From: Deltaproteobacteria bacterium
GTDB taxonomy: Bacteria > Myxococcota_A > UBA796 > UBA9615
Length of the DNA: 64,000 nucleotides
Assembly: GCA_002724675.1 (NCBI GenBank)
Contig: PBPL01000255.1
Coordinates: forward strand, 23,553-87,552
Reading direction: 5' to 3'
This document shows positions 1 to 64,000 of the stretch, piece by piece. A program made the position numbers and the translations under genes. How positions within the stretch are numbered: position 1 is the stretch's first letter; each line of letters begins with the position of its first letter. A model generated the notes under the pieces. That model did not search any database. It had not been told where the DNA came from and worked only from the letters and a program-made list of their open reading frames with translations.

Positions 1-1954
1 TGCTGCTCTGCTGGCCGCTGGGCACCCCTTCGACTTGCCTCGGCTTCAGTACACTCCCTTCTGCGGAGGCTGCACCGCCGAGACTCTGCTCGCCTTGCCC
101 TTGTTCTCGGTCCTCGGCCCCAGCCTTGCTGCCTGGCGGTTGATCCCGCTCGCCTTCGGCCTGGCCATCTTGGTGCTGAGCTATCGCATCGTCTGCCGCG
201 CCGAGGGTGTGGGAGCGGCCGCCATCACCGGGCTCTGCCTCGTGTTGGCGCCCCCGTTCTTCCGAGAGTGCGGGATTGTCGCGTTCGGCAGTCACTTCGA
301 GGTCCTGGCCCTCGTGCTCGCCGCCATGATCCCCTGGAGCAATCTGTTCGAGAGAACCCGAGCCCGCGACGCATTCACTCTGGGCCTCTTGCTGGGCTTG
401 GCGTTTTGGTTCTCGTACACATCGGCCTTTGCAGCACCGGTCCTCCTGGGCTCTCTCTTCCTATGCCGCTGGCGCAGCCTCATGCAATCGGGCGGACTGG
501 CTGTTTTAGGGGCCCTCGCACTGGGTTGCCTCGTGGGCATCATACCGCTGGTGAGCACCCAGATGGCGCTCCGCAGCGCCCACTTGGTCGCCGAGGGCTC
601 CTTTCTCTCTGTGTACGGTCGGGATGCCTTCGATCTGATCACCGGTAGCCCCGGATTGGGGGCTCGGATCATGACGCTGGTGGGGCCCTCGTACTGGGCC
701 TCCATCTTCAATCCCACCTTTGGGCCCGACAACGCCATCCCCTCGCTCGTCTACGCGCTCTTGCAGGCCGGGTGGGTAGCGCTCGCGCTGGGGATCGGCT
801 GGCGCAGCGTGAGAGGGGCGGCAGAGGCCAACCAGAGCAAGGAGCTGAGTTCAACAGCCCCGATCCCGCTTGTGGCTTCGCTCCTCACCCTCTCTTACGC
901 ATTGCTGTTTGTGCTCATGGCTCCTTATCGGGGTGAAGTGCCGCCTCCGCCTCCGGTGCCCGCCAACGGCCTGCGCTACCTGGTGCCTCTCGTACCTCTG
1001 GTGGCCCTCTGTGCGGGCCCGGCGGTGATGCGAGGGCTGCGCGCTGGCCAGCGGCTGCGCGCGTTCACAGCCGTGGCGCTCCTCGCATTCTTGACGCCGG
1101 GAGCCATCGCCGCGGTGGACTCGGTGGAAGTGCGTTGGTTGTCGTCGGAGCCCCTGTATCGGCCCGCCATCGACGTCACCACGGTCCTGGGTCGCACGCG
1201 CTGGGATGCGCCTTCGGTGTCCGAATTGGCGGCCACTGGCGCCGTGGATCAACCTCTCTCGAGTGCGCCGCGGCACCGCTTCGCCCGCAGAGCCCACCTC
1301 CATGCCTATGGCGAAGCCCTCGCTCAGCGAGTGACTCCCAACGTCACTGCCGGAGAGCTTCAGGGAGTCCTCAGGGCCATCGAGGCGTTGCCAGAAGACG
1401 AGGGCCTCGTGCTCTACGAGGCGATCGTCCGCGGACTGGCTCCGGTCATTCCGGCGCCACCTTGGGAGCCTCCCTCGGGGCCGTTTGGCCAGCTGGTGTC
1501 TGCGGCCCTGGCGCCCGACACGGGCGACGCCTACCGCCAGCTGTGGCGGGCTGCTCTCAACCGAGGCCGCGACCCGTTCTGGGACCTGCACCTGCGCCTC
1601 ACTCAGGGAAAGCCGCTGCCGGCTGCCTGGCTGGACTCCCGCATCGAAGACGCTCGGCTGGAGGCTTTTTGCTGGACCCTGGGGGCGATGACGGGCGTGG
1701 CCTTCCGCCAGGCGCAAGATCCCCACTTCGAGATGACGGAGTCTCTCCGGGTCCGCAACGCCATTCCTGAGAGACATCGGGTGGTCTTTGCCGAGGGGCT
1801 GGGCCAGAGTCTGGGCCGACGGTGGGGCTACAGCCACAGACGGTACGACGAGTTGCTGGGGCATCTGGGGGACCCCCAAGAGCAAGAGGTGTTCTCCCAG
1901 GCGTTTGCCCAAGGGGCTCGTGCGACCTTTCTGTTTCCGGTCGCGCTGGACTGA
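1..1954 (+). CDS. Multi-pass integral membrane protein, possibly a GT-C-fold (ArnT/PMT-like) glycosyltransferase, with a C-terminal soluble domain. It is 5'-partial: the frame is open to the window edge and the first in-window start is TTG at 35
   Basis: There is no in-frame stop between position 2 and 35. At least 8 hydrophobic helices are rich in Leu/Ala/Gly (e.g. LIPLAFGLAILVLSY, LGLLLGLAFWFSYTSAF). A roughly 300 aa hydrophilic C-terminus follows. The family assignment is by resemblance only. Confidence 0.4.
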   Translation, partial: AALLAAGHPFDLPRLQYTPFCGGCTAETLLALPLFSVLGPSLAAWRLIPLAFGLAILVLSYRIVCRAEGVGAAAITGLCLVLAPPFFRECGIVAFGSHFEVLALVLAAMIPWSNLFERTRARDAFTLGLLLGLAFWFSYTSAFAAPVLLGSLFLCRWRSLMQSGGLAVLGALALGCLVGIIPLVSTQMALRSAHLVAEGSFLSVYGRDAFDLITGSPGLGARIMTLVGPSYWASIFNPTFGPDNAIPSLVYALLQAGWVALALGIGWRSVRGAAEANQSKELSSTAPIPLVASLLTLSYALLFVLMAPYRGEVPPPPPVPANGLRYLVPLVPLVALCAGPAVMRGLRAGQRLRAFTAVALLAFLTPGAIAAVDSVEVRWLSSEPLYRPAIDVTTVLGRTRWDAPSVSELAATGAVDQPLSSAPRHRFARRAHLHAYGEALAQRVTPNVTAGELQGVLRAIEALPEDEGLVLYEAIVRGLAPVIPAPPWEPPSGPFGQLVSAALAPDTGDAYRQLWRAALNRGRDPFWDLHLRLTQGKPLPAAWLDSRIEDARLEAFCWTLGAMTGVAFRQAQDPHFEMTESLRVRNAIPERHRVVFAEGLGQSLGRRWGYSHRRYDELLGHLGDPQEQEVFSQAFAQGARATFLFPVALD

Positions 1955-2025
1955 CTGGCCCAGACCACAAGCCGGTAGACCGAAGCGCCCTGATATAGGG
2001 GCGCGGGCGCGTTGGGATTGTTATC

Positions 2026-5000
2026 TTGCACCCGATGTCCCCCACAGGAAGTGTGCCACTCGCTGTCGTCCGGACCCTGATGGCAGTCCGCAGACGTCGT
2101 CGGCTGCTCGCGGGCCTCCAAGCTCTCGCGTGGATGCTCGGGGGACTCGCTGTCTTGTTCGCGCTGGGAGGGCTGGTTGCGTCGAGCCCGCCCCACAGAG
2201 TCAACCCCTGGCTCCAGCAGGGCGCGAGGCTGTGGCTGGTGGCTGCGCTGGCCGGGCCTGTGGCCTTATTTCTGATCCCAGCATGGCGGCGGACGAGCTC
2301 CCTGTTGGCGTTGGCCAGAGCCATCGACGATCGAGTCCCGGAGACCCGAGACTCCCTGATGACCGCAGTCGATCTGGCCCACGCGCTGGACTCGGGAGCG
2401 CTGGAGACCGACGAACAGACCCGTAGGCTCGCCCATGCTCACCTGGGCCAAGCGGAACGCTGGTCGGCTTCAGTCTCAGCCCTCGAGCTCTTGCCTCTCT
2501 CGGTGCTCGGACGTCGGACCCTCGTAGGCCCTGTAGTTGCCGCCGTGGTGGCAGCCGCCATGGTCCACAGCGCGCTGCCGCTCGGCTCGGGTCTGCGACA
2601 GCTGTTGGGGCCCAGTCCCGCGCTGGCCGAGGACGGCCTGTCGGACGCAGGCACGGCCTCCCTGGTTCTCAGGAACCTCAACCTCACCCTGACACCTCCG
2701 GCGTATTCGGGACGGGAGGAGCTCGTCCTGGAGGGCACCAGTGGTGATTTTCAGGCTCTGCCAGGAACCCGAGTCACGCTGAGCGCCGATCTTCCCGCGG
2801 GAGGAAGGCAGTTGACCTGGCACTGGGGAGGCGACGATGCCGTCGCCCACCCCGTGGAGGGGACCCATGTCTCGTTCCCCTTCGTGGTCCCTGGCCGGGG
2901 GCACTACCACCTGAGCTTGGAGCGCGCGCTGGGACGTTCCGAGCTGCAGACCCGAAGATTCCGGGTACAGGCACTTCCCGACAATCCCCCCGAGCTGGAG
3001 GTGTCTGCGCCAGCCGGGACCGTCGACCTTCGCTCCGAGGACGAAATCCAGATTCAGATCCGCGCAGCCGACGACTTCTCCCTCTCTCGCCTGGAGCGCG
3101 TCGTGATGGCGGGTGATCGAGAGATCGCTCGAGTTCCCATCGCCGACGTGGCGAGACAAGCCGAGTGGAGCGGCGCCATGCCCTGGCACCCAGGACTGGA
3201 CTTGAGCGACCAGGGGGGGGATGTGGAGATGATCATCGAGGCCTGGGACAACGACACGGTCAATGGACCCAAGGTCACCCGCTCGCGGCCCATCGAGATC
3301 TACGTGCCAACGGCGAGGGACCAACATCGCCGGGCCCTCAACCTCAAGCAACGACTCCTCAACGAGTCCTTGGACTTCCTCGCCACCTTGCTGGTGGATG
3401 ACTACGGCGCATCTGCTCAGGTGCGCATGCGCGACGAAGTGCTGGCGCAGTTCGACCGGCAGCACCATCTGGCCCTGGCCGTCTTGACGACGGCGTCCGA
3501 GTTGTCGACCACCCTTCAACAAGATCGCTACGAGCGGCGCTCTGTGTTTCTGGGGATCAGCCAGGCGGTCGAGAATCTGGCTCGCCGTTGGCAAACCGTG
3601 GTGGAGCTGGTCGAGACCGAGATCCGAGCGGGGCAGAGCTCCGCTGTGCACCCCATCTTGGTGGGCCAGCTGCTCACCAGTCGGCGGAACGTAGCCCAAG
3701 AGCTGGAACGGGTCGTCATCGATCTCTCTGCGTTCATCCAACTTCAGCAAGGTGAAGAGGCGTTGGACCAGCTGGCCGACACCGAGCCCCTGCTGTCCGA
3801 CCTGGCAGACCTGGTGCGCCAGGCACAAGATGGGAAGCCGGTGCAAGACGCCCTCGCCCAAGCATTGGATGAGCTGGCGGAGCGCCTCGACGAGGTCGCC
3901 CGAAAGCTGGCCGAGCGAAGCCGCGGTCCGGACGAGGGCTTCGCCAACCGTCTTCCTTCCGACCTAGCCCCCGGCATGTTGGAGCAGATCCAGCAACTCC
4001 TTGCCGAGGGGCGGTACGACGAAGCCATGGAGCGTGTCCAGCAAGCCATGGATGCAGTCAGCGACTTGGCAGAGAACCTCAACCAGGAGCGCGAAAATCA
4101 AGCAGGCAGCCAAGAGGCCCAGCAGCTGGCTCAGCAGCTGGACGAGGTCATCCAGGAGACCCAACGTCTCGAGCAGGAGCAAGAGGAACTCATCGAAGCG
4201 ACTCAGGAGCTGGAGCGGCGATTCGGGAGCGGCGAACCCCTGAGCGAGCAATCCCGACGGGAGCTGGCTGAGGACATGGACCGGCTCCATCGCTTGATTC
4301 AGGACTTGCCCGTCACTCCTCTCCCAGCCCGGGCGCAAGGAGCCGTACGGCAGCGGGCTCGGCTCGCTGAGCGCATGAGCGCGCAGATGCGCGAGGCCTA
4401 CGAGGAAGGGGATCTGGACGAGGCCATCGAGCTCGGGGAGACCGGCGAGGCCTATCTGGACGACATGGACGGGGATCTGGCGCGCAGCCAGGATCTCGGG
4501 GAGGCACTCCGTCGCGACGCTCGCAGCGAGGTCATGGAGGCCCAGGGCTTGGCGCACAGCATCGTGGAGCGCATGCGACGAGGTCGCCGCCAAGCCGAGG
4601 CATCCCGTCAGCAGGCGAGCGGCGCAGGGCAGGGGGTTCGCCAGCGGCAAGGCACGCTGCGGCAAGGGGTCCAAGCACTCCGTCAGCAGACCGAGCGCAT
4701 TGGCGGGTCAGCGTTCAACCCAGTGGCTGGGCGAGACAGCCTCGACGCAGCGGGCGAGCTCATGGAGAGAGCCGGCCAACGACTGGGGGGTGGGCAGCCC
4801 TCCCACGCGCTGGCGGCCGAACAGGACGCTCTCGGGCAGCTGCGCCAGTTCCGGGAATCGCTCGAGGCCAGTCGCATGGCCATGCAGAGTGGCGGGTCCA
4901 TGGGAGCGGGCGCGATGGCTCGCTCCGGCTCTGGCCGGTCCAGTCTTGGCTCGAGGCCCCGATCCGATGGCATCCTCGGTGAGTCGGGCAATCAGGACGT

Positions 5001-5133
5001 GGAGATGCCAGAGCCCGAGGACTTCGTCGGCCCCGAGGCGTTTCGGTCGCTGGTACAAGAGGGCGCTGCCGAGGATGCCCCCGATCGCTATCGCCCCTAC
5101 AACCACAGCTACTACGAAGAGTTGGTTCGATGA
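2026..5133 (+). CDS. Large membrane-anchored protein of 1035 aa with a long acidic, Glu/Gln/Ala-rich coiled-coil C-terminal region. It is probably DUF4175 / TIGR02302-like, a family found next to BatA/MoxR operons.
   Basis: Two N-terminal TM helices (LLAGLQALAWMLGGLAVLFALGGLVA; LWLVAALAGPVALFLIPAW). Residues about 650–900 are heptad-like and E/Q/L/A-rich (…QQLAQQLDEVIQETQRLEQEQEELIEATQELERR…). Its stop overlaps the next start (ATGA at 5130–5133). Confidence 0.55.
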   Translation: MHPMSPTGSVPLAVVRTLMAVRRRRRLLAGLQALAWMLGGLAVLFALGGLVASSPPHRVNPWLQQGARLWLVAALAGPVALFLIPAWRRTSSLLALARAIDDRVPETRDSLMTAVDLAHALDSGALETDEQTRRLAHAHLGQAERWSASVSALELLPLSVLGRRTLVGPVVAAVVAAAMVHSALPLGSGLRQLLGPSPALAEDGLSDAGTASLVLRNLNLTLTPPAYSGREELVLEGTSGDFQALPGTRVTLSADLPAGGRQLTWHWGGDDAVAHPVEGTHVSFPFVVPGRGHYHLSLERALGRSELQTRRFRVQALPDNPPELEVSAPAGTVDLRSEDEIQIQIRAADDFSLSRLERVVMAGDREIARVPIADVARQAEWSGAMPWHPGLDLSDQGGDVEMIIEAWDNDTVNGPKVTRSRPIEIYVPTARDQHRRALNLKQRLLNESLDFLATLLVDDYGASAQVRMRDEVLAQFDRQHHLALAVLTTASELSTTLQQDRYERRSVFLGISQAVENLARRWQTVVELVETEIRAGQSSAVHPILVGQLLTSRRNVAQELERVVIDLSAFIQLQQGEEALDQLADTEPLLSDLADLVRQAQDGKPVQDALAQALDELAERLDEVARKLAERSRGPDEGFANRLPSDLAPGMLEQIQQLLAEGRYDEAMERVQQAMDAVSDLAENLNQERENQAGSQEAQQLAQQLDEVIQETQRLEQEQEELIEATQELERRFGSGEPLSEQSRRELAEDMDRLHRLIQDLPVTPLPARAQGAVRQRARLAERMSAQMREAYEEGDLDEAIELGETGEAYLDDMDGDLARSQDLGEALRRDARSEVMEAQGLAHSIVERMRRGRRQAEASRQQASGAGQGVRQRQGTLRQGVQALRQQTERIGGSAFNPVAGRDSLDAAGELMERAGQRLGGGQPSHALAAEQDALGQLRQFRESLEASRMAMQSGGSMGAGAMARSGSGRSSLGSRPRSDGILGESGNQDVEMPEPEDFVGPEAFRSLVQEGAAEDAPDRYRPYNHSYYEELVR

Positions 5134-6725
5134 CCTGGCCTCGCTCTGTTCTGGTCCTCACCGTTGTTGCCGCAGCGCTCTGGGCGGGAGCCCCTGATAG
5201 CGCAGGGGCAGGCGACTACCATTCGGCGACCGAGGCCCTGGAGCGTGTCCAAGAGACCCGAATTGACGAGGCGGAGCTGGTGCTCAAGGGGATGCCGCTC
5301 GGCACGCCTGCGCGAGCATGGGCGGAGGCATCCATTCTCTTTCACCGAGGGCGCTATTCGGCAGCTCGCGACGCCCTCCCCGAGGCTGCTCCAGGAGAGC
5401 CAGATGGCCTCCGACGGCTGCGCATCCGCATCGAGCATGCGCACAAGGCAACCCTGGGGATGATGGAGCGAGCCGTAGGCAACTTCCTCTACCGCTTCGA
5501 AGGGGGGCCCGATGCGATCCTGGTGGACTACGCGGTGGAAGCTCTCGAGGGGCAGCGCGCAGCCATGGAGGAGATCCTGGGCGCAACCCCCAGCCAGCCG
5601 GTAGTGGTCGAGTTCTTCCCCACTGTAGAACGCTTTGTCTTGGCGACCGGGCTGCCCATGGAGTGGGTGGAGACGACCAACACGGTGGCTGTGTGCAAGT
5701 GGGACCGGCTGATGGTGCTGTCGCCACTCAACATGCCGCGGGGCTATCCATGGAAGGACACCCTGGCCCACGAATACGTCCACCTGATCCTGAGCCAGGC
5801 CAGCCGAAATCGCGCACCCATCTGGTTCCACGAGGGCTCTGCCAAGGTCCTAGAGACGCGCTGGCGGGACCCCAAGGGGGGCGAGTTTCTAGATCCGTGG
5901 GGAGAGAGCCTGTTGGCCCGAGCACTGGATGAGGGAGCGCTGGTGGACTTCGAGGCAATGCACCCGTCCATGGCAGCCCTTCCTTCCAGCGAGATCGCCA
6001 GCTTGGCTTTTGCGCAGGTGGCCTACGCGGTGGACTACATCCTCGATAGCGTCGGACCACGGGGATACCGGCAGATTGTCGAGGAGACCGCCCTCTACGG
6101 CGACGTGCTGCGTGCCTTGGACCTAGTGCTGGGTCGCTCGCTGGGTAGCTTCGAGGATCGCTACCAAGCTCATATGCGCTCCCAGGGGCTCCGCATTCGA
6201 ACCCAGGTGGCTGGGTTCGATCTAAAGCTGGAGGCTGGCGCGGCAGGGGTGTCCGACAGCGAGGGGGTGGCCCTAGACCCTGTGCTCCTAGACCATCGAC
6301 GGATGCAAGACCACACCCGCATTGGCGACCTCTTGCGGCTGCGTGGACACCGAAGAGCCGCCCTCATCGAATACGAACGAGCCGAGCTAGCCGGGCCCTA
6401 TCACTCCCCCGCACTGGCCAACAAGAAGGCGCGAACCCTGCGCGCGCTGGGTCGCGCAGATGCTGCCCGGCAGATACTCGAAGAGACCGTAGACCTCTAT
6501 CCCGAGTTCGCGCCCACGATTGCGTTGCTCTGTGAGCTCTCGGCAGCAACCGAAGAACACCAGCGCACCGCCGACCTGGCCCAGCGAGCGCTCGCCATCA
6601 ACCCCTTTGATCCCAAGATCCACCTGCACCTCATCGGCGCCCTCACAGGCCTCGGAGACACCGATGGAGTCAAACACGAACAACGGGTGTTGCAGATCCT
6701 CGCCGATCACCTCGGCAGGCACTGA
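5130..6725 (+). CDS. Secreted putative zinc metallopeptidase (HExxH gluzincin-like, Peptidase_MA_2-like) with C-terminal TPR repeats
   Basis: N-terminal signal peptide (VLVLTVVAAALWAGAP). An HExxH motif in LAHEYVHLILSQ, followed 18 aa later by FHEGSA, a candidate third Zn ligand (Glu). The C-terminal third is TPR-like (…YERAELAGPYHSPALANKKARTLRALGRADAARQ…). Confidence 0.55.
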   Translation: MTWPRSVLVLTVVAAALWAGAPDSAGAGDYHSATEALERVQETRIDEAELVLKGMPLGTPARAWAEASILFHRGRYSAARDALPEAAPGEPDGLRRLRIRIEHAHKATLGMMERAVGNFLYRFEGGPDAILVDYAVEALEGQRAAMEEILGATPSQPVVVEFFPTVERFVLATGLPMEWVETTNTVAVCKWDRLMVLSPLNMPRGYPWKDTLAHEYVHLILSQASRNRAPIWFHEGSAKVLETRWRDPKGGEFLDPWGESLLARALDEGALVDFEAMHPSMAALPSSEIASLAFAQVAYAVDYILDSVGPRGYRQIVEETALYGDVLRALDLVLGRSLGSFEDRYQAHMRSQGLRIRTQVAGFDLKLEAGAAGVSDSEGVALDPVLLDHRRMQDHTRIGDLLRLRGHRRAALIEYERAELAGPYHSPALANKKARTLRALGRADAARQILEETVDLYPEFAPTIALLCELSAATEEHQRTADLAQRALAINPFDPKIHLHLIGALTGLGDTDGVKHEQRVLQILADHLGRH

Positions 6726-6744
6726 CACGAACCCGGGAGCCCCC

Positions 6745-7782
<1,038 letters not shown>

Positions 7783-7811
7783 TGGACACCGTGAGGAAAA
7801 GGTAGTGGCGG

Positions 7812-8810
7812 GTGAGTAGCATCAAATCCCACGCGAACGGATCGATCAGCGCCGAGCTGCTCGAGCAGGTTCGAAACCTAGTCGCGCACGCCAAAGCTGT
7901 GGTGCGTGGATCCGGAACGGGGGTCCACCGTTCCCATCGCCTTGGAGGCGGGAGCGAGTTCGCCGAGCACAAGAACTATGGGCCGGGAGACGACCTCCGA
8001 CACGTGGACTGGAAGGTCTTTGGTCGAACAGACCGCTATCTCGTCAAGCAATTCGAGAGCGAGCGCCGCACAGAGGTGCGGCTGGTCCTGGACCGCAGTG
8101 GGTCGATGGCTTTCGGCACGACTGGGAGCCACGAGGCCGCCGCCTGGGGCCCCTGGCCGAGCACCAAGTGGGAAGCCGCCCGCGCCCTCGGCCTCGCTCT
8201 GGCCTTCGTATTTCTTCGCCAGGGCGATCGACTCGGGCTGTCGATTCTCGACGGTGCTCATTCCGCGCCGCTACCGGCTCGGGGGGGCGCCCAACTCATG
8301 CACGAGTTGAGCCACGCAGTGCTTTCGAGCCAACCCACGGGCTCGGCCCGGCTGGGAGACAACCTCCGCAACTTTTCCCCCAGCCGTTCACGACCCCTGG
8401 TGGTGCTCGTCTCTGACCTCATGGCTGAGGACGAGGGCGAAGCTCAGAAGGCTCTGGCCCATCTGCGGGCCCGGGGCTCGGAGGTGTGGCTGGTGCACAT
8501 CGTGGATCCCGCTGAGATCCACTTCCCCTATGAAGAGCCGACGCTCTTTGTGGGGCTCGAAGACCAGCAGAGCCTGGGGCTGAACCCCAGGGAGCTGGCA
8601 GCCAGCTATCGCGCCGAGTTCGCGGCCTTTCTCGACCGTCAGCGCACCCGTTGTCTGCAGGACGGCATCCACTACCTCAGGGTTGTCACCGACGAACCCT
8701 TGGAGGAGGCGCTGGCTGGCTTCCTCAGGGGGTCTGGGAGTGTGCGCGCTGCCCCTAACGGCACAAGCCCGGACCGCCCCCAAAACGCGGCTAAGGACAA
8801 GGTGGGCTAG
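7812..8810 (+). CDS. DUF58 domain protein, the usual MoxR-associated partner
   Basis: Canonical DUF58 signature …HKNYGPGDDLRHVDWKVFGRTDRYLVKQFESE…. It sits immediately downstream of moxR. Confidence 0.85.
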   Translation: MSSIKSHANGSISAELLEQVRNLVAHAKAVVRGSGTGVHRSHRLGGGSEFAEHKNYGPGDDLRHVDWKVFGRTDRYLVKQFESERRTEVRLVLDRSGSMAFGTTGSHEAAAWGPWPSTKWEAARALGLALAFVFLRQGDRLGLSILDGAHSAPLPARGGAQLMHELSHAVLSSQPTGSARLGDNLRNFSPSRSRPLVVLVSDLMAEDEGEAQKALAHLRARGSEVWLVHIVDPAEIHFPYEEPTLFVGLEDQQSLGLNPRELAASYRAEFAAFLDRQRTRCLQDGIHYLRVVTDEPLEEALAGFLRGSGSVRAAPNGTSPDRPQNAAKDKVG

Positions 8811-8812
8811 GA

Positions 8813-10930
8813 ATGGGCCTTCACCTTGCTGCGCCATGGATGTTGCTCGGCCTGGGCTTGCTGAGCCTGCCGGTGTTGGCACACTTGACTGGCTACCAAG
8901 AGGTCCACACTGTGGACTTCCCCAGCCTGCGTTTTCTACGCGCCTCCCAGCTGAAGGTTCGGCGTCGCACACGGGTAGAGGCCCTGGTTCTGTTGATTCT
9001 TCGCCTTCTGGCCGTCTCCCTGCTCGTGCTCCTCTTTGCAGGCCTGAGTGTCACCTGGACGGGGGCGTCGCTCGCCGGGCTCGATCCGTCACAGACGACC
9101 GTCGTTCTGTTGGATGTGTCCGCTTCCATGCACACGAGGACCGAGGACGGCTCTGTGTACGAGAAGGCGGCAGAGGAGGCCCATCGGCTCTTGGATGGCC
9201 TCGGTCAGGAGACCCTCGCTGCCGTCATCGCGTTTGACGCTGAGGCGCGGGTTCTAGGCCCAGGAATGACCGCATCCAAGGATGCGCTGGGAGCCGCGCT
9301 GGACGAGCTCACGCCGGGGGCGGGCCCGACTCGTCTGGACAACGCACTGCGCCGCGCGGGCGAGCTGTTGCGAGAGGAGGGCATCGCGGGAGCCAATATC
9401 TTCGTCCTCTCGGACGGCACCGCCACCAGCCTTCCGGGACCCACCACCTCGTCCATTTCCCCCGATGTGGTGGTCCACTATCACGACCTGCTGGGCGGTC
9501 GGCCGCAAAACCGGTTTGTGGATGGGGTCGAGACACAGGGTGGAATGAAGCGAGGTGAAGGGCTCCGTGTGGAGGCCCATGTCGTGTCGACTGGAACGGC
9601 GGGAGACGAGGCTGTCCCGCTGACACTCCGGCTCGAAGATGGCCTAGAGGTAGTCGGCGACCTGGCGTTCGAGGGGGGCACTGCGTCGAGGAGCTTCACA
9701 CTTCCCATCCCGCCCTCGGGCCGCCCCAAGGCCCAGCTCATCCTTCCCGAGGATGCTCTGCCCATCGATGATCGCCACGCGTTCACGCTGCAAGGCGAGA
9801 GTCAGCTGGACGTCCTTCTCGTCTCCGGAGATGGCGGCGCCCAGCCGCGGGACGACGAGGTGTACTACCTGGAGAAGGCGCTCCAGCCCGGGCCTGGCTC
9901 CCCGTCCCGGATCCGGCCGCGGGTCGTCACGGCGGAAGAACTGCGTCGCATCGACGGCGGGCGAGGGGACGTGGTGTTCCTCTGCAATGTGGCCGACCCC
10001 CGACCACTGGCGGAGAACTTGATCGACTTCGTCAAGCGGGGTGGCGGCTTGTTTGTCGCGGTGGGAAATCGGGTAGATCCCGACCGCTACAACCAGAGCC
10101 TCGGCGATCTCTTGCCCTCCCGGTTCACAGAACTGAAGACCCGGGGCGCCGGCACCTTCGAGTTGAGCCCCCTTGGGCTAGCGGTGCCGCCCATGGACCG
10201 GGACGAGTTCCGTGTGTTTCGGACGGGCGGGGCCAACGTCTTCTCACGGGTTCGTTTCGGCAAGGTGATCGGGACCGAGCCCAGTGTGCAGAAAGACTCC
10301 GAGGTGCTCCTGCGCTACACCGACGGGCTGCCGGCCTTGCTGGAGCGCCGCGTGGGGGAGGGGAGGGTGCTGCTGTTTACCTCCAGCATCGACGATGACT
10401 GGACGGACCTCCCGCTTCGATCCATCTTCGTATCGCTGATGCACCAGGCAGCTCGAAGCCTCAGCGGCACCCTGGCTATGGACTCGGCCGGTGTGTTCGA
10501 CGTGGGGTCGCGAGTGACACTGCCGGTGCCACCCGACCCCTCGGAGGCGGCATGGGTGCGTGCGCCCGACGGCCGGGATCTCGCCATGGACACGGCCTCC
10601 GCCGACGGCTCCGGGATGGCCCAGTTCGCAGCCACCCACTGGCCGGGGCACTACGCCCTCTACTGGGGAACCGGTGGCGACCGCAGCGCTGGCATCTTGC
10701 GTGCAGTGTTCTCGGTGCGCGTGCCAGCATCGGAGTCCCGCCTGATCCCCGTACAAACCGACGCCCTGCTGCAGTCAGTGCCCGGGCTGGTCTTTCACGG
10801 GGCCGCTGACCAGGGGGGCAAGGACCAGCCTGGGGAGGTCCTTCGGACCGCATCCCTGGCGCCGTGGCTGGTGGTTCTCCTAGGGCTCGTTCTACTCACG
10901 GAAGGGTGGCTGGGAGGGCGGAGGCCATGA
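8813..10930 (+). CDS. BatA-like membrane protein with an N-terminal double-TM 'aerotolerance' domain and a VWA domain
   Basis: N-terminus MGLHLAAPWMLLGLGLLSLPVLAHL is BatA_N-like, with a second TM helix (ALVLLILRLLAVSLLVLLFAGL). The VWA MIDAS start is VVLLDVSASM. Start and stop are coupled to neighbours (8810/8813; ATGA at 10927–10930). Confidence 0.8.
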   Translation: MGLHLAAPWMLLGLGLLSLPVLAHLTGYQEVHTVDFPSLRFLRASQLKVRRRTRVEALVLLILRLLAVSLLVLLFAGLSVTWTGASLAGLDPSQTTVVLLDVSASMHTRTEDGSVYEKAAEEAHRLLDGLGQETLAAVIAFDAEARVLGPGMTASKDALGAALDELTPGAGPTRLDNALRRAGELLREEGIAGANIFVLSDGTATSLPGPTTSSISPDVVVHYHDLLGGRPQNRFVDGVETQGGMKRGEGLRVEAHVVSTGTAGDEAVPLTLRLEDGLEVVGDLAFEGGTASRSFTLPIPPSGRPKAQLILPEDALPIDDRHAFTLQGESQLDVLLVSGDGGAQPRDDEVYYLEKALQPGPGSPSRIRPRVVTAEELRRIDGGRGDVVFLCNVADPRPLAENLIDFVKRGGGLFVAVGNRVDPDRYNQSLGDLLPSRFTELKTRGAGTFELSPLGLAVPPMDRDEFRVFRTGGANVFSRVRFGKVIGTEPSVQKDSEVLLRYTDGLPALLERRVGEGRVLLFTSSIDDDWTDLPLRSIFVSLMHQAARSLSGTLAMDSAGVFDVGSRVTLPVPPDPSEAAWVRAPDGRDLAMDTASADGSGMAQFAATHWPGHYALYWGTGGDRSAGILRAVFSVRVPASESRLIPVQTDALLQSVPGLVFHGAADQGGKDQPGEVLRTASLAPWLVVLLGLVLLTEGWLGGRRP

Positions 10931-11718
10931 CACGCCAGAGCCAATTCTCTCGTCGTGGCGTTCTCCAGGCCCTGGCTGCTGCCACGGGCACCGGAACTCT
11001 AGGCTGGAGCGGAGACCTCCTCGCCCTGGGCGATCGAAAGGTTGGGGTGGCGCGCCTCGACCTGCCCGACCTGCCCGATCCGCGACCTGGCGCGCTGACA
11101 GATCTGCTGCGCGAGGTCAGCCACAATAGCTCCATCAGCGCGGAGGTTCGGCCGGCGCTGGTGGACCCAGGATCGGAGGCGCTGTTCGAACATCCGTTCG
11201 TGGTGCTCTCGGGGGATCGGGGGTTCGAGCCCCTGGGGGATCAAGCGCTCGCCAACTTGCGGCTGTACGTGCGCGAGGGTGGACTGCTCTTTGTGGACGA
11301 CGCCACAGGACTCGAGCGCTCGGCGTTCGACGACAGTGTGCGCCGGGAGCTGTCCCGCCTTTTGCCCGGAACCCCACTTCGGCGCATCGGCCGTGACCAC
11401 GCCATCTACCGCTCGTTCTTTCTGATGCGTGGAGTTGCGGGACGCATGGTCGTTCAGCCCTACCTCGAGGGGCTCTGGCTGGGAGACATCACGCCCGTTC
11501 TGTATTCCCGGAACGATCTGTTGGGGGCCGTCTGGCGGTCCTCAAGTGGCGGCTACGCTCTGGAGGTCGTCCCCGGCGGAGAGCGCCAACGCCTCCAGGC
11601 TCGCCGTATGGCCATCAACCTGGTTTTGTTCGCCGTCACCGGCAACTACAAGCGCGACGTCGTGCACGTAAAGACGCTGCTCAAGCGCATGCGACGGCAG
11701 GGGGGCTACGGAGAGTGA
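10927..11718 (+). CDS. Tat-signal exported protein, DUF4159-like with a possible class-I glutamine-amidotransferase-like fold
   Basis: Twin-arginine motif SRRGVLQALAAATG at the N-terminus, with the start ATG at 10927 overlapping the upstream stop. An internal FVVLSGDRGFEP…LYVREGGLLFVDDATG block resembles GATase1/ThuA-like folds. Assignment is by resemblance. Confidence 0.5.
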   Translation: MTRQSQFSRRGVLQALAAATGTGTLGWSGDLLALGDRKVGVARLDLPDLPDPRPGALTDLLREVSHNSSISAEVRPALVDPGSEALFEHPFVVLSGDRGFEPLGDQALANLRLYVREGGLLFVDDATGLERSAFDDSVRRELSRLLPGTPLRRIGRDHAIYRSFFLMRGVAGRMVVQPYLEGLWLGDITPVLYSRNDLLGAVWRSSSGGYALEVVPGGERQRLQARRMAINLVLFAVTGNYKRDVVHVKTLLKRMRRQGGYGE

Positions 11719-14006
11719 ACGGCAACCTCGTCCAGCAGATCTCCTTCACCTGGGATCCGCTGCTCCCCGACCTGTTGTGGGTGCCTTCGGCGCTCGTGGC
11801 GATGGCGATCCTCGCGCTGTCGTTGCGCGCCTCGGTTGGGTTGCCTGCGTGGAAGCGGGGGTTGCTTGTGGGGCTGAGGGCCCTCGCCTTTGCCTTGCTC
11901 GCGGTCATCCTGGCCGGACCTTCTACGCTGCGCACGGAGGGGAGAGAAGTGCGGGACCCCTATGTCGTGTTGATCGACGGCTCCCGCTCCATGGCGGTCG
12001 AAGATCAGGAGGGGACCCGGTCGGGGGCGGTAGCTCGGTGGCTTGCACGCCACGAGGGCTCGTTTCGGACTCTGGCGGAAGAATACGACCTGCGGTTCTT
12101 CGTGGCGGGAGACGAGCTGGCGCCCCTAGCCCTGGACCAGGCCATTCCTCGAGACGCCCTCAGCGGCTCCATTCCCACAAACGGGCAGGGCACGGACCTG
12201 GGTGCAGCGCTGTTCGGCTTGTCCGATGCGCTCGGCGGAACGAGACCGGCGAGCGTCCTGCTCGTCTCCGACGGCGCCGATCGGGCGGCGCTAGGCCGGG
12301 CCTTTTCAGACTCGGGTGCGGAGGGGGTGGAGCAGCTATCAGCGGGGCTCAAGTTCCCCGTCTCTACCTGGATGGTGGGCGACGAGGACGGGCCCCGAGA
12401 TCTGGCGATCACCAACCTAACCGTGCCGCCCTTTGGCTTCGTGCGCCGCCCGCTCAGCCTCCAGCTGGAGGTGACCTCCCGGGGGCTGCCCCAACGCACG
12501 CACGTGGCTACCCTGCGATCCAATGGAGAGGTGGTCGCGACTACCGAGCTGCACTTCGACGAGGATGGAAGGAGCGCCGTGGACTTCGAGGTGAAGCCCG
12601 ATGAGATGGGCTTTCACACCTACGACGTCAGCATCCCTACACCCGAGGGCGATGCAATCCCGGCCAACAACCAGGCCGAGGTGACAGTCAAGGTGATCCG
12701 GGACCGGACCCGGATCCTCCAGGTCACCTCCCGCCCGTCCTGGGACGTGAAGTTCCTTCGAAGGCTGCTCAAGACCGACCCCAACATCGATCTCGTCTCC
12801 TTCTTCATCCTCCGGAACAGCGAGCGAGGTGGGCAGCTCGCCCGCATGGGAAACCTCTCGCTCATCGCCTTTCCTTACGAGGAGCTGTTCACTCAGGACC
12901 TGGAAGGATTTGATCTCGTCATCTTCCAGAATTTCTGGTTTGGCTCGTTCACCCATTACCCAGACACCGAGTTCGTCCGAAACATCAGGGACTATGTGAG
13001 CAGGGGAGGGGCCTTCTTGATGATCGGTGGGGACAACTCGTTCGGGGAGGCCAACTATGGATCCTCGCCCCTCGCAGAGGTGATGCCCACTCAGATCCCA
13101 GATGCGGCATCCATCACCCAGCCGTTTCGGGCGGTGCTGAGCGAGGCCGGGCAGCGCCACCCCGTGACTCGACTGGTCCGCGAGGGCGATCGCAACCTGG
13201 GCCGCTGGGAAGATCTGCCGCTACTCCACGGCTGGAATCCCCTGGGAGCTCCCCAGGAGGGTGGGGTCGTGCTCGCCACAGCTGGTGCAGGCGGCCCGCC
13301 CATCGCCGCAGTGCGCACGGCGGGCAAGGGCCGCACAATGGCCTTCGCCACCGACACCACTTGGCGCTGGGCCATGGCCGGCACCGAAGGACCTGGAGCA
13401 GGTCAGGACCACGCTCTGTTCTGGCGCAACGCCATCCGTTGGCTGATCAAGGACGCGGAGGAAAAACAGGTGCAGTTGGTCTTGGATCGGGAGAACTACC
13501 AACTGGGCGATCCCATGCAGGTGATGGTTCGCGTCCTCCGGGAGGACTACTCCCCGTGGGCCAACGCTCAGGTGGTGGGTCGCGTTGCGCTCCTAGGCGG
13601 CGGCGATGCGACCCCTATCGAAGGAGTCACCGATGCTGATGGTCAATTGACAGTCCTGCTTCCGTCGACCGCCCAGGGCACCGTTGTGGTGGAGGTCGAC
13701 GTTCCGGACGTTCCTGCTCCCTTTGGTCACGCGGAGGCGCGGGCCTCCATCAGCGACCGACAGGGAGAGTTTCTGGACGCTCGAGTCCGCCCGGGGCTCC
13801 TCAAGGCCCTGTCTGAGGCCACCGGCGGCAAGGTGCTGGGGGGGCGGGATCCCGACCCGCGACTCGCGGCTACTGGCGGCGGAAACTCGGTGCTGGCGGT
13901 CGATCGAAAAGTAGAGTCGCTCTGGAATCGATGGTGGTTGCTGGTGGTCTTGGTGTTGCCGCTCGGCGCCGAGTGGGCGACGCGGAGACGGATGGGACTG
14001 CCCTGA
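11715..14006 (+). CDS. Membrane protein with a VWA domain and a C-terminal GATase1/ThuA-like domain (BatB/BatA-related)
   Basis: N-terminal TM helices. VWA MIDAS motif VVLIDGSRSMAVED. A C-terminal block FQNFWFGSFTHYPDTEF…SRGGAFLMIGGDNSFGEANY. A final TM helix (WWLLVVLVLPLGA). The start overlaps the upstream stop. Confidence 0.6.
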   Translation: MNGNLVQQISFTWDPLLPDLLWVPSALVAMAILALSLRASVGLPAWKRGLLVGLRALAFALLAVILAGPSTLRTEGREVRDPYVVLIDGSRSMAVEDQEGTRSGAVARWLARHEGSFRTLAEEYDLRFFVAGDELAPLALDQAIPRDALSGSIPTNGQGTDLGAALFGLSDALGGTRPASVLLVSDGADRAALGRAFSDSGAEGVEQLSAGLKFPVSTWMVGDEDGPRDLAITNLTVPPFGFVRRPLSLQLEVTSRGLPQRTHVATLRSNGEVVATTELHFDEDGRSAVDFEVKPDEMGFHTYDVSIPTPEGDAIPANNQAEVTVKVIRDRTRILQVTSRPSWDVKFLRRLLKTDPNIDLVSFFILRNSERGGQLARMGNLSLIAFPYEELFTQDLEGFDLVIFQNFWFGSFTHYPDTEFVRNIRDYVSRGGAFLMIGGDNSFGEANYGSSPLAEVMPTQIPDAASITQPFRAVLSEAGQRHPVTRLVREGDRNLGRWEDLPLLHGWNPLGAPQEGGVVLATAGAGGPPIAAVRTAGKGRTMAFATDTTWRWAMAGTEGPGAGQDHALFWRNAIRWLIKDAEEKQVQLVLDRENYQLGDPMQVMVRVLREDYSPWANAQVVGRVALLGGGDATPIEGVTDADGQLTVLLPSTAQGTVVVEVDVPDVPAPFGHAEARASISDRQGEFLDARVRPGLLKALSEATGGKVLGGRDPDPRLAATGGGNSVLAVDRKVESLWNRWWLLVVLVLPLGAEWATRRRMGLP

Positions 14007-14107
14007 GCCTGGGGCGCCCACTGTGGGCGCCTCGACTGCGTGGTATAAGCCGCCGTCCCTCGGGACAACCGTTGTCACGCCCCGTCGTCCCCCGGAGCCC
14101 AAGAGTC

Positions 14108-14677
14108 ATGTTGCAGGTCACCGGCGGCTCCCTCCGAGGACGTCGACTGAAGATAGCCCCAGGAGAGAGCATCCGTCCGACCGCGTCTCGGGTGCGAGAA
14201 GCCCTCTTCTCGATCCTGGGGCAACGACTGGACGGCCGAAGAGTGCTCGACTTGTACGCTGGCGCGGGGACTCTTGGCATCGAGGCCGCATCCCGAGGGG
14301 CTGACGACGTCGTCTTTGTGGAGGTGGATGGCAGCCACGTGGAGCTGCTACGCCACAATGCCCGTCTCCTGGACGGCGTCGCCTCTCATCGCATCCTCGG
14401 CCTAGACGTTCAGCGCGCCATCCAGCGACTCCGCAGCGAGGGAGGTGGCTTCGACCTCGTCTTCCTCGACGCGCCCTATGGCAAGGGGCTGAGCACAAAG
14501 ACCCTCGAAGCCCTAGGGGCCACGGGCTACGAGGTGCTGGCTGCTGGAGCAGTCGTCGTGGTCGAGACCGATGCACGAGAAGACCTGCCCGAGCAGGTCG
14601 GGCGATTCCGTGCTGATGACTCCCGCACCTACGGCAAGACAGGACTGACCTTCTACCGAAATGGAGAGACCACCTGA
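14108..14677 (+). CDS. rsmD: 16S rRNA (guanine966-N2)-methyltransferase RsmD
   Basis: SAM-binding motif LDLYAGAGTLGIEAASRGA and the (D/N)PPY-type motif FLDAPYGKG, about 190 aa. An internal ATG at 14108 is chosen over the ORF start at 13931. Confidence 0.8.
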   Translation: MLQVTGGSLRGRRLKIAPGESIRPTASRVREALFSILGQRLDGRRVLDLYAGAGTLGIEAASRGADDVVFVEVDGSHVELLRHNARLLDGVASHRILGLDVQRAIQRLRSEGGGFDLVFLDAPYGKGLSTKTLEALGATGYEVLAAGAVVVVETDAREDLPEQVGRFRADDSRTYGKTGLTFYRNGETT

Positions 14678-15177
14678 TGACGAATCGCGTCGCCATCTAC
14701 CCCGGCAGCTTCGACCCCATGACCATGGGCCACCTGAACATCGTTCACCGATCGCTGGAGATCTTCGACCGTGTGATCGTGGGGGTCCTCAACCACCCCG
14801 ACAAGAAAGCGCTGTTCTCGCCTGCCGAGCGTGTGGACCTCATGAAGCGGGTCTTCCACGACGAGAGTCGCGTGGAGGTGGAGAGCTTCGAGGGGCTCCT
14901 GGTGGACTACGTCAAGAAGCAGGGAGCTCACACCGTGATCCGCGGGCTTCGGGCGGTGCAAGACTTTGAGTACGAGTTCCAGATGACGACGATGAATCGT
15001 CGACTGGCTCCCGACGTGGATACGGTCTTCATGATGACCGCCGAGGAGTACTTCTACATTGCCTCACGCACCGTCAAGGAGGTGGCCTCCCTTGGCGGCG
15101 ACATCACGGGGCTCGTGCCAGACCTCATCCGCGACGCCATTCACGCCAAGCTCGCCGACCAAAGGAACGAGACATGA
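14677..15177 (+). CDS. coaD: Phosphopantetheine adenylyltransferase
   Basis: MTNRVAIYPGSFDPMTMGHLNIV… matches the CoaD signature (T/H-x-G-H), 166 aa. Confidence 0.9.
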   Translation: MTNRVAIYPGSFDPMTMGHLNIVHRSLEIFDRVIVGVLNHPDKKALFSPAERVDLMKRVFHDESRVEVESFEGLLVDYVKKQGAHTVIRGLRAVQDFEYEFQMTTMNRRLAPDVDTVFMMTAEEYFYIASRTVKEVASLGGDITGLVPDLIRDAIHAKLADQRNET

Positions 15178-16376
15178 TTCACTGCTCGAAGCGCGTCGCC
15201 GCCATCCCGTCATCCGCCACCTTGGCCATCAAGGCTCGGGCTCGCGAGCTCAGCGAAGCCGGCCACGACATTATCGATCTCTCTGCGGGCGAACCCGACG
15301 GCAGCCCACCACCGGAAGCGGGTGCAGCAGGCATCGAGGCGATTGAAGGGGGCTCGCACCGCTACACACCGGTGCCCGGCATGCCCCAGCTAAGATCTGC
15401 CATCGCGGCCATGTACCGAGAACGACACGGTCTCGACATCGGGCCCGAGCGGGTCATGGTGACCATGGGGGGGAAGCAGGCGCTCTACAACCTAGCCCTG
15501 GCGCTGTTCAACCCTGGGGACGAGGTGATCCTGTTCGCCCCGCACTGGGTGTCCTACATGCCCCAACTCCAACTCGCTGAGGCCAAGGGAGTGGTCATCC
15601 CGACCCGACCCGAAGATGGGTTCCAGCCGGACCTGGACGCTGCTCGGGCGGCTATCACAGACCGCACCCGCGCCATCATCATCAACAGCCCGGGGAACCC
15701 CACCGGGACCATCATCGAGCGAGAACGTCTGGAAGCGCTGGCCCAGCTCGCCGAGGAACGCGACTTGGTTGTGATCTCGGACGAGATCTACGACGGCATC
15801 ACCTACGACGGGGCCAGCAGTTGCTGCTTCCCCACGCTCCGAGAGGGGCTGTCGGAGCGAACCATCATCATCAATGCCGTGTCCAAGACCTACGCCATGA
15901 CTGGCTGGCGGGTGGGCTGGATGGTGGCACCACCCGAAGTGGTTGGCGCCTGCTGCAAGATCCAGAGTCACAGCACGTCGGGTGTCTGCGCGGTCAACCA
16001 GCGAGCGGCGATCGCAGCCATCAAGGCTCCCCGCAGCTTCCTGGATCCCATCCTCAGCGCTCTCACACGCCGGCGCGCTCTGCTCACCGAGGGCCTGGAG
16101 CAGACCCCTGGCATCGAGGTGGGACCCCCACCATTGGGCGCCTTCTACCTGTTCCCCCGGGTGGATGGCTTGTTCGGCCGCACGACCCCCGATGGAACCT
16201 TGCTGACCTCGTCGCTGGAGGTGGCTGACTTCTTCATCAATCAAGCGGGAGTGGCCGTCGTTCCGGGCGAAGGGTTCGGTGAGCCGCGGTGCGTGCGCAT
16301 CTCGTACGCCACCAGCTACGAGCGCCTGTCCAAGGGGCTCGGGCGCCTCCAGGACGCGATCGCCGAGCTCAACTAG
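15174..16376 (+). CDS. PLP-dependent class I aminotransferase, aspartate-aminotransferase-like
   Basis: PLP-lysine region NAVSKTYAMTGWRVGWMVAP and the typical length of 400 aa. ATGA overlap with coaD. Confidence 0.8.
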   Translation: MIHCSKRVAAIPSSATLAIKARARELSEAGHDIIDLSAGEPDGSPPPEAGAAGIEAIEGGSHRYTPVPGMPQLRSAIAAMYRERHGLDIGPERVMVTMGGKQALYNLALALFNPGDEVILFAPHWVSYMPQLQLAEAKGVVIPTRPEDGFQPDLDAARAAITDRTRAIIINSPGNPTGTIIERERLEALAQLAEERDLVVISDEIYDGITYDGASSCCFPTLREGLSERTIIINAVSKTYAMTGWRVGWMVAPPEVVGACCKIQSHSTSGVCAVNQRAAIAAIKAPRSFLDPILSALTRRRALLTEGLEQTPGIEVGPPPLGAFYLFPRVDGLFGRTTPDGTLLTSSLEVADFFINQAGVAVVPGEGFGEPRCVRISYATSYERLSKGLGRLQDAIAELN

Positions 16377-16386
16377 AGAGCGACTT

Positions 16387-16866
16387 TCAGGCAGCAGGGC
16401 CGGGGCGCAGCCCAATGGCACGAAAGGCCTTGTAGTCCTGCAAGATGGTCCCGTGATCGAAGGCCATGTCGTCGGGCAACTCGTCCACACTGAAGGCTTC
16501 CACCTCGGCGGCATCGGAGCCGGCTCGAGGCCCGGCGCCCCCCACGGGGCGAGCGATGTACACCACAGTCATGGTGTGGTGCCGAGGATCTCGATCCGGG
16601 TGAGAGTAGACCGCTAAGAATTCCTTCAGCTCGACCCGTAGACCGGTCTCTTCGAGCACCTCACGACGCGCGGCATCTTCGGAGGACTCGCCGTAATCGA
16701 TAAAGCCACCCGGAAGCGCCCAGCCCAGAGGCTCATTCTTCCGTCGCACCAGCACGATCAGCCCGCGGCCTAGCTCGACGATCACGTCGACTGTGGGGTA
16801 GGGATTCCTAGGCTTGGAGAGCCCTCCTGGGTCCGGACTGTCGGCCTCGGAGGACCCGTCAGTCAT
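16387..16866 (-). CDS. Nudix hydrolase
   Basis: Nudix box GGFIDYGESSEDAARREVLEETGL (GX5EX7REUXEEXGU pattern). Confidence 0.8.
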   Translation of the reverse strand: MTDGSSEADSPDPGGLSKPRNPYPTVDVIVELGRGLIVLVRRKNEPLGWALPGGFIDYGESSEDAARREVLEETGLRVELKEFLAVYSHPDRDPRHHTMTVVYIARPVGGAGPRAGSDAAEVEAFSVDELPDDMAFDHGTILQDYKAFRAIGLRPGPAA

Positions 16867-17959
16867 GAACTATGGGGCCATGCTGTCGCCGGGGTCGTTC
16901 CCGAGTGAGCTGTGCGCCAGCCGACCGGATCTGCTTGACGGTCCACCCCTCCTGAATCGCCACGTCCGCGTCGACTCCGGCCTTCAGAATCTCTTCGGCC
17001 TTGAAGATGGATAGTCGCCCCGTCTCGATGGCATCTCGCAGGGCGTCATCCTGGGCCACCCTCAGGTAGCGCTGCAGTGTGCGCTTCCGACGGCCGGTGA
17101 TCCGCTCAATCTCTCGCAGGGCCACTTGATCCTCGTGGAGGCGAAGGGTCGACTGGAGCCGCTGCAGTGGTGTGTTCTCGTGAGCCGGACTGCGGGGATT
17201 CTCCATAATCTTCAGCCTGCGGCAGTCGTCTTCGCTGACGCCGCGCCACACGATGGCAGGCACCTTGCGCATCTGAAGCTGCCTGGCCGCCGTGAGTCGT
17301 CGGAATCCGCGAATGACTTGAAAGTAACCGTCCTCGCGTTCCCGCAGAACCAGCGGCTGCCGGACACCCTCTACCTTGAGACTGCGGAGCAGCGACTCGC
17401 TTGGCGCCGTGGTTCCGTCAGCAAAGGTGCGATCCTTGGGGTCGATGCGACCGATGGAGATCTGCTCCACGAGATCCTGCTCTGCGCTGTCCCGATCGAA
17501 GCTCTCGCCGGAACCCGAGGGCGTGCTCACCAGCTCCAGCAAGCTTCGCTGACCCAGGCCTTCGGCCAGAACCGGCCGCTCAGGCATTACCTTGTGCTCT
17601 GGCTCGAGCACGAGCACGCCATCCTCCAACTCCCAGAGCATCCGGGTGCTCTGCTCCATCTGAAAGGGGAATGTGCGGGGCAGGACGATCCGATCCTGCG
17701 AGCCCAGACGAAGTGAGATCCCAGACCGCACCGCCGCCAGATACGGGTGCTCCTGATCCGGAAAGAGCTTTTGAACCTGCTCCGCCATCTCGCAGTGCCT
17801 CTCCCAAGCTCCCGCGGGGAAGACATAGAGCTTCTCGCGTACCGCCGAGACCACGATTGGATCGCCCCGCTCGATGCCGTGCGCATGGAGAAATTCAGCC
17901 GGAATACTCAGTCGTCGTTCCTTAGCGATGTACTTCACTCGGCGTGTCAGCTTGCCCAT
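16859..17959 (-). CDS. Chimeric DNA-binding protein: N-terminal MraZ/AbrB (SpoVT) swapped-hairpin-like domain plus a ParB/Srx N-terminal domain and HTH
   Basis: N-terminus KERRLSIPAEFLHAHGIERGDPIVV resembles the MraZ/AbrB DNA-binding motif (GRLSIP…). Residues about 195–225 YFQVIRGFRRLTAARQLQMRKVPAIVW align with the ParB box II / arginine patch (ELIAGERRWRAAKLAGLKEIPAIV). An HTH-like segment ITGRRKRTLQRYLRV follows. The stop overlaps the Nudix start by 8 nt. Confidence 0.55.
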   Translation of the reverse strand: MGKLTRRVKYIAKERRLSIPAEFLHAHGIERGDPIVVSAVREKLYVFPAGAWERHCEMAEQVQKLFPDQEHPYLAAVRSGISLRLGSQDRIVLPRTFPFQMEQSTRMLWELEDGVLVLEPEHKVMPERPVLAEGLGQRSLLELVSTPSGSGESFDRDSAEQDLVEQISIGRIDPKDRTFADGTTAPSESLLRSLKVEGVRQPLVLREREDGYFQVIRGFRRLTAARQLQMRKVPAIVWRGVSEDDCRRLKIMENPRSPAHENTPLQRLQSTLRLHEDQVALREIERITGRRKRTLQRYLRVAQDDALRDAIETGRLSIFKAEEILKAGVDADVAIQEGWTVKQIRSAGAQLTRERPRRQHGPIVHD

Positions 17960-17985
17960 CGACTCGTCCTCGCTCCCAGGTCGCC

Positions 17986-17999
17986 AGCCCCATGGGGCT
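17986..17999. promoter_or_regulatory. 14 bp perfect palindrome AGCCCCATGGGGCT, 27–40 bp upstream of the ParB/MraZ-like gene start. Candidate operator.
   Basis: Read directly: a86…t99 are self-complementary. It lies in the 5' region of the minus-strand gene starting at 17959. Confidence 0.3.
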
Positions 18000-18164
18000 C
18001 TTGGTGGCGACGTCCCTGTGGACAGTTCCGCTTCTTCAGGGCCTCTCGGCCTACCTACGACGCTATCGGCGCATGGTAAAAGCTGTCAACCCTCACCACT
18101 CAAGACGAGCATTGGTTTTGATCAAACGGGGCCAATGGTAAGGATGTGTTAAGTAATTAAGCTA

Positions 18165-18205
18165 TTGAAGTTACAGAGAATACACTGATAATACATACAT
18201 GTATG
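18165..18205 (+). promoter_or_regulatory. Sigma70-like promoter (TTGAAG-N17-ATAATA) inside an AT-rich island, immediately followed by the 12 bp perfect palindrome CATACATGTATG (18194–18205)
   Basis: -35 TTGAAG at 18165–18170, a 17 nt spacer, -10 ATAATA at 18188–18193. The palindrome starts 1 nt after the -10. The region from about 18100 to 18230 is AT-rich, unlike the rest of the window. Confidence 0.35.
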
Positions 18206-18459
18206 AAGCTGCATGCCAATTGATGGTAAAGACATTGGAACGGTTTCGTGGCCTGAGCGGCGCTGTCCACCGCAGTCTGCGGCTCAGCGGTGTGGAAAAC
18301 CTGTGGATAAAACTGCCCAGGTGGGGCCTTGAGCTTCAGTTACCCACAGACCGCTGGGGCAGAGTCTCCCGGGTGGCGTGGGTTGGCTTGGCCGGGAACC
18401 TGCGCCGGTGCTGGCGCCGGGCCTCGAACTAGCTGGGACGGGGACGCCGCCAACGGACA

Positions 18460-18984
18460 GTGGCTGCTATCATTCGAGCCGCCCCAAAGAAGAAGTGGAG
18501 CCCCCCAGTGGCTGGAGCAGAACAGAGCATTTATGTAGGTGTCCGACCCGAGACTCTCTTCTCGGTCATTACGGACTATGAGAGTTATCCGCAGTTCCTG
18601 TCGGACATGGAGGACGCGAAGGTCGTCAGCCGGGACGGATCGGTGGTGGAAGTGGAGTTCACGCTCAACCTCATCAAGCGGGTTCGATACACGCTTCGAC
18701 TCACTGAAGAAGCCCCCAACAAGGTGTCCTGGAGCCTGGTCGAAGGAATGTTCAAGCGCAACGATGGGAGCTGGCGGCTGGTGGAGCAGCCCGATGGACG
18801 CACCAAGGCGACGTACCGGATCGAGCTCGCCGTTGGCGTCTTCTTGCCCGGCGCCATTGTGCATCGGCTCGTGGGTCAAACCCTGCCGGCCACGCTCGAA
18901 GCCTTTCGGGACAGGGCCGAGGCCCAGGCCATCGAGAAGGGGCCGGGCTTCGTTGATGAGGCTGGCTCCGAGGACAGCCCTTGA
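18460..18984 (+). CDS. SRPBCC-family (polyketide cyclase/dehydrase / RatA-like START fold) protein
   Basis: YESYPQFLSDMEDAKVVSRDGSVVEVEFTLNLIKRVRYTLRLTEE… is typical of the Polyketide_cyc2/SRPBCC family. The start codon is uncertain. Confidence 0.55.
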   Translation: MAAIIRAAPKKKWSPPVAGAEQSIYVGVRPETLFSVITDYESYPQFLSDMEDAKVVSRDGSVVEVEFTLNLIKRVRYTLRLTEEAPNKVSWSLVEGMFKRNDGSWRLVEQPDGRTKATYRIELAVGVFLPGAIVHRLVGQTLPATLEAFRDRAEAQAIEKGPGFVDEAGSEDSP

Positions 18985-20060
18985 AGCAGGAGCGTAGCCA
19001 GACAGCCCTCCTGCTGGTGGCGCTGGTCGTGGTGTCCCTGAGCGGCTTCGCCTTCTGGCGCACATCCCAGGAGCCGGGCAGGGAGCAGCTGTCATCGTCG
19101 CCTCCCCCGCAAGCACAGCCAGAAGTGGTGGAGGCCTCGAGCGAGCCGAGCCTTGCGGACTTGGTGGGCCAGCTTCGCCAGCGGTCCGAGGCCCTCGCAG
19201 GCCTGCCCGAGGGTCCCCAGCGAGAGGAAGTGGTGCGCAAGCTGCTCACCGAGTCCAAAGAAGTGGGCAACCATGCCATCGCCGCCCATAGAGCCGACCT
19301 CACAGCTCGCATCGGCCAGATGCTGATCGATGTGAACGAGACCAAGTTCGCCGAAGCCTTCCTTCAGCGTTCGGTGGGGCTACTCAAGCCTGCTGAGCAC
19401 GGCAAGGACGCCATGTACCCGCTAGCGCAGGTGCGACGGGCGAGCGGGCGTCCACTGGAGGCCGCGTCCCTGTACGAGCGCGCCATCGACATCGAGCCCA
19501 CCATGCCCGCTGAGTTCGTCGGGCTGTCGGACCTCTATCTGGCAGCCGGGCGCATGGGACCAGCGCGCGCCGCCGTGACGCGAGGCCTGGCACGACACAA
19601 GGAGTCCGTCGACCTGGCCGTGCAGGGGGCCAAGGTGGCGCTGTTGGACGGCAAGGCCCCAGAGGCTGCCACCAGCCTTCGGACGATCCTGCAGAGCCAG
19701 AGGAACCACGTGGGCGCCCAGCTGGTGTTCGTGGAAGCCCTCCTGGCGACCGGCGCACTGGCGGAGGCTTCTCGGGAGGCAGAGGGCCTACGCGCGGACT
19801 TCCCCGAGGACCCCTGGGGCTGGATCTTCGGGGGTGCAGTGCTGCGGGCTACGGGTGAGCTGGAAGAGGGCTCCACCATGCTGGCGCGGGCCACAGAGCT
19901 GGCTGGAGATTGTCCCTGCACCCACGAGGAGCGTCTGACGATCGCCTGGGCATCCGAGCTGTCGAAGGCTCCGCAGGTGGCACCTCGAGCACGGACTGAG
20001 ATCCCGAACGCTGCGCCCACCCCGCCAAAGACGTCCCCGTCGACTGGTGCCCCCGGCTAG
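18981..20060 (+). CDS. Membrane-anchored or secreted TPR-repeat protein
   Basis: N-terminal hydrophobic segment ALLLVALVVVSLSGFAFW. TPR-like helical repeats (…AASLYERAIDIEPTMPAEFVGLSDLYLAAGRMGPARAAV…). TTG start overlapping the upstream stop. Confidence 0.5.
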   Translation: MKQERSQTALLLVALVVVSLSGFAFWRTSQEPGREQLSSSPPPQAQPEVVEASSEPSLADLVGQLRQRSEALAGLPEGPQREEVVRKLLTESKEVGNHAIAAHRADLTARIGQMLIDVNETKFAEAFLQRSVGLLKPAEHGKDAMYPLAQVRRASGRPLEAASLYERAIDIEPTMPAEFVGLSDLYLAAGRMGPARAAVTRGLARHKESVDLAVQGAKVALLDGKAPEAATSLRTILQSQRNHVGAQLVFVEALLATGALAEASREAEGLRADFPEDPWGWIFGGAVLRATGELEEGSTMLARATELAGDCPCTHEERLTIAWASELSKAPQVAPRARTEIPNAAPTPPKTSPSTGAPG

Positions 20061-20938
20061 CTCTCAATGCGCTCGAGGAACTCTGCCAGCGACTGATTGA
20101 TCTGCTCCGGCTGTTCCACAATCCCAGCGTGGCTGGCCCCTTCGAGCCACACCAGCTGCGCATCGGGGATCCTCTGGACCATTTCCTCGCTCAAGTGAGC
20201 CGGAGTGAACGCGTCGAACTCACCCGCGACCACCAGCATAGGCACGCGCACCTCCGACAAGAGGTCGGCTGCCGTGTGCTCTCCCATCTCTCGGGCGAGG
20301 GCGAAGAAGCGCGGGAAGCCGATGTCCACCAGGTGGCGCATGTACTGCATCAAGTCGTGCTTGGCGATGCGGGATCCATCCACCCACTTGAGCAAGCGCC
20401 CGGCCTCGAAAGAGAACGGAGCCGACACGAGGAGCTTGGAGGTGGTGTCGAACGTGCGGGGGAAGCTCTCGCTCAGCTGGATGATCACGTCGAAGAGCTG
20501 GCGGCTGAAGGGGAGGTCGCTGAACGTGTCGAGGGGATGGCCGTAGGTGCCCAAGATCGACACGATGCCCGCGATGGACTCCGGAGCCTGGCGATAGCGC
20601 TCCAGGGCCACCTGGCAGCCCATGGAGTGTCCCAGCAAGACCGCCTTCTTGATTCCGGCCGCCTCCATGACCGTGCCCAAGTCCCGCGCGCAGAGCCCCA
20701 CGTCCAGAGGATCGCCGGGCTCCAGAACCGAGGAGCGCCCGTGTCCTCTGTAGTCCCAGAGGACCACCGCTCGCTCGGGGGCGAAGTGCCGGGCGAGGTA
20801 CTCCCAAAAGAACGTGGACACGCCCAAACCGTTGTTGCACACGAGGGCGGGCTCGCCCTGGCCCAAGACCCGGAAGAACAACTGAGCACCATCGTCTGTG
20901 CGCGCGAATGCCTGGCGGGTGATTTGAGTAGTCGACAT
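20057..20938 (-). CDS. Alpha/beta-fold hydrolase
   Basis: Nucleophile elbow GHSMGCQVA (GxSxG) and the HGRSS motif, about 293 aa from the internal start MSTTQITRQ… at 20938. The longer ORF starting at 21223 is rejected. Confidence 0.75.
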   Translation of the reverse strand: MSTTQITRQAFARTDDGAQLFFRVLGQGEPALVCNNGLGVSTFFWEYLARHFAPERAVVLWDYRGHGRSSVLEPGDPLDVGLCARDLGTVMEAAGIKKAVLLGHSMGCQVALERYRQAPESIAGIVSILGTYGHPLDTFSDLPFSRQLFDVIIQLSESFPRTFDTTSKLLVSAPFSFEAGRLLKWVDGSRIAKHDLMQYMRHLVDIGFPRFFALAREMGEHTAADLLSEVRVPMLVVAGEFDAFTPAHLSEEMVQRIPDAQLVWLEGASHAGIVEQPEQINQSLAEFLERIES

Positions 20939-21056
20939 GGAACAGATGTTCAGGTATTTTTCACTACAGCGTGTCCTTGTATAGCAGCCCCTGCCGAACC
21001 CGGTCCGACTCACGTCCCCGTGCCTGACATCCCCACTCCTGCCGAAGCGCCCCACC

Positions 21057-23567
21057 ATGCCCGACATCCCCAGACGCCGTGACCTGTCCGACCTAATCCA
21101 GGGCCTCATCACCCAAGGACCCACCGCCGACTGCATCACCGCCCACATCGAGGTGGAGCCTCGGGATGCCGTACTGGAGCCCTTTCCCCCGTGGGTGTCA
21201 CCCAAGCTCGAGTCGGCGCTCAAGGCCGAAGGGGTTCAGCAGCTGTACCGCCACCAGCGGCTGGCGGCCGATGCCGCCCGCGCCGGTGAGGATGTGGTCG
21301 TGGTGACGCCCACCGCCTCGGGCAAGACCCTCTGCTACAACCTGCCTGTCCTACAAGAAATCCTGGAGGACACCAGCACACGAGCCTTCTATCTGTTTCC
21401 CACCAAGGCGCTCAGTCAAGACCAGGTCCACGGGCTCCAGCAGACCATCGACCGCCTGGGCGTCCCGGTCCGCACCTACACCTACGACGGGGACACCCCC
21501 GCAGACGCCCGCACGGCCATTCGCAACCGGGGCCACGTGGTGGTCACCAACCCCGACATGCTCCACGCGGGCATCCTGCCCAACCACCCCCGCTGGCGGC
21601 GGGTGCTTCAAGACCTTCGCTACGTCATCGTCGACGAGATGCACACCTACAGCGGGGTCTTCGGAAGCCACGTGGCCAACGTGCTTCGGCGCCTACAGAG
21701 GCTGTGTGAGTTTTATGGCTCACGGCCCCAGTTCATCTGCAGCTCCGCCACCATCGCCAACCCGGGCGAGCATGCCCATCGGCTCTTGGGCCGCGAGGCC
21801 ACCGTCATTGGTGCCGACGACAACGGGGCGCCCGCTGGGCCCAAGGACTTCATTCTGCTCAACCCCCCGGTGGTGAACCGCGAGCTAGGCATTCGCCGCG
21901 GCGTCATCAACCAGAGCCGAAAGGTGGCCACGCCCTTCATAGACCAGGGCCTCCAGACCATCTGTTTCACGGGTTCTCGCCTCCACACCGAGGTCTTGTC
22001 GCGCTACCTACGAGAGGGCTTCGGCAAGAAGGGCAAGGCTGGAGCCATTGCCTCGTATCGAGGGGGCTATCTGCCCGGCCTCAGGCGGGCCATCGAGAAG
22101 GGCCTGCGCGATGGGGACATCACCTGTGTGGTCTCCACCAACGCCCTCGAGCTGGGCATCGACATCGGGCGGCTCGATGTGGCGGTGTTGGCCGGATATC
22201 CCGGATCGGTGGCATCCACCTTTCAGCAAGCCGGGCGGGCAGGCCGCAGCGACAAGCGCTCGCTCACCGTCCTGGTGGCTCGCAACAGCCCCTTGGATCA
22301 GTACGTCATCGAGCACCCCGAGTTCTTGTTCGAGGGGAAGGCAGAGCACGCTCGATCTGATCCCGACAACCTCATGATCTTGATGGCCCACATCAAGTGC
22401 GCGCTGTACGAACTGCCGTTTACGGACGACGAGCATTTTGGCGACGAAGACCTGCGTGAGATGCTCGACTTCTTGGTGGAGGCAGGCTTGGCCAACGAGC
22501 GCGACGGCACCTATCACTGGGCGCAGGAGAGCTTCCCCGCCGATGGGGTGTCGCTGCGATCGGCCGACCCCGAGAACGTGCTCGTCATCGACACCAGCTC
22601 GGGCGACCGGGTCATCGCCGAGACCGATCGCTTGTCCGCCCAGACCATCTTGCACGAGGGCGCCATCTACATGGTGGAGAGCCGTCCCTATCAAGTAGAC
22701 CGCCTCGACTGGGATCAACAGAAGGCCTACGTTCGCTCGCTGGATGTGGACCACTACACCACCGCCATGAGCTACTCGCGGGTCCGAGTGCTCGACCGCT
22801 TCGACGAAGAGGTGCGCGAGCATGGTGGCACCCGAGCGCACGGCGAGGTGCACGTGGCCCGGCGCACCGTGGGCTACAAGAAGATCAAGCTGTATACGTC
22901 CGAGAACTGCGGCTCCGGCGACGTCCACCTGCCCGACATCGAGATGCACACGACCAGCTTTTGGTTGTCCGTGCCCGGGGAAACGTTAGTGCGCGCTGGC
23001 TACCGCGGCATCGACGTGGTGGACGGGCTCTTGGGCCTAGGCAAGGTGCTCAAGGGGCTGGCAGCGCTGCACCTGCTCTGCGACAGCGGCGATCTGGGCA
23101 TGGCCCTCGCCGATCCAGAAGATTGCTGGGTGGCGGGCGTCGACCGGGGTGGATCACGCAGCCTCCGGCCGCTCGATGACAGCCCCCTGGGCGAGGGCAT
23201 CGCGACCCGCCGAGGCCCCCTCGATCCTGGCTCCCTTCAGCTACAGCAGCCCACCTTGTTCGTCTACGACAGCGTCCCTGGGGGGGTGGGGTTTGCGGAG
23301 AAGCTCTATGAGCTCTGCGACGTCCTGCTGACCCAGGCCCGGGAGCGCATCGCCAGCTGCCGCTGCGAGGCCGGCTGCCCCTCGTGCGTGGGGCCCATTG
23401 GCGAAGTAGACGAGGGTGCGCGCGCCGTAGCGCTCGACCTCTGCGACTGGCTCTGCGGGTTCATTGCGGTTCCCCGAGGACCCGAGGCTGCAGCCGACGC
23501 CTTGGCTCGTTGGCGAGGGCCCGAGCCCCAGGCCAGGGCCACCCCAAGTCCTGCGCCGGCTGGTTGA
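21057..23567 (+). CDS. DExH-box helicase with a C-terminal DUF1998 4-Cys domain (MrfA/YprA-like; same architecture as DISARM DrmA)
   Basis: Motif I VVVTPTASGKT, motif II VIVDEMH, motif VI FQQAGRAGR. C-terminal CRCEAGCPSCVGPIGE is a 4-Cys zinc-finger-like motif. Confidence 0.8.
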   Translation: MPDIPRRRDLSDLIQGLITQGPTADCITAHIEVEPRDAVLEPFPPWVSPKLESALKAEGVQQLYRHQRLAADAARAGEDVVVVTPTASGKTLCYNLPVLQEILEDTSTRAFYLFPTKALSQDQVHGLQQTIDRLGVPVRTYTYDGDTPADARTAIRNRGHVVVTNPDMLHAGILPNHPRWRRVLQDLRYVIVDEMHTYSGVFGSHVANVLRRLQRLCEFYGSRPQFICSSATIANPGEHAHRLLGREATVIGADDNGAPAGPKDFILLNPPVVNRELGIRRGVINQSRKVATPFIDQGLQTICFTGSRLHTEVLSRYLREGFGKKGKAGAIASYRGGYLPGLRRAIEKGLRDGDITCVVSTNALELGIDIGRLDVAVLAGYPGSVASTFQQAGRAGRSDKRSLTVLVARNSPLDQYVIEHPEFLFEGKAEHARSDPDNLMILMAHIKCALYELPFTDDEHFGDEDLREMLDFLVEAGLANERDGTYHWAQESFPADGVSLRSADPENVLVIDTSSGDRVIAETDRLSAQTILHEGAIYMVESRPYQVDRLDWDQQKAYVRSLDVDHYTTAMSYSRVRVLDRFDEEVREHGGTRAHGEVHVARRTVGYKKIKLYTSENCGSGDVHLPDIEMHTTSFWLSVPGETLVRAGYRGIDVVDGLLGLGKVLKGLAALHLLCDSGDLGMALADPEDCWVAGVDRGGSRSLRPLDDSPLGEGIATRRGPLDPGSLQLQQPTLFVYDSVPGGVGFAEKLYELCDVLLTQARERIASCRCEAGCPSCVGPIGEVDEGARAVALDLCDWLCGFIAVPRGPEAAADALARWRGPEPQARATPSPAPAG

Positions 23568-23574
23568 GCGCCCC

Positions 23575-25083
23575 ATGGGCAGGCTGCGCGAGCGCCTTCG
23601 ACGCCAGCTGGGCGATCCCGCAAAGCTCCGACCGGGGAGGGGGGCGATGGATCCGTCGATCGACCCCCCAGCAGGAACTGCGGCGCAAGCTGCTCAAGTC
23701 CAGGCCATGGAACAGCCCGCCCGCGCGGCGTGGGTCGGGGTGCCACCGCAAGACGGCTGCTTGCCACCCATCCACAGAGCGGTGCGGCAAGAGAGCCGCG
23801 GAGGCTTCGTGTACGGCGAGGTGCAGCTGCCCCATGCCTGGCAACACGGCGGCCTCCCCCTGGCTGCCGTTGCTCAACTGAGCGGGGACGCTGCTGTCTT
23901 GTTGTCGGGGGACATTGCACTGGCCGACTTCGACCCCAGCCGGGCGCTGTTCTTTGACCTGGAGACGACGGGACTACCGGGACGCTGGGACGATCGGAGT
24001 CACCAGTACCGGGCAGCCCATGGTCGGCGCAACGCCACCGGCTCGGTGCTCGCTTTCTTGGTGGGCACGGTCCGAATTGGTCCGGATGGTGGCGTCACAC
24101 TGCGCCAATACCTGCTCCGGCAGCAGCCCGACGAGCCCGCTGTGCTCGATGCCATTCAGGCCGCACTGGCCGAGGTGGACTTCCTCGTTTCGTTCAACGG
24201 CAAGTCGTTCGATCGCAACATCCTGGCCGATCGCTTCGCCCGAAACCGCATGGACTCGTCCCGGGTCTTGGCGCTGCCCCACCTGGATCTACTGCACCCC
24301 TCCCGCAGACTCTACTCCCAGGTACTGTCCCGCTGTTCCCTGGGCACGCTGGAGACCCATGTGCTGGGCCTGGATCGCCCAGACGGCGAGGTCAGCGGGG
24401 CAGAGGTTCCCATGCTGTGGGACCGCTACCTGGCCACTGGCAAGCCCGGGATCCTGGGTCCGGTTCTCGACCACAACACACTAGACCTCCTGAGTCTGGT
24501 CACCTTGGGCGGTCACCTGGCCGACTGTGTCCGACGCCCAGAAACGACGCTGCCCGAGCCGCAGGCCCTGGCCCAAGCGGCGCGACTCATGCTGCAGCGA
24601 GGCGACGAGCAGCGGGGCGAGCGGCTCCTCAGACGACTCCTGAGCCAGCGGGCGCTTCAGCAAGTCGTCGAGTCCCAGGGTGGCGACCTCCAGGAGAGGC
24701 CTGACACCCAGCCATTCGACCCGGTGATCTACGGCGCGTCGTGGGTGCTCGCCGAGCATCTGCGGCGACAGGCTCGGCACGACGAGGCCCTCCCTGTCTT
24801 GCTCTCCATGTGCGCCGCAGCAGGCCCGTTCGACCTTCGCCCCTGGCGGGCAGCCGCCATCGCCTTGGAGCGACGCCTGGGCCAACCGGGTGAGGCGCTG
24901 GCGCTCGTCGACCGAGCCCTCGCTCAGTGCCCCATCCCCGACAGTTCGAGCGAAGCCCATCAGGACGCATCCGCCCCAGACCACGCCGAGTTGATGCGGC
25001 GCAAGATCCGCCTCAAAAAGCGCTTAGAGACCCTGCCTTCGGCAAAGAAAGCTACGATCGCACCAGCTCCGACGGGCCGCTGA
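23575..25083 (+). CDS. RNase H-like DEDD 3'-5' exonuclease with a C-terminal TPR-like region (MrfB/YprB-like)
   Basis: Exo I motif LFFDLETTGLPG. The C-terminal helical-repeat region is Leu/Ala/Arg-rich. It lies immediately downstream of the helicase. The ATG at 23575 is preferred over the upstream start at 23464, which would overlap the helicase by 100 nt. Confidence 0.6.
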   Translation: MGRLRERLRRQLGDPAKLRPGRGAMDPSIDPPAGTAAQAAQVQAMEQPARAAWVGVPPQDGCLPPIHRAVRQESRGGFVYGEVQLPHAWQHGGLPLAAVAQLSGDAAVLLSGDIALADFDPSRALFFDLETTGLPGRWDDRSHQYRAAHGRRNATGSVLAFLVGTVRIGPDGGVTLRQYLLRQQPDEPAVLDAIQAALAEVDFLVSFNGKSFDRNILADRFARNRMDSSRVLALPHLDLLHPSRRLYSQVLSRCSLGTLETHVLGLDRPDGEVSGAEVPMLWDRYLATGKPGILGPVLDHNTLDLLSLVTLGGHLADCVRRPETTLPEPQALAQAARLMLQRGDEQRGERLLRRLLSQRALQQVVESQGGDLQERPDTQPFDPVIYGASWVLAEHLRRQARHDEALPVLLSMCAAAGPFDLRPWRAAAIALERRLGQPGEALALVDRALAQCPIPDSSSEAHQDASAPDHAELMRRKIRLKKRLETLPSAKKATIAPAPTGR

Positions 25084-25118
25084 CTGGTAAACAGGGGCCT
25101 GCTGAGGCGACACCCCCG

Positions 25119-26399
25119 ATGCCCAAAGTCCTCCCAATCGCGCTGTGTCTTCTGGGGATCTCGCTCCTCGGCTCGGGCTGTCCGGACTGGCGGGACGTAG
25201 CCCGTAATGCGGATGGGGATGGGGATGGGTCGTTCTATCCCGATGACTGCGCGCCAACGAATCCGGAGATCCACCCGGCGGCCTTTGATCCCATCGGTGA
25301 CGGAGTGGACCAGAATTGCGACGGCACCGATGGCGTGGACCGGGATCGTGACGGCTGGGGAGGGGGCTCGGGCGCTGATTGCAACGATGGCGATCCCAGT
25401 GTCCATCCCGACGCCGAGGACCCCGTGGGCGACAACCGGGACCAGAACTGCGATGGAGTGGACGGTGTGGCTGGGGACGTCGTGGGGGACGACGACGTGG
25501 GCGACGACGACACGACCCACAGCGGCGACGACGACGACGATGATGACGACACCACCAGCCCCCCCCATGGCGATGACGACACCGCTGGTGGCGCCGATGA
25601 TGACGACGCTACCGGCCCAGCCAACGATGATGACGACGACGATGTTGGTCCGGATCCGACCCCGTGCCCCTGCGACTTTGGTCAGCTCTGCGTAGAGGGC
25701 TTGTGCCTGTACTCGGACACGTTTGCCATTGGGCTGTTGGAGGGCAGCAACAACCTGGCCACCGACTACCCCTCCACCAACGCGTGTTTCTGGCGGTCCG
25801 AGTACCTCAGCTCCATCACCGCTGTGCAGGGCGACTGCGTGGCGCGATTTCTGCCGGGCAGCCAGCCGGTCGTTCAGTACGTGGCGTCCAGCGCTGGCGA
25901 GGTCACCGTCACCGGAGGCATGACCGATCCCATCGTCTTTGATGCCAGCGGCAGCGCCGAGTGCCTCGACGCCAACGTCACCGATGGCTTGGAGGACCTG
26001 TTCGAGTCGGGCCAGACTCTGACGTTTGTGGGTTCTGGGGGGGCAGACTTCCCCGAGTTCACAGCCAGCCTGCTGGCACCAGCGCCCATCGAAGGGAGCG
26101 CGACGTCGATTGCGCCAGGCAGCGCGGTGGAGATGTCGTGGGACAGCGGTGACTCGGACTATGTGGAGATCACCGTAGCCACCGAGAGCATCACCGGAGG
26201 CGATCGGCATGCCATCGTGTGCCGCACGGGGGACGTGGGCACCTTCCTGGTACCGCCCTCCATGACGATCACTCTCCCCACCGACAATACGGGCTACACC
26301 GTGTCCTTCTCCCGCAATCGGGTCGCGCACCTGGAGTACGAAGACCTGGCCCGAGTGATCGATGTGGTGGTGCAGACCAGCTGGGTGCAGATGCCGTAA
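25119..26399 (+). CDS. Lipoprotein with MopE-type putative metal-binding Cys motifs and a poly-Asp acidic tract
   Basis: Lipobox LLGSGC. Repeats DQNCDGTDGVDRDRDGW and CNDGDPSVHPDAEDPVGDNRDQNCDGVDG. An acidic tract DDDVGDDDTTHSGDDDDDDDDTTSPPHGDDDTAGGADDDDATGPANDDDDDD. Confidence 0.6.
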   Translation: MPKVLPIALCLLGISLLGSGCPDWRDVARNADGDGDGSFYPDDCAPTNPEIHPAAFDPIGDGVDQNCDGTDGVDRDRDGWGGGSGADCNDGDPSVHPDAEDPVGDNRDQNCDGVDGVAGDVVGDDDVGDDDTTHSGDDDDDDDDTTSPPHGDDDTAGGADDDDATGPANDDDDDDVGPDPTPCPCDFGQLCVEGLCLYSDTFAIGLLEGSNNLATDYPSTNACFWRSEYLSSITAVQGDCVARFLPGSQPVVQYVASSAGEVTVTGGMTDPIVFDASGSAECLDANVTDGLEDLFESGQTLTFVGSGGADFPEFTASLLAPAPIEGSATSIAPGSAVEMSWDSGDSDYVEITVATESITGGDRHAIVCRTGDVGTFLVPPSMTITLPTDNTGYTVSFSRNRVAHLEYEDLARVIDVVVQTSWVQMP

Positions 26400-26418
26400 G
26401 GATCGATCCGCAAGCCGC

Positions 26419-29400
26419 TCAGCGGCTGGCAGTCACGGACCAGCTGCCGTCTACGCAGTCGCTGCAGTCCCCCGTGAACTGGATCGAGACGTCGCCAGCC
26501 AGTGCATCGGCACCGGTGAAGCTGCCCGCCAGGGACCAGGTCGCGGTGCAGGCCCCATGGTTCACCAGCCTGGTGCGCTCCACGAGAAAGACATCTGGGC
26601 TGACAAAGCCACCTTCGAGAGTGCCGGGGTGGGCGGTGTGCGATGCCATGGTCAGTTCATAAGCACCCGCGATGACCGCAGGGTCGATGGCGGCATAGGT
26701 GGGTCGGTACGTCGCGTGCAGCTGCTCGACCACCACCCCGACGCTGCCCGAGTCACAGGTGTAGTTCACGAAGGGCGACAGCCTCCAGAGGCCTGCATAG
26801 GCAGGGGGCTCGAAGGGCGAATGGACCAGGTAGGTCCTGCCCGGGTTGCTGTCGGGGAGGTCGCTGTCGTCCTGGTCAGCACCAATCAGCATGGCAGACA
26901 GGCCGTCGCCATTGACGTCGCCGGCCGTCGCGACGGAGGTGCCACTGCGGTCATAGTGGCCTTCCCCGACAAATGCGGCCCCGGCTTCGCTGAGCGAAAA
27001 GGTCCCTCCAGCAAGCAGGTCGCTGCCATAGAACAGGTAGGTCTTGCCGGTCCTGCTGCCCACGTCGTCGTTACCGTTTGCCCCGATGACGACGTCATCC
27101 AATCCGTCACCATCCACGTCGCCCGCGCTCGACACCGAGGTGCCGCTGTAGTCGAACATATTCTCGCCGAGCAGAACGACATCTGCCGAGAGCAGGTCGT
27201 AGTCCGCCGGGAACCCGGTGGTGCGCCCAAAGACCAGGTAGGTCGCTCCACCGCGGTGGTGTGCGGTGGCATCTTCCTCGGCGCCAATGAGTATGTCCGA
27301 GAGACCATCGCCGTTCACGTCGCCGGCCGTCGCCAAGGAATTGCCTGCCGTGGCACCCTGCTGGCCAATTAGGGCGACATCAGCCTCAGACAGAGACATG
27401 CCCCCGCCCAGCCTGGGCATGCTGGTTGCCCCCAGGATGAGGTAGGCCTTGCCGTATTCATCGTCCACATAGTCGGCGGGAGCGCCGATGAGGACATCGG
27501 CCAGCCCGTCGCCGTCGACGTCGCCGGCACCGTCGACAGCCCATCCGGACTCGCTGTACTCATCGCTCCCTGAGATGACCAGGTCCGCATCAGAGGCGTC
27601 CAGAGGAGCGCTGGGCCCGGCGCTCAGCCAGGCCATGACAGAGCTTCCCAGAAACAGGTAGGACCTCCCGGCCTGGTCTTCATCGGCATCACTGCCGGGG
27701 GCCCCGATGAGTAGATCGGCCAACCCGTCGCCGTCGACATCGCCGGCTCCGGCCACAGAGTTGCCAAAGTAGTCGTAGAGTTCCTCACCCAGGATGGTGA
27801 CCGCGGCTTCACTGAGCGGAAACACCCCACCGGCACCAAGCGCACTTCCAAAAAGCAGGTATGCCGACCCGGCGGTGGCAGGAAACGCGTCGTCGTCACC
27901 CGGCGCACCAATCAGAACATCCGAGAGCCCGTCGCCATCGACATCCCCAGCACTTGACACGGAATAGCCGACCTGCCCGTAGGCAACATCATCTCCGATG
28001 AAAATGGCATGGGCGTCACCGAGGTCTTCACTCCACGCAGCGCCGTCCTCTCTACCCAGCACCAGGTAGGCTTTGCCGCCCTCGATCTGATACTCGGAAT
28101 GGTCAGGGGAGCCGATGAGCAGATCGCCCAGGCCATCGCCGTTGACGTCGCCCGCAGCCACTGCGGATTGCCCACTGTCGTCCAGCTCGACCTCTCCGAC
28201 GAACAGGGGCTCGATGAGCGCCAGGGACGTGCCGAGAATGCCGTCGCAGTTGATGTCGCCGTCGACGTTCGGAGTCTCCCAACCCAGGTTGCTGCCCGGG
28301 TAGACGTCTGGGTCGACGTCGTTGCAGTCCTGCTCACTGCCTGGAGCGTTCTGCGCGTAGCCATCGCCGTCCGCGTCCACCCCTTGGGAGCCGTCGCAGT
28401 TGGCGTCCAACTCATCCCAGGGATCGAAGACGCTGAGGTTGATGAGCGGATCGTCGTCGTCGCAGTCCTCACCACCACTGTCCCCCGATGCCCAACCGTC
28501 CCCATCGCTGTCCACGCCATCGATACCATCGCAGTTGGAGTCAATCTCCTCCACGTCGATCAGATCGAGGCTGTCTGGGTTCGGGTGGACCGAAGGGTCG
28601 TCGGGATCACAGTCCCAGTCCGGGTGGGTGGGAGTCGCGTTGTCGGGCCAGCCATCGCCGTCGTCGTCAATGCCGTCAATGCCGTCGCAGTTCTGGTCGA
28701 TGGTGTCTCCGTGCAGGTCGGCCGCGCCCGGGTAGGTATAGAGGCCCAGGGTCCCGTCGTCGCAGTCCAGTGCGCAGCTGGACACCCCGTCCCCATCAAC
28801 ATCTAGGGTCTCGACCGTCCCATCGCTGTCGTCGCAATCCGAACACGACGGGTCGCCGTCGCCGTCGAGATCCTGCTCCTGCCCCGCGTCCGCCCAGGTG
28901 GTCGGGTCGCAGTCGGTGTCCAGGCCGTCGCAGAGCTCAGCGGCATCGGGGCGGACATGGAAGTTGGCGTCGTCGCAGTCCCCATCACAGGCCATGACCT
29001 CGTCGCTGTCGCCATCCAACTCTTGATCAGGAACCAGCCCGTCGCAGTCGTTGTCCAGCCCGTCGCACAGCTCGGGGAAGTTGGCCCCCATGGTGGCACT
29101 CTCATCGTTGCAGTCACCCTCGCAGGGCATGTGACCGTCCTCGTCGGCATCGGTCTCGTACGAGCCAGGCCCACCGTCGCAGTCGTTGTCCTGGCCGTCG
29201 CAGGCCTCGTTACCACCCAGGAAGTTGGCGGAGTCGGCGTCGTCGCAGTCCCCCGCGCACCCCATCATGCCGTCGCCATCGCCGTCCTCTTCGCCGTCCT
29301 CGGCATCGGCCAGCCCGTTGCAGTCGTTGTCTTCGCCGTCGCACAGCTCGGCCGCCCCCGGGGTATTGCTGGCATCGGAATCGTCGCAGTCGACACAGCT

Positions 29401-30879
29401 GAGTGCGCCGTCGCCATCGTCATCGACCTCGCCTGCTGCATCGGCAGAGGTGTCGTCATCGCAGTCGTTGTCTTGCCCGTCGCACTGCTCGAGGTTGCCG
29501 GGAGCGTTGGCCGGATCGGCGTCGTCGCAGTCGCCCCCGCAGGTCAACACCCCGTCCTGGTCGGCATCCAGCTCGCCCCCGTCGGCATCGGCCAGGCCAT
29601 TGCAGTCGTTGTCCTGGCCATCGCAGACTTCCGAGGCGCCCGGCGTGTTGGCCACATCGGCGTCGTTGCAGTCGGCGCAGCTGAACGAGCCGTCGCCATC
29701 GCCGTCGATCTCGCCCAGCGCATCGGCAAATGTGCCGTCGTCGCAGTCGTTGTCCAGCCCATCGCAGAGCTCGACACCGCCTGGCCGATTGGCAGCGCTG
29801 CTGTCGTCGCAATCCAAACAGCTGAGCGCCCCGTCGCCGTCCGTGTCCTGCTCACCGGCAGCATCCGCGTCGGCCAGGCCGTTGCAGTCGTTGTCCTGGC
29901 CATCGCAGAGCTCGACCGCCCCGACCCAGTTGGCCGGGTCAGCATCGTCACAGTCCCCCGCGCAGACGGCCACCCCGTCGCCATCGAGGTCGTCCTCGCC
30001 GCCCTCGAAGTCGGCCAGGCCATTGCAATCGTTGTCCTGGCCATCGCAGAGTTCGACTGCGCCCGGCGTGTTGGCGACGTCCCCGTCGTTGCAATCCGAG
30101 CACGAAGGGGCGCCGTCGCCGTCGATGTCGTCTTCGCCCTCTTCGAAGTCGGCCAACTCGTTGCAGTCGTTGTCGAGGCCATCGCACAGTTCCACCGCAC
30201 CCGGAAAGCGTGAGGGATTGGCGTCGTCGCAGTCGAGGCAGGCCACCACACCGTCGCCGTCCCCATCCGCTTCATCAGGAGTGCCATCCAGGCCCGAGCC
30301 CAACGCCCCGTCGCAATCGGTATCGAGCCCATCACAGAGTTCGACCGCGCCGGGCAGGACGCTCGCATCGCGGTCGTCGCAGTCGCTGCTGTCGGCCACG
30401 TAGCCCGGTGGCACGACGCAGGCTACGACGCTCTGGGCCGGGTCGCCGGCACCGTCGCCATCGGCATCGGGGTGCCAGCTTGCGGCGTCCGCTGAGCTTT
30501 CGTCGTCGGTCAGGCCGTCGCAGTCGTTGTCGGCCTGGTCGCAGATCTCGACAGCGCCCGGATAGATGGCGGAGTTGTTGTCGTTGCAGTCGACAACCAG
30601 ACCCTCCCCGTCGAGGCTCGCGTGGCCATCCTGGTCTTGGTCCACGCCATCGACCCCGTCGCAGTTGTTGTCGACGCCCGACGCATCCACCGGATCCTCA
30701 GAGCCCGGGTAGACGGCCGGATCGTCGGGAACACAGTCGTCCTGGTCGAGGACGCCGTCGCCGTCAAAATCAAAGAGGTTGCTCCCACCACTGGCCCCGC
30801 AGGAACCGAGGAGCATTGTCAGACAGCACTGCAGAGCCGCAGAGAGAATGGCGGCGCGACGACGGTCTACGGTGTGCAC
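26419..30879 (-). CDS. Giant secreted lipoprotein (1486 aa) with about 12 MopE-type Cys-rich metal-binding repeats, thrombospondin-type-3-like Asp motifs and a 7-repeat FG-GAP (integrin-alpha-like beta-propeller) module
   Basis: Lipobox LLGSCG. Repeated unit DCxDxDxxxxPGAxELCDGxDNDCxG, about 12 copies. Seven copies of GDV(N/D)GDGLxDxLIGA (FG-GAP). A Cys-containing C-terminal domain. Confidence 0.75.
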   Translation of the reverse strand: MHTVDRRRAAILSAALQCCLTMLLGSCGASGGSNLFDFDGDGVLDQDDCVPDDPAVYPGSEDPVDASGVDNNCDGVDGVDQDQDGHASLDGEGLVVDCNDNNSAIYPGAVEICDQADNDCDGLTDDESSADAASWHPDADGDGAGDPAQSVVACVVPPGYVADSSDCDDRDASVLPGAVELCDGLDTDCDGALGSGLDGTPDEADGDGDGVVACLDCDDANPSRFPGAVELCDGLDNDCNELADFEEGEDDIDGDGAPSCSDCNDGDVANTPGAVELCDGQDNDCNGLADFEGGEDDLDGDGVAVCAGDCDDADPANWVGAVELCDGQDNDCNGLADADAAGEQDTDGDGALSCLDCDDSSAANRPGGVELCDGLDNDCDDGTFADALGEIDGDGDGSFSCADCNDADVANTPGASEVCDGQDNDCNGLADADGGELDADQDGVLTCGGDCDDADPANAPGNLEQCDGQDNDCDDDTSADAAGEVDDDGDGALSCVDCDDSDASNTPGAAELCDGEDNDCNGLADAEDGEEDGDGDGMMGCAGDCDDADSANFLGGNEACDGQDNDCDGGPGSYETDADEDGHMPCEGDCNDESATMGANFPELCDGLDNDCDGLVPDQELDGDSDEVMACDGDCDDANFHVRPDAAELCDGLDTDCDPTTWADAGQEQDLDGDGDPSCSDCDDSDGTVETLDVDGDGVSSCALDCDDGTLGLYTYPGAADLHGDTIDQNCDGIDGIDDDGDGWPDNATPTHPDWDCDPDDPSVHPNPDSLDLIDVEEIDSNCDGIDGVDSDGDGWASGDSGGEDCDDDDPLINLSVFDPWDELDANCDGSQGVDADGDGYAQNAPGSEQDCNDVDPDVYPGSNLGWETPNVDGDINCDGILGTSLALIEPLFVGEVELDDSGQSAVAAGDVNGDGLGDLLIGSPDHSEYQIEGGKAYLVLGREDGAAWSEDLGDAHAIFIGDDVAYGQVGYSVSSAGDVDGDGLSDVLIGAPGDDDAFPATAGSAYLLFGSALGAGGVFPLSEAAVTILGEELYDYFGNSVAGAGDVDGDGLADLLIGAPGSDADEDQAGRSYLFLGSSVMAWLSAGPSAPLDASDADLVISGSDEYSESGWAVDGAGDVDGDGLADVLIGAPADYVDDEYGKAYLILGATSMPRLGGGMSLSEADVALIGQQGATAGNSLATAGDVNGDGLSDILIGAEEDATAHHRGGATYLVFGRTTGFPADYDLLSADVVLLGENMFDYSGTSVSSAGDVDGDGLDDVVIGANGNDDVGSRTGKTYLFYGSDLLAGGTFSLSEAGAAFVGEGHYDRSGTSVATAGDVNGDGLSAMLIGADQDDSDLPDSNPGRTYLVHSPFEPPAYAGLWRLSPFVNYTCDSGSVGVVVEQLHATYRPTYAAIDPAVIAGAYELTMASHTAHPGTLEGGFVSPDVFLVERTRLVNHGACTATWSLAGSFTGADALAGDVSIQFTGDCSDCVDGSWSVTASR
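28900..30610. repeat. Tandem, imperfect coding repeats (about 130–150 nt period) encoding the MopE-type modules
   Basis: Recurrent nucleotide strings such as gtcgttgtcctggccatcgcagagctcgac(c/t)gc and ccattgcagtcgttgtc repeat at roughly regular spacing on the + strand. Confidence 0.7.
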
Positions 30880-30959
30880 GGTGTGAATTCTAGCCTGCGG
30901 GACCTGAGTAGGATCGCAACAAAAACCCGAACGACACCCCTGGCTGGCACGTCAGCCGA

Positions 30960-31535
30960 TCACCACAGCGCCTCCACCCGATCAGGCTCCACATCCCAGT
31001 CGGGGTGCAGTCGGTTGACCCGCTCGAAGGCGCAGCGTCGGCAACGAAAGGTGACCCGGACCTCGCCCCCAGCGACCACCTGATCGTGGGGGTCCATGAG
31101 GCCGTGGCAGTCGGAGGCGCGATCGCCCGGAACAGGACCATCCACGTGCTGGCTGCGCAGGCACCGAGGGCAGTGGTTGCGCACCCCAGCTCCCGGGGCC
31201 TCGGGCACGAGGAAGCCACAGTGACCACATAAAAAGGACTCGTTCCGGGCGATGGGGTTACTGCGCTCCCTGGCTGCCTCCTGGCGCCCCATAGCCCACC
31301 GCAGCAGACGGCCGGCCGGGTCATCGGGGGTGGCGTCACCCCCAAGGCTCTCAGCCAGAGCTCGCTTGACCGCCGAGCCTGCTGTGGTCTCCAGGGCAGC
31401 AGCAACGGCCTTGCGGGCCGAGAGGCTAGCGGCTGCCAGCTCCACGAAGTAAGCACTGGCTTCGCCTCGCTCCAGCCCGGCGACGGCGTCCTGCCAGACG
31501 CCGTGATCCGCGCCCTTGCCGGGCCCACTGCCCAC
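30960..31535 (-). CDS. RNHCP-domain zinc-ribbon protein
   Basis: The C-terminal half contains CGHC…RNHCPRC…CHG…CRRC, i.e. the literal RNHCP motif plus paired CxxC. Start codon uncertain (an internal Met at residue 82 is also possible). Confidence 0.5.
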   Translation of the reverse strand: MGSGPGKGADHGVWQDAVAGLERGEASAYFVELAAASLSARKAVAAALETTAGSAVKRALAESLGGDATPDDPAGRLLRWAMGRQEAARERSNPIARNESFLCGHCGFLVPEAPGAGVRNHCPRCLRSQHVDGPVPGDRASDCHGLMDPHDQVVAGGEVRVTFRCRRCAFERVNRLHPDWDVEPDRVEALW

Positions 31536-31544
31536 TTGCGCTCC

Positions 31545-33284
31545 TCAACCCCAGCCAGGCCCGCGCTGGCCCGAGCCGTACTTGGGCGGCACGCGTCGCC
31601 TGGGATCGTCGGGGGTGGTCACCACGTACAGGATCCAGCCGTAGCCACCCTCTGCAATGGGCGGAGTCTGATCCACCGGGGTGATGGTCACCGGGCCAGC
31701 CTGCACCGCCTCCCCTTCGGCGAGAAAGGGAGCGATGGTCAGGGACTCGGTCCAGTCCTCCTCAAACCACACGAGGTAGTGAATCCCTTCGTCCCGCAAG
31801 AAGCGTCCCACCCGGTCCAGGTAGAGGCGCTGCACCCGCTCGGGTCGGTCGTCCCAGGTGACGGTGTCGGGGCGAGTCAGGATCTGCTGCTCGAGATCGG
31901 ATCCCGGGCCCGCGAGCTTCATCTCTTCTTCGGGCGATACCCGAACCCGGTCGGGCAGTAGCCACCAGGAGTAGACACGCAGAGGCCCCGGCTGTCGCTT
32001 CAGCCAGACCTCGGGGATGCTCGACACCAAGACGCCCGTGCCCGGCTCCAGGCTCTGCTCCATCCAGCGGGACAGCTCTAGCTGGGGGCGATACCAGCGC
32101 TCGGCGCGCTCCATCTGGTAGCCGGCCTCGGCCGCGAACTGGGGGAGGGGAGCCAGGAGGACGACGAGGAACACAGCGGGCCGGAGCACATGGGGGCCGT
32201 GACGCAGCCGACGGTCCACGACGTTCCAGCCGCCAGCCGCCAGCAACGCCACAAAGGGAATGGCCGGCAGCAGCCACACCCAGTAGAGGTTGTGGTTGGG
32301 GTCGTGGTGAGCCAGAAAGCCCTCGAACAGCCAGCCTCCCAAGGCAAAGAAGGCATAGACCACCACTGCCCGCGCGCCCGGTCGGCCGTGGCCGCGCCAT
32401 ACGGCGAGCGACCCTAGAGCCGCCAGCCCGAGCACCACCCACCCCAGCTTGCGCGGGAGTGTCCAGGTCAGGAGGTCCCAAGACGTGCCGAGCCCCTGGG
32501 TGGCCCAGGCCAAGAGATCGACCTGATCGGCGCCGTGCACATCGGGGGCCAGATTGACCCCAAACGGACCGAGGAAGAAGACAGTGCCCCAGCAGCGATG
32601 GAGATCCTGCAGGTCGAACTCGACACCGAGGCAGCGCTCCTGAACCAGGCTGATATAGGCCTGCCAGCCGATGACCACCCCCAGCAAGAGCCCGAGAGGC
32701 ACGGCCAGTGTTCGGAGCCGGTGCCCCTGGTCGCGGATCCAAGCCCACAAGGCGGGGCCATAGAACAAGAAGAAGCCTTCCATCCGCACGAGAAAGGCCG
32801 CGGCCGTCAGTCCAAAGGCCCGGTCCCGAGAGCCCCAGATCAGCAGAGCCATGCCCAAGAAGGCCAGGGAGACGAACACCGGAGATCGCAGCGTCGAGGA
32901 CCCGTAGAGCGCCATCTCGGGCTGGCACACTAGCCACAGACCCACCAGCCAACCTGTAGCGGGGCTAAACAGCTTGCGCGCCAACAGGGCAGCCACAGCC
33001 ACATTGACGGAAGAGAACAAGAGAGTCATGCCCAGGGCGGAGGCCCTCGCATCCGACTCCAGCAGCCGGGCCAGGGCACCCAAGCTGTACCAGCCGGGCA
33101 TGTGGGTGGAGCGGAACCAGGTAAATCGGGAGTCCAAGACCTCCTGAATCATCATGAGGTTGCCGTAGTCCCCCTCTTCCCAGCCGTAGTAGCGGGCAGA
33201 GAGCACGAGACGCACCAGCGCCGCCACGGCAAGAAGGACCAGAAACTGGATGAGGGCGCGGTGCCGCTCGGAGAGGCTGACCAC
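31545..33284 (-). CDS. Multi-pass membrane protein, GT-C-fold glycosyltransferase-like (PMT/ArnT/DUF2079-like), with a C-terminal soluble domain
   Basis: About 10 hydrophobic helices in the first 400 aa. A hydrophilic C-terminal roughly 170 aa. Assignment is by architecture only. Confidence 0.45.
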   Translation of the reverse strand: MVSLSERHRALIQFLVLLAVAALVRLVLSARYYGWEEGDYGNLMMIQEVLDSRFTWFRSTHMPGWYSLGALARLLESDARASALGMTLLFSSVNVAVAALLARKLFSPATGWLVGLWLVCQPEMALYGSSTLRSPVFVSLAFLGMALLIWGSRDRAFGLTAAAFLVRMEGFFLFYGPALWAWIRDQGHRLRTLAVPLGLLLGVVIGWQAYISLVQERCLGVEFDLQDLHRCWGTVFFLGPFGVNLAPDVHGADQVDLLAWATQGLGTSWDLLTWTLPRKLGWVVLGLAALGSLAVWRGHGRPGARAVVVYAFFALGGWLFEGFLAHHDPNHNLYWVWLLPAIPFVALLAAGGWNVVDRRLRHGPHVLRPAVFLVVLLAPLPQFAAEAGYQMERAERWYRPQLELSRWMEQSLEPGTGVLVSSIPEVWLKRQPGPLRVYSWWLLPDRVRVSPEEEMKLAGPGSDLEQQILTRPDTVTWDDRPERVQRLYLDRVGRFLRDEGIHYLVWFEEDWTESLTIAPFLAEGEAVQAGPVTITPVDQTPPIAEGGYGWILYVVTTPDDPRRRVPPKYGSGQRGPGWG

Positions 33285-33417
33285 GGCCGCATCCTAGCCG
33301 GGATCGTCGTCTGGTGCCGTGGGGCGTCGGCATCACCCAGCCTCACACCGCCCCGTGCCAGAGATCCCGCGAGTACACCCTTGACCCCACCGCGAGCGAC
33401 ATTAGGTTCAGGCCACG

Positions 33418-34902
33418 ATGACGATGTCGGCCCATGAAGTGAGCTCTCAGCTCATGGACCAGATGATGGATGAGGGCCTACTGCCGGACCCCGACGGCGT
33501 GGCCGTGATCGCTGTGTCGGGTGGGCTCGACAGCACCGCCTTGGCCCGTCTCTTGGGCCCGCCGCTGGCTCGAGCTGGGGTCGAGGTCCACCTGGCCCAT
33601 GTGGCGCATGGACTGAGGGGCGCTGAGTCCGAGGAGGACTGGAGCTTTGTGGACGCGCTGGCGCGGGATCTGGGCCTCCCAGTCCATCGACTGGAGGGCT
33701 CGGTAGCCCCCGAGCGCACACGAGCCATCGGCGTCGAGGGGGCTGCCCGAGAGGTGCGATACAACGCACTGGCGGACCTGGCAAATCGACTGGGCGCATC
33801 CAGCATCTACCTGGGACACCACCGGGACGATCAACTGGAGACCCTGATCCTCCGCCACCATGAAGGGGTTCCCGCCGCACGCAACGCAGCCATGCCCGCT
33901 CGTCGTGGCCGGATCTGCCGGCCTCTACTGGGCATGAGTCGAGCCCACCTCCATGCTCTGGGGAAAACCGAGAGGTGGGGTTGGCGCAACGACTCGTCCA
34001 ATGGGGATCTTCGCTTCGCGCGCAACCGGGTTCGGCACGAGCTGCTGCCTGCGCTTCGGCGAGAATCGCCCGACGCCTTGGAGACTGTCCTGAGGCTGGG
34101 GCAAGCGGCCCTGTCGGGACGTGCAGCGCTGGAGGTCCAGCTGCCCGAAGCGCGACAGAGAGTCGCGCGGCGCGACGGGCCGGAGCGCTGGCGCCTAGAC
34201 CGTGCGGAGGTGGCTTCGCTCGAAGACGACCTGGCCATTCTCTTGTTCCAGTCGCTCTGTGGTGGCCCCCACCGCTGTGACCGGCCTCCCAGTCGCCAGG
34301 CTCTCCTGCTCCTGCTCGCTGGGGTGCGTGCTGGTGGCAGGGCGCGCCTGTTTGCGCTGGGGGCTGGTTGGTTCGCGCGGGTGGAGGGGAATATCGTCTT
34401 GTTGTCGCCCCAGCCCATAGGCTACGAAGAGTCGGGCGCGGGCAGCCAGGACAACCAGGATCTGCCGCAGGCCGTGTGCACCACGAGCCTCTCGGCGACC
34501 GAGGCGCAGCTGGTTCTAGACAGTGCCGACGCGCCGGGCCGGGAGCTCGCAGTCTTTGACTGGGAACGCGTTCGACACCCCCTGCGCACGGTGGAGACGG
34601 GCAGCGGCAGGTGGATGCAGCCCTACGGCATGGCAGGGCGCCGCAAGCTCCGCGACCTCCTGGCAGAGGCCGGCGTACCCCGGTCCGAGCGGGCATCCTG
34701 GCCCGCGGTGGTCGACGCCCGAGGAGAGGTCCTCTGGCTGCCCGGGATCCGAGCATCGGCAGAAGCATCTCTGCAACCCACTTCCGAGCGAGCCCTCTTG
34801 CTGTACACTACGGCGCCTCGCCTGCTCGCGTGCGTCCGCACGCGAGACCTTACTATTGGGGCGAGTCCACAATCACAGGCCTTCGAGAACATCGGAGGCT
34901 AG
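33418..34902 (+). CDS. tilS: tRNA(Ile)-lysidine synthetase
   Basis: PP-loop [14 protein letters not shown]. Conserved position upstream of ftsH. Confidence 0.85.
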
Positions 34903-34913
34903 GCTGTAACACG

Positions 34914-36737
34914 ATGAAGAATCAGGCCCACCGAACATTTGCCTTCTGGCTCTTCCTTCTCCTCTTGGTCTTGCTGCTGCTTGCGGTGGTGAAAGAGAAG
35001 GGGAATCAACGAGCAGAGTCCATTCCCTGGACCGAGTTCGAGGCAGCCATATCGAGCAATGACGTCGAATCCATCGAGGTGTCTGGGGACGAACAGATCA
35101 CCGGCTACCTCACGGACGGCACCGAGTTTGTGACACGCGGTCCTGTGCGCGGTGATGTGGCCCAGGAGAAGCTCAAGGAGTCGTCGGTCAAGGTCGAATA
35201 CAAGGAATCCCGCGACCGAGGCTGGGGTGCGGCACTGTTCCAGTGGCTGCCGCTGCTCTTCTTCGTGGTCTTCATTGTGTTCATCCTGCGGCAGCTCCAA
35301 GTGGGCGGCGGCAAGGCCATGCAGTTCGGCAAGAGCAAGGCCCGCATGCTCAACGAGAGCAGCAAGGTGGTCACGTTCGAGGACGTGGCCGGAGTCAATG
35401 AGGCCAAGGAAGAACTGGAGGAGATCGTCTTCTTCCTGAAGTCACCCAAGAAGGTGACTCGCTTGGGCGGTCGCATTCCCAAGGGCGTGCTGCTCATGGG
35501 CCCTCCGGGCACGGGCAAGACACTGCTCGCACGAGCCATCGCGGGCGAGGCGGGCGTGCCCTTCTTCACCATCTCCGGCTCGGACTTTGTCGAGATGTTC
35601 GTCGGGGTGGGGGCCTCCCGAGTGCGGGATCTCTTCGAACAGGGCAAGAAGAATGCCCCCTGCATCGTGTTCATCGACGAGATCGATGCTGTGGGACGAC
35701 ACCGCGGCGCCGGTCTGGGCGGGGGTCACGACGAGCGGGAACAAACCCTCAACCAGCTCCTGGTGGAGATGGACGGGTTCGAGGCCAACGAAGGCGTCAT
35801 CCTCATCGCAGCCACCAACCGACCCGATGTCCTGGATCCGGCGTTGCTCCGACCGGGCCGCTTCGATCGGAGAATCGTCGTGCCCCGCCCGGACCTTGGA
35901 GGGCGCGAGGCCATCCTCGGCATCCACGCCAAGGAGCTGCCCCTGGACGATGAGGTCGACCTCTCCATCATCGCCAAGGGCACACCGGGCTTTACCGGGG
36001 CCGACCTGGCCAACGTCATGAACGAAGCCGCTCTGCTCGCAGCCCGCCGCGAGACCGAGCATGTGTCCATGAAGGACATCGAGAACGCCAAGGACAAGGT
36101 GATGATGGGCGCGGAGCGGCGCTCCATGATGATCAGCGAGGACGAGAAGCGCACGACGGCTTACCACGAGGCAGGCCATGCGCTGGTTGCTGCCGTCTTG
36201 CCCGGCACCGACCCAATTCACCGCGTCACCATTATCCCGCGGGGACGGGCTCTGGGCCTGACTCAGCAGCTGCCCGAGCAAGAGCGATTCACCCGGGACA
36301 GGAGCTATCTGCTCAACAACATCACGATCCTCATGGGCGGACGGGCCGCCGAAGAGGTGGCCCTCGAGCAAGTCACCACGGGCGCAGGCAACGACATCGA
36401 GAGAGCCACTGAGTTGGCTCGCAAGATGGTGTGCGAGTGGGGGATGTCCGATGCGGTGGGCCCGCTCGCCTTCGGCAAGAAGGACGAAGCGATCTTCCTG
36501 GGCAAGGAGATGGGGCAGACCCAAGACTACTCAGAGCAGACCGCCATCGAGATCGACTCAGAGGTGCGGCGCATCGTCACCGAAGGCTATGACAAGGCTC
36601 GCAATATCCTGAGAACTCATGTGCAAGCGCTTCACGATCTGAGCAAGGAACTGCTCGACCAGGAGACGGTGTCGGGGGACGATGTGGTTCGTGTGCTTCG
36701 CTCCTACCTGCCCGATGGCGAAGGCACACCGGCCTGA
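34914..36737 (+). CDS. ftsH: ATP-dependent zinc metalloprotease FtsH
   Basis: N-terminal TM, Walker A GPPGTGKT, second-region-of-homology motif, zinc site HEAGHA. An internal ATG at 34914 is chosen. Confidence 0.95.
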
Positions 36738-36743
36738 TCGATC

Positions 36744-37682
36744 GTGAACCATCTGGCCAGCAGCCCGTTGCCAAGCACCGGGAACGATCCGTCCACTGCA
36801 ACGAAGCCGTTGCTCGAGCCTCGAGCCTTGCGGTGGCGGGATGGGGCTCTCGACTCCACCCGGCCGGCCGTGATGGCCATTGTCAATGTCACCCCCGACT
36901 CCTTCTTCGACGGTGGCCGCTGCTCAGAGCTGGGGCCCGCGCTTGAGCGAGCCTGGGAAGTGGTGGCCGACGGCGCAGACATCTTGGACATCGGCGGCGA
37001 GAGCAGCAGACCCGGAGCGGAGGTCGTGGAGGAGGCTGAGGAACGTCGACGGGTGTTGCCACTCATCGAGGCCTTGGTCAACGGCAACAGGCCCTACCCT
37101 CTGCCCATCTCCATCGACACCACCTCGGCTTCGGTTGCCGATGCGGCGCTGCAATCCGGGGCTTGCATCGTCAACGACATTACGGGGGGGACTCGAGATC
37201 CTCGAATCCTCGACGTCTGCGCAGAACACGGTGCCGGCATCATCCTCATGCACATGCGAGGTACCCCGCGTACGATGCAAGATGACGTGAGCTACAACGA
37301 CCTGGTGGGCGAGGTGACCTCCCACCTCGAGCAATGCTGCAGGGCAGCGACCCGTGCTGGAATCCCCGCTGCCCACCAAGCGGTGGATCCGGGGATTGGC
37401 TTTGGGAAGAGCGCGGCAGGCTGTCTTGAGATCTTGGGTCGCCTTCATGCGCTGGCAGCCTTGGAGCGACCTGTGTTGATCGGAGCTTCTCGCAAGTCGT
37501 TTCTCGGGCGCGCGTTCGGACACGAGGGCGACGAGCGACTCATGGGGTCGGCCATGGCCGCCGGTCTCGCCATCCACCAAGGGGCGTCCATCGTCCGGGT
37601 TCATGACGTGCGCGCGACCCGCCTCGCTGTGGACGTCGCCTCGGGCGTGCGTCGCGCGGGCGCAGGGAGCCGAGGCGCGTGA
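36744..37682 (+). CDS. folP: Dihydropteroate synthase
   Basis: AIVNVTPDSFFDGG matches the DHPS signature (E. coli ILNVTPDSFSDGG). The start may be later than 36744. Confidence 0.85.
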   Translation: MNHLASSPLPSTGNDPSTATKPLLEPRALRWRDGALDSTRPAVMAIVNVTPDSFFDGGRCSELGPALERAWEVVADGADILDIGGESSRPGAEVVEEAEERRRVLPLIEALVNGNRPYPLPISIDTTSASVADAALQSGACIVNDITGGTRDPRILDVCAEHGAGIILMHMRGTPRTMQDDVSYNDLVGEVTSHLEQCCRAATRAGIPAAHQAVDPGIGFGKSAAGCLEILGRLHALAALERPVLIGASRKSFLGRAFGHEGDERLMGSAMAAGLAIHQGASIVRVHDVRATRLAVDVASGVRRAGAGSRGA

Positions 37683-38521
37683 GCGAACTCTTCGGGGCCA
37701 TCAGCCCGCTCGACATCCTCGACATCCTGGTCGTCGCGTACCTGATCTATTGGGTGCTGCTGGTGCTCAAGGGCACCCGAGCGGTGAGGGTCCTCATTGG
37801 CATCTTGCTGCTCGTCGGCCTATATGCGCTGTCCAGCCTGCTCGACCTGTTCACCGTTCACTGGATTCTCGAAGAGGTGAGCATCTACCTCGTGCTGGCG
37901 ATGATTGTCTTGTTCCAGGAGGATATTCGTCGAGGTCTAGCCCGAGTGGCCAAGCCCCTCGTCAGTACTGGCTGGAGACGGGACAACCTGTACGTCTACC
38001 AGGAGATCATCCAAGCCAGCTTTCGGCTCGCTGATCAGGGGAGGGGAGCCATCATCGCCGTCGAGCGCGAGGCCTCGCTGGAAGGTCTGTGCGACCACGC
38101 GCACCGGGTGGATGCCGAGGTGAGCGAGGAGCTCCTGGTCGCCATCTTTCAAGGGTCCAGCCCCATCCACGACGGGGCAGTCATCGTGCAGAAGCAGCGC
38201 ATCGCAGCGGCAGGCTCTTTTCTGCCGTTGTCCACTCGCCCCGATCTGCGACCAGGCCTCGGCACCCGACACCGTGCAGCCCTGGGCGAGTCGGAGGAGA
38301 CCGACTGCATGATCTTCGTGGTCTCCGAAGAGCGCCGGGAGGTCTCCATGGCCTTTCGAGGGACGCTGTACCCCGTAGCAACGCCCGATGAGATGCGCCT
38401 CAAGGTGCAGCTCATGTTGTCCATGGAGGAAGAGGCGGAAGGGGAGACCGAGTCCATCCGATCACTGCGAGAGATCGCACCGGTATCCCCAGAGGCGGCA
38501 GCTCCTGAGGAAGAGCCATGA
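37679..38521 (+). CDS. cdaA: Diadenylate cyclase CdaA (DacA), membrane-bound
   Basis: Three N-terminal TM helices. DAC-domain motifs DGAVI and GTRHRAA. GTG start overlapping the folP stop. Confidence 0.85.
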   Translation: MSELFGAISPLDILDILVVAYLIYWVLLVLKGTRAVRVLIGILLLVGLYALSSLLDLFTVHWILEEVSIYLVLAMIVLFQEDIRRGLARVAKPLVSTGWRRDNLYVYQEIIQASFRLADQGRGAIIAVEREASLEGLCDHAHRVDAEVSEELLVAIFQGSSPIHDGAVIVQKQRIAAAGSFLPLSTRPDLRPGLGTRHRAALGESEETDCMIFVVSEERREVSMAFRGTLYPVATPDEMRLKVQLMLSMEEEAEGETESIRSLREIAPVSPEAAAPEEEP

Positions 38522-39675
38522 AGCTTCGCCTCCCCTCTGCCCAGTCCCTGCGGGAGAACATCGGACTCAAGATCCTGTCGCTGTTGCTCGCCTTGTCGGC
38601 TTGGATGCTGGCGCAGGGAGAGCAGACCTACCACGCCACGGTGGTGGTGCCGGTGGAGTATCGCTTTCCCGAAGGCTTGATCCTCTCTGGAGACACTCCC
38701 CCTCCGGATCAGGTCGTAATACAGACCTCCGGTTCCCGAGCCGCCATGAAGGCACTTCAAGAAGAGGTCCGCGCCATTGAGATCGTCTACGAGGTTGACC
38801 TCCGCTACGCCGAACCCGGCCGCACGATCCACACGTTCCGGCAGTTGCCAGAGGGCTTGCCGGACCAAGTGACAATCCACACCGTGTCCCCAGCCGAGGT
38901 GGAGTTGGTCCTCGATGTGTTGGTGAGCCGCACGCTGCCAGTCGAGATCCGGACTCGCGGAGAGTTGCCCGAGGGCTACGCCGAGACCGCGCGCTCCACT
39001 CAGCCAACCAACGTGGAGATCCGCGGTGGACAGAGCAAGCTCAAGGACATCGACGTGCTCTACACGGAAGCGGTTCGGCTCAACCAACGCACCGCCGACT
39101 TCGAGACCGAGCTCGCCCTCGACATGAGCAACTTGGACATCCACCCATCCAGCCCATCTACCGTAATTGGGGCCATGAGGATCCAAGAGGTGCCTGGTCG
39201 ACGCGGGCTAGACACCTTGCCTATCCAGCTCCCCGAAGAGGCGGCTGGCTTGGAACTGAGCCCGGCCGATTGCTCGGTTTCCCTGGAGGGGCCGCTTCCG
39301 GTACTCCTGGACCTGGGGCCAGCTGCGGTGACGGCTCATCTGAGGGCGAGCGCACAAGCCCTGGGTGCCATGGGGCCCACGACCACAGTGCCCTGGCTGC
39401 TGGACGGAGACCCTGCTGAGGGGCCCCACCTTCAGATCATCATCGAACACCCACGAGCCGACGACGTAAAGGTAGCCTCGGTCGATCCGAGCACCTACAC
39501 CCTCACCGGCTCGCCGAGCAACCCGCCGGCACGGAGGTCGACACCAGCAGCCTCCCGCAGTACCCCGGCCGAGCCTGAAGCGTCCGGCGTGGGCCCCGCT
39601 GATCCTGCGGATCCTCCCGCCGAGTCCAGTGGTTCGCCCTCTCCATCGACCGAGCCGGTCGCAACAGGCGGCTGA
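38518..39675 (+). CDS. cdaR: CdaA regulator CdaR (YbbR-like domain protein)
   Basis: N-terminal TM (ILSLLLALSAWML). Repeated YbbR-like beta-rich modules. Position between cdaA and glmM. ATGA coupling. Confidence 0.7.
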   Translation: MKLRLPSAQSLRENIGLKILSLLLALSAWMLAQGEQTYHATVVVPVEYRFPEGLILSGDTPPPDQVVIQTSGSRAAMKALQEEVRAIEIVYEVDLRYAEPGRTIHTFRQLPEGLPDQVTIHTVSPAEVELVLDVLVSRTLPVEIRTRGELPEGYAETARSTQPTNVEIRGGQSKLKDIDVLYTEAVRLNQRTADFETELALDMSNLDIHPSSPSTVIGAMRIQEVPGRRGLDTLPIQLPEEAAGLELSPADCSVSLEGPLPVLLDLGPAAVTAHLRASAQALGAMGPTTTVPWLLDGDPAEGPHLQIIIEHPRADDVKVASVDPSTYTLTGSPSNPPARRSTPAASRSTPAEPEASGVGPADPADPPAESSGSPSPSTEPVATGG

Positions 39676-39680
39676 CCCCC

Positions 39681-41042
39681 ATGGGATTGTTCGGTACGGA
39701 TGGGATCCGTGGACGGGCCGGCGAAGGGCCCCTTAGCCCGGGCTCTGTGCACCGGATCGGACAGGCCATGGGGGAGGTCCTCCGCTCCGCATCGGGACAG
39801 ACCGAGGTCGTCGTCGCACGGGACACCAGAGAGTCCGGAGAGGCCCAGCAAGCAGCACTGGCTGCTGGGCTGGAGGAAGCCGGCGCTCGCGTAATTGATC
39901 TGGGCATTCTCCCCACCCCAGCCCTCTCCTGGCATCTAGGACAAGCCCAGGGGCTGGCTGGCGGGGTGATGATCACAGCGAGTCACAATCAATGGCATGA
40001 CAACGGTCTGAAGCTCTTCGGGAGCGACGGGGCCAAGGTCGCCGACGCCCTCGAAGACGCCTGCGAGGCACGCTATCTCGAGCTGGTGGAGGGCTCTGGG
40101 GAAGCCGAACTGTCGGACACTCCGGATCCGGGCCATGCCCGAACCGAGTCGCAGCACGCCCAGGTGCAGGAGGCGTATCTAGCTTCACTCACTTGTCCCA
40201 GCGACCTCACCGGCCGCTCGGTCGTGGTCGACAGCGCGGCGGGGGCGACCTGGCACACACTTCCCGCAGCCTTTCGATCAGCTGGGGCTCAGGTGGATCA
40301 CATCAGCCCCGAACCCAACGGTCGAAACATCAACCACAACTGTGGCGCAACACAACCCGAGTCCTTGGCTGCGGCGGTGGTTCGGCAAGGGGCCTGGGGA
40401 GGGGTCGCGGTGGACGGAGATGGCGACCGACTGATCCTGGTGGACGAGCTGGGGGCCATCCACGACGGCGACATCATCCTCGGCGTGCTGGCCGATGCCA
40501 TGAAGCAAATGGGCTTGTTCCGAGGGGAAGCGGTCGTCGGAACGGTGACCACCAACGGCGGCCTCGCCGAGTTTCTGAAGGGCCTAGACCTGTCGCTGAT
40601 CCGAACGGACGTAGGTGATCGACACGTGGCGAGACGCATGCTCCAAGAGGGCTGCAACCTCGGAGGCGAGAGTTCTGGGCACATCCTGACCCCTGACCTG
40701 TGTCCTACCGGTGACGGCACTCGAGTGGCTCTCTGGCTCCTGGGGCATGCGTCACAGCAGGACCAGCGCTTGTCGACGCTGATGAGCACCGTGCCCCGTT
40801 ACCCAGTAGCCAACCGCAAGGTGGATGCAAGACACAAACCGCAGCTGTCCGGCCTCTCAGGCCTCCAAGACGCCGTCACGGAAGTCGAGGAGGCGCTCGA
40901 CAACCGCGCGGGCAGTGTCTTGCTGCGCTATTCGGGCACGGAGCCTGTGTTGCGCATTCGTGTCGAGGGTCCCGACGGAGATCTGGTACAACGCTGTGCG
41001 GATCGGCTAGCCGCTTGCGCTGCTCAAGCCCTGGCGGGCTGA
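39681..41042 (+). CDS. glmM: Phosphoglucosamine mutase
   Basis: GLFGTDGIRG at the N-terminus and the active-site loop ITASHNQWHDNGLK (E. coli SASHNPFYDNGIK). Confidence 0.9.
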   Translation: MGLFGTDGIRGRAGEGPLSPGSVHRIGQAMGEVLRSASGQTEVVVARDTRESGEAQQAALAAGLEEAGARVIDLGILPTPALSWHLGQAQGLAGGVMITASHNQWHDNGLKLFGSDGAKVADALEDACEARYLELVEGSGEAELSDTPDPGHARTESQHAQVQEAYLASLTCPSDLTGRSVVVDSAAGATWHTLPAAFRSAGAQVDHISPEPNGRNINHNCGATQPESLAAAVVRQGAWGGVAVDGDGDRLILVDELGAIHDGDIILGVLADAMKQMGLFRGEAVVGTVTTNGGLAEFLKGLDLSLIRTDVGDRHVARRMLQEGCNLGGESSGHILTPDLCPTGDGTRVALWLLGHASQQDQRLSTLMSTVPRYPVANRKVDARHKPQLSGLSGLQDAVTEVEEALDNRAGSVLLRYSGTEPVLRIRVEGPDGDLVQRCADRLAACAAQALAG

Positions 41043-41056
41043 ACCCGACCTAGCCT

Positions 41057-41824
41057 TTGGGTTTGCGCAACCCAACCAACCATCAGAATGAGGAGAGAAC
41101 GGTGGGAGCAGAACTCGGCGTCAACGTGGACCACGTCGCCACAGTCCGACAGGCGCGCGGGGTGACCTACCCCGATCCGGTGCGAGCGGCCGCAGCCGCA
41201 GAGGACGCCGGAGCCGACCAAATCACGGTCCACATCCGCATGGACCGGCGACATATCCAGGAACAGGACCTCATCGACCTCAGCCACTCCGTTCGCACTC
41301 GTCTCAACGTGGAGATGGCGGCAACGGACGAGATGATGGCCATCGCGCTCCGCCTGCGCCCCCATCAGGTCACCCTGGTACCCGAACGCGAAGGTGAGGT
41401 CACCACCGAAGGTGGCCTCGACCTCCGCGACACTCCAACACGGGACTCTGTGGCCAGCGCGGTGGCTGCGCTCCAAGAGGCCGGCATCCGAGCGGCGATC
41501 TTTGCCGACCCCGACCCCGACCAGGTAGAGGCTGTCGCAGCCAGCGGAGCGCAGGTGATTGAGCTCAACACCGCGGCTTACGCAGAAGCCGAAAGTGAAG
41601 AGGCTGTTCTGCGCGAACTAGGGCGGGTGGAGAGCGCCGCCGCCAGCGCAGCGAACGCTGGACTCTACGTGGCCGCCGGACATGGGCTGCATTATCAAAA
41701 CGTGGAGCCACTCACCCGGTGCGGTCTGATCCGCGAGTTCAACATCGGGCATTCGCTGGTGGCGCAGGCCATCTTCGACGGACTCTCCACAGCGGTTCGG
41801 AACATGAAGGTGCTGATCTCGTGA
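41057..41824 (+). CDS. pdxJ: Pyridoxine 5'-phosphate synthase
   Basis: LGVNVDHVATVRQARG matches the PdxJ N-terminal signature. The start may be downstream of 41057. Confidence 0.85.
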   Translation: MGLRNPTNHQNEERTVGAELGVNVDHVATVRQARGVTYPDPVRAAAAAEDAGADQITVHIRMDRRHIQEQDLIDLSHSVRTRLNVEMAATDEMMAIALRLRPHQVTLVPEREGEVTTEGGLDLRDTPTRDSVASAVAALQEAGIRAAIFADPDPDQVEAVAASGAQVIELNTAAYAEAESEEAVLRELGRVESAAASAANAGLYVAAGHGLHYQNVEPLTRCGLIREFNIGHSLVAQAIFDGLSTAVRNMKVLIS

Positions 41825-43440
41825 CCGCCGGCGCCCCGGTGCCGGGGCTTGCTCTGCTCTCCAGCGAGCAAATGGCCGAGTTGGATCGCCGCACCATCGA
41901 AGATGCTGGGGTTCCCGGCATAGCGCTCATGGAGGCCGCTGCTCGGGCGTGCGTGGACGTCCTGGCGAGTCGCTTCCAAGATCGGCTGCGTCACGGAGTC
42001 TCGATCTTGTGCGGTCCCGGCAACAACGGCGGTGACGGTCTCGCCATAGCTCGCCTCCTGGCGGAGCGCGGTGTCGAAGTCAGGACACTCCTGCTGGGTG
42101 ACCCGAGGCAAATGCGTGGGGACGCGGCAGTCCAGGTAGAGCAAGCGCAAGGAGCGGGCCTGACCCTGGGTTCTCTGGAGCACCCCTGGTCACCCGGTGC
42201 GATGGTGGTGGACGCCCTGTTCGGAACGGGGCTGTCGCGTCCTGTGGAAGGTCTTGCAGCGGCTTGCATTGAGCAAATGGTCCGCGCCCGCGACAACGGC
42301 GCAGCCATCCTGGCGGTGGACATCCCGTCGGGCATCAGCGGCACCACTGGCGAGGCCCTGGGCCCGGCTGTTCACGCAGACATCACGGTCACCTTTCACG
42401 CTCCAAAGAGGGGGCACTTTCTCTACCCCGGGCGAGAGCGACGCGGCGAGTTGTTGGTCGCCGACATCGGCATCCCCAGGGGCCGGTGGCCAGAATTGAG
42501 CCAAGATGCGCCCCGACTGGTGGAGGGATCGACTCTGTCCCAACGGGTCCCTAGGGGGCCACAGGAAGGACACAAAGGCACCTTCGGACACGTGCTGGTA
42601 GCTGCAGGGGGGCCGGGAAAAGCCGGGGCCGCGCGGCTCTGCGCCGAAGGAGCCCTCCGAGCTGGCGCCGGCCTCGTCACGCTGGCGCTTCCTGAGGCGC
42701 TGCTGCCAGACAGCGTTGCAGAACTGGCTCCTGAAGTGATGATCGAGCGGGTCCCGGGAACACCGAATGGCTGCTTTGGCCCCACCTCCGTAAGACCTCT
42801 CCTCGAGCTTGCCCACAGCCGCCAGGCGCTGGCTATCGGCCCCGGAATAGGAACAGCTACCGAGACCATCCAGGCGGTGTTGAACGTCCTCGAGAAGATC
42901 AACATCCCGCACGTGGTGGATGCTGACGCACTCAACTGCCTCGCCATCGGTGGGATCCCGAAGCATGGGGGCGGGGCCGCGCGGGTGTTGACCCCTCACC
43001 CCGGAGAGATGCGCCGTCTCCTCCCAGGTTCAGAAGCCGAACGACTCGGGGATCGACTGGCCAGCGTGCGACAGCTGGCTAGGGAGGCGGGCGGCATTGC
43101 CCTCCTCAAGGGAGCAAGCACACTAGTAGCCGATACCTCGGGCGAAGCCTGGGTGAACACCACCGGGAACCCGGGCATGGCCACAGCAGGGTCCGGCGAC
43201 GTCCTGACGGGAATGATTGGTGCACTGCTGGCCCGTGGTCTCTCCGGTGCCGAAGCGGCCACCACCGGCGCGCTGTGGCATGGACTTGCGGGAGATCAAG
43301 CAGCCCTGCAACATGGCGAGCCGTCGATGCTGGCCTCCAACATTCTCGCCCACCTGGGGAGCGCCTGGTTGGCGGCTCATGAAGGTCGGGTGCCAGCAGC
43401 AACTGGGTTCATCCCCCTGCCAGGAGAACAGGCACCATGA
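41821..43440 (+). CDS. nnr: Bifunctional NAD(P)H-hydrate epimerase/dehydratase (YjeF_N + YjeF_C)
   Basis: YjeF_N motif ILCGPGNNGGDGL. C-terminal GSGDVLTGMIGALLARG. GTG at 41821 overlaps the pdxJ stop. Confidence 0.8.
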   Translation: MTAGAPVPGLALLSSEQMAELDRRTIEDAGVPGIALMEAAARACVDVLASRFQDRLRHGVSILCGPGNNGGDGLAIARLLAERGVEVRTLLLGDPRQMRGDAAVQVEQAQGAGLTLGSLEHPWSPGAMVVDALFGTGLSRPVEGLAAACIEQMVRARDNGAAILAVDIPSGISGTTGEALGPAVHADITVTFHAPKRGHFLYPGRERRGELLVADIGIPRGRWPELSQDAPRLVEGSTLSQRVPRGPQEGHKGTFGHVLVAAGGPGKAGAARLCAEGALRAGAGLVTLALPEALLPDSVAELAPEVMIERVPGTPNGCFGPTSVRPLLELAHSRQALAIGPGIGTATETIQAVLNVLEKINIPHVVDADALNCLAIGGIPKHGGGAARVLTPHPGEMRRLLPGSEAERLGDRLASVRQLAREAGGIALLKGASTLVADTSGEAWVNTTGNPGMATAGSGDVLTGMIGALLARGLSGAEAATTGALWHGLAGDQAALQHGEPSMLASNILAHLGSAWLAAHEGRVPAATGFIPLPGEQAP

Positions 43441-43973
43441 CACCATCGGCTTGGACGACAACGCTCTCCGACGATCAGGCCACAAGGGCCCTGGGCGCCC
43501 AGGTGGCCCAGGTGGTGGGAGAGGGGGAAGTGCTGGGCCTGTGTGGTCCACTGGCAGCCGGCAAGACGACATTCTGTCAGGGGCTAGCACGAGGCCTCGG
43601 CGTGCCCGAAGAGGTCGCTGTACGAAGCCCCACGTTCACACTCTGCAATGAGTACAGCGGCCGGCTGCCCATCTTCCACCTAGACCTCTATCGCCTGGGC
43701 TCCGAGGACGAGGCCGAGGTCCTCGGCTTCCGGGAGCGTGTGGGCACCGTCGGCGTCTCTGTTGTGGAGTGGGCCGACTTGTTCCCAGACCTCTTTCCTT
43801 TGCATACGGTGTGGATCCAGCTAGAACACCTCGGCGCCCGCCGACAGGTGACGATCTGGCCGGGCAACTCTCACCTCGCCGCAATTCTCCCCACCCTGAG
43901 CTTGCCCAATCCAGGAGGCCATGAGCCGTGGACAGAGCAGAGTCGACCCATGCCCTGGGAATGTTCTCCCTAG
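43437..43973 (+). CDS. tsaE: tRNA t6A biosynthesis ATPase TsaE (YjeE)
   Basis: P-loop GPLAAGKTTF and the usual position after nnr. Confidence 0.75.
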   Translation: MTPSAWTTTLSDDQATRALGAQVAQVVGEGEVLGLCGPLAAGKTTFCQGLARGLGVPEEVAVRSPTFTLCNEYSGRLPIFHLDLYRLGSEDEAEVLGFRERVGTVGVSVVEWADLFPDLFPLHTVWIQLEHLGARRQVTIWPGNSHLAAILPTLSLPNPGGHEPWTEQSRPMPWECSP

Positions 43974-44359
43974 CCCTCGTGATGCTGCTGGCGCTGGTCC
44001 CCACCTTGTCGGTGGAAACCGACCCGTCCGGCGGGACCGAGTCGGTGGATCTGGCCGCTATGGGTGTCCCCCTGGCCACCCGAGTGTCCCTGGGCGACCC
44101 AATGCCATCGGACAGCGGGGATGCTCGGGCCTGGAGAGCTATCCCAGGAATTGGCCCGACACTCAGCGGGCGCTTGGCGCACTGGGGGGCCCAAGGTCTT
44201 CTCCAACAAGAGGGCGACCTGTTGCCGGTTCCAGGCATTGGGCCCAAGATGGCAGCCAAAATCAGCCCGTGGATCCTCTGGCGGGAACCTAGGGCACACA
44301 CCGTGCTCACAAACCCCGGGCCATCCGAGCCACACTCTCCGAGCGGGACGAACCAATGA
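43961..44359 (+). CDS. ComEA-like helix-hairpin-helix DNA-binding protein with an N-terminal membrane anchor
   Basis: MFSLALVMLLALV anchor. Two HhH motifs, IPGIGPTLSGRL and VPGIGPKMAAKI. The start is ambiguous (43928 or 43961). Confidence 0.5.
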   Translation: MFSLALVMLLALVPTLSVETDPSGGTESVDLAAMGVPLATRVSLGDPMPSDSGDARAWRAIPGIGPTLSGRLAHWGAQGLLQQEGDLLPVPGIGPKMAAKISPWILWREPRAHTVLTNPGPSEPHSPSGTNQ

Positions 44360-45522
44360 ATCGCATCTACATGGATCACAACGCAACGACACCGGTGGAC
44401 CCCGAGGTGCGCGGTGCGATGTGGCCCTTTTACGAGCAGGAGTGGGGCAACGCGTCCTCGATTCACTGGGCCGGCAAGGCTCCCATTGACGCCATTGATA
44501 CGGCTCGCGAGGCGGTCTGCTCACTGATCAACGCCAGACCACGAGACCTCTTCTTTACGAGCGGCGGAACCGAGTCGGACAACTCCGCACTGTTGGGCGT
44601 GGCTTTTGCGCTCAAGGAGCGTGGCCGCCACCTGGTGACAAGCGCCATAGAGCACAAGGCAATCCTCGACACGGCTGACTGTCTCGAATCTCTGCACGGC
44701 TTCGAGGTCACCCGCCTGGGCGTCGACAGCAAGGGTCGCCACGACCTGGACGCTTTCCGCGCAAGCCTGCGCGACGACACGGTGCTGGTATCGGTCATGC
44801 TGGCCAACAACGAGATTGGCAATGTGAATCCAATTAGAGCCATGGCCGAGATCGCCCACGAACGAGGGATCCTCGTGCACTGCGACGCGGTGAACGCGCT
44901 TGGCAAAGTCCCCATCGACGTGGAAGAGATGGGCGTCGATCTGCTGTCGATCTCCGCACACAAGATCTATGGGCCGAAGGGTGCCGGCGCGCTCTACGTG
45001 CGCAAGAAGACACCGTTCGAGCCCTTGATTCGGGGCGGGGGCCAGGAGAGGGGTCGTCGGTGCGGCACCTACAACACCGTCGGCATCGTGGGCTTCGGCA
45101 AGGCAGCAGAGCTGTGCGCCGAGCAGATGGCATCGGGGAGCAACGCCGCTGTAGCGTCGTTGCGAGATCGCCTGGAGGAGGGGCTCCTGGAGCGGGTCGG
45201 CGACGTCGAGATCAACGGAGACCCGTCGAGCAGGCTACCCAACACGACCAACCTGAGCTTCTCGGGAGTGGACGGCGAAGGACTCGTACTCAACCTCGAC
45301 TTGAAGGGCATTGCTATAAGTACTGGTTCTGCCTGCACTTCTGGGTCGCTCGATCCCAGCCATGTGTTGGTGGCTCTGGACAAAGATCCGGTGTGGCTGG
45401 AGGCTGCTATTCGGTTCAGTCTCGGGCAATCCAACACCGAGGAGCAGGTGGACCACGTCATCGATGTTGTCGCCACCGAGGTGGCCCGACTTCGCCAAAT
45501 TCAGCAGTCGGCCAGCGCGTGA
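44356..45522 (+). CDS. Cysteine desulfurase (IscS/NifS family)
   Basis: PLP-lysine motif SISAHKIYGPKGAGALYV. N-terminus MNRIYMDHNATTP. Confidence 0.9.
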   Translation: MNRIYMDHNATTPVDPEVRGAMWPFYEQEWGNASSIHWAGKAPIDAIDTAREAVCSLINARPRDLFFTSGGTESDNSALLGVAFALKERGRHLVTSAIEHKAILDTADCLESLHGFEVTRLGVDSKGRHDLDAFRASLRDDTVLVSVMLANNEIGNVNPIRAMAEIAHERGILVHCDAVNALGKVPIDVEEMGVDLLSISAHKIYGPKGAGALYVRKKTPFEPLIRGGGQERGRRCGTYNTVGIVGFGKAAELCAEQMASGSNAAVASLRDRLEEGLLERVGDVEINGDPSSRLPNTTNLSFSGVDGEGLVLNLDLKGIAISTGSACTSGSLDPSHVLVALDKDPVWLEAAIRFSLGQSNTEEQVDHVIDVVATEVARLRQIQQSASA

Positions 45523-46616
45523 CTCTGCAGCTCCCCGCTCCCGGCGACCGTGTCGTCGTCGCCATGAGCGGCGGCGTGGACTCTTCGGTGGCCGCCGCGT
45601 TGCTTCACGAGCGGGGCTGTGAGGTGATCGGTATCACCTTGTCTCTCTACGAGGACCCGGACGGGGTCGAGGGGGGCTGCTGCACTCCCGAAGACGTCAC
45701 GGATGCCCGGCGAGTGTGCGCCGATCTCGGCGTGAGGCACTACGTCCTGAACTACAAGGACGCCTTCGAGCGCGCAGTCGTCAAGCCATTTGTGGACTTC
45801 TACCGACGCGGGCTGACCCCCAACCCCTGCGCCCAGTGCAACAACATCCTGAAGTTCGATCGACTGCTACGGCGCACCCGAGAGCTAGATGCCCGTTGGC
45901 TTGCGACGGGCCACTACGCTCGAATCCTGCGTGGAGACGATGGCGAGCTTCGCCTAGCGAGAGCCCAGGACGCCGCCAAGGATCAGTCCTATTTCCTGTA
46001 TGGCGTTCAGCGCTCGGCGCTGCCATTCATCACGTTCCCTCTCGGCGACCATCGCAAGGAGGAGGCGCGAGATGACGCACGGCGGCTAGGAGTGCGCACC
46101 TCCGACAAGCCAGACTCACAAGATGTCTGCTTCATCCCCGATGGGCGCACCGCAGAGTTCGTCCGGAAGCACGGTGGCGCCGCCGAGCCAGGACCCATCG
46201 TGGACGACTCAGGCCGCAGGTTGGGCTCGCACCAGGGACTCCACGCATTCACGGTAGGCCAGCGCCGGGGCGTCGGCGTCGCGTCCACGCACCCCCTGTA
46301 CGTTCTGCGGCTGGAGCCAGAGAGCCACACGCTCGTTGTGGGCTCGCCCGACAAGCTGGATGCAAGCGTCGTCCAGGCGGAAGGATGGAACTGGCTCCGC
46401 GAACCGGCGCTGGGGGAATCCCTCGCCGTCAAGGTTCGATATCGGAGCCCCCCGGCTCCCGTCGCCGCCCTCAAGAGCAAAGAGGAGTCGGTCCGAATCT
46501 CACTGGCTACTCCAGTGCGGGCTGTCGCCCCTGGGCAAGCAGTGGTCCTCTATGGGGGAGACCACATGGACGAGGTCCTGGGTGGCGGCACCATCGGAGC
46601 AACCACAGAGAACTGA
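45519..46616 (+). CDS. mnmA: tRNA-specific 2-thiouridylase MnmA
   Basis: PP-loop VVVAMSGGVDSSVAA and CAQCNNILKF. GTG start in a GTGA overlap with the desulfurase stop. Confidence 0.9.
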   Translation: MTLQLPAPGDRVVVAMSGGVDSSVAAALLHERGCEVIGITLSLYEDPDGVEGGCCTPEDVTDARRVCADLGVRHYVLNYKDAFERAVVKPFVDFYRRGLTPNPCAQCNNILKFDRLLRRTRELDARWLATGHYARILRGDDGELRLARAQDAAKDQSYFLYGVQRSALPFITFPLGDHRKEEARDDARRLGVRTSDKPDSQDVCFIPDGRTAEFVRKHGGAAEPGPIVDDSGRRLGSHQGLHAFTVGQRRGVGVASTHPLYVLRLEPESHTLVVGSPDKLDASVVQAEGWNWLREPALGESLAVKVRYRSPPAPVAALKSKEESVRISLATPVRAVAPGQAVVLYGGDHMDEVLGGGTIGATTEN

Positions 46617-46714
46617 GAGGAGCCCCTCGCCTACCAGCACAACACTCGTGGAGGTTGGCTAACGGGTCCCGTGGGTCGGTCGGCCCGTCCCGGAGTGCAA
46701 CGGGCGCGCCAGTC

Positions 46715-47227
46715 ATGCTAATAATGGGACCCACCTTGGAAGGGGGCCCTGTGATCGAGACGACCCGCTCCACCACCCGACCCAGCCCAGTAGCGAAGAA
46801 GGACTTTTCGTGCCTGCTCTTGGCTCTGATGCTCGCGTTCGGCGCAACCGCATCGGGCTGCCAGCAGAGCTGTGATGTCCTGTGCAGCGAGAACGCGCGG
46901 TATATCGACGGATGCCTGGAATATTGGGAAGCTCTGTGGCCCGACTTTGGCTACGACGGACGACGAGACTCGGACCAGACAGATGGTGATGGAGTCGCTG
47001 GAGACCAATACGAAGGTGGCCCAGCTGGTGAGTACCAGGAGCGCTGCCGTGAGCGGTACCAACTAGCGATCCAGTACTCGGAGATTCAAGACGCCAGGGT
47101 CATTCGACTGGGCTGCAGCGAGGATCTCCAGGCCCTTGCCAATTCCGTGGGCTGTCAGGACTACACGCCCAATGACGTGGAGCTAGACCCTGTAGAAGGC
47201 GACAACGGAGTGGCCCCGAGGCCCTGA
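46715..47227 (+). CDS. Small Cys-rich lipoprotein
   Basis: Lipobox LAFGATASGC followed by 8 Cys in about 130 aa. ATG at 46715 is within the longer ORF. Confidence 0.4.
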   Translation: MLIMGPTLEGGPVIETTRSTTRPSPVAKKDFSCLLLALMLAFGATASGCQQSCDVLCSENARYIDGCLEYWEALWPDFGYDGRRDSDQTDGDGVAGDQYEGGPAGEYQERCRERYQLAIQYSEIQDARVIRLGCSEDLQALANSVGCQDYTPNDVELDPVEGDNGVAPRP

Positions 47228-47231
47228 GGCC

Positions 47232-47819
47232 GTGCCCGCCTCCTGGGCAGGGACACCTGAGATTCGTAGCGCTCTCGCGATGGACAACAAGCACCGCACA
47301 ACAATGGGAGCGCAGCTAGCGGTTCTCGTGTTGGGTGTGGCCTTGTTGGGAGCGGGCTGTGCCCTCCGCGGTGGTCCGGGAGGCAAGGGCAAGGATCCGG
47401 ACATGTTCAGTGGCCTCGTGGTGGACTCCGACGGCCGCGCGGTGCCGTTTGCCAAGATCTCGATCCTCCCCGTAGGAGAGTGGGAAGAAGCCAAGCGCCG
47501 CAAGAAGGGCTTCGTGCCCCCCCCAGAAGGCTCGAGAGGGCTCGCGGTGACCACGGAAGGAGGACGTTGGTTGGTGGACCATATGAGCGACGACCTGGGC
47601 GAGGACGTGGCCCTCCCAAACGACTATTACTACGAGATCACGGTCTACAAGCCGGGCTTCCATCCCTGGAAGGACTCCATTCTCTATGAGCGCGGGACGC
47701 TCCAGGTAGATGTCACCCTGGACGCCGACGCCATTGAGATTGAGGACGAGGGGCACATGGTGGACACAGCAGTCGATGACACGAACACGGGCAAGGGCGT
47801 CCTCCGTCAGGGCGAGTAG
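47232..47819 (+). CDS. Hypothetical lipoprotein
   Basis: Lipobox LLGAGC. An alternative start at 47280 (MDNKH…). Confidence 0.4.
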   Translation: MPASWAGTPEIRSALAMDNKHRTTMGAQLAVLVLGVALLGAGCALRGGPGGKGKDPDMFSGLVVDSDGRAVPFAKISILPVGEWEEAKRRKKGFVPPPEGSRGLAVTTEGGRWLVDHMSDDLGEDVALPNDYYYEITVYKPGFHPWKDSILYERGTLQVDVTLDADAIEIEDEGHMVDTAVDDTNTGKGVLRQGE

Positions 47820-47855
47820 AGCCCCCGAGCCGAGGGACCCAACACGATCTAGAGC

Positions 47856-49982
47856 ATGACCGAGCAGAGCCCAGGCATGCAGGGCGAGTTCCGCCTTCTC
47901 CATAAGATTGGAGAGGGCGGAATGGCCGATGTGTTTCTTGCGGAACGCCTGGGCGACGATGGCTTCAAGACCCGAGTGGCTCTCAAGCGACTCCACCGCG
48001 GACTCGCGATGGACTCGTACTTCATTCGGCAACTCGTGCGAGAGGCCAGGCTCCTCGGCCAACTGGAGCACGCCAACATCGTCCGCGTGTTCGACCTACG
48101 ACGTATTGGAGACGAGTACTACGTCGTGATGGAGTTTGTGGACGGGATCGACTTGGCGGCGGTCATGAAGGTCCATCGCAAGCGCAACACGCGCATCCCG
48201 AGGCCTTTTTTCTTTCATGTGGCCCTGAGCCTCAGTGAAGCGCTGTCCTACGCACACAATGCTGTGGACGAGGACGGCAATACGACCCCGTTAATTCACC
48301 GGGACATCAAGCCCAGCAACGTCATGTTGAGCCGCCGAGGGGTCGTGAAGCTGACCGACTTCGGCATCGCCCATGTGGGCGACGGGTCGGTCACCGACGG
48401 AATGGTTCAAGGAACCGCCAATTACATGTCGCCCGAACAGGCCTATGGCGATGAGCGCCTGACTGCAGCGTCGGACATCTACTCGCTGGGATCGGTGTAC
48501 TTCGAGATGTTGACGGGTCGGTGCCTCATCGACGGCGAGAACTACCTCAAGGCGATCCACCAAGTGCGACAACGCAACGTGGATGTGGACGAGCTGGCAG
48601 AACTCGGGGTGGAGCCGGGCTTGCGCATGGTGATCGCCCGCATGCTCGCTCGCGACCTGAAGGACCGCTACACCGAGGTAGAGAGTGTACGAAACGACCT
48701 CCAGTTCGTAGCTGACCGGCTGAAGGTGGACCTCAGCTGGCACCGGATCCGATCCTACGTTGGCAGGCTCATGTCCATCCTCGGGCGGGCCGAAGTGCGT
48801 GCGACCTTGAGCAACCTGGAAGTGCCCGCTGAGCTAGACCGCCTCAGCAACACCAACTCGACGCCGGGCGTGCCCACAGACGAGTCCCTTCTCCCCGAGA
48901 AGAGCAGTCCAGAGCCCATGTCCAGCGGACCGAAGACCCCCACGACACCTCCCCCCCTGGCGGCCCAAAAGCTCAACATCGAGGTCACTTCGGCGGTCCA
49001 GAAGGACTTTCTGGAAGCCCAACTGGAGACGCTGGAAGGGGAGGGGGACGAGCAAGAGAGCGCAGAAGCCCTCCCGCAGGAGGAAGCTGCGGACTGGGCA
49101 GAGGGCGACGAGACCTTGGCGCTCGATCGGCTAGAGAGTCCAGCGCCGGAGATGCAAGACCGAGAGGTCTCGTCACGCACTCCGACACCAGCACCCCTGC
49201 CGGGTGAGGACCAGGGGGAGGCGGAGCCGACGGGTCCGTTGCCAGAAGAACCGGCGGGGCCTGGCGACTGGGACGACAACGAAGCCACGTCGGTCTACAC
49301 CGGAAAGTCACCGGCAGAGATGGGGGTCGTTGGAGCAGGAAAGCTGGCCGAGCTACCTAGCCAAATCGAGGACAAGACCGTCCCCTACGTTCCCGGCACC
49401 TTGTCACAGAGGCTGGAGCCCTTGCCGGCGACCCCCTCGGTACTGGGCACCCCTAAACAAGAGGCGCCCACCCCGTCGCCAGGGCCCTTGCCCCGAGAGC
49501 CGGGAACCTCGGCTGCAGCCAGCCAAGACACGGACTCAGAGACCTGGCTGTTCAGTGACTCCTCATCGGACCAGAAGGCGCCCACTCAAGAGCCACTGGC
49601 TGCCACAACGGCGCTGCCAGCGGTACCAAAACAACCAGATGAAGGTGGGGCTCCGCCAAGACCAAAGCGACGGCGCAAGAAGAAGCGGCGCAAGAAGAAG
49701 CGGGTCTCCAAGGCCCTTGTGGCAAGCCTTGTCCTGGCCATCGTTGCTCTTGTCGTGGTCCTGTTGATTCTGCTCGCTTCGCGACTCCGATCCATGAGCT
49801 CAATGGATCTGAAGCCCCCGGATCCGGTAGAAGCAATACAAGCTTCACCAACGGAGGGGATCCATGGTGGAGCCCACGGTATTCTGCGACGCCAACAGGC
49901 CAACAGAACCCAGACAGAGCCCCCAACACCAGCCACGGCCGGGCCCCTCCGGCACTCGGCAGTCGGAGGTGTCGCCTCGTGA
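47856..49982 (+). CDS. Receptor-type Ser/Thr protein kinase (Hanks-type) with a Pro-rich linker, a polybasic juxtamembrane tract, a C-terminal TM and a short extracytoplasmic tail
   Basis: Kinase motifs VALKRL, HRDIKPSNVML, DFGIA and SPEQ. KRRRKKKRRKKKR followed by the TM helix ALVASLVLAIVALVVVLLILLA. Confidence 0.85.
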   Translation: MTEQSPGMQGEFRLLHKIGEGGMADVFLAERLGDDGFKTRVALKRLHRGLAMDSYFIRQLVREARLLGQLEHANIVRVFDLRRIGDEYYVVMEFVDGIDLAAVMKVHRKRNTRIPRPFFFHVALSLSEALSYAHNAVDEDGNTTPLIHRDIKPSNVMLSRRGVVKLTDFGIAHVGDGSVTDGMVQGTANYMSPEQAYGDERLTAASDIYSLGSVYFEMLTGRCLIDGENYLKAIHQVRQRNVDVDELAELGVEPGLRMVIARMLARDLKDRYTEVESVRNDLQFVADRLKVDLSWHRIRSYVGRLMSILGRAEVRATLSNLEVPAELDRLSNTNSTPGVPTDESLLPEKSSPEPMSSGPKTPTTPPPLAAQKLNIEVTSAVQKDFLEAQLETLEGEGDEQESAEALPQEEAADWAEGDETLALDRLESPAPEMQDREVSSRTPTPAPLPGEDQGEAEPTGPLPEEPAGPGDWDDNEATSVYTGKSPAEMGVVGAGKLAELPSQIEDKTVPYVPGTLSQRLEPLPATPSVLGTPKQEAPTPSPGPLPREPGTSAAASQDTDSETWLFSDSSSDQKAPTQEPLAATTALPAVPKQPDEGGAPPRPKRRRKKKRRKKKRVSKALVASLVLAIVALVVVLLILLASRLRSMSSMDLKPPDPVEAIQASPTEGIHGGAHGILRRQQANRTQTEPPTPATAGPLRHSAVGGVAS

Positions 49983-52684
49983 CGCGATTCCCCATCAAGC
50001 GCGGTGAGTTCAGCCTCCTTCGCAAGATCGGCGAGGGTGGCATGGCCGAGGTCTTCCTCGCTGAACGGGGCGGCGATGAGGGCTTCAAGACCTTAGTGGC
50101 GCTGAAGCGCCTCCACAGCGGGTTCGCCCTGGATCAATACTTCATCCGACAGCTGGTCCAGGAAGCCAAGCTCCTGGGGCAGTTGCAGCACAACAACATT
50201 GTTCGTGTGCACGACTTTCGACGGATTGACGACGAGTACTTCATCGTCATGGAGTACATCGATGGTATCGACCTAGCGCAGGCCATTCACGTCCACAAGG
50301 AACACGACCTCCGCTTTCCGCTGTCCATCTTCTTCCACCTCGCGCTGTGCCTCTGCGAGTCCTTGGATTACGCCCACACGGCCACCGACCTCACCGGCAA
50401 GCCCATGCGCCTCGTGCACCGGGACATGAAGCCGAGCAACGTGCTCATTAGCCACCGCGGCATCGTCAAGCTCACCGACTTCGGGATTGCTCGGGTGGGC
50501 GATGCCACCACAACGGGGTCCATCGTCAAGGGCACGGCCAACTACATGTCGCCAGAGCAAGCTGCTGGCGAGCAGGACCTGGGCCCCGCGTCGGACATCT
50601 TCAGCCTTGGCGCGGTCTTCTGGGAAATCCTCACACTGGGCAAGCTGGTGGAGGGCAGCAACTACCTGAACGTGATTGACGCCATCAAGGATCTCAACGT
50701 CGGGCTCAAGGACATCACCGAGAAGGGGATTGAGCCAGGCCTTCGGATGATCCTGCTCCGGATGCTCGCCCGAAAGAAGGAGCTCCGTTACCAGGACATG
50801 GGGCTGGTCCTAAAGGACCTGCGGTTTGTAGCAGAACAGATGAAGGTGGACCTATCCCCCTCCCACCTCCGCAACTACATGGCTCGGATCACCAACCTCG
50901 CTCGAGAGGCAGCCCAACGCCTAGCGGAACAGGGGGGCAATGACGACCCCATGGGACCCATCACGCCGGTCACCCCGATGCCGGTGGTTGAAGAACTCCA
51001 GATTGAGCCCATCACCGACGAGCATGAGTTGCCGCAGGAGTCTCTGGAAGATGCCGACGAGGTGAGCACAGCCAGAGGGGTCAGCCCCACACCCACACCC
51101 GCACCCGCACCCGCACCCGCAGCTCCGCCCACGCCCTCAGGGCCGCCCACGACCCCCCGAAGCTCGGGCAAACCTCCGGCCTCAGCCTCTCCCCCCACCG
51201 CAGCCGCTCTCAAGGTCGCGCAGGAGGTAGCCGCCGCCTCCGTGGAGGAAGCCCCATCGGGAGCCCACTTAGTTCGAAGGAACACTGAGGCTCATCCTGC
51301 ATCGGTTTCTCCGCCACCACAGGCAATCAGCCCGCCACCGCTCAGTCCGCCACCGCCCATCCCTCGTCCACCGGTGGAAATCCCAGCGCCGCCGCCACCA
51401 GCGCCCGTGCCCCAGACTGTCTCCAACGACACCTACTACACGGACACACAGGCCGAGGACTGGGACGAAGAGGATCTCTCGAGCGATCGGCGCCGAACCA
51501 ACCAGTTGATGATCGCTGGGGCCGCGGTCGCTGCGATTCTGGCCATTGGCTTGTTTGGCTTGATTTGGATCCTCAACAACGCCAAGAGCACGACCGACCA
51601 GCCCATCGCAGAGCCCAGCCCGCCAGCCACCGATCCATTAGACGCCGGAACCGCCTCCATGCCAGGAGACATCGGCACGGAAGAGATCGCCGCAGACGAC
51701 ACCGCGCTCTCCGATGTGGAAAGGCCGGCCACTGGGGATCGGGAGGGCCCCGGCGAAACCGGTTCCGCCAACTGGGACAGTCCCTCCTCGGCCCGAACGG
51801 GGACCTCCTCCAGCGAGAGGCGGCGGGAGATCACCAGCCGCTCTCGGGTCGCGGACAACTCTTCCTGGCGCGACGAGCGATCCCTAGAGATCCGCTCGGA
51901 CCGCGTTGCTGACACCGCACCCGCGCGCCCCGAACCGACCACGGACGACAGTTGGGAGCGGCCCCGGGATGCGGCCACCACGGACTGGGCCAGTGACTCG
52001 GACTCGGTGGACTGGTCTAGGGACTCTGACACGGTGGACTGGGCTGCCGACTCTCCCTCCGATGGGAGCGACGACAGCTGGGTGGAGGCCGGAGCGAGTG
52101 AGGCCAACGACCTGGGGGGAGCCGATGAAGCCTCGTCCATGACCAGCGAGGCGCGCATCGATGACCTCGCGGGGCGGGCCGTCAGCGGTCGTCTGTCAAC
52201 CGACGAAGTGCGGGAGCTTCGCGTAATTCCCTCGGCCTCAGCCACCTACAACGCGAGCCGCGCAGTGTTGCTCGCCCACTTCGAGGCCAGCCAGGACTTC
52301 CGCTCCCACTGCGAGCTGGCCGAAGAGGCCATTGTCCAGTCAGCCAATCTCGCCGACCCCCAGTTCAATCTTGAGATGGGCAAGTGCCACCTTCGGGAAG
52401 GGCGCTACAACGAGGCCTTGGAGACCGCACGCATCGCCGAGATGCATGCCCAAGACATCCCATCGCGCATTCGCACCGACCGACAGTTGAAGATCTGGGA
52501 GGTGCAGGCCAAGGCCTACAAGGGCATGTATCAGGCCACGGACAACTTGGACTATGTCGCGGACTCCATCGCAGTGTGGGAACGTTATCGACACATGGCG
52601 AGGAACACCTACCGAGAACGCGAGATCGCTCGAGCCGACCGCGAGATCCGAGGCCTGGAGTCACTCAAGAGGGGAGCGCTGTAA
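49979..52684 (+). CDS. Receptor-type Ser/Thr protein kinase, a paralogue of the upstream kinase, with a Pro/Ala-rich linker, a TM helix and an extracytoplasmic domain of about 380 aa
   Basis: HRDMKPSNVLIS and DFGIARVGD. The N-terminal roughly 290 aa are close to identical in pattern to the preceding kinase. TM helix MIAGAAVAAILAIGLFGLIWIL. GTGA start/stop overlap. Confidence 0.85.
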   Translation: MTRFPIKRGEFSLLRKIGEGGMAEVFLAERGGDEGFKTLVALKRLHSGFALDQYFIRQLVQEAKLLGQLQHNNIVRVHDFRRIDDEYFIVMEYIDGIDLAQAIHVHKEHDLRFPLSIFFHLALCLCESLDYAHTATDLTGKPMRLVHRDMKPSNVLISHRGIVKLTDFGIARVGDATTTGSIVKGTANYMSPEQAAGEQDLGPASDIFSLGAVFWEILTLGKLVEGSNYLNVIDAIKDLNVGLKDITEKGIEPGLRMILLRMLARKKELRYQDMGLVLKDLRFVAEQMKVDLSPSHLRNYMARITNLAREAAQRLAEQGGNDDPMGPITPVTPMPVVEELQIEPITDEHELPQESLEDADEVSTARGVSPTPTPAPAPAPAAPPTPSGPPTTPRSSGKPPASASPPTAAALKVAQEVAAASVEEAPSGAHLVRRNTEAHPASVSPPPQAISPPPLSPPPPIPRPPVEIPAPPPPAPVPQTVSNDTYYTDTQAEDWDEEDLSSDRRRTNQLMIAGAAVAAILAIGLFGLIWILNNAKSTTDQPIAEPSPPATDPLDAGTASMPGDIGTEEIAADDTALSDVERPATGDREGPGETGSANWDSPSSARTGTSSSERRREITSRSRVADNSSWRDERSLEIRSDRVADTAPARPEPTTDDSWERPRDAATTDWASDSDSVDWSRDSDTVDWAADSPSDGSDDSWVEAGASEANDLGGADEASSMTSEARIDDLAGRAVSGRLSTDEVRELRVIPSASATYNASRAVLLAHFEASQDFRSHCELAEEAIVQSANLADPQFNLEMGKCHLREGRYNEALETARIAEMHAQDIPSRIRTDRQLKIWEVQAKAYKGMYQATDNLDYVADSIAVWERYRHMARNTYREREIARADREIRGLESLKRGAL
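51091..51120. repeat. Hexanucleotide microsatellite (ACCCGC)x4, plus a degenerate fifth copy, encoding a (TP/AP)n linker
   Basis: acccac acccgc acccgc acccgc acccgc, read directly. Confidence 0.8.
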
Positions 52685-52685
52685 G

Positions 52686-54314
52686 GTGAGCCTCCTGTCC
52701 GCTCGTGGAAGGGCTCGATGGCACCAGGCGCTCGTGCTGGGTTGTTCTCTGTTGGCCTGCGCCTGTTCCAGTGACAGCAACACGCCGGGCGATGCAGGCA
52801 CGGGTGGAACGGACGGTCCGAGCTTCGAGGGCATGTCGCTCGACCAAGGGATGCAGTTGTTGAGCAACACGTGGATGGCACAGGCCGCCGCTAACCCCGA
52901 TGGAGTGACGTCCCTGCTCGACGCGCCGGGCGGCGAAGGCTGGCTGCACCTGTTCCATGGGGACCTTGTCGCGGCAGAACGCTCATTCTCTGCGGGCCAT
53001 GGGAGCGGATCGGAGGCAACGTCGGGCTCGAGCCGCCTTGGACTGGCCCGAGTGCATCTGGAGCACGCGGCCATGCTGCGCGCAGTGGACTCGCTGCATC
53101 GGACCTCGGCCCTCGCTCTAGCCCGGTACCGCCGCGATCATGCAGGCGACGTTCGCGCCGGACCCTATCAGGGACTGTTGGGTGCGCTCGCCGCTCACCA
53201 AGCGGGGGCGCCCGTTGAGGAAGTGGACCAGTTTCTGGAGGCGACTTCACCAGAAGTGACCGGAGACGACGCCCAAGGGGCTGTGGAGCAGATCGCGGCG
53301 GGCCTCCGAGAGCTGCTAGCCGCTCGTCGGGCGGGACAGCCCGCATCCGAGTCAGCCACATCGAAGCTTCCAGAGCTCTTTCAGGGGCGACTGCGGGTCG
53401 CAGAACTCGTGGGCAGAGGTGACCTGGACACAGCATCGCGGCTCCGAACGCAGCTAGGCCCCTGGTCCCCCGACATTGTGGACCCCCTGGGCAGTGACGA
53501 CGACGCCAGGCTGAAGTTCGAGAGCCACTACTACGATGCAGACTTGTTGGTGGCCATCAAGCGACTGCACCTGGCCGAAGCCTGGCGCCTTGCCGCCGGC
53601 ATCGAGGGGCCCGGTGCGCTGATCCGTACGGCGGTGATGGCAGCTTGGGGGGACACGATCCCGGACGCCGTTCTGGGAGCATCGCTGCCCACAACCTCCC
53701 CTCAGCCCGAGTGGCAAGGACTGTTCCTGTCGCCAGCGTTGGACCCCATGGACTGGGAGGACTACTGGACGGGCGGGAGGCAAGGGAACAGCTTCCTCTC
53801 TCGGCTGGCCGAGCGCACCCCAGAGGTTCCATGGCTCGCTGGCCAAGACAACGCCAGCGTCGACCGCGTCTTGAAGTCGGCACAAGACCTCGAGCCCTTC
53901 GTCAAGGAGGCTCTGGTCCAAGGTGTGGGTTCCGAGGGCGCCTCAATGGTGCAGGACCTGGGCTTCACACACCTGTTCATGGATCGCATTCTCCGAACTC
54001 GGATGAGGTCGCTTCACGCCGAAGGGGCGGGGGTCCCCGCATTCCGCATCGGTGAACGCACGCTCGACCCCAACCCAGGGCGGCTGGGCGGACCGGAAGA
54101 TGCTGCGCGGACCCGTGTCTCGTTCCGCAACGATCGAGCCTATCTGGTGGACATGGCACACTCTCTGTGGCGGGCAGGGCAGACCGGCTCGGCACTGGAC
54201 TTCCTCCACCCGCTGACGAGCCAGCAACAAGCATTGACTGGATCGGTCTACATACTCGGCCAGCTCGACGCCGCATCGTCTGTTGGCAAAGGCGGCAAGG
54301 CGAGCCAGCTCTGA
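52686..54314 (+). CDS. Hypothetical lipoprotein (about 540 aa)
   Basis: GTG start 2 nt after the kinase stop. Lipobox LLACAC. No recognisable catalytic motif. Confidence 0.45.
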   Translation: MSLLSARGRARWHQALVLGCSLLACACSSDSNTPGDAGTGGTDGPSFEGMSLDQGMQLLSNTWMAQAAANPDGVTSLLDAPGGEGWLHLFHGDLVAAERSFSAGHGSGSEATSGSSRLGLARVHLEHAAMLRAVDSLHRTSALALARYRRDHAGDVRAGPYQGLLGALAAHQAGAPVEEVDQFLEATSPEVTGDDAQGAVEQIAAGLRELLAARRAGQPASESATSKLPELFQGRLRVAELVGRGDLDTASRLRTQLGPWSPDIVDPLGSDDDARLKFESHYYDADLLVAIKRLHLAEAWRLAAGIEGPGALIRTAVMAAWGDTIPDAVLGASLPTTSPQPEWQGLFLSPALDPMDWEDYWTGGRQGNSFLSRLAERTPEVPWLAGQDNASVDRVLKSAQDLEPFVKEALVQGVGSEGASMVQDLGFTHLFMDRILRTRMRSLHAEGAGVPAFRIGERTLDPNPGRLGGPEDAARTRVSFRNDRAYLVDMAHSLWRAGQTGSALDFLHPLTSQQQALTGSVYILGQLDAASSVGKGGKASQL

Positions 54315-54323
54315 GAATCATCC

Positions 54324-55961
54324 ATGAAACAACCGCGGACCCACGCACATGACCGACAAGCACCGGTGGCCAACACTCGACGACGAGGGGCGCGCATGAT
54401 GGGGCTGCGACGACCTCGGGGGGCATTCATAGCCCTCACGACATCGCTCATCTCGGTGGGCCTGTTGGTTGCGCACGGACCCGCCCGCGGGGACAGCTTC
54501 GAATACGCAGAAGACGAACTGCCCTACAGCCTGAACCCCATCCACGAGAGCGCCATGGCGGAGACGCGGCTCAACGAACTCCTGTTCGAGGGTATGTGGG
54601 GGCCTGGCTACGACGGCTCTCCCGAACCGCGACTAGCTGACGCCTACGAGCTCTCCCCCGATCGCAAGACGATGACGGTGTATATGCGAGAAGGGTTGCG
54701 GTGGTCAGACGGCCAACCGATCACGGCAGAAGACGTGGCCTTCACGATCCGGGCCTACCTCAACCTCAAGACGAAATCACCGGACAGGGGACGGGTCTCC
54801 TTCATCAAGAAGGCTGAGGCGGTGAATGACACGACCTTGCGGCTGGAGTTCGTGGACCCCGAGCCCGAGCCCCTTGAAAAGCTGTACTTCAAGATCCTGC
54901 CGCGGCATAGCTTCGATGGGCCTGCCATCGAGAAGACGCATCCGTTCTGGTTCAAGCCGACCACTTCAGGTCCGTTCAAGCTCTCAAGCCAGGATCTCGG
55001 CACCTGGACACTTGAGGCCAACATCGAAAGCAGCCGCCCTCCGCAGATAGGACGAGTCAAAGTCCGCGAGATGCCCGACAAGAACCAACAGGTCTCTTCG
55101 CTGGGCTATGGCTACATTCAAGCGATGGTCAACGTGCCGGGCCAATACCTACCGGAGGTGGAAAGGAGCCGGACAGCCGACCTCATTCCGTACCAGAACA
55201 AGGCGTGGTGGTACGTGGGGATGAACGAGAAGAATCCCCACCTCAAGGAGCTGGCGGTCCGCAATGCCTTGGCTCGCGCCCTAGACTTGGACGAGGCACT
55301 GGCCTTGATTGGGGAGGGCTACCGCATCTCCGGCCCCTTCGTGCCGAGCTCCAAGTTCTACAACCACAGCGCGACCGTCGATGTGTTGCAAAAGGATCTA
55401 GCCGAGGCCAGCGCTCTGATGGAGGCGGCCGGATATCGTGAGTCCGATGGTGTCTGGACTCGCCGAAACAAGCCCATCAAGATGCGGCTCTTCTATCGGG
55501 CGGGCCTGGGGGACCAAGGCCAGACAATCGCACTGAACTTGCAGTCTCAGTTGCGGCGCTTCGGCATCGACGCCAGTGACCCCGTCGCCATGGACAAGGC
55601 CGTCTGGAACGAGAAAGTGTTCTTGTTGCGCGACTACGACCTGGTCGTGGACAGCTGGTCCTTCGACAAGAACGAAAACATCTATGACCTCTTCCACTCG
55701 AAGGGCACCCAGAACTTCGTGCACTACCAGAACAAGGAAGTGGACACCCTTTTGGAGAAGGGCTTCACGGAGACCGACCCCGCAGCCAAGGTCGCGTACA
55801 TGCACGAGACACACCGTCTCCTCGCCCAGGATCTGCCCTACATCTTCTTGTGGAGCCTGAGGAGCTACACCGCAGTCCGCAGGGATGTGGAAGGTGTATT
55901 CATCCAGCCCTTCTACTACTTCTCACAGTTCTCCGACTGGCGACTTCCAGCCCACGACTAG
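54324..55961 (+). CDS. ABC transporter substrate-binding protein, family 5 (oligopeptide/dipeptide/nickel type)
   Basis: Signal/anchor AFIALTTSLISVGLLVA. Length and the conserved family-5 pattern (…RWSDGQPITAEDVAFT…). Followed by two permeases and two ATPases. Confidence 0.8.
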   Translation: MKQPRTHAHDRQAPVANTRRRGARMMGLRRPRGAFIALTTSLISVGLLVAHGPARGDSFEYAEDELPYSLNPIHESAMAETRLNELLFEGMWGPGYDGSPEPRLADAYELSPDRKTMTVYMREGLRWSDGQPITAEDVAFTIRAYLNLKTKSPDRGRVSFIKKAEAVNDTTLRLEFVDPEPEPLEKLYFKILPRHSFDGPAIEKTHPFWFKPTTSGPFKLSSQDLGTWTLEANIESSRPPQIGRVKVREMPDKNQQVSSLGYGYIQAMVNVPGQYLPEVERSRTADLIPYQNKAWWYVGMNEKNPHLKELAVRNALARALDLDEALALIGEGYRISGPFVPSSKFYNHSATVDVLQKDLAEASALMEAAGYRESDGVWTRRNKPIKMRLFYRAGLGDQGQTIALNLQSQLRRFGIDASDPVAMDKAVWNEKVFLLRDYDLVVDSWSFDKNENIYDLFHSKGTQNFVHYQNKEVDTLLEKGFTETDPAAKVAYMHETHRLLAQDLPYIFLWSLRSYTAVRRDVEGVFIQPFYYFSQFSDWRLPAHD

Positions 55962-55989
55962 CGGGACTGGAAACGCATCCGGCGCGACC

Positions 55990-56862
55990 ATGGGCACAAG
56001 GACCCGACTCGTCGGCCGTCACATTGCCACCTTTGGGGGGGTGGTATTCGTCTCCTCGATCGTGTTTGGCGCCCTCGTGTGGTGGGCCCCAGGATCGCCA
56101 CAACGCATCGACGCTGGAGCACAGCTAGACCAGGGTTTTTGGGGGTGGCTGCTGAGCTTCTGGCTTGGGCTGATTCAGTTCGACCTCGGCCCCTCGTATC
56201 GCGGCATTCCGGTGGACCAACTGCTGGTCAAAGGAGCCATAAAGAGCCTCCCACTGATTGTGCTCTCCATGATTCTGTCGGTCGGAGGCTCCCTCCTGGC
56301 CGTCGCCATCATGGGCACTCGAGCCTCGTCTTCGTTCCCTCTAGTCCGCACGGCCATCCACTCCATATCACTCGTGCCGGTGTTCCTCCTGGGTTACCTG
56401 GCCGTGGTGCTCTTCGCCGTGCCTCCAGACGGCGTCTTCCAGGCGCTGGCTGCCATCGCGATCCTGGCGGTGGGCGACGGCATGCTGACCGACATCTTCT
56501 TGGGTATCGATGACGAGGTGGACCAGCTGCTGGACCGGGACTTCGTGCACTCGGCTCGGCTGCGGGGAGTGCCGGTCGGCCCAACGTTGGCGAGACACCT
56601 GGCCTTGCCCCTAGCCCAAATCGCCGCGGACAAGATGGCCTATGTCGTAGGAGGAGTGCTCGTCATCGAGAAGGTCCTGGGCATCCAGGGCATCGGCTGG
56701 ATGGGCTATCGGGCAGCTACCCACCATGACTTCTTGCTCTTGCTCGCCATCACGGTTGCCGTGACGAGCCTGGTGGCCGCCTCCCAACTTGGTGTGGACC
56801 TGGTGCGCCTGGCCACCGATCCTCGAACGACTCCCAACGTGTCCGGGCAGGAGGTCGGGTGA
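55990..56862 (+). CDS. ABC transporter permease (DppB/OppB-like)
   Basis: Six hydrophobic helices, 290 aa. An internal ATG at 55990 is chosen. Confidence 0.75.
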   Translation: MGTRTRLVGRHIATFGGVVFVSSIVFGALVWWAPGSPQRIDAGAQLDQGFWGWLLSFWLGLIQFDLGPSYRGIPVDQLLVKGAIKSLPLIVLSMILSVGGSLLAVAIMGTRASSSFPLVRTAIHSISLVPVFLLGYLAVVLFAVPPDGVFQALAAIAILAVGDGMLTDIFLGIDDEVDQLLDRDFVHSARLRGVPVGPTLARHLALPLAQIAADKMAYVVGGVLVIEKVLGIQGIGWMGYRAATHHDFLLLLAITVAVTSLVAASQLGVDLVRLATDPRTTPNVSGQEVG

Positions 56863-57827
56863 CCCTCTCCAGCCTTTGGACGCAGCGGCATCGGCAGGAC
56901 CAAATGGGACCCGTCAGCGTCTTCGGATTTGGGGTCTTGATTGGACTGGTGGGGCTCCGGATCGCAGCTATGTTCGTCGACAGTAGCCCTCGACTAGGCC
57001 TGCAAGACGAACAACTGCTGCCAGCCATGGCCGGCCCTTCTTGGGATCATCTCCTGGGCACCGATCAACTGGGACGGGATCTGCTGCTTCGCATGGTCGA
57101 TGCGGTGGAAGCCTTCTTCCTCCCGGGGCTGTTTGCTTGCCTCGTCGCTGCGCTGATCGCGGTCCCCACCGGAGCTATCGCGGGATACTGGGAGGGCTCC
57201 AAAGGAGCCGCCGTACTCCGAGGACTCCTGACGATGATCAGCGCCTGGCCGCGTCTCGTGCTGGTGGTGGTCGTCGTCGCGATCTTCACGGGGAGCGTTC
57301 GCGATCCAGCCGCCTGGGCAGAAGTTCGGCTGTACCTTCTGGGTGGACTCGTGGGGCTCTCGTACATTCCCCAGCTGGGCGGCGCAGTCTCCGAGCGAGT
57401 TCAGCACTTCCGCAGGGAACAGTTCGTAGAGGCGGCCCGAGCCCACGGGCTATCGGACAGGCGAATCCTCCTGTGGCACATCCTCTGGGCCAACTGTCGA
57501 CACCTGGTACTCCGGCACACGTGCACGCTCTTTGGCGCGTTCATTCTGGTCGAAACGAGCTTGTCGTATCTCGGCGACTATGGGGTCCCACCCCCGAGGC
57601 CGTCCTGGGGCAACATCCTCGCAGGTGTTCGCCACAGCGTGGTGCACAGTCGCAGTCTCATGGCGAGCTCGGATAGCTGGAGCCCCGCCGGCCTCTGGGG
57701 TGGTGTGGAACAGGCGATCCAGCACGGGGGGCTGCTGGGGGTTCTCGCTCCCACAATAGCGATCGCCGTGTCCATTGCAGGGGTCCTCGCGCTGGCCGAA
57801 CACTATGCGAGGCGGGACCGACCATGA
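56859..57827 (+). CDS. ABC transporter permease (DppC/OppC-like)
   Basis: Polytopic. GTGA overlap with the upstream gene. Confidence 0.75.
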   Translation: MTLSSLWTQRHRQDQMGPVSVFGFGVLIGLVGLRIAAMFVDSSPRLGLQDEQLLPAMAGPSWDHLLGTDQLGRDLLLRMVDAVEAFFLPGLFACLVAALIAVPTGAIAGYWEGSKGAAVLRGLLTMISAWPRLVLVVVVVAIFTGSVRDPAAWAEVRLYLLGGLVGLSYIPQLGGAVSERVQHFRREQFVEAARAHGLSDRRILLWHILWANCRHLVLRHTCTLFGAFILVETSLSYLGDYGVPPPRPSWGNILAGVRHSVVHSRSLMASSDSWSPAGLWGGVEQAIQHGGLLGVLAPTIAIAVSIAGVLALAEHYARRDRP

Positions 57828-58870
57828 GCGACCCGATCCTGTTCACCCGGGACCTGTGGGTTCGTGTCCACGATCCGAACGGTGGTGGCAGCCCCATCGC
57901 CGTCGTCCGTGGGGCGAACATCGAGTTGCAGCGAGGAGCAACCACTTGTTTGGTGGGGGAGTCGGGCTCGGGAAAGACCGTCCTGATGCGGGCCTTGCTC
58001 GGCATCAGCGGTGCACGCCCCGGGGTGACCGCCGGCACTGCCTGGGCCCGCCCCGACGGCAGCGAATTTCCAGTGCCACTCGTTGGCCCACGCAAGCGCT
58101 GGAGAGGTCGCGCGCTCCCCTCCCTGAGGCCAGGCTGGGCGGGGTACGTCTTCCAACATCCCTCCCACTCGCTCGACCCGCTCCTTCGCGTGGGAGACCA
58201 GGTGGGCGCATCCGTAACAATCGCCCACAGCGGCCTGACTCCAGCGGCGGTCAAGCGGCGCGTGCTCCACTGGCTTGAGACCGTCCACCTGCCCAACCCG
58301 GAGGCGGTGGCCCAACTCTTCCCCCATGAACTATCCGGAGGCATGGCGCAGCGGGTGGCGATTGCCATCGCGCTCGCCACGGAGCCCGACTTGCTGGTTG
58401 CCGACGAGCCAACCACCGGACTGGACTGGTCGGTGCGGCGCGACATTGTCGACCTGCTGGGAGAGCTGTGCCGGGCGCGCGGGATGTCCCTCTTGCTGAT
58501 CTCGCACGACTTCCAGGTGGTCGAGCACATCGCCGACCAGCTCTACGTCATGTTCCGCGGCGAGCTGGTGGAGGATGGCCCGCGCAGGGCATTCTTCGAG
58601 CCAGGACCTGGTTCACACCCCTACACAAGAGAGCTGCAGGCTCGATCGAGGGCGCTGGAAGAGGGCTCGTCTCCACCGCGACTCCACCTGGCCGAACAGC
58701 CCACGAGTTCTGGCGCCGGCTGTGTCTATGCCCATCGGTGCCCGTGGATCCGCGAGCCCTCGCCCGAGCGTAGCGCGCTGGGAGAGCGGTGTCGTAGCGT
58801 GCGCCCCCCCGACTTCAGACCCAGCAGCGACCATCGGGTGCGCTGCATTGCGGTAGGAGAGCCCACATGA
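57824..58870 (+). CDS. ABC transporter ATP-binding protein (DppD/OppD-like)
   Basis: Walker A GESGSGKT, signature LSGGMAQRV, Walker B LLVADEPT. A C-terminal oligopeptide-type extension with Cys. Confidence 0.85.
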   Translation: MSDPILFTRDLWVRVHDPNGGGSPIAVVRGANIELQRGATTCLVGESGSGKTVLMRALLGISGARPGVTAGTAWARPDGSEFPVPLVGPRKRWRGRALPSLRPGWAGYVFQHPSHSLDPLLRVGDQVGASVTIAHSGLTPAAVKRRVLHWLETVHLPNPEAVAQLFPHELSGGMAQRVAIAIALATEPDLLVADEPTTGLDWSVRRDIVDLLGELCRARGMSLLLISHDFQVVEHIADQLYVMFRGELVEDGPRRAFFEPGPGSHPYTRELQARSRALEEGSSPPRLHLAEQPTSSGAGCVYAHRCPWIREPSPERSALGERCRSVRPPDFRPSSDHRVRCIAVGEPT

Positions 58871-59853
58871 GCGCCCAGAACGCTTCGAGCAGCTTGGTTC
58901 TCCAGGCCAAGGGACTCTCCCATCGCTTCCCTGGAGGGGTGGCTGCGGTCAATGGGGTGGACCTCGAGATCCGGGAGGGCGAAGTGGTGGGGCTCGTGGG
59001 CGAGTCTGGTTCGGGCAAGACCACCCTAGGCAAGCTGCTCCTCCACATCATCCCGCCAGACACGGGTCGAGTGGCCTTCGAGGGTCAGGACCTCGCAGAG
59101 CTCAGTCCCAGAGAGCGTCGAAGAACCCGCAGCCGCATGCAAATGATCTACCAAACCGCTGCCGCGAGCCTCAACCCGGGCCTGACGGTAGGACAACACC
59201 TCGAGGAGACCGTGCGCCTGCACCGACCGGAGGATGCGCACCGTGCAGATGCCCTCGTGGACGAGACGCTGACAGCGTTTCGACTCAATGGCAAGCGGGC
59301 GCTACATCCGAGCCAGTTGTCCGGTGGCGAGCAACGCCGGGTAGTGGTTGCTCGCAGCCTTCTGCCCCGACCCAGCCTGCTGGTAGCGGACGAGCCCACG
59401 GCGGGGCTGGATGCCTCGGTCAAAGCGGATGTCATCGACCTACTCCGCAACGCCCGCGGCGGTCGAACAGCCTTCCTCTTCATAAGCCACGAGCTCGACG
59501 TAGTCCGCTACGTGGCGGACCGCGTCTTGGTCATGTACCGCGGCCGGATTGTGGAGTGCATGCCTGCGGCCGCCCTCGATCCACGGGACACCGAGGTTGA
59601 CCATCATCCCTACACTGAACGCCTACTCTCGGCAGCCTTCAAGGCAACTCGTCGCGTGGAATCACCGATGATCCGGCCCACAGAGGACCTCTTCAAGGCC
59701 GGCTGCTCCTATCGCGCGGCCTGCCACCGAACCGAACCCGACGACCCCAGCTGGTCGCGCTGCTCCCAACACACCCCCGACTTGATCCCGCTACGAGCTG
59801 GACATCGAGTCTCGTGCCACGTGGTGGCACCTTCCCCAACGGAGGCCTCCTGA
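58867..59853 (+). CDS. ABC transporter ATP-binding protein (DppF/OppF-like)
   Basis: GESGSGKTTLGK, LSGGEQRRV, LLVADEPT. ATGA coupling. Confidence 0.85.
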   Translation: MSAQNASSSLVLQAKGLSHRFPGGVAAVNGVDLEIREGEVVGLVGESGSGKTTLGKLLLHIIPPDTGRVAFEGQDLAELSPRERRRTRSRMQMIYQTAAASLNPGLTVGQHLEETVRLHRPEDAHRADALVDETLTAFRLNGKRALHPSQLSGGEQRRVVVARSLLPRPSLLVADEPTAGLDASVKADVIDLLRNARGGRTAFLFISHELDVVRYVADRVLVMYRGRIVECMPAAALDPRDTEVDHHPYTERLLSAAFKATRRVESPMIRPTEDLFKAGCSYRAACHRTEPDDPSWSRCSQHTPDLIPLRAGHRVSCHVVAPSPTEAS

Positions 59854-60974
59854 TGCCCTTCCGAGTCTTGCGACTCCTGTCCTTCCTGGCGGTCGCGTCT
59901 TGCCTCGCGGTGGCAGTGCCATCGCGCGCCGATGCCAACGAGGCACGGGTCGTCTCGCCCGAACACACAGGCAATGCCATGGACCCTCAGTGGTCCCCCG
60001 ACGGCCAGAAGATTGCCTACGAAGTTGCCAACAGCCAGGACAAGTTCACAGATCTGTACGTGCTGACCATGGGTGCTGGCGAGGAGCGCATTCGCCCTTC
60101 CGCAGGCGCCAGCGGGCTTTCCGGGCGCTTCGTACAGCAAAAGCAGGTGAACCATGAGTTCGCCTGGTCTCCGAGCAATCAGCTCTACGCTTTCGCCTCC
60201 AGTGGTTCCAACAACGACTTCGACCTCTATCTTCGAGGGGTGACCGTGCCCATCGGGACTCCCCAAAAGGAAGGAGGGGCTGCGTTCTCGTCGGATGGCC
60301 GAAAGATCGCCTACTGTTCGGCGGTGTCTGGCGAGGGGGACCTCTACCTGCTGGACATCTACGCCCTCGAAAAGGAGCCAAAACGACTCACCTTCGCAGA
60401 AGGGCTGGACTTCTACGCCACTTGGTCGCCGTCAAGCCAGCAGTTGGCCTATGCGGCGATGAGTGAGGACGGTGCCAACATCCACGTGATTGATGACGTG
60501 GCGAATCCGAGGTCATCGGACCGGGCACTGACGAGCTGGAAGTCCAACCAGATCAAGCCGGCCTGGTCGCCGGATGGAAACTGGATCGCGTTCTTCTCGA
60601 ACCACGGACAGCAGGACCACACGCAGTTTGACGCCTACGTCGTGCCGAGTGTGGGAGGACAGCCATTCCGGGTAGCCACCAACGTCGTGCCACCCGAACG
60701 ACGTGGGCCGACTTGGACCCCGGACAGCAAGAGTATTGTGCTCGTACGGAATGACCCCAATCTCGGCGATCCCCTGATCCGCATCGACATGACGACCGGA
60801 AGCGAAGAGATCCTGCCCACAGGAACGGTGAACAACGCGGAGCCCAACTTGTTCGACAACAAAGCTGCTGGAACCTGGAAGGTCAGCTTCGTTTCCCAGG
60901 GAAAGCGTGGATCGAAGGCGCAGAAGTGGCGCCGGATCTGGGTCTACGAGATGAAGGCGGCATCAAGGCCGTGA
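59853..60974 (+). CDS. Secreted TolB-like PD40 beta-propeller protein
   Basis: Signal peptide LLSFLAVASCLAVAVPSRA. Repeated WSPDG/YSPDG-type PD40 motifs (WSPDGQKIAY, WSPSNQLYAF, WSPSSQQLAY, WSPDGNWIAF, WTPDSKSIV). ATGA coupling to the upstream ATPase. Confidence 0.7.
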   Translation: MPFRVLRLLSFLAVASCLAVAVPSRADANEARVVSPEHTGNAMDPQWSPDGQKIAYEVANSQDKFTDLYVLTMGAGEERIRPSAGASGLSGRFVQQKQVNHEFAWSPSNQLYAFASSGSNNDFDLYLRGVTVPIGTPQKEGGAAFSSDGRKIAYCSAVSGEGDLYLLDIYALEKEPKRLTFAEGLDFYATWSPSSQQLAYAAMSEDGANIHVIDDVANPRSSDRALTSWKSNQIKPAWSPDGNWIAFFSNHGQQDHTQFDAYVVPSVGGQPFRVATNVVPPERRGPTWTPDSKSIVLVRNDPNLGDPLIRIDMTTGSEEILPTGTVNNAEPNLFDNKAAGTWKVSFVSQGKRGSKAQKWRRIWVYEMKAASRP

Positions 60975-61330
60975 TTCGAAACACGACCCGCGGAACCATT
61001 CTGGCCACTCGGGAGGAGTGGGCTCGAGATCCAGCATCCCGAGCCCGAGGTCTCCTGGGACGCACGTGCCTCGAGGATGGCGAAGCCCTCATCCTGTCTC
61101 CTTGCAACTCCATTCACATGTTTCTCATGAAGTTTGCGATTGATGTGGTGTTCGTCGCCGAAGACGGTCGCGTGATCCGGACGATTGAGGCGCTCAAGCC
61201 GTGGCGCTTCACCCGCATCCACTTCGGCGCACGACACACCATCGAGCTACCCGTGGGCGTGGTTGCGAGCACCGGGACAACCCGTGGCGACATGCTGAGT
61301 CTCTCTGACAACCCGCCCAAGGACCCATGA
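60971..61330 (+). CDS. DUF192 (COG1430) family protein
   Basis: …ARGLLGRTCLEDGEALILSPCNSIHMFLMKFAIDVVFVAEDGRVIRTIEALKPW… fits the DUF192 pattern. GTG start in a GTGA overlap. Confidence 0.6.
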   Translation: MIRNTTRGTILATREEWARDPASRARGLLGRTCLEDGEALILSPCNSIHMFLMKFAIDVVFVAEDGRVIRTIEALKPWRFTRIHFGARHTIELPVGVVASTGTTRGDMLSLSDNPPKDP

Positions 61331-61332
61331 GT

Positions 61333-61395
61333 GTCAAGAAAAAGTCAAGAAATGTCGACAAATCGATTGACCGGGCGCCTCGCTGGCAGTAGTTT
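61333..61395 (+). promoter_or_regulatory. Putative promoter/operator region: direct repeat GTCAAGAAA x2, palindromes TGTCGACA and AATCGATT, then a TTGACC-N17-TAGTTT sigma70-like promoter
   Basis: Repeats at 61333–61341 and 61344–61352. Palindromes at 61353–61360 and 61361–61368. -35 at 61367–61372 and -10 at 61390–61395. The region is AT-rich relative to the window. Confidence 0.35.
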
Positions 61396-61450
61396 CCAGT
61401 GGTGACTGCCCCATTTAGGTTCAACTCCTAGGAACAGCAGAGGCCACGTC

Positions 61451-63604
61451 TTGATCCACCCTCCGTATCGCACAACAGCACTCCTTGCACTCCTCGCACT
61501 GCTGGGTTGCTCCGAAAACAATGGCAGTGTGCCGTGGGGTGACCGTGGTGGGAGCGTGGGTGGCGACAACGGCGGCGAAGCCAACTCCGGCGAAACCGGC
61601 AGCGACGAAGGGGCCCCTGGCACGGCGGGGAACGTAACGGTGTCGCCCGACCTCAACCTGATCGAGAATGATCCTTGCTTCGTGTCTGCAGAGACCCCCG
61701 AGGAATTCGACGACAGCCTCGCCACCATCGTCTTTCATGTCCAGTGCGACCCCAACTCTGTGGACCTCACAGTCGGACAGGTGGTCGTCGGCGAGACTGA
61801 CGGAGGGTATCTCCGGCGAATCGAGAGTCTGGAAATCCAGGACAGCCGAATCGTGACGCAGACCAGCTTGGTCTCCCTCGCAGAGGTCTTGCAGAACACG
61901 CGAATCACCGAGACGCTTCCACTGGACACGGGTGCCCGGACCACCCTCAACTTCGACGACACGACGCTCTACGCGGACGACGACTTCTTCGTGAAGCTCA
62001 AGCGCGGAAACCTCGAGTTCGATCCCGACATGTTCATCGACTGGGAGTTTGATGCCCTCGACCTCACCTACGGCCACCTCCAGATCGACCTGGACATGGA
62101 GGTGGATATGGAGTTGTTCCTACGGAGCAACAACGGCATGCAGTTCAGCCACATGCTGCCCCTGGGCCAGTTGTCCTACCCGTTCACCTTCGCCGCCGGG
62201 CCCGTTCCAGTGGTCGGCGAGTTGAAGGTGGAGCTGCAGGCTGGATTCTGGACCATGGCGCCTGGGGCCGTGGACGTCACAGCGGGCAGCCAGGGCGGCG
62301 GAAAGGTCAGGACCGGCGCGATCTATCACGAAGAGAGCGGCTGGACGAACCTCTCTGAGATTGACTGGGCCACCGAGGCAGGCGAGTTCGACGTCGAGGT
62401 CGTGACGGACTGGAATGGCAAGCTGCGCATTCGCGCACAGGGAAGCGTGAGCTTGTACAAGACACTCACCGGGACCGCGCGCGCCGAACCGTACATTAGG
62501 GGCCACGCAGAGGCGGCCTGCGAAGACCTCAACTACGACTTTCACGCAGGGCTAGACACCCGGTTCCTCGCCAAGTACCAAATCCTCAAGAAGTGGGGAG
62601 TCGAGCGTCACTTCCCGGTCAAGAAGTGGGAAGTGCCCCTCTACGAAAACTCGATTCCGTGGCCATGGACGACAGAAGCAGGCTGCGGCCAGACCTCGGT
62701 CACCTGCGGCGAGACTGTCTCCTACAACACGACGAGTATCGGCTCCACCTCTCAGCTGGAGAACTATTCTTGTGGCTCGCTGCCCTTTGATGGGTCCGAG
62801 TACGTGTATTGGTTCAATGCGGCCAGCGATGTTCCCGTACAGGTGGAGGCTCATCTCAACTACGACAACGCCATCTGGGATGACGAGTCCTTCATGGAGG
62901 TGGGTCGCAAGTTGTTCGTGCTCGAAGACCACGGCGAGGGACCTGATGCCAACTCGTGCATCTCCTGGAGCACTGGGGCCGATACTTCCTTCGTGGCGAC
63001 AGCCGGAACGAGCTACTGGCTCGCCGTGGACAGCGCCGCCGGTGACGGCGGCACCTACGACCTGACGGTCAGCTGTGCCCCAGTGGTGGAGGATTGCGGA
63101 AACGAGCTCGACGACGACGCCGACGGCGCCGTGGACTGCAGCGACGACGACTGCGACGATGACTCCAACTGCAACGTGGACAATGGGGACGACGACGACG
63201 ACGACGATAACCCCGGCGACACGTTTGCACCCGGTGGCACGATCGCTTGCGGCGACTCCCTGACAGACAACACCGCCCTCAGCCCGCTGACAACCGACGC
63301 CATCGACGCCTACACCTGCAACGTGGGCAATTATTCGGGGCCCGAATTGGCGTGGCAATGGACCGCCACCACCAGCGGACCGGTCGTCTTTAGCCTTCAG
63401 AATGCACACCCCACCGAGGTCAACCACGACCTGATGGTCCTCCACGGATCCGACCCGGCGCAGCCCCCAGGAGATCAGTGCGTTGCTTGGGGCCTCAACG
63501 AGGTGGAATTCGAGGCGACCGCTGGCCAGGTGTACACCCTAGTGGCCGATGGCTACGACGGGGACTCGGGCCCCGTTGAGGTCACACTGGACTGCACACC
63601 CTAA
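61451..63604 (+). CDS. Large secreted lipoprotein (717 aa) with two C-terminal PPC-like (pre-peptidase C-terminal-like) domains separated by a poly-Asp/Cys linker
   Basis: Lipobox LLGCSE. An internal duplication: …YSCGSLPFDGSEYVYWFNA…TAGTSYWLAVDSAAGDGGTYDLTVSCAP versus …YTCNVGNYSGPELAWQWTA…TAGQVYTLVADGYDGDSGPVEVTLDCTP. Linker CSDDDCDDDSNCNVDNGDDDDDDDN. Confidence 0.6.
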   Translation: MIHPPYRTTALLALLALLGCSENNGSVPWGDRGGSVGGDNGGEANSGETGSDEGAPGTAGNVTVSPDLNLIENDPCFVSAETPEEFDDSLATIVFHVQCDPNSVDLTVGQVVVGETDGGYLRRIESLEIQDSRIVTQTSLVSLAEVLQNTRITETLPLDTGARTTLNFDDTTLYADDDFFVKLKRGNLEFDPDMFIDWEFDALDLTYGHLQIDLDMEVDMELFLRSNNGMQFSHMLPLGQLSYPFTFAAGPVPVVGELKVELQAGFWTMAPGAVDVTAGSQGGGKVRTGAIYHEESGWTNLSEIDWATEAGEFDVEVVTDWNGKLRIRAQGSVSLYKTLTGTARAEPYIRGHAEAACEDLNYDFHAGLDTRFLAKYQILKKWGVERHFPVKKWEVPLYENSIPWPWTTEAGCGQTSVTCGETVSYNTTSIGSTSQLENYSCGSLPFDGSEYVYWFNAASDVPVQVEAHLNYDNAIWDDESFMEVGRKLFVLEDHGEGPDANSCISWSTGADTSFVATAGTSYWLAVDSAAGDGGTYDLTVSCAPVVEDCGNELDDDADGAVDCSDDDCDDDSNCNVDNGDDDDDDDNPGDTFAPGGTIACGDSLTDNTALSPLTTDAIDAYTCNVGNYSGPELAWQWTATTSGPVVFSLQNAHPTEVNHDLMVLHGSDPAQPPGDQCVAWGLNEVEFEATAGQVYTLVADGYDGDSGPVEVTLDCTP

Positions 63605-63611
63605 CGATCAC

Positions 63612-64000
63612 TTGAAAAAGTCGAGTCGAGTCCGAGCGCCTTGGGCGCTGACCTCTGTGTCGCTAATGGCGTTGTGCGCGGGCACGGGCTGCATCCAAGG
63701 CCAACCCAACACCGACGGTGCCGGCGGCACGGCTGGTGGTGGAGGGGACCAGGAAGCCGCAGCCCCACCCCAATCCATCGAGCTCGCCGAACTGAGGTCC
63801 CTCGACGTTCAAAGCAATCTAGGCTCTGTGGTGGTCCGGGGACTCGCCAACGCGGAGAGCATTTCCATCCGAGCCGTGCAGGCAGGGGAGGGGGAACTGG
63901 GAGAGGCGCTGACGAGTGGGTACAGCGTCCAAATCTACGACTCCCGCGTGGTGGTTGTCGTCGGCGAGGCTGCAGACCTTGAAGGACCGGGCATTGATCT
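63612..64000 (+). CDS. Probable lipoprotein, 3'-partial (runs off the window), TTG start
   Basis: Frame from TTG at 63612: MKKSSRVRAPWALTSVSLMALCAGTGCIQGQPNTDG… with lipobox-like LCAGTGC. This is a different frame from the listed ORF 63641–63982. Confidence 0.35.
   Translation, partial: MKKSSRVRAPWALTSVSLMALCAGTGCIQGQPNTDGAGGTAGGGGDQEAAAPPQSIELAELRSLDVQSNLGSVVVRGLANAESISIRAVQAGEGELGEALTSGYSVQIYDSRVVVVVGEAADLEGPGID

What the first reader, a model, noticed from the sequence alone, without database searches (positions are those of the whole stretch)
2026..14006. Seven-gene, translationally coupled MoxR–DUF58–VWA operon extended by a DUF4175-like coiled-coil membrane protein and an HExxH peptidase
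The core moxR / DUF58 / BatA-like VWA / second VWA-GATase-like gene set is common. Here it is fused into one roughly 12 kb unit with overlapping stops and starts at 5130/5133, 8810/8813, 10927/10930 and 11715/11718. The unit begins with a 1035 aa two-TM protein carrying a roughly 250 aa acidic coiled coil, and a secreted gluzincin-like peptidase-TPR protein. MoxR-VWA pairs are thought to act as chaperone or remodelling systems whose substrates are mostly unknown. A peptidase embedded in the operon suggests a proteolytic maturation or quality-control role at the envelope.
Basis: partly seen in the sequence, partly recalled or inferred. Interest (0 to 1): 0.5.

Follow-up and report, generated by a model that had tools for sequence, protein, structure and literature searches.

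The report
MoxR envelope operon with dedicated peptidase
A real, tightly packed seven-gene operon, conserved in several bacterial phyla, joins a MoxR ATPase and its von Willebrand-type membrane partners to a membrane-anchored DUF4175 protein and a periplasmic zinc peptidase; it is a widespread variant of the poorly understood Bat/MoxR envelope operons, and its function has never been tested.

Summary
Window 2035-14006 (+) carries seven close-packed genes: DUF4175, Peptidase_MA_2+TPR, MoxR (AAA_3), DUF58, BatA_N+VWA, DUF4159, VWA+GATase1_like. Corrections are small. 8810/8813 is a 2-nt spacer, not an overlap. The DUF4175 protein has three conserved hydrophobic segments, not two. Its "coiled coil" is modelled as helical bundles.

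The arrangement is not peculiar to this window. The peptidase has at least 594 relatives in species-level genomes. DUF4175 lies directly upstream in 59 of 66 loci, with a 4-nt stop/start overlap in 42 of 53. MoxR follows in 54 of 70. The same families recur in other gene orders in an unnamed 4.4-Mb contig (all seven) and in Gemmatirosa (six).

The peptidase has an invariant HExxH...E motif and a confident gluzincin fold. MIDAS and Walker A motifs are present. The GATase1-like domains lack a conserved cysteine.

Best reading: a MoxR (MRP/Bat-type) envelope assembly or quality-control system. Its periplasmic protease is probably docked on the DUF4175 protein. The mechanism is inferred, not shown. 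I found no paper describing this association. Novelty: new variant of a known kind. Interest is moderate.

The parts
1985..2004 (+). G+C-rich hairpin about 30 nt after the stop of the upstream PMT_2-like gene. It is a possible 5' boundary of the operon.
   Evidence: a 7-bp stem within a fold of -32.2 kcal/mol. The z-score is only -1.6, so the evidence is weak.
2035..5133 (+). Gene 1: DUF4175 protein, 1032 aa. It has three N-terminal TM segments with a conserved cytoplasmic loop of about 75 aa. Two Ig-like beta-sandwich domains follow (aa 213-424), then acidic helical bundles (aa 427-951), a disordered linker and a conserved C-terminal tail ending YYEELVR.
   Evidence: Pfam DUF4175, E 1e-13. 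Hydropathy. AlphaFold model, pLDDT 85.4. Foldseek finds only generic tandem Ig/FN3 hits. C-terminal motif conserved across phyla.
5130..6725 (+). Gene 2: exported gluzincin-type zinc metallopeptidase (Peptidase_MA_2) with a C-terminal TPR domain, 531 aa. Its ATG overlaps the gene 1 stop (ATGA).
   Evidence: The 4-nt overlap with the DUF4175 gene is conserved in 42 of 53 loci.
5769..5843 (+). Active-site motifs of gene 2: HEYVH (aa 214-218) and WFHEGSA (aa 232-238), the latter containing E235, the presumed third zinc ligand.
   Evidence: One search gives the positions. H214, E215, H218 and E235 are invariant in 33 homologues.
6745..7782 (+). Gene 3: MoxR-type AAA+ ATPase, 345 aa. Walker A GVPGLAKT lies at nt 6934-6957. 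Walker B is LILADE.
   Evidence: Pfam AAA_3 E 2e-59 and AAA_lid_2 E 3e-17. Motifs.
7812..8810 (+). Gene 4: DUF58 protein, 332 aa, VWA-like, with no TM segment. The MIDAS-type DRSGS motif lies at nt 8091-8105.
   Evidence: Pfam DUF58, E 1e-33..
8813..10930 (+). Gene 5: BatA-type membrane protein, 705 aa. It has an N-terminal two-TM hairpin (BatA_N/TIGR02226), a VWA domain with DVSAS MIDAS (nt 9113-9127), a previously unannotated GATase1-like region (aa ~322-554) and a C-terminal TM segment.
   Evidence: hhalign of its C-terminal region against the gene 7 GATase1-like region gives probability 99.1%, E 2e-18.
10927..11718 (+). Gene 6: DUF4159 protein, 263 aa, with a twin-arginine signal (SRRGVL, nt 10948-10965). 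Its ATG overlaps the gene 5 stop.
   Evidence: Pfam DUF4159, E 1.8e-31. TIGR01409 TAT signal, 17.7 bits against a cut-off of 16.7..
11715..14006 (+). Gene 7: 763-aa membrane protein. It has an N-terminal TM hairpin, a VWA domain (DGSRS MIDAS, nt 11976-11990), a GATase1_like domain without a conserved cysteine, an Ig-like region and a C-terminal hydrophobic tail. Its GTG overlaps the gene 6 stop.
14010..14034 (+). Hairpin immediately after the gene 7 stop; it is the likely 3' end of the operon. A TGGTATAAG element follows at 14041-14049, upstream of rsmD.
   Evidence: -22.1 kcal/mol, z -2.1. By my reading of the alignment, relatives L087 and L005 also have palindromic G+C-rich sequence at the same position, with a different sequence. 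These were not folded. TGGTATAAG is shared with L087.

Best explanation
This is one chromosomal operon of a marine, Myxococcota-like bacterium. It encodes a complete seven-protein envelope system built around a MoxR (MRP/Bat-type) AAA+ ATPase.

Shown:
- The gene content.
- The tight packing.
- Intact catalytic and metal-binding motifs.
- Recurrence of the same families in several phyla and in different gene orders.

Inferred:
- MoxR and the soluble VWA-like DUF58 protein work in the cytoplasm.
- Genes 5 and 7 encode paralogous proteins: a TM hairpin, a VWA domain, a non-catalytic GATase1-like domain and a C-terminal TM segment. Together with the Tat-exported DUF4159 protein, they form an inner-membrane-anchored periplasmic scaffold. 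The scaffold holds client proteins through its MIDAS sites.
- The DUF4175 protein spans the inner membrane three times. It exposes a conserved cytoplasmic loop, and it projects Ig-like domains and a long acidic helical stalk into the periplasm.
- The DUF4175 protein docks the co-translated zinc peptidase. The docking may use the peptidase's TPR domain and the conserved C-terminal tail of DUF4175.
- The peptidase then trims, matures or removes envelope proteins presented by the scaffold.

Overall this would be an ATP-controlled envelope protein assembly and quality-control device. It would be comparable in logic to BepA (protease plus TPR) at the BAM complex.
For: Gene content and packing:
- Domain content is established.
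- Three 4-nt overlaps, with the other gaps 2-29 nt.
- Hairpins flank the unit.
- Independent gene callers find the same seven genes on a TARA Oceans scaffold whose peptidase is 100% identical and on relatives whose peptidase is 83% identical.

Linkage of the peptidase family:
- DUF4175 lies directly upstream in 59 of 66 loci. MoxR lies within 700 nt downstream in 54 of 70.
- The DUF4175 stop and peptidase start overlap by 4 nt in 42 of 53 loci across phyla.
- The full seven-gene set is present in 12 of 42 loci with enough flank.
- The same seven families appear in a different order in L084.
- Six of them appear in another order in Gemmatirosa kalamazoonensis. DUF4159 was not found there.

The peptidase looks active and exported:
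- HExxH...E is invariant.
- The model has pLDDT 92.6 and pTM 0.91.
- It has an N-terminal signal-like segment.

Periplasmic placement of the partners:
- Gene 6 has a Tat signal.
- Charge distribution around the TM segments of genes 5 and 7 places their large domains outside.
- The BatA-like protein BB0173 has a periplasmic VWA domain by experiment (PMC5700661).
- DUF4175 homologues share three conserved TM-like segments after an arginine-rich N-terminus.

Other points:
- DxSxS MIDAS motifs are present in genes 4, 5 and 7.
- No cysteine is conserved in the GATase1-like regions, which suggests a structural role.
- Known relatives give envelope or stress phenotypes: RL3499-RL3502 (cited in PMC5700661) and the Riemerella bat operon (PMC11834572).
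Against: - There is no experimental evidence for this variant. No substrate is known.
- The DUF4175-peptidase pair occurs without adjacent MoxR in Brocadiia.
- The pair occurs with MoxR but without adjacent DUF58/BatA genes in Nitrospinaceae. The seven genes are therefore not obligatorily one transcription unit.
- How a cytoplasmic AAA+ ATPase would act on periplasmic VWA proteins is unknown for every Bat-type system.
- Deleting all bat genes in Leptospira biflexa gave no phenotype (PMC3557215).
- Topologies rest on hydropathy and the positive-inside rule only.
- The Pfam peptidase score is 1.3 bits under the gathering threshold.
- The TPR-to-C-terminal-tail docking idea is untested. No multimer prediction was available.
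- The promoter and terminator scans were uninformative.
Confidence: 0.5

Rival explanations
1. Two separate modules sit side by side. A DUF4175-peptidase pair has its own job, for example anchoring a periplasmic protease. A Bat-type MoxR/DUF58/VWA module lies next to it. They are frequent neighbours but do not form one machine.
For: The pair occurs alone in Brocadia and Jettenia loci. It occurs with MoxR only in Nitrospinaceae. The gene 1/gene 2 coupling (42 of 53 loci with a 4-nt overlap) is much tighter than the gene 2/gene 3 coupling (10 of 62). Characterised Bat operons, as described in PMC5700661 and PMC11834572, list VWA, TPR, DUF58 and MoxR. They do not list DUF4175 or a peptidase.
Against: MoxR directly follows the peptidase in 54 of 70 loci from several phyla. 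The same families stay together even when the gene order is shuffled, in L084 and Gemmatirosa. That pattern is hard to explain without functional linkage.
Confidence: 0.2
2. The peptidase acts only on the system's own parts. It matures or releases a component, for instance by cutting the disordered linker (aa 957-990) of the DUF4175 protein, or by processing the VWA scaffold proteins. It does not act on other envelope proteins.
For: The peptidase is strictly co-encoded and translationally coupled with DUF4175. A low-confidence, disordered linker precedes a highly conserved C-terminal module in gene 1.
Against: No cleavage-site evidence exists. TPR-protease proteins such as BepA act on external clients (PMC8423444, PMC7950410). 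Nothing here distinguishes self-processing from client processing.
Confidence: 0.15
3. It is a Bacteroides-type aerotolerance or oxidative-stress operon. The peptidase is an accessory TPR protein equivalent to BatC/BatE.
For: It shares the MoxR-DUF58-BatA core, and a TPR-bearing protein is present. Bat operons have been linked to oxidative and heat stress in Bacteroides and Riemerella (PMC11834572).
Against: No BatD (oxygen tolerance) family hit was found among the seven products at E <= 0.01. Leptospira bat deletion showed no oxidative-stress role (PMC3557215). Carriers include aerobes and anaerobic anammox bacteria alike. The HExxH...E site is invariant, so the protein is more than a TPR adaptor.
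Confidence: 0.1
4. It is a MoxR-vWA conflict or defence system of the kind enriched in multicellular bacteria, with the peptidase as effector or regulator.
For: There is a secondary Pfam hit to bpMoxR, E 1.6e-9. The host lineage is Myxococcota-like. Peptidases are common in those systems (PMC7159879).
Against: AAA_3 scores far higher, E 2e-59. No VMAP, iSTAND, FtsH-like or beta-propeller third component is present. All seven products give no PADLOC hit. The locus has stable, housekeeping-like synteny with rsmD and coaD. The domains are predicted to be periplasmic.
Confidence: 0.03

Closest known systems
Bat (Bacteroides aerotolerance) / MRP-subfamily MoxR operons (B. fragilis, Riemerella, Francisella, Leptospira, Borrelia bb0170-bb0176)
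   Same: A MoxR AAA_3 ATPase is followed by a DUF58 gene. Membrane VWA proteins with the BatA N-terminal TM hairpin follow. A TPR-bearing protein lies in the same operon (PMC5700661, PMC11834572). Function is poorly understood in all of them.
   Different: No BatD family member was found. The TPR protein here carries an apparently active gluzincin domain. A 1032-aa DUF4175 protein leads the operon. The BatA-like proteins are about twice as long and carry GATase1-like domains. A separate Tat-exported DUF4159 protein is present.
RL3499-RL3502 operon of Rhizobium leguminosarum (Vanderlinde et al. 2011, cited in PMC5700661; paper not held, details from my own knowledge)
   Same: It is a broadly conserved MoxR-DUF58 operon with large membrane proteins of the TIGR02226 double-TM type. 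Mutants have envelope-integrity and cell-shape defects, which is the phenotype class predicted here. Gene 5 matches TIGR02226.
   Different: It has four genes. No peptidase or DUF4175 gene is described as part of that operon. I could not retrieve the sequences to compare them directly.
BepA (E. coli periplasmic M48 metalloprotease with a TPR domain)
   Same: Both are periplasmic HExxH zinc proteases fused to a C-terminal TPR domain. In BepA the TPR domain docks the protease onto an envelope machine for maturation or degradation of clients (PMC8423444, PMC7950410). It is the best analogue for how gene 2 may work.
   Different: The peptidase family differs: M48 against Peptidase_MA_2/gluzincin. 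No M48 hit was found. BepA is not encoded with MoxR, VWA or DUF4175 genes. The resemblance is architectural only.
Mycobacterial MoxR1 with the ripA/ripB neighbourhood
   Same: An MRP-type MoxR with DUF58 and a VWA membrane protein lies next to envelope hydrolase genes. MoxR1 is reported to assist Tat export of RipA (Bhuwan 2016, as cited in PMC12067865). Gene 6 here has a Tat signal.
   Different: The hydrolase there is an NlpC/P60 peptidoglycan peptidase, not a gluzincin. DUF4175, DUF4159 and GATase1-like proteins are absent.
AdvA of Acinetobacter baumannii (DUF4175-annotated division protein)
   Same: It carries a DUF4175 annotation next to two predicted TM helices and has an envelope or division role (PMC7481262).
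   Different: Only the N-terminal part is described as DUF4175. The paper does not mention MoxR, DUF58 or BatA. Homology to gene 1 was not tested here.

Membership tests
MoxR AAA+ ATPase, MRP subfamily operon | AAA_3-type ATPase with Walker A/B motifs and an AAA lid domain | tested here: met
   AAA_3 E 2e-59 and AAA_lid_2 E 3e-17. GVPGLAKT and LILADE motifs.
MoxR AAA+ ATPase, MRP subfamily operon | A DUF58 gene immediately downstream of moxR, followed by VWA genes (Snider & Houry 2006 criterion, as quoted in PMC12067865) | tested here: met
   DUF58 starts 29 nt after moxR, and the BatA/VWA gene starts 2 nt after DUF58.
Bat (Bacteroides aerotolerance) operon | A BatA-type protein: N-terminal double-TM BatA domain plus a VWA domain with MIDAS | tested here: met
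   BatA E 1.7e-12, VWA_2 E 2.4e-13, TIGR02226 E 1.2e-12. DVSAS motif.
Bat (Bacteroides aerotolerance) operon | BatD (oxygen tolerance family) protein present | tested here: not met
   No BatD-family hit among the seven products at E <= 0.01.
Bat (Bacteroides aerotolerance) operon | Stand-alone TPR proteins (BatC/BatE) | tested here: inconclusive
Bat (Bacteroides aerotolerance) operon | Contribution to aerotolerance or oxidative-stress survival | not testable with these tools
   This needs mutants. It is also disputed for relatives (PMC3557215 against PMC11834572).
Gluzincin (clan MA(E)) metallopeptidase / Peptidase_MA_2 | An HExxH motif plus a downstream Glu as third zinc ligand, conserved in the family | tested here: met
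   H214, E215, H218 and E235 are invariant in 33 sequences with 28-81% identity to the window protein.
Gluzincin (clan MA(E)) metallopeptidase / Peptidase_MA_2 | Pfam model scored at or above its gathering threshold | tested here: inconclusive
   31.1 bits against a cut-off of 32.4. Most homologues carry a precomputed PF13485 hit.
Gluzincin (clan MA(E)) metallopeptidase / Peptidase_MA_2 | Thermolysin-like/gluzincin catalytic fold | tested here: met
Gluzincin (clan MA(E)) metallopeptidase / Peptidase_MA_2 | Zinc-dependent proteolytic activity | not testable with these tools
   Requires biochemistry.
DUF4175 | Pfam PF13779 match above threshold over most of the protein | tested here: met
   50.7 bits against 27.3, covering aa 116-996.
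RL3499-RL3502-type envelope operon | MoxR, DUF58 and a TIGR02226 double-TM protein in one operon | tested here: met
RL3499-RL3502-type envelope operon | Orthology to the Rhizobium proteins, and an envelope-integrity phenotype | not tested
   The Rhizobium sequences and the paper were not available.
MoxR-vWA ternary conflict systems (Kaur et al. 2020) | A third core component (VMAP, iSTAND, double FtsH-AAA or beta-propeller) with variable effectors | tested here: not met
   No such domains were found. There are no PADLOC hits. The system definition is from PMC7159879.
BepA-like M48 protease | Peptidase_M48 catalytic domain | tested here: not met
   No M48 hit. The resemblance is limited to the protease-plus-TPR architecture.

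The most novel reading that the evidence does not exclude
The seven proteins form a single trans-envelope machine of a kind not yet described. The cytoplasmic MoxR/DUF58 ATPase module would signal through the conserved cytoplasmic loop of the three-TM DUF4175 protein and the BatA-type TM hairpins. That signal would gate a periplasmic gluzincin docked by its TPR domain onto the invariant C-terminal tail of DUF4175. The result would be ATP-controlled periplasmic proteolysis or assembly on a VWA/GATase1-like scaffold. It would also give the first concrete client-processing activity for the long-enigmatic Bat/MRP MoxR operons.
Probability: 0.12. Interest if true: 0.7.

Novelty: new variant of a known kind. 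Interest (0 to 1): 0.35.

Why it matters
MRP-type MoxR/Bat operons are common across bacteria. They have been linked to envelope integrity, stress tolerance and virulence. No substrate or mechanism is known for them.

This variant adds an enzyme with a predictable chemistry: an apparently active zinc peptidase. It is rigidly coupled to a large membrane anchor. The linkage across phyla and across gene orders gives a defined, testable seven-component set. At least two culturable carriers exist, Sandaracinus amylolyticus and Gemmatirosa kalamazoonensis.

Finding the peptidase's substrates could give the first handle on what these MoxR envelope systems act on. The result would probably refine an existing category rather than create a new one.

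Tried and rejected
- **Defence or conflict system.** Rejected. There are no PADLOC hits, no ternary-system third component is present, and synteny is stable and housekeeping-like.
- **Active glutamine amidotransferase.** Rejected. No cysteine is conserved in the GATase1-like regions of genes 5, 6 and 7.
- **Promoter and terminator consensus scan.** Uninformative. It found 0 promoter-like sites, and terminator-like sites at chance level.
- **Rfam scan of 1-16500.** Nothing found.
- **Sequence search of solved structures.** Only TPR matches for gene 2 and coiled-coil noise for gene 1.
- **Foldseek of the gene 1 model against PDB.** Only generic tandem Ig/FN3/MG-like hits.
- **AFDB fold library.** Unavailable.
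- **Profile search for distant DUF4175 relatives.** It did not reach alphaproteobacterial proteins. The weakest hits, P0182 and P0178, have no MoxR context and are probably helical low-complexity matches.
- **Pairwise BLASTP among genes 5, 6 and 7.** Insignificant. Profile-profile comparison then showed homology between genes 5 and 7, but not with gene 6.
- **Literature searches.** I searched for DUF4175, DUF4159, TIGR02226, Peptidase_MA_2 and MoxR with metalloprotease. No paper described this association.
- **Vanderlinde 2011 (RL3499-RL3502).** The paper is not held.

Full report
**What is in the sequence**

On the + strand between 2026 and 14006 there are seven consecutive ORFs.
- Gene 1 (2035-5133): DUF4175, E 1e-13.
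- Gene 2 (5130-6725): Peptidase_MA_2 plus TPR_19. The peptidase scores 31.1 bits, just under the 32.4 gathering score.
- Gene 3 (6745-7782): MoxR-type AAA_3, E 2e-59, plus AAA_lid_2.
- Gene 4 (7812-8810): DUF58.
- Gene 5 (8813-10930): BatA N-terminal domain plus VWA_2. It also matches TIGR02226.
- Gene 6 (10927-11718): DUF4159, with a TAT-signal hit just above its cut-off.
- Gene 7 (11715-14006): GATase1_like with a weak VWA_2.

The junctions were read directly. Three are true 4-nt overlaps: ATGA at 5130, ATGA at 10927 and GTGA at 11715. The junction at 8810/8813 is a 2-nt spacer, not an overlap. The other gaps are 19 and 29 nt.

G+C-rich hairpins follow the upstream gene (1985-2004) and gene 7 (14010-14034; -22.1 kcal/mol, z -2.1). 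By my reading of the alignment, two relatives also have palindromic sequence at the latter position, with a different sequence. I did not fold them.

The flanking genes are unrelated to the unit. Upstream is a PMT_2-like glycosyltransferase. Downstream are rsmD, coaD and an aminotransferase.

**Corrections to the description**

- Gene 1 most likely starts at ATG 2035, because homologues align from that residue.
- Gene 1 has three hydrophobic segments (aa 30-48, 66-84, 163-181), not two. A third segment was found in 32 of 36 aligned sequences.
- With the arginine-rich N-terminus inside, this topology puts the roughly 850-aa C-terminal part in the periplasm, not the cytoplasm. This is an inference from the positive-inside rule.
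- The AlphaFold model of gene 1 has pLDDT 85.4 and pTM 0.55. It shows, in order:
  - the TM helices;
  - a small cytoplasmic helical region;
  - two beta-sandwich domains (aa 213-424);
  - helices of about 25-60 aa in bundles (aa 427-951), rather than one long coiled coil;
  - a disordered linker (aa 957-990);
  - two conserved terminal helices.
- The region aa 601-800 is acidic, with 46 D+E against 23 K+R.

**The peptidase**

- A 33-sequence alignment spanning 28-81% identity to the window protein keeps H214, E215, H218 and E235 invariant.
- The model is confident, with pLDDT 92.6 and pTM 0.91.
- No solved structure is detectable by sequence for the catalytic part.
- The N-terminus is a signal-like hydrophobic segment.

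The product is therefore very probably an exported, active zinc peptidase with a C-terminal TPR domain.

**The other components**

- MoxR has Walker A and B motifs.
- DxSxS MIDAS motifs are present in genes 4, 5 and 7.
- Profile-profile comparison shows that the unannotated C-terminal half of gene 5 is homologous to the GATase1-like region of gene 7 (probability 99.1%, E 2e-18). The two are paralogous architectures: TM hairpin, VWA, GATase1-like domain, C-terminal TM.
- No cysteine is conserved in the GATase1-like regions of genes 5, 6 or 7. These are unlikely to be amidotransferases and more likely serve as scaffolds.
- The positively charged loop between the two N-terminal TM helices and the basic C-termini place the large domains of genes 5 and 7 in the periplasm. 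This agrees with the experimentally mapped BatA-like protein BB0173 (PMC5700661).

**How common the arrangement is**

The peptidase family has:
- 380 clusters at E <= 1e-30 among 1.84 billion representatives.

Among the best 80 genome loci:
- DUF4175 is directly upstream in 59 of 66 loci with enough flank.
- MoxR is within 700 nt downstream in 54 of 70.
- Of 42 loci with at least 9 kb downstream:
  - 12 have all five downstream genes;
  - 9 have MoxR-DUF58-BatA;
  - 16 have MoxR only, mostly Nitrospinota;
  - 4 have none, all labelled Brocadiia or unassigned Myxococcota.

The carriers are labelled Myxococcota (including Sandaracinus amylolyticus), Nitrospinota, Brocadiia, Binatia, Dadabacteria and others.

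The DUF4175 stop and the peptidase start overlap by 4 nt in 42 of 53 evaluable loci. That is far tighter than the peptidase/MoxR junction, which overlaps in 10 of 62.

The same families also recur in other gene orders:
- A 4.4-Mb contig (L084) carries peptidase, DUF4159, MoxR, DUF58, BatA, DUF4175-like and GATase1-like genes, in that order.
- The 1.1-Mb replicon of the cultured Gemmatirosa kalamazoonensis carries six of the seven in another order. DUF4159 was not found there.

Linkage that survives reshuffling is good evidence for a functional unit.

The window itself matches a TARA Oceans scaffold whose peptidase is 100% identical. An independent gene caller found the same seven genes there.

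**A conserved tail**

DUF4175 homologues from all these phyla carry a C-terminal motif of the form ...P..Y...V..YY(E/K)EL(V/I)(K/R). In most it runs to the last residue. In L084 and Gemmatirosa the motif is kept but followed by a few extra residues.

Three features make docking of the peptidase on this tail an attractive idea: the TPR domain on the peptidase, the preceding disordered linker, and the translational coupling. The idea is untested.

**Most likely function**

The system is a MoxR (MRP/Bat-type) envelope system. It has a cytoplasmic ATPase/DUF58 module, an inner-membrane-anchored periplasmic VWA/GATase1-like scaffold, and a DUF4175-anchored zinc peptidase. The peptidase would mature or clear envelope proteins.

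Only the parts list, motifs, folds and linkage are shown. Localisation, interactions and proteolysis of clients are inferred.

Evidence against a single obligatory machine:
- The DUF4175-peptidase pair occurs without MoxR in Brocadia.
- The pair occurs without DUF58/BatA neighbours in Nitrospinaceae.
- Deleting the bat genes in Leptospira gave no phenotype (PMC3557215).

A defence-system reading is not supported, because there were no PADLOC hits and no ternary-system third component is present (PMC7159879).

**Comparison with the known**

- The core is that of Bat operons and of RL3499-RL3502 (PMC5700661, PMC11834572). Membership of the MRP MoxR operon class is met.
- The Bat label is only partly met, because no BatD was found.
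- What differs is the conserved DUF4175 protein, the catalytic domain on the TPR protein, and the long GATase1-like VWA proteins with a separate DUF4159.
- BepA is a functional analogue of gene 2 but not a relative (PMC8423444, PMC7950410).
- The families are named in public databases, and homologues are annotated in sequenced genomes. I found no paper describing the association.

**Verdict**

The unit is a widespread, uncharacterised variant of a known kind of operon, not a local oddity. Interest is moderate at 0.35. It would rise if the peptidase were shown to supply the missing activity of MoxR envelope systems.

Noticed in passing
window 26419-30879 (-): A 1486-aa ORF with ten MopE-type putative copper-binding motifs (Cu-binding_MopE, E 3e-97) plus FG-GAP repeats. 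It looks like a large secreted or surface metal-binding protein.
   Followed up: no
window 47856-49982 and 49979-52684 (+): Two overlapping tandem Ser/Thr protein kinase genes (708 and 901 aa). This is typical of Myxococcota-like genomes.
   Followed up: no
window 14041-14049 (+); L087 aligned position: A TGGTATAAG element, resembling an extended -10, lies between the hairpin after gene 7 and rsmD. It is identical in a relative whose peptidase is 83% identical, although the surrounding spacer differs. It may be the rsmD-coaD promoter.
   Followed up: partly
window 35-1954 (+): A multi-TM PMT_2-like (GT39/ArnT-type) glycosyltransferase lies directly upstream of the operon. A homologue sits in the same position in L007 (47% identity) and L088. 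It is absent from more distant carriers, so it is probably not part of the unit.
   Followed up: partly
window 16859-17959 (-): A 366-aa protein with a ParB N-terminal domain lies far from any obvious partition locus. The same gene follows the aminotransferase in relatives L087 and L088.
   Followed up: no
L049, L004, L005, L008, L058, L074 (record titles): Several MAG records carrying this operon have implausible taxonomic labels, such as 'Bifidobacterium breve', 'uncultured Rickettsiales' and 'Enterobacterales'. These are probably mislabelled or contaminated bins.
   Followed up: no
L005 and L006: Two different contigs of the same MAG (CAZUHI01) give identical tblastn coordinates and identities over the whole 21-kb locus. 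This points to a duplicated contig or an assembly redundancy.
   Followed up: no
L085 9155-9829 (-): In one Deltaproteobacteria MAG an ECF sigma factor gene is divergently transcribed immediately upstream of the DUF4175 gene. This hints at envelope-stress regulation in that lineage.
   Followed up: no
L014 5719-6495 (+): In a Nitrospinaceae genome an SPFH/Band 7 gene lies just upstream of the DUF4175-peptidase-MoxR trio. The position may be a coincidence.
   Followed up: no

Follow-up and report, generated by a model that had tools for sequence, protein, structure and literature searches.

ParB-CTPase folds represent a third class of nucleotide switch, one that has been re-used repeatedly through domain fusion. 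They are often found in orphan proteins, fused to lineage-specific domains, in which they bind CTP, ATP or GTP unpredictably, with neither the sequence nor AlphaFold3 enabling the specificity to be predicted (PMC12704722). The fusion partners named by Kaljevic et al. 2025 (PNAS; PMC12704722) are HNH, UPF0020, DUF3850, DUF4417, methyltransferases, CBS, ASCH and MT-A70, and some of these fusions are carried by mobile elements or phages; MraZ, AbrB, SpoVT, MazE and Nudix are mentioned in neither the text nor the available supplements of that work. The orphan regulators with this fold include KorB of plasmid RK2, VirB of Shigella, Noc of Bacillus and PadC of Myxococcus, none of which has an MraZ- or AbrB-type domain. 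Noc has a membrane helix at its N terminus, and both it and KorB keep a C-terminal dimerisation domain. MraZ (UPF0040) is a stand-alone 150-aa repressor, the gene for which heads the dcw cell-division cluster. MraZ proteins assemble into rings, and domains of the AbrB type occur only as dimers.

The locus described here combines these two kinds of protein in a single chain, following the same principle as the catalogued fusions, in that an orphan fold is joined to a lineage-specific domain. Within the window, meaning the whole 64-kb stretch of DNA that was analysed, a 366-aa open reading frame on the minus strand (16859..17959) encodes a protein that this analysis demonstrates to have four parts. 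These are an MraZ-type double swapped-hairpin domain (residues 4-121; 17597..17950), a disordered linker of about 40 residues (residues 122-160; 17480..17596; pLDDT <50), a ParB N-terminal domain with the ParB-CTPase fold (residues 161-256; 17192..17479), and a ParB/KorB-type helix-turn-helix (HTH) DNA-binding domain (residues 264-353; 16901..17170), all encoded on the minus strand. The sequence features that the initial annotation had reported between 16387 and 17959 are all present at those positions, and the chimera it had proposed, of MraZ/AbrB-like, ParB N and HTH domains, is supported, with the MraZ-like part resting on the predicted fold. Profiles upheld its domain assignments in part, as ParB_N exceeded its cut-off, and MraZ and MazE_antitoxin fell below theirs. 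It had also found the architecture impossible to place in a described system, and no description of the family or of the architecture was found in the searchable literature. The fusion is real and undescribed. The reading we favour, with a probability of roughly 0.55, is that the protein is an orphan, nucleotide-gated transcription regulator or nucleoid-associated protein of the ParB family, belonging to a small uncultured lineage, rather than a partition protein.

The family is rare and lineage-restricted, with about 80 clusters among 5.8 billion, and its sources are all uncultured, mostly marine, Myxococcota-like metagenome-assembled genomes. The 75 full-length homologues are 46-90% identical. 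The neighbourhood of the gene is constant, and of housekeeping type, in 27/27 orthologous loci, with the order SRPBCC, hybrid gene, AspAT-CoaD-RsmD-GATase1-like retained in more than 20 species; the composition of the locus matches the background, and the GC3 of the gene (0.74) is similar to that of adjoining genes. This work demonstrates vertical inheritance of the hybrid gene at one fixed chromosomal position. A distant clade (P0080/81/85/86/89, with about 37-51% mutual identity) shares the architecture in another neighbourhood. One copy is borne by a phage (P0074), suggesting a function worth hijacking; the matches to phage and plasmid records were limited to the ParB part (residues 123 onwards), such that no record covered the MraZ-like head, and the match to BFVD structures was similarly partial.

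The ParB part has the ParB/sulfiredoxin fold. Pfam ParB_N (PF02195) matches residues 166-254 (E 1.1e-11; 45 bits against a cut-off of 26.3), and has a precomputed match in 75/75 full-length homologues. The family profile aligns to the M. xanthus ParB structures (7o0n/7bnk) at 1e-11 over residues 177-326, corresponding to the N domain and HTH. The domain contains a box I-like IDxxDRTF (residues 172-179), a C-motif loop G198-V-R-Q-P202 (residues 198-202), a box II G218-F-R-R221 (17297-17308 on the minus strand, within a wider stretch G218...R226 at 17282-17308), and a box III-like M-E253-N254 (residues 252-254). Across 37 sequences, down to 46% identity, G218 and R221 of the box II phosphate-binding motif, GxxR, are invariant and the DNA-binding residues are conserved, with the distant clade having a G-x-(R/K)-R version of box II; the HTH is near-invariant, reading ITGRRKRTLQRYLRVA...GRLSIFKAEEILKAG. 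The Gln of box I, and the Glu-Asn of box III, are the catalytic residues for CTP hydrolysis by ParB. When aligned to M. xanthus ParB, the position of the box I Gln is occupied by K175 in the window protein, and by Arg, Lys or other residues across the family; the box III Glu is mostly kept (E253), and the Asn, present as N254 in the window protein, is not conserved in the family. Hence, judging from these substitutions, any NTP hydrolysis is probably slow or absent. This lack of conserved Gln and Asn equivalents also distinguishes the family from the orphan ParB-CTPase-fold regulators.

The closest described proteins in sequence are nevertheless chromosomal ParB and Noc, with the N domain and HTH finding their best relative in canonical ParB (Spo0J), with which the hybrid shares the order of N-peptide-like motif, N domain and HTH. 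It could therefore be proposed that the protein is a chromosome-partition ParB or Noc-like paralogue, with its ParA or other partner encoded elsewhere, and with the linker sequence GQxSLLDLM as the partner-binding motif. The profile values for M. xanthus ParB (1e-11), Noc (2e-10), and TIGR04285 and TIGR00180 (1e-10) favour such a view, as does a conserved peptide in the linker, GQxSLL(D/E)L(M/V) in the homologue alignment (residues 136-144; 17528-17554 on the minus strand), lying about 35 residues ahead of box I, at the place where ParB carries its ParA-activating peptide. We take this peptide to resemble the ParB N-terminal peptide LG(R/K)GLxALL; the plasmid ParB (L038) chosen for comparison has no canonical version of the peptide, and bears neither way on this likeness. 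However, the position of the Arg/Lys in the activating peptide is occupied by an invariant Gln (Q137) throughout the hybrid family. Equivalog scores were far below their cut-offs, at 40.6 bits against 58.45 for TIGR00180 (parB_part), and 41.7 against 315 for TIGR04285 (Noc). No ParA-type Walker A motif, KGGxGK[ST], occurs in the six frames of the window, nor was parA found among the annotated genes of the window or the called genes of related contigs, and the window contains 0 matches to parS (TGTTNCACGTGAAACA), even with up to 3 mismatches allowed. Unlike in canonical ParB, and in KorB and Noc, the C-terminal dimerisation domain is absent: no C-terminal-domain family was matched, and the protein ends in a basic tail of 13 residues after the HTH. 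These differences, together with the unconserved catalytic residues of boxes I and III, make a role in partition improbable, in agreement with the initial annotation, which had judged that this was not a partition locus.

What the hybrid has instead is an additional domain at its N terminus. The head consists of two swapped-hairpin (AbrB-like) repeats in tandem within one chain, as in the fold of MraZ, and contains the invariant motifs ERRLSxPA (residues 14-21) and LGSQDRxVLP (residues 85-94). Its sequence match to MraZ lies below the cut-offs of both Pfam (PF02381; 13.7-17 bits against 23) and NCBIfam (NF001476; 12.4 against 162), as it does for the SpoVT/AbrB family MazE_antitoxin (PF04014; 19.5-23.7 bits against 24.7), and the MraZ profile reached E<=1 in 11/20 family members, the best being 2.7e-5. 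A profile of the head retrieved no canonical MraZ from 1.84 billion representatives, and hence the homology to MraZ rests on the predicted fold. The head alone retrieved nothing significant in a profile search of solved structures, and an hhalign comparison of the head with an assumed E. coli MraZ sequence was insignificant. The Asp of the DxxxR motif of MraZ is not kept in the head. The gene for MraZ precedes rsmH at the start of the dcw cluster. The hybrid gene is beside neither rsmH nor ftsL; it is flanked by Nudix/AspAT-CoaD-RsmD and, in the other direction, by SRPBCC/TPR. In a natural 202-aa variant (P0076), the MraZ-like domain is joined straight to the HTH.

These features suggest how the favoured nucleotide-gated regulator may operate. 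As MraZ forms rings and AbrB-type domains are obligate dimers, we infer that the MraZ-like domain self-associates, and by analogy it could supply the self-association normally provided by the C-terminal domain of ParB. The same domain may offer a second DNA-binding surface, being rich in arginine (R6, R7, K9, R15, R16, R90), with the HTH reading a specific site. Judging from the sequence motifs, NTP binding would drive self-engagement of the ParB N domains, and thereby change the hold of the protein on DNA, as in KorB, VirB and Noc. If true, this would be a clamp tethered at the N terminus, rather than the C terminus, which is a topology of no studied ParB. The hybrid adds an uncatalogued fusion partner, an MraZ/AbrB-type domain with proposed roles in DNA binding and oligomerisation, at the opposite end from the dimerisation domain of ParB. 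Should the hybrid prove to bind NTP, it would offer a way of testing whether DNA binding can be regulated by engagement of the N domains when no C-terminal gate is present.

The expression of the gene may be similarly distinctive. It is preceded by a conserved 500-bp control region (17960..18459; no strand assigned), which went unmentioned in the initial annotation. Ortholog alignments contain conserved blocks in this region, including a sigma-70-like promoter on the minus strand (-35 TTGACA at 18084-18089; -10 TAGCGT at 18060-18065) conserved in the form TTGACA-N18-TAnnnT; no RNA families were found by Rfam in 15500-19500. Three DnaA-box-like repeats, each at most one mismatch from TTATCCACA, lie within 58 bp: TTACCCACA on the plus strand (18340-18348), and TTATCCACA (18302-18310) and TTTTCCACA (18291-18299) on the minus strand. 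A fourth copy, CTGTCCACA, is in the 5'UTR (18017-18025, minus strand). The position weight matrix of the boxes is TTATCCACAG, with 66/81 instances in the orientation of the gene. The motif occurs at 3.54 per kb in the 27 orthologous upstream regions, compared with 0.026 per kb elsewhere, a 136-fold enrichment, with at least 2 boxes in 18/27 regions and 0 in 5/27. The boxes flank an AT-rich island (18100-18240) holding the lowest-GC 100 nt of the window (33-36% GC against 64%). A par operon under the control of DnaA boxes has been described (PMC13438810), as have clusters of DnaA boxes outside oriC (PMC2533591). Transcription would start from a conserved promoter situated within the box cluster and AT-rich island, and from this arrangement expression is probably coupled to DnaA, autoregulated, or both.

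The boxes might alternatively constitute an MraZ-type operator of the protein itself, yet this is less likely than their being DnaA boxes, because their sequence is that of the universal DnaA 9-mer, the distance between copies is variable (9-13 bp), and no such motif lies close to the phage copy or the distant-clade genes. Palindromes are also present, with CATACATGTATG at 18194-18205 and AGCCCCATGGGGCT in the 5'UTR (17985-17998). Upstream palindromes vary by clade, with CATAC-N2/6-GTATG in the clade of the window and GCGCC-N6-GGCGC in the deep clade. The 16-bp palindromes were considered as the operator of the HTH and could not be assigned as such, since they differ between clades while the HTH is near-invariant. 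As the palindromes differ between sub-clades, and 5/27 loci have no boxes, autoregulation is a tentative proposal.

The same density of boxes raises the question of whether the 500 bp form a chromosomal origin, or a DnaA-titrating or reactivating locus, on which the hybrid would act, either as a ParB-like factor close to the origin or as a regulator of the cell cycle. The classical location of ParB genes is near the origin, and the clustering of three boxes with a fourth in the 5'UTR, their enrichment across orthologous loci, and their position around the 100 nt richest in AT within the window would all suit a replication element. However, neither dnaA nor dnaN was found among the annotated genes of the 64 kb, which also lack parA. 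Of the 41 genes, 35 lie on the plus strand, and they do so on both sides of the element, so that a replication fork leaving it would meet 10 or more genes head-on in one direction. The GC skew of plus-strand genes is unchanged across the element (p = 0.44, from a low-power test), no DnaA-trio-like array was seen beside the boxes, and the loci without boxes weigh in the same direction. A replication element therefore appears unlikely, and an oriC at 17960-18459 specifically is a minority rival. It is similarly doubtful, although conceivable, that the protein is a new cell-cycle or nucleoid regulator, the gene for which is wired to DnaA through the boxes and AT-rich element (perhaps itself an origin-like or DnaA-titrating site for the protein to act on), in which an NTP switch gates an MraZ-type DNA-binding oligomer, with a phage of the same hosts perhaps having captured its copy (P0074) to manipulate this control. 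The conserved boxes and AT-rich region hint at a connection, in an uncultured marine lineage, between the initiation of replication and a regulator resembling ParB.

Downstream of the hybrid gene, and on the same strand, is a gene for a 159-aa Nudix hydrolase (16387..16866, minus strand). The enzyme matches PF00293 (4e-26; 92 bits against a cut-off of 21.1). The initial annotation had noted an 8-nt overlap between the hybrid and Nudix genes, which the sequence confirms (ATGACTGA), and had treated the enzyme as a functional partner. If the two formed a module, the hydrolase could, for example, degrade or reset the switch nucleotide, be it CTP, CDP or a derivative. The overlap on a common strand speaks for this, as do the intact Nudix box, reading GFIDYGESSEDAARREVLEETGL (pattern GX5EX7REUXEEXGU), and the recurrence of the same order and orientation in seven species-level loci. 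However, a tblastn survey of synteny over 31 loci, combined with a tree and counted on 27 species-level loci, found the Nudix gene directly downstream in 7/27, distributed as three patches within one sub-clade (the window, L004/L017/L018 and L014/L016/L019); in those other than the window, the genes do not overlap, and are separated by 19-60 nt. The Nudix gene is absent from this position in about 16/27 loci, including 5-6 of the Nudix-bearing sub-clade (among them the close relatives L008, L009, L011, L012 and L015) and 10/10 readable loci of the sister clade, and is likewise missing beside the phage-borne copy and in the distant clade. The loci without it yielded no remnants by tblastn, even at E<=10. 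Furthermore, the enzyme is a generic small MutT/ADP-ribose-pyrophosphatase-like protein, with Aquifex 2yyh as its best solved relative (5.7e-30). A conserved two-gene module of ParB-like protein and Nudix was consequently rejected, and the proposed partnership largely fell to the result that had been named beforehand as refuting it, namely that the pair is not conserved among relatives. A functional pairing is improbable, to about the same degree as a role in partition, and we regard the Nudix gene as a passenger, accessory to a single sub-clade and outside the mechanism.

The least probable of the readings, and a very remote one, is a toxin-antitoxin or anti-phage module, in which the head would be an AbrB/MazE-like antitoxin, and the Nudix or a ParB nuclease domain the effector. 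Its attractions are the weak match of the N-terminal hairpin to the MazE antitoxin Pfam, the match of the Nudix to a candidate defence family (PDC-S07; 1.2e-8), and the carriage of a homologue by a phage. Set against these are the fixed housekeeping position and background composition of the hybrid gene, the inconstancy of the Nudix beside it, the failure to find an adjacent toxin gene, and a PADLOC search in which the hybrid protein gave no meaningful match. Striking as it is, the overlap with the Nudix gene reflects how genes happen to be arranged locally, rather than a system, and in this genome it suggests translational coupling of the two genes.

The 366-aa hybrid protein, encoded on the minus strand at 16859-17959, is an orphan member of the ParB family with a conserved architecture, held at a fixed locus behind a conserved promoter region. 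That it serves as a DNA-binding regulator or nucleoid protein, probably gated by NTP, is the reading we favour, at a probability of roughly 0.55. The initial annotation described a chimera of an MraZ/AbrB-like head with a ParB-type domain and helix-turn-helix (HTH), and this description is correct. Residues 166-254 match Pfam ParB_N above its curated cut-off (45 bits, E 1.1e-11); a profile built from 37 family members has M. xanthus ParB (7o0n/7bnk) as its best match (about 1e-11 over residues 177-326, spanning the N domain and HTH), followed by Noc and other ParBs; and the AlphaFold2 model made from the family alignment (mean pLDDT 79.8) resolves three bodies with confidence (residues 4-120, about 160-255 and 264-353), with a disordered linker at residues 123-151. 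The N-terminal domain matched MazE/SpoVT-AbrB in 15/20 members and MraZ in 11/20, both just under cut-off; the sequence support for its MraZ/AbrB nature is weak but consistent. Because two hairpin motifs, ERRLSxPA and LGSQDRxVLP, are invariant family-wide, the head is a tandem swapped hairpin of MraZ type rather than a single AbrB half-barrel. The chain ends 13 residues past the HTH domain, and therefore lacks the ParB C-terminal dimerisation domain.

Canonical ParB proteins carry a ParA-activating peptide, LG(R/K)GLxALL, at their N terminus. The otherwise disordered linker of the hybrid contains a similarly positioned peptide, GQxSLL(D/E)L(M/V) (residues 136-144; window 17528-17554), in which the invariant Q137 replaces the Arg/Lys. 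By analogy, this may be a vestige of the ParA-activating peptide minus its catalytic residue, or a motif that binds some partner.

ParB proteins need the arginines of GxxR for nucleotide binding, and the box I Gln and box III Asn for hydrolysis. In the hybrid, box II is G218-F-R-R221, with G218 and R221 invariant, as are the G and P of the C-motif loop G198-x-x-x-P202, and the box I Arg (R177) is mostly retained in the family. The box I Gln of M. xanthus ParB aligns with K175, where the family has Arg, Lys or other residues, and its box III ENLQR aligns with M-E253-N254-P-R, the Asn of which varies. As GxxR is kept, and the roles of the Gln and Asn are known from ParB biochemistry, we infer from these alignments that nucleotide binding is retained, with hydrolysis weak or absent. 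ParB-CTPase folds may take CTP, ATP or GTP as their ligand, a choice predictable neither from sequence nor by AlphaFold3 (Kaljevic et al., PMC12704722). In the favoured mechanism, an NTP in the GxxR pocket would cause the N domains to engage and alter the holding of DNA, as in KorB, VirB and Noc, and would be hydrolysed slowly if at all. The MraZ-like domain would provide self-association in place of the lost C-terminal domain, and an extra arginine-rich DNA-binding surface; the HTH would recognise a specific DNA site; and transcription of the gene would be coupled to DnaA, to its own protein, or to both.

The adjacent 159-aa Nudix ORF (16387-16866, minus strand) overlaps the hybrid ORF by 8 nt (ATGACTGA), and the two are likely co-transcribed in the window's own genome. 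The initial annotation had made them a two-gene system, but as a conserved unit this is refuted by synteny, under the criterion that the annotation had itself set, and the Nudix link from which much of the original interest came does not hold. When the window's neighbouring proteins were compared with all fetched loci by tblastn, the hybrid gene always lay between SRPBCC(-TPR) and AspAT-CoaD-RsmD-GATase1-like genes, with an acyltransferase and an epimerase inserted upstream of it in many genomes. Only the window, L004/L017/L018 and L014/L016/L019 had Nudix in the interval from the hybrid gene to AspAT. In a neighbour-joining tree, these loci form three patches of the window's own (upper) clade, interleaved with the Nudix-less L008, L009, L011, L012 and L015. 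Nudix was absent from 10/10 readable loci of the sister (lower) clade, and from beside the phage copy and distant-clade genes described below; relaxed tblastn found no remnants in Nudix-less loci. Where it is present outside the window, a gap of 19-60 nt separates it from the hybrid gene, with no overlap. Precomputed gene calls under-report it, as L004 has a 125-aa ORF called on the opposite strand in its place; tblastn found Nudix in both L004 and L005, which share the same hybrid protein (P0048). The Nudix protein is small and of a generic type; its closest solved relative is Aquifex 2yyh, and its matches in NCBIfam, to MutT and ADP-ribose pyrophosphatase types, fall far under their cut-offs.

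The surrounding DNA is ordinary chromosome: the hybrid locus is 64% GC, and its GC and GC3 resemble those of adjacent genes. One flank holds a MoxR-DUF58-BatA-VWA block, RsmD, CoaD and aspartate aminotransferase, the other SRPBCC, TPR, alpha/beta hydrolase and DEAD/MZB helicase genes; farther off are TilS, FtsH, FolP, CdaA, PdxJ, TsaE, Ser/Thr kinases and MopE/FG-GAP proteins.

Absent from the initial annotation was a conserved 500-bp region 5' of the hybrid gene (17960-18459), blocks of which align across orthologous loci. Approaching the gene, it comprises an inverted box, TTACCCACA (18340-18348, plus strand); two tandem boxes at 11-bp spacing, TTATCCACA (18302-18310) and TTTTCCACA (18291-18299); an AT-rich island (18100-18240, 33-36% GC) and a palindrome, CATACATGTATG (18194-18205); a sigma-70-like promoter, TTGACA-N18-TAGCGT (18084-18089 and 18060-18065), whose spacer holds a conserved (A/T)TTACCA element; another box, CTGTCCACA (18017-18025); and, in the 5'UTR just 5' of the ribosome-binding site, a GC palindrome, AGCCCCATGGGGCT (17985-17998). 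The island is the lowest-GC 100-nt window in the 64 kb, the next lowest elsewhere being 48%. A deep clade has GCGCC-N6-GGCGC at the equivalent 5'UTR position; as the stem sequence differs between clades while pairing is kept, this inverted repeat could act as an operator or form a hairpin in the RNA.

Across the window and 26 orthologous loci (27 regions), the upstream 450 nt carry 3.54 copies of the box motif per kb, compared with 0.026 per kb in the remainder of the loci, a 136-fold enrichment. The weight matrix from 81 instances is TTATCCACAG, with 66/81 in gene orientation; 18/27 regions have at least two boxes that differ from the universal DnaA-box consensus at no more than one position. 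In the window, the boxes flank the AT-rich island and promoter. Known MraZ operators consist of direct repeats that contain GTGG and recur about every 10 bp, and binding by the hybrid's own MraZ-like domain is possible but less likely. We read the sites as putative DnaA boxes because the motif is identical to the DnaA 9-mer consensus, the spacing varies (9-13 bp), and the motif was not found near the phage copy or the distant clade. The element could provide DnaA control, be an autoregulatory operator, or be DnaA-titrating or origin-like. A replication origin at 17960-18459 is unlikely, as dnaA and dnaN were not found in the 64-kb window, 35/41 genes lie on the plus strand on both sides of the element, and the GC3 skew of plus-strand genes is unchanged across the site (p = 0.44, in a low-power test). 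Given that low power, an oriC or DnaA-titrating element is kept as a rival, albeit an improbable one. There is precedent both for DnaA-box clusters outside origins (PMC2533591) and for a parAB operon under DnaA control (PMC13438810). In L014, L016, L019 and L021, a palindrome, CTGTAAAC(N)ATTTACAG, replaces the distal DnaA-like boxes of most loci at about -170 to -330 relative to the start codon, which suggests turnover of upstream regulatory input in this lineage.

Members of the hybrid family are few and come exclusively from uncultured bacteria. When 5.8 billion clusters were searched through a word index, 75 homologues of full length were recovered (46-90% identity, 355-386 aa), every one of metagenomic or MAG origin; among 185,579 species-representative genomes scanned, 26 loci turned up, again all in MAGs. 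Gene content and MAG labels on orthologous contigs, which include 'Myxococcota bacterium' and 'Deltaproteobacteria bacterium', point to a Myxococcota-like lineage; 'Rickettsiales' labels are implausible given 64% GC. With only the N domain as query, exhaustive HMM searching of 1.84 billion representatives produced just 14 matches at E<=1e-3, none of them canonical MraZ. These included P0080, P0081, P0085 and P0086 of a very rare distant clade (about five clusters), to which a follow-up search added P0089. These proteins share the MraZ-like, GxxR and HTH layout, and on L032-L037 (P0081, P0086 and relatives) match the N-domain profile at E 1e-8 to 1e-4. Their neighbourhood is mutually conserved but unlike the hybrid locus: CcmH lies upstream of the gene, while a Ser/Thr-kinase-FGE-sulfatase gene and a methyltransferase lie downstream.

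A further full-length copy, 46% identical (P0074, L001:6001-7071), occurs in phage or prophage DNA: the gene for a major head protein (phrog_2522, 6.7e-53) is ~800 nt away, and a head maturation protease is also close by (phage-region features at L001:7840-8712 and 10788-12260). No phage record, plasmid record or BFVD structure covers the MraZ-like head. Annotation pipelines see both halves of the hybrid, as JGI automatic names include 'ParB-like ... Spo0J / antitoxin component of MazEF' and '... / RsmH inhibitor MraZ'. Orphan ParB-CTPase folds joined to a lineage-specific domain are an already known kind. The MraZ-like partner and this topology have not been described before: no paper found by literature search describes the fusion, nor do the text and accessible supplements of a dedicated ParB-CTPase fusion survey (PMC12704722). 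Some further interest comes from the DnaA-box/AT-rich control region and from the copy carried by a phage.

P0076 (202 aa, on a 2-kb ENA contig) joins the MraZ-like domain directly to the HTH, with the ParB N domain deleted; it could be a genuine minimal form or, alternatively, an artefact of assembly or gene calling. Elsewhere in the window, a 1486-aa protein (26419-30879, minus strand) has 11 MopE-type putative metal-binding repeats and six FG-GAP repeats, and a second, smaller protein (24927-26399) also carries MopE repeats, both being typical of Myxococcota-like genomes.

Follow-up and report, generated by a model that had tools for sequence, protein, structure and literature searches.

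The stretch of DNA analysed here (the window, 64,000 nucleotides) contains a long non-coding region between a minus-strand gene, whose product combines an MraZ-like and a ParB-like module, and a divergent gene for an SRPBCC protein. A sequence-only reading had described this region as a 500 bp intergenic gap with an AT-rich island, two perfect palindromes and a sigma70-like promoter, TTGAAG-N17-ATAATA. All these elements are present where that reading placed them, and GC-rich non-coding DNA does lie between the AT-rich block and the SRPBCC open reading frame (Table 1). The region is also the longest true non-coding stretch of the window, the other apparent gaps left by crude gene calling being occupied by long open reading frames. 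Its length, however, is probably 548 bp rather than 500, since the conservation of the SRPBCC protein begins at VAGAEQ, encoded from 18508, which fits a GTG start candidate at that position with a GGAG 8 nt upstream. Among the features first listed, only the length of the gap and the AT-rich island are outliers in their own right. In particular, the AT-rich block (about 18100-18240) is a genuine outlier, as the 130 nt starting at 18111 have 35.4% GC against 64.8% overall, by a wide margin the lowest value for any segment of this size (the next lowest being 48.5%).

Table 1. Positions of the genes and sequence elements at the locus (numbering of the window)
Feature	Position	Strand	Remarks
Non-coding control region	17960-18507		no convincing ORF; ends at 18459 by the longest-ORF rule, probably at 18507
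AT-rich island	18111-18240		35% GC; contains TTACCAT repeats 2 and 3 and the 12-bp palindrome
Controlled gene	16859-17959	-	366 aa; MraZ-like double AbrB fold, ParB-CTPase fold and HTH
NUDIX gene	16387-16866	-	first 8 nt shared with the end of the controlled gene
-35 hexamer TTGACA	18084-18089	-	invariant in 19/19 aligned lineages
-10 hexamer TAGCGT (TAnnnT)	18060-18065	-	18 nt after the -35; T, A and final T invariant in the alignment
TTACCAT repeat 1	18073-18079	-	inside the promoter spacer; TTACCA invariant in 19/19; candidate operator
TTACCAT repeat 2	18135-18141	-	62 bp upstream of repeat 1
TTACCAT repeat 3	18223-18229	-	88 bp upstream of repeat 2; TTACGAT in L003
Double DnaA box TTATCCACA-GG-TTTTCCACA	18291-18310	-	tandem, same orientation, 2-bp spacer; score 17/18
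Third DnaA-like box TTACCCACA	18340-18348	+	inverted; 1 mismatch; near clade keeps TTGCCCACA (L003) or CTTTCCACA (L009, L036)
Weak DnaA-like box CTGTCCACA	18017-18025	-	in the 5'UTR, at about +29 to +37 relative to the predicted start
12-bp palindrome CATACATGTATG	18194-18205		family consensus aCATACnnGTATGTat; aCATACnnGTATGT in the direction of the gene
14-bp palindrome AGCCCCATGGGGCT	17986-17999		in the 5'UTR; not kept in L003 or any other lineage
GC-rich palindrome GCGCCGGTGCTGGCGC	18402-18417		family form GCGCCA-N4-TGGCGC
Promoter-like TTGAAG-N17-ATAATA	18165-18193	+	matches at 9/12 positions; not conserved

The product of the minus-strand gene has an N-terminal domain of the MraZ fold (residues 1-122), of the AbrB/MraZ swapped-hairpin class, followed by a ParB_N match (Pfam, 1e-11); within the ParB-HTH part (residues 150-366), residues 177-325 match ParB and Noc in a profile search of PDB. 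The ParB N-domain with its GxxR motif is accompanied by an HTH, and both the GFRRL segment and the HTH are conserved, with ParB box III (ENxxR) being poorly kept in the family and lying in a segment predicted to be disordered. This family is narrow, with about 5-7 full-length cluster representatives among 1.84 billion. A literature search found no paper on an MraZ/AbrB-ParB fusion, and a survey of ParB-fold fusions published in 2025 has no mention, in its main text, of one with MraZ or AbrB. The NUDIX gene that follows is probably co-transcribed with the controlled gene in one operon, an order common to lineages L011 and L014 and not found in L003 or L009.

For comparison, 22 orthologous loci (window included) of uncultured marine bacteria were gathered by protein search and contig look-ups, some counts being based on the first 19 lineages; a protein search of species genomes returned two distant Bacillota relatives only, unusable for footprinting. 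The source names attached to the loci ('Rickettsiales bacterium', 'Deltaproteobacteria bacterium') are unreliable, hence the broad designation used here. Long contigs with the locus include ERZ24794639 NODE_2 (930 kb, at 242-251 kb), PBHG01000016.1 (372 kb, at 200-209 kb) and OWNT01000083 (297 kb). In the relatives a gap of 325-675 bp is retained upstream of the orthologous gene, both where the divergent SRPBCC gene lies beyond it and where a co-directional epimerase gene does. Many relatives do not have the SRPBCC gene next to the gap at all. Since the upstream gap is retained whichever gene lies beyond it, it goes with the minus-strand gene and not with the SRPBCC gene. Only the lower-GC relatives have a strong AT-rich island, with GC minima of 0.28-0.35 in segments of 80 nt; in the others it is weak (0.40-0.53), and it is not conserved among GC-rich relatives. 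The GC-rich stretch of the gap cannot be aligned between relatives, save for motifs that resemble protein-binding sites. The gap very probably represents a conserved promoter and operator region of the gene at 16859-17959. The earlier idea of a conserved regulatory region beside the ParB/MraZ-like gene holds for the region as such and for its 12-bp palindrome, but not for the plus-strand promoter and the 14-bp palindrome.

Other contents of the gap were considered and rejected. A 77-aa open reading frame (18199-18432) has no family match and aligns to L003 only with frameshifting gaps; a mobile-element remnant found no blastn match in plasmids or phages. A search for tRNA and tmRNA genes detected none. 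In addition, none of the motifs of the gap is present at a paralog found in a phage context (L016/L017).

A conserved promoter and an array of candidate sites

Read in the direction of the gene, the gap holds a sigma70-type promoter of the form TTGACA-N18-TAnnnT (18060-18089, minus strand), overlooked in the sequence-only reading. Of the 21 loci compared with the window, 20 share its exact form, and the remaining one, the most divergent (L042), has a -35 with one mismatch, TTGACG. A generic promoter scan misses it because its -10 matches TATAAT at only 3/6 positions. The extended motif TTGACA-N4-TTACCA lies upstream of the gene in all of the 18 other loci of the first comparison and also in L040 and L041 of the divergent clade. 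The window contains it once, and it has no occurrence elsewhere in 106 kb. Transcription is predicted to start at about 18052-18055 on the minus strand, which would give a 5'UTR of about 95 nt.

The TTACCA word in the spacer of this promoter is one copy of a direct repeat, TTACCA(Y) on the coding strand, that the earlier description had also missed. All three TTACCAT copies of the 64 kb sit in the gap, on one strand. In the upstream regions of the family (9.9 kb) TTACCA is found 38 times in the forward and once in the reverse orientation, that is 3.84 per kb as compared to 0.025 per kb per strand outside, an enrichment of about 150-fold that concerns one strand only. The distance between successive copies is 61-63 bp in 8 cases and 21 bp in 3, corresponding to six or two helical turns. 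In 9/21 lineages the region 59-65 bp upstream of the TTACCA in the spacer holds a copy with at most one mismatch, as compared to 10/189 control windows. Repeat 3 is the least conserved copy, being degenerate in L003. The reverse complement, TGGTAA, contains the AbrB-type word TGGNA, and TTACCA differs from canonical MraZ boxes in both sequence and spacing. Across the lineages the invariant TTACCA tracks the invariant protein, those lacking DnaA boxes included, and for the gene's own product as the protein that binds these repeats we would put the chances at about even.

A cluster of DnaA boxes, likewise absent from the first description, lies further upstream. Specifically, the window has five DnaA boxes with at most one mismatch, and three of them fall within 58 bp, at 18291-18348; the sole perfect box of the 64 kb, TTATCCACA, belongs to the double box, whose other 9-mer has one mismatch. 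In 14/19 lineages a double box with a 2-3 bp spacer scores 14-18 out of 18, against a background maximum of 13/18 over 642,000 positions, and L022 reaches 18/18. Many lineages have the full 9/9 DnaA consensus, with conservation reaching the TT(A/G/T)T upstream of CCACA, where the variable third position (A/G/T) is a known degenerate position of the DnaA box. The weak box in the 5'UTR has retained its CCACAG core in 15/19 lineages, and proximal and distal boxes go together, both being present in 14 lineages and neither in 5. The boxes are biased in orientation (32 forward, 4 reverse). They are absent in 6/22 lineages (L023, L024, L029, L030, L034, L042) that keep the promoter and the TTACCA repeats, so that the family can do without an input from DnaA. 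E. coli ChIP-seq data indicate that DnaA, at its regulatory targets, prefers pairs of boxes in the same orientation, 2-3 bp apart (PMC11317965).

The palindromes differ in what comparison reveals. Their number in the window is at or below chance, with 16 perfect 12-bp palindromes against 25 +/- 5 in shuffled sequences and 3 perfect 14-bp palindromes against 6.8 +/- 2.6. The 14-bp palindrome shows no conservation even in L003 and is kept in no relative. The 12-bp palindrome, whose frequency alone is at chance level, is kept in the main clade and looks like an operator: it aligns in 18 lineages of this clade, about 110 bp upstream of the -35, with C2, A5, C6, T10 and G13 invariant, it is perfect in 7 other loci, and it does not occur elsewhere in 106 kb. 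Its arms are conserved and its centre is free, and it persists where the SRPBCC gene is not the neighbour. The alignment has 18 unpaired cells, with compensatory changes numbering 0, which excludes a hairpin under selection for pairing; a site for a protein on duplex DNA is the probable explanation. Its absence from the divergent clade (L015/L040-L042), in spite of an identical HTH in the protein, weakens the case for the HTH as its reader. To our knowledge, none of the consensuses for LexA variants, NrdR, Fur/Zur, CopY/BlaI (TACAnnTGTA) or TyrR fits the CATAC palindrome or TGTAAA-N4-TTTACA. A further palindromic motif, GCGCCA-N4-TGGCGC, is found at >=11/12 positions in 11/22 upstream regions as compared to 4 occurrences in 177 kb of background; in the window the block 18393-18419 has 25/26 identity to L003, with flanks that are not conserved.

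Readings of the region and their weight

The elements described above can be combined in a composite model, which we consider moderately likely as a whole: the gap would be a multi-input, DnaA-coupled and probably autoregulated promoter of the MraZ-ParB gene. As concerns its parts, DnaA is a likely reader of the TCCACAG boxes. A DnaA dimer on the double box would also contact the weak box downstream, and its binding would couple transcription of the gene to the state of replication initiation, most likely by repression, the sign of the effect being a guess. The gene product, probably as an oligomer formed through its MraZ-like domain, would bind the phased TTACCA repeats and, by occluding the promoter spacer, regulate its own synthesis. 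The 12-bp palindrome would be bound by a dimeric protein, either the product through its own HTH or a separate, clade-specific factor. Finally, the AT-rich island could serve as bendable spacer DNA within the array of sites, exaggerated in lower-GC species.

Two other readings concern the function of the region. The one implied by the sequence-only description places a plus-strand sigma70 promoter at 18165-18193, with the palindrome as operator at +1, ahead of a long structured 5'UTR of the SRPBCC gene or of a small RNA. A promoter scan does call this site, the gap must contain a promoter for the SRPBCC gene, and the 12-bp palindrome shows conservation. However, one site in the region as compared to 0.4 +/- 0.6 expected is in the chance range, and the surrounding block is poorly conserved relative to L003. 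TTGAAG-N17-ATAATA is confined to the window, having no equivalent at the same place in L003 (90% identity) or L009, so that the operator-over-+1 geometry is window-specific and falls together with the promoter, and the palindrome is kept where the SRPBCC gene is not adjacent. The RNA part of this reading fares no better, since Rfam gives no match at E <= 10 in 17850-18600 and none that reaches the gathering score in the window or the 9 loci scanned, folding is not more stable than in shuffles (z = +0.88 for the plus strand, 18200-18507; z = -0.90 for the minus-strand 5'UTR), no covariation is detected, and the GC-rich stretch is unalignable; an RNA gene in the gap is rejected on these grounds. 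The reading as a whole is highly improbable, even if TTGAAG-N17-ATAATA could act as the SRPBCC promoter in the organism of the window. The other possibility is a chromosomal oriC, with DnaA boxes by an AT-rich unwinding element and an internal promoter as in the Caulobacter Cori. In its favour are the 3-4 clustered DnaA boxes, which lie at 60-190 bp from the 130-nt segment with the lowest GC of the window, several further conserved motifs resembling protein sites and an adjoining ParB-family gene. Nonetheless, about 55 bp of GC-rich DNA separate the boxes from the island; to the left of 18 kb the plus strand carries about 87% of the coding sequence, which a fork departing from the site would meet head-on; in the 64 kb examined GC skew has positive values before 14 kb and does not reach a minimum at 18 kb; signatures of dnaA, dnaN, gyrB, recF, parA and rpmH number zero in the 64 kb; and no DnaA-trio run is found. 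In addition, the boxes are lost in the six lineages named above with the remaining region retained, and the island is not conserved in GC-rich relatives. The gap is probably not a replication origin, the oriC reading keeping only a very slight chance.

Two further readings assign the sites to the gene product itself. Because the reverse complement of TCCACAG contains GTGG, the product could read the 'DnaA' boxes through its MraZ-like domain, DnaA having no part in a purely autoregulatory region. The N-terminal MraZ fold agrees with this, as do the GTGGA or GTGGG in the reverse complement of T/CCCACAG, similar to the promoter-adjacent GTGGG direct repeats of 10-bp period that form the E. coli MraZ boxes, the arrangement of the distal pair as direct repeats of 11-12 bp period, and the strong strand-specificity of the boxes. 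Against it, conservation extends beyond the GTGG word to TT(A/G/T)T, with the full DnaA consensus in many lineages and the perfect double box of L022. Only two adjacent copies are present, as opposed to three or more in MraZ operators, and an MraZ-type operator of at least three contiguous GTGGG-type direct repeats with 10-bp period was not found in the gap. Moreover, five lineages without boxes have identical MraZ-like loops (ERRLSIP, SQDRIVLP) and an identical HTH (ITGRRKRTLQRYLR), and the boxes are therefore probably read by another protein. On balance this reading is unlikely. The remaining alternative is that the gap is, or doubles as, a parS/OB-like loading site, where the product as an NTP-dependent clamp would load at CATACnnGTATG or at GCGCCA-N4-TGGCGC and slide to the promoter or beyond; such behaviour would resemble the long-range silencing by KorB, or else that of a centromere or an organiser of the nucleoid. 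In length the palindromes agree with parS/OB sites, their distance to the promoter is about 110 bp or more, and KorB is a precedent for control of a distant promoter (PMC11790492). Nevertheless, the canonical parS (TGTTNCACGTGAAACA) has 0 matches at <=3 mismatches in the 64 kb, no parA signature or ParA Walker motif is detected in the window, box III is not conserved, neither palindrome is universal in the family, and there is a single site per 64 kb. For these reasons we regard a loading site of this type as quite improbable. A bolder version, which we consider similarly improbable, would make the MraZ-ParB fusion a replication-coupled DNA clamp, switched on or off by DnaA, that loads at its own upstream array (the palindrome together with phased TTACCA on an MraZ-like oligomer) and then spreads. 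Were this clamp to exist, the gap would be both its loading site and its operator, and the system would either parallel, on a chromosome, the long-range silencing of the KorB type or organise the nucleoid or segregation in a new way.

Relation to known systems and significance

The proposed composite, DnaA-coupled promoter has partial parallels in well-studied bacteria. The double-box sites of E. coli (purH, polA, mutH/DARS2) likewise consist of two 9-mers similar to TTATCCACA, in the same orientation and 2-3 bp apart, upstream of a promoter (PMC11317965). The predicted pair in the gap differs in its upstream distance to the -35, about 220 bp for the main clade and 16 bp for the divergent one, and in being partnered with a weak box in the 5'UTR. 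In P. aeruginosa, DnaA boxes ahead of the gidAB-parAB promoter, within oriCII, control an operon containing parAB (PMC13438810). Predicted DnaA boxes before the promoter of a ParB-family gene are common to both cases; however, the P. aeruginosa site is an origin-type region with a canonical parAB, while the gap has no origin signature, no parA and an MraZ-ParB fusion.

As for the putative autoregulation, the E. coli Pmra promoter offers a comparison, with an MraZ-fold protein, strand-specific direct repeats at its own sigma70 promoter and a repeat that is essentially confined there; autorepression by MraZ at Pmra was reportedly described by Eraso et al. in 2014. The gap differs from it in the word, TTACCA instead of GTGGG, in a spacing of 21 or 61-63 bp instead of contiguous 10-bp units, in the position of one repeat inside the promoter spacer, and in the additional ParB module and HTH of the protein. 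In Mollicutes the MraZ repeats are AAAGTG[T/G] (PMC8475190). AbrB, in turn, recognizes loosely defined, bipartite TGGNA sites, with pairs 4-5 bp apart (PMC3025583). The TGGNA word in the reverse complement of TTACCA and an N-terminal domain of the AbrB/MraZ class are shared with this system, whereas the word in the gap is 6-7 nt long, sharply conserved and widely spaced. Compared to KorB-OB of plasmid RK2 (PMC11790492), the MraZ-ParB locus is chromosomal and no KorA- or TrbA-like partner has been identified, box III is poorly kept and the sequences of the palindromes are unrelated.

As a kind of object, the gap is an ordinary one, that is, a multi-input bacterial promoter. What is gained is that an anonymous AT-rich gap resolves into precise candidate sites, namely a promoter, a double DnaA box, a phased repeat array and two palindromes, and that the replication initiator would become connected to an unstudied fusion of an MraZ fold, a ParB-CTPase fold and an HTH. 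If confirmed, the gene would represent a new member, outside model organisms, of the small set of genes under transcriptional control by DnaA, as well as a natural case of an MraZ-like domain and a ParB-like module acting on one DNA array.

The non-coding region and the gene it serves

The stretch between the MraZ-ParB gene and the SRPBCC gene is the longest real non-coding stretch of the window, since the other apparent gaps, which derive from crude gene calling, are occupied by long ORFs. Its length is probably 548 bp rather than the 500 bp assigned by the sequence-only reading, with the SRPBCC ORF probably starting at a GTG at 18508 and not at 18460. The conserved part of the SRPBCC protein starts with the residue whose codon is at 18508, and a GGAG lies eight nucleotides upstream. 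One and the same 9-mer, CAGTGGCTG, stands ahead of each candidate start and extends into it. That reading placed its two palindromes and a plus-strand promoter-like match exactly, and its AT-rich block is a true outlier in otherwise 65%-GC DNA: GC content falls to 35.4% in the 130 nt from 18111 onward, versus 48.5% for the runner-up among such windows in the 64 kb.

About 75 close cluster relatives of the MraZ-ParB product are found in marine metagenomes and MAGs. The footprinting sample consisted of 22 distinct orthologous loci, obtained by contig look-ups and one metagenome scan, and in all of them a gap of 325-675 bp lies upstream of the gene. The far neighbour is a divergent SRPBCC gene in the window and in the loci L003 and L009, and a co-directional epimerase gene in L011, L013, L015, L040 and L041. 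As the far neighbour varies while the gap stays, the region belongs to the MraZ-ParB gene and not to the SRPBCC gene. Synteny is lost precisely at the outer boundary of this control region (about 18460-18510 in the window, about 3440-3680 in the loci), beyond which the former group carries SRPBCC-TPR-hydrolase and the latter acyltransferase-epimerase; the downstream side is constant (aminotransferase, coaD-like, rsmD-like, GATase1-like).

The product of the gene joins a double AbrB fold of MraZ type to a ParB-CTPase fold and an HTH. In a profile search of the PDB, residues 177-325 of the product match ParB and Noc. The ParB GxRR motif is retained; box III (ENxxR) is not conserved. A full-length paralog of 46% identity (L016 4001-5071 and L017, P0074) adjoins a capsid-like gene in a phage-like context; it has no upstream gap, and no TTACCA, DnaA boxes or palindrome were found there.

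Coordinates of the features of the control region and its flanks
Feature	Position	Strand or orientation	Remarks
MraZ-ParB gene	16859-17959	-	366 aa; ParB N-domain, weak AbrB/MazE match
NUDIX gene			overlaps end of MraZ-ParB gene by 8 nt
14-mer palindrome AGCCCCATGGGGCT	17986-17999
Weak DnaA-like box CTGTCCACA	18017-18025		in 5'UTR
Hairpin GGCC-GAGA-GGCC	18036-18049	-	at predicted mRNA 5' end
Promoter -10 TAGCGT	18060-18065	-	TAnnnT invariant; 18-nt spacer holds one TTACCA
Promoter -35	18084-18089	-	invariant
TTACCAT direct repeats	18073, 18135, 18223	-	only three copies in whole window
TTGAAG-N17-ATAATA	18165-18193	+
12-mer palindrome CATACATGTATG	18194-18205		within conserved palindrome aCATACnnGTATGTat, which aligns in 18 main-clade lineages
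Candidate double DnaA box TTATCCACA-GG-TTTTCCACA	18291-18310	gene's orientation
DnaA-like box TTACCCACA	18340-18348	inverted
GC-rich palindrome GCGCCA-N4-TGGCGC	18402-18417		at least 11/12 match in 11/22 regions vs 4 in 177 kb
SRPBCC protein gene	18460/18508-18984	+
DnaA box TTATCCGCA	18585-18593	+	one mismatch

Promoter, TTACCA repeats and palindromes

Most of the gap is unalignable between relatives, and sharp conserved blocks stand out. The promoter facing the MraZ-ParB gene, cTTGACAsrAATTACCAyc-N7-TAnnnT, is invariant in the alignment. Of the earlier proposal, TTGAAG-N17-ATAATA, neither the -35 nor the -10 is conserved, even in L003 at 90% identity; promoter scans of L003 and L009 found no equivalent, and the single plus-strand site is within expectation (0.4 expected). 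Across the family the direct-repeat word, TTACCA(Y), occurs 38 times forward and once in reverse in 9.9 kb of upstream DNA, versus 0.025 per kb per strand elsewhere, and successive copies are spaced by 21 bp (three cases) or 61-63 bp (eight cases), which corresponds to two or six turns of the helix. The hairpin at the predicted mRNA 5' end is identical in L003 and not evident in more distant relatives. The -35 region GTTGACAGCTTTTACC (18074-18090, minus strand) resembles E. coli Pmra CTTGACAAGCTTTTCC (NC_000913 89550-89570), probably by coincidence, because other lineages read GAAATTACC or CGAATTACC there.

Taken alone, the palindromes are unremarkable: the window holds 16 perfect 12-mers (25 +/- 5 in shuffles) and 3 perfect 14-mers (6.8 +/- 2.6). 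The 14-mer is not kept even in L003, whereas the 12-mer is part of the conserved CATAC palindrome, which has no occurrence elsewhere in 106 kb of loci. As its centre is free and substitutions affect one arm at a time without a compensating change in the other, it is read as a putative duplex protein site and not a hairpin. Half of the lineages have the GC-rich motif GCGCCA-N4-TGGCGC, whose position varies and falls within the 5'UTR in L040 and L041; in L015 it is part of a 22-bp perfect palindrome, TCTGCGCCAATATTGGCGCAGA, located 254 bp upstream of the gene at about 3744-3765.

The divergent-clade loci L015, L040 and L041 have the elements of the control region in a compact arrangement: a double box lies 16 bp ahead of the -35, about 25 bp after the -10 comes a perfect single DnaA box, and TTACCA is present three or four times, in steps of 21 and 61 bp; the CATAC palindrome was not found in these upstream regions. 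L042 has promoter and repeats only. Promoter and phased TTACCA repeats thus form the universal core, to which the main clade has added an AT-rich spacer along with the CATAC palindrome.

DnaA-type boxes

DnaA boxes with at most one mismatch number five in the window, three of them, including the sole perfect one, inside one 58-bp segment of the gap. The double-box score (2-3 bp spacer) reaches 14-18/18 in 14 of the first 19 lineages, with 18/18 in L022, and the background maximum is 13/18 among 642,000 positions. At its regulatory targets, E. coli DnaA prefers paired boxes with such a spacer (PMC11317965). The proximal weak box is present exactly where the distal pair is and absent in the five lineages without it; overall, 16 of 22 lineages carry DnaA boxes. 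The box inside the SRPBCC coding sequence may be chance. In the box-less subclade (L023, L024, L029, L030, L034) another palindrome, TGTAAA-N4-TTTACA, occupies the corresponding place some 250-270 bp ahead of the gene, so that one regulatory input looks to have been swapped for another.

A possible DnaA-coupled, autoregulated promoter

The MraZ-like loops (ERRLSIP, SQDRIVLP) and the HTH are unchanged in the five box-less lineages, and the boxes are therefore assigned to a separate protein. The full 9-mer consensus, the choice of A, G or T at the third position of the box and the pairing at 2-3 bp suggest that this protein would be DnaA. That the product itself binds the "DnaA" boxes is a live minority reading, MraZ boxes being GTGG-type direct repeats. 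The invariant TTACCA word, on the other hand, tracks the invariant product and has a copy within the promoter spacer, and its reverse complement TGGTAA contains the AbrB-type TGGNA word (PMC3025583); we infer from the sequences that TTACCA is the product's own putative operator. An oligomer of the product would bind the TTACCA copies on one helix face, and the whole would constitute a DnaA-coupled, autoregulated promoter, for which DnaA control of a ParB-family operon in P. aeruginosa offers a precedent (PMC13438810). The CATAC palindrome may be a target of the HTH of the product, in an arrangement like that of KorB (PMC11790492), or of a clade-specific factor, the latter being mildly favoured because the palindrome is absent from the divergent clade despite an identical HTH.

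DnaA boxes next to an AT island would also fit an oriC, but the evidence goes against it: about 87% of genes left of the site lie on the plus strand, GC skew is positive on that side and has no minimum at this position, the 64 kb hold no dnaA, dnaN, gyrB, recF, parA or rpmH signatures, no DnaA-trios were found, and one subclade does without the boxes. The long structured 5' UTR or small RNA envisaged at the outset gained no support from the Rfam search, folding z-scores or covariation, and an RNA element was rejected.

The MraZ-ParB-HTH fusion family is narrow, counting only about 5-7 full-length representatives in a set of 1.84 billion clusters at 50% identity. A literature search found no paper on this fusion, and the main text of a survey of ParB-fold fusions mentions no MraZ or AbrB fusion. 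A multi-input promoter is a known kind of object; the new elements here are the phased arrangement of TTACCA copies, their combination with a double DnaA box, and the gene served by this region.
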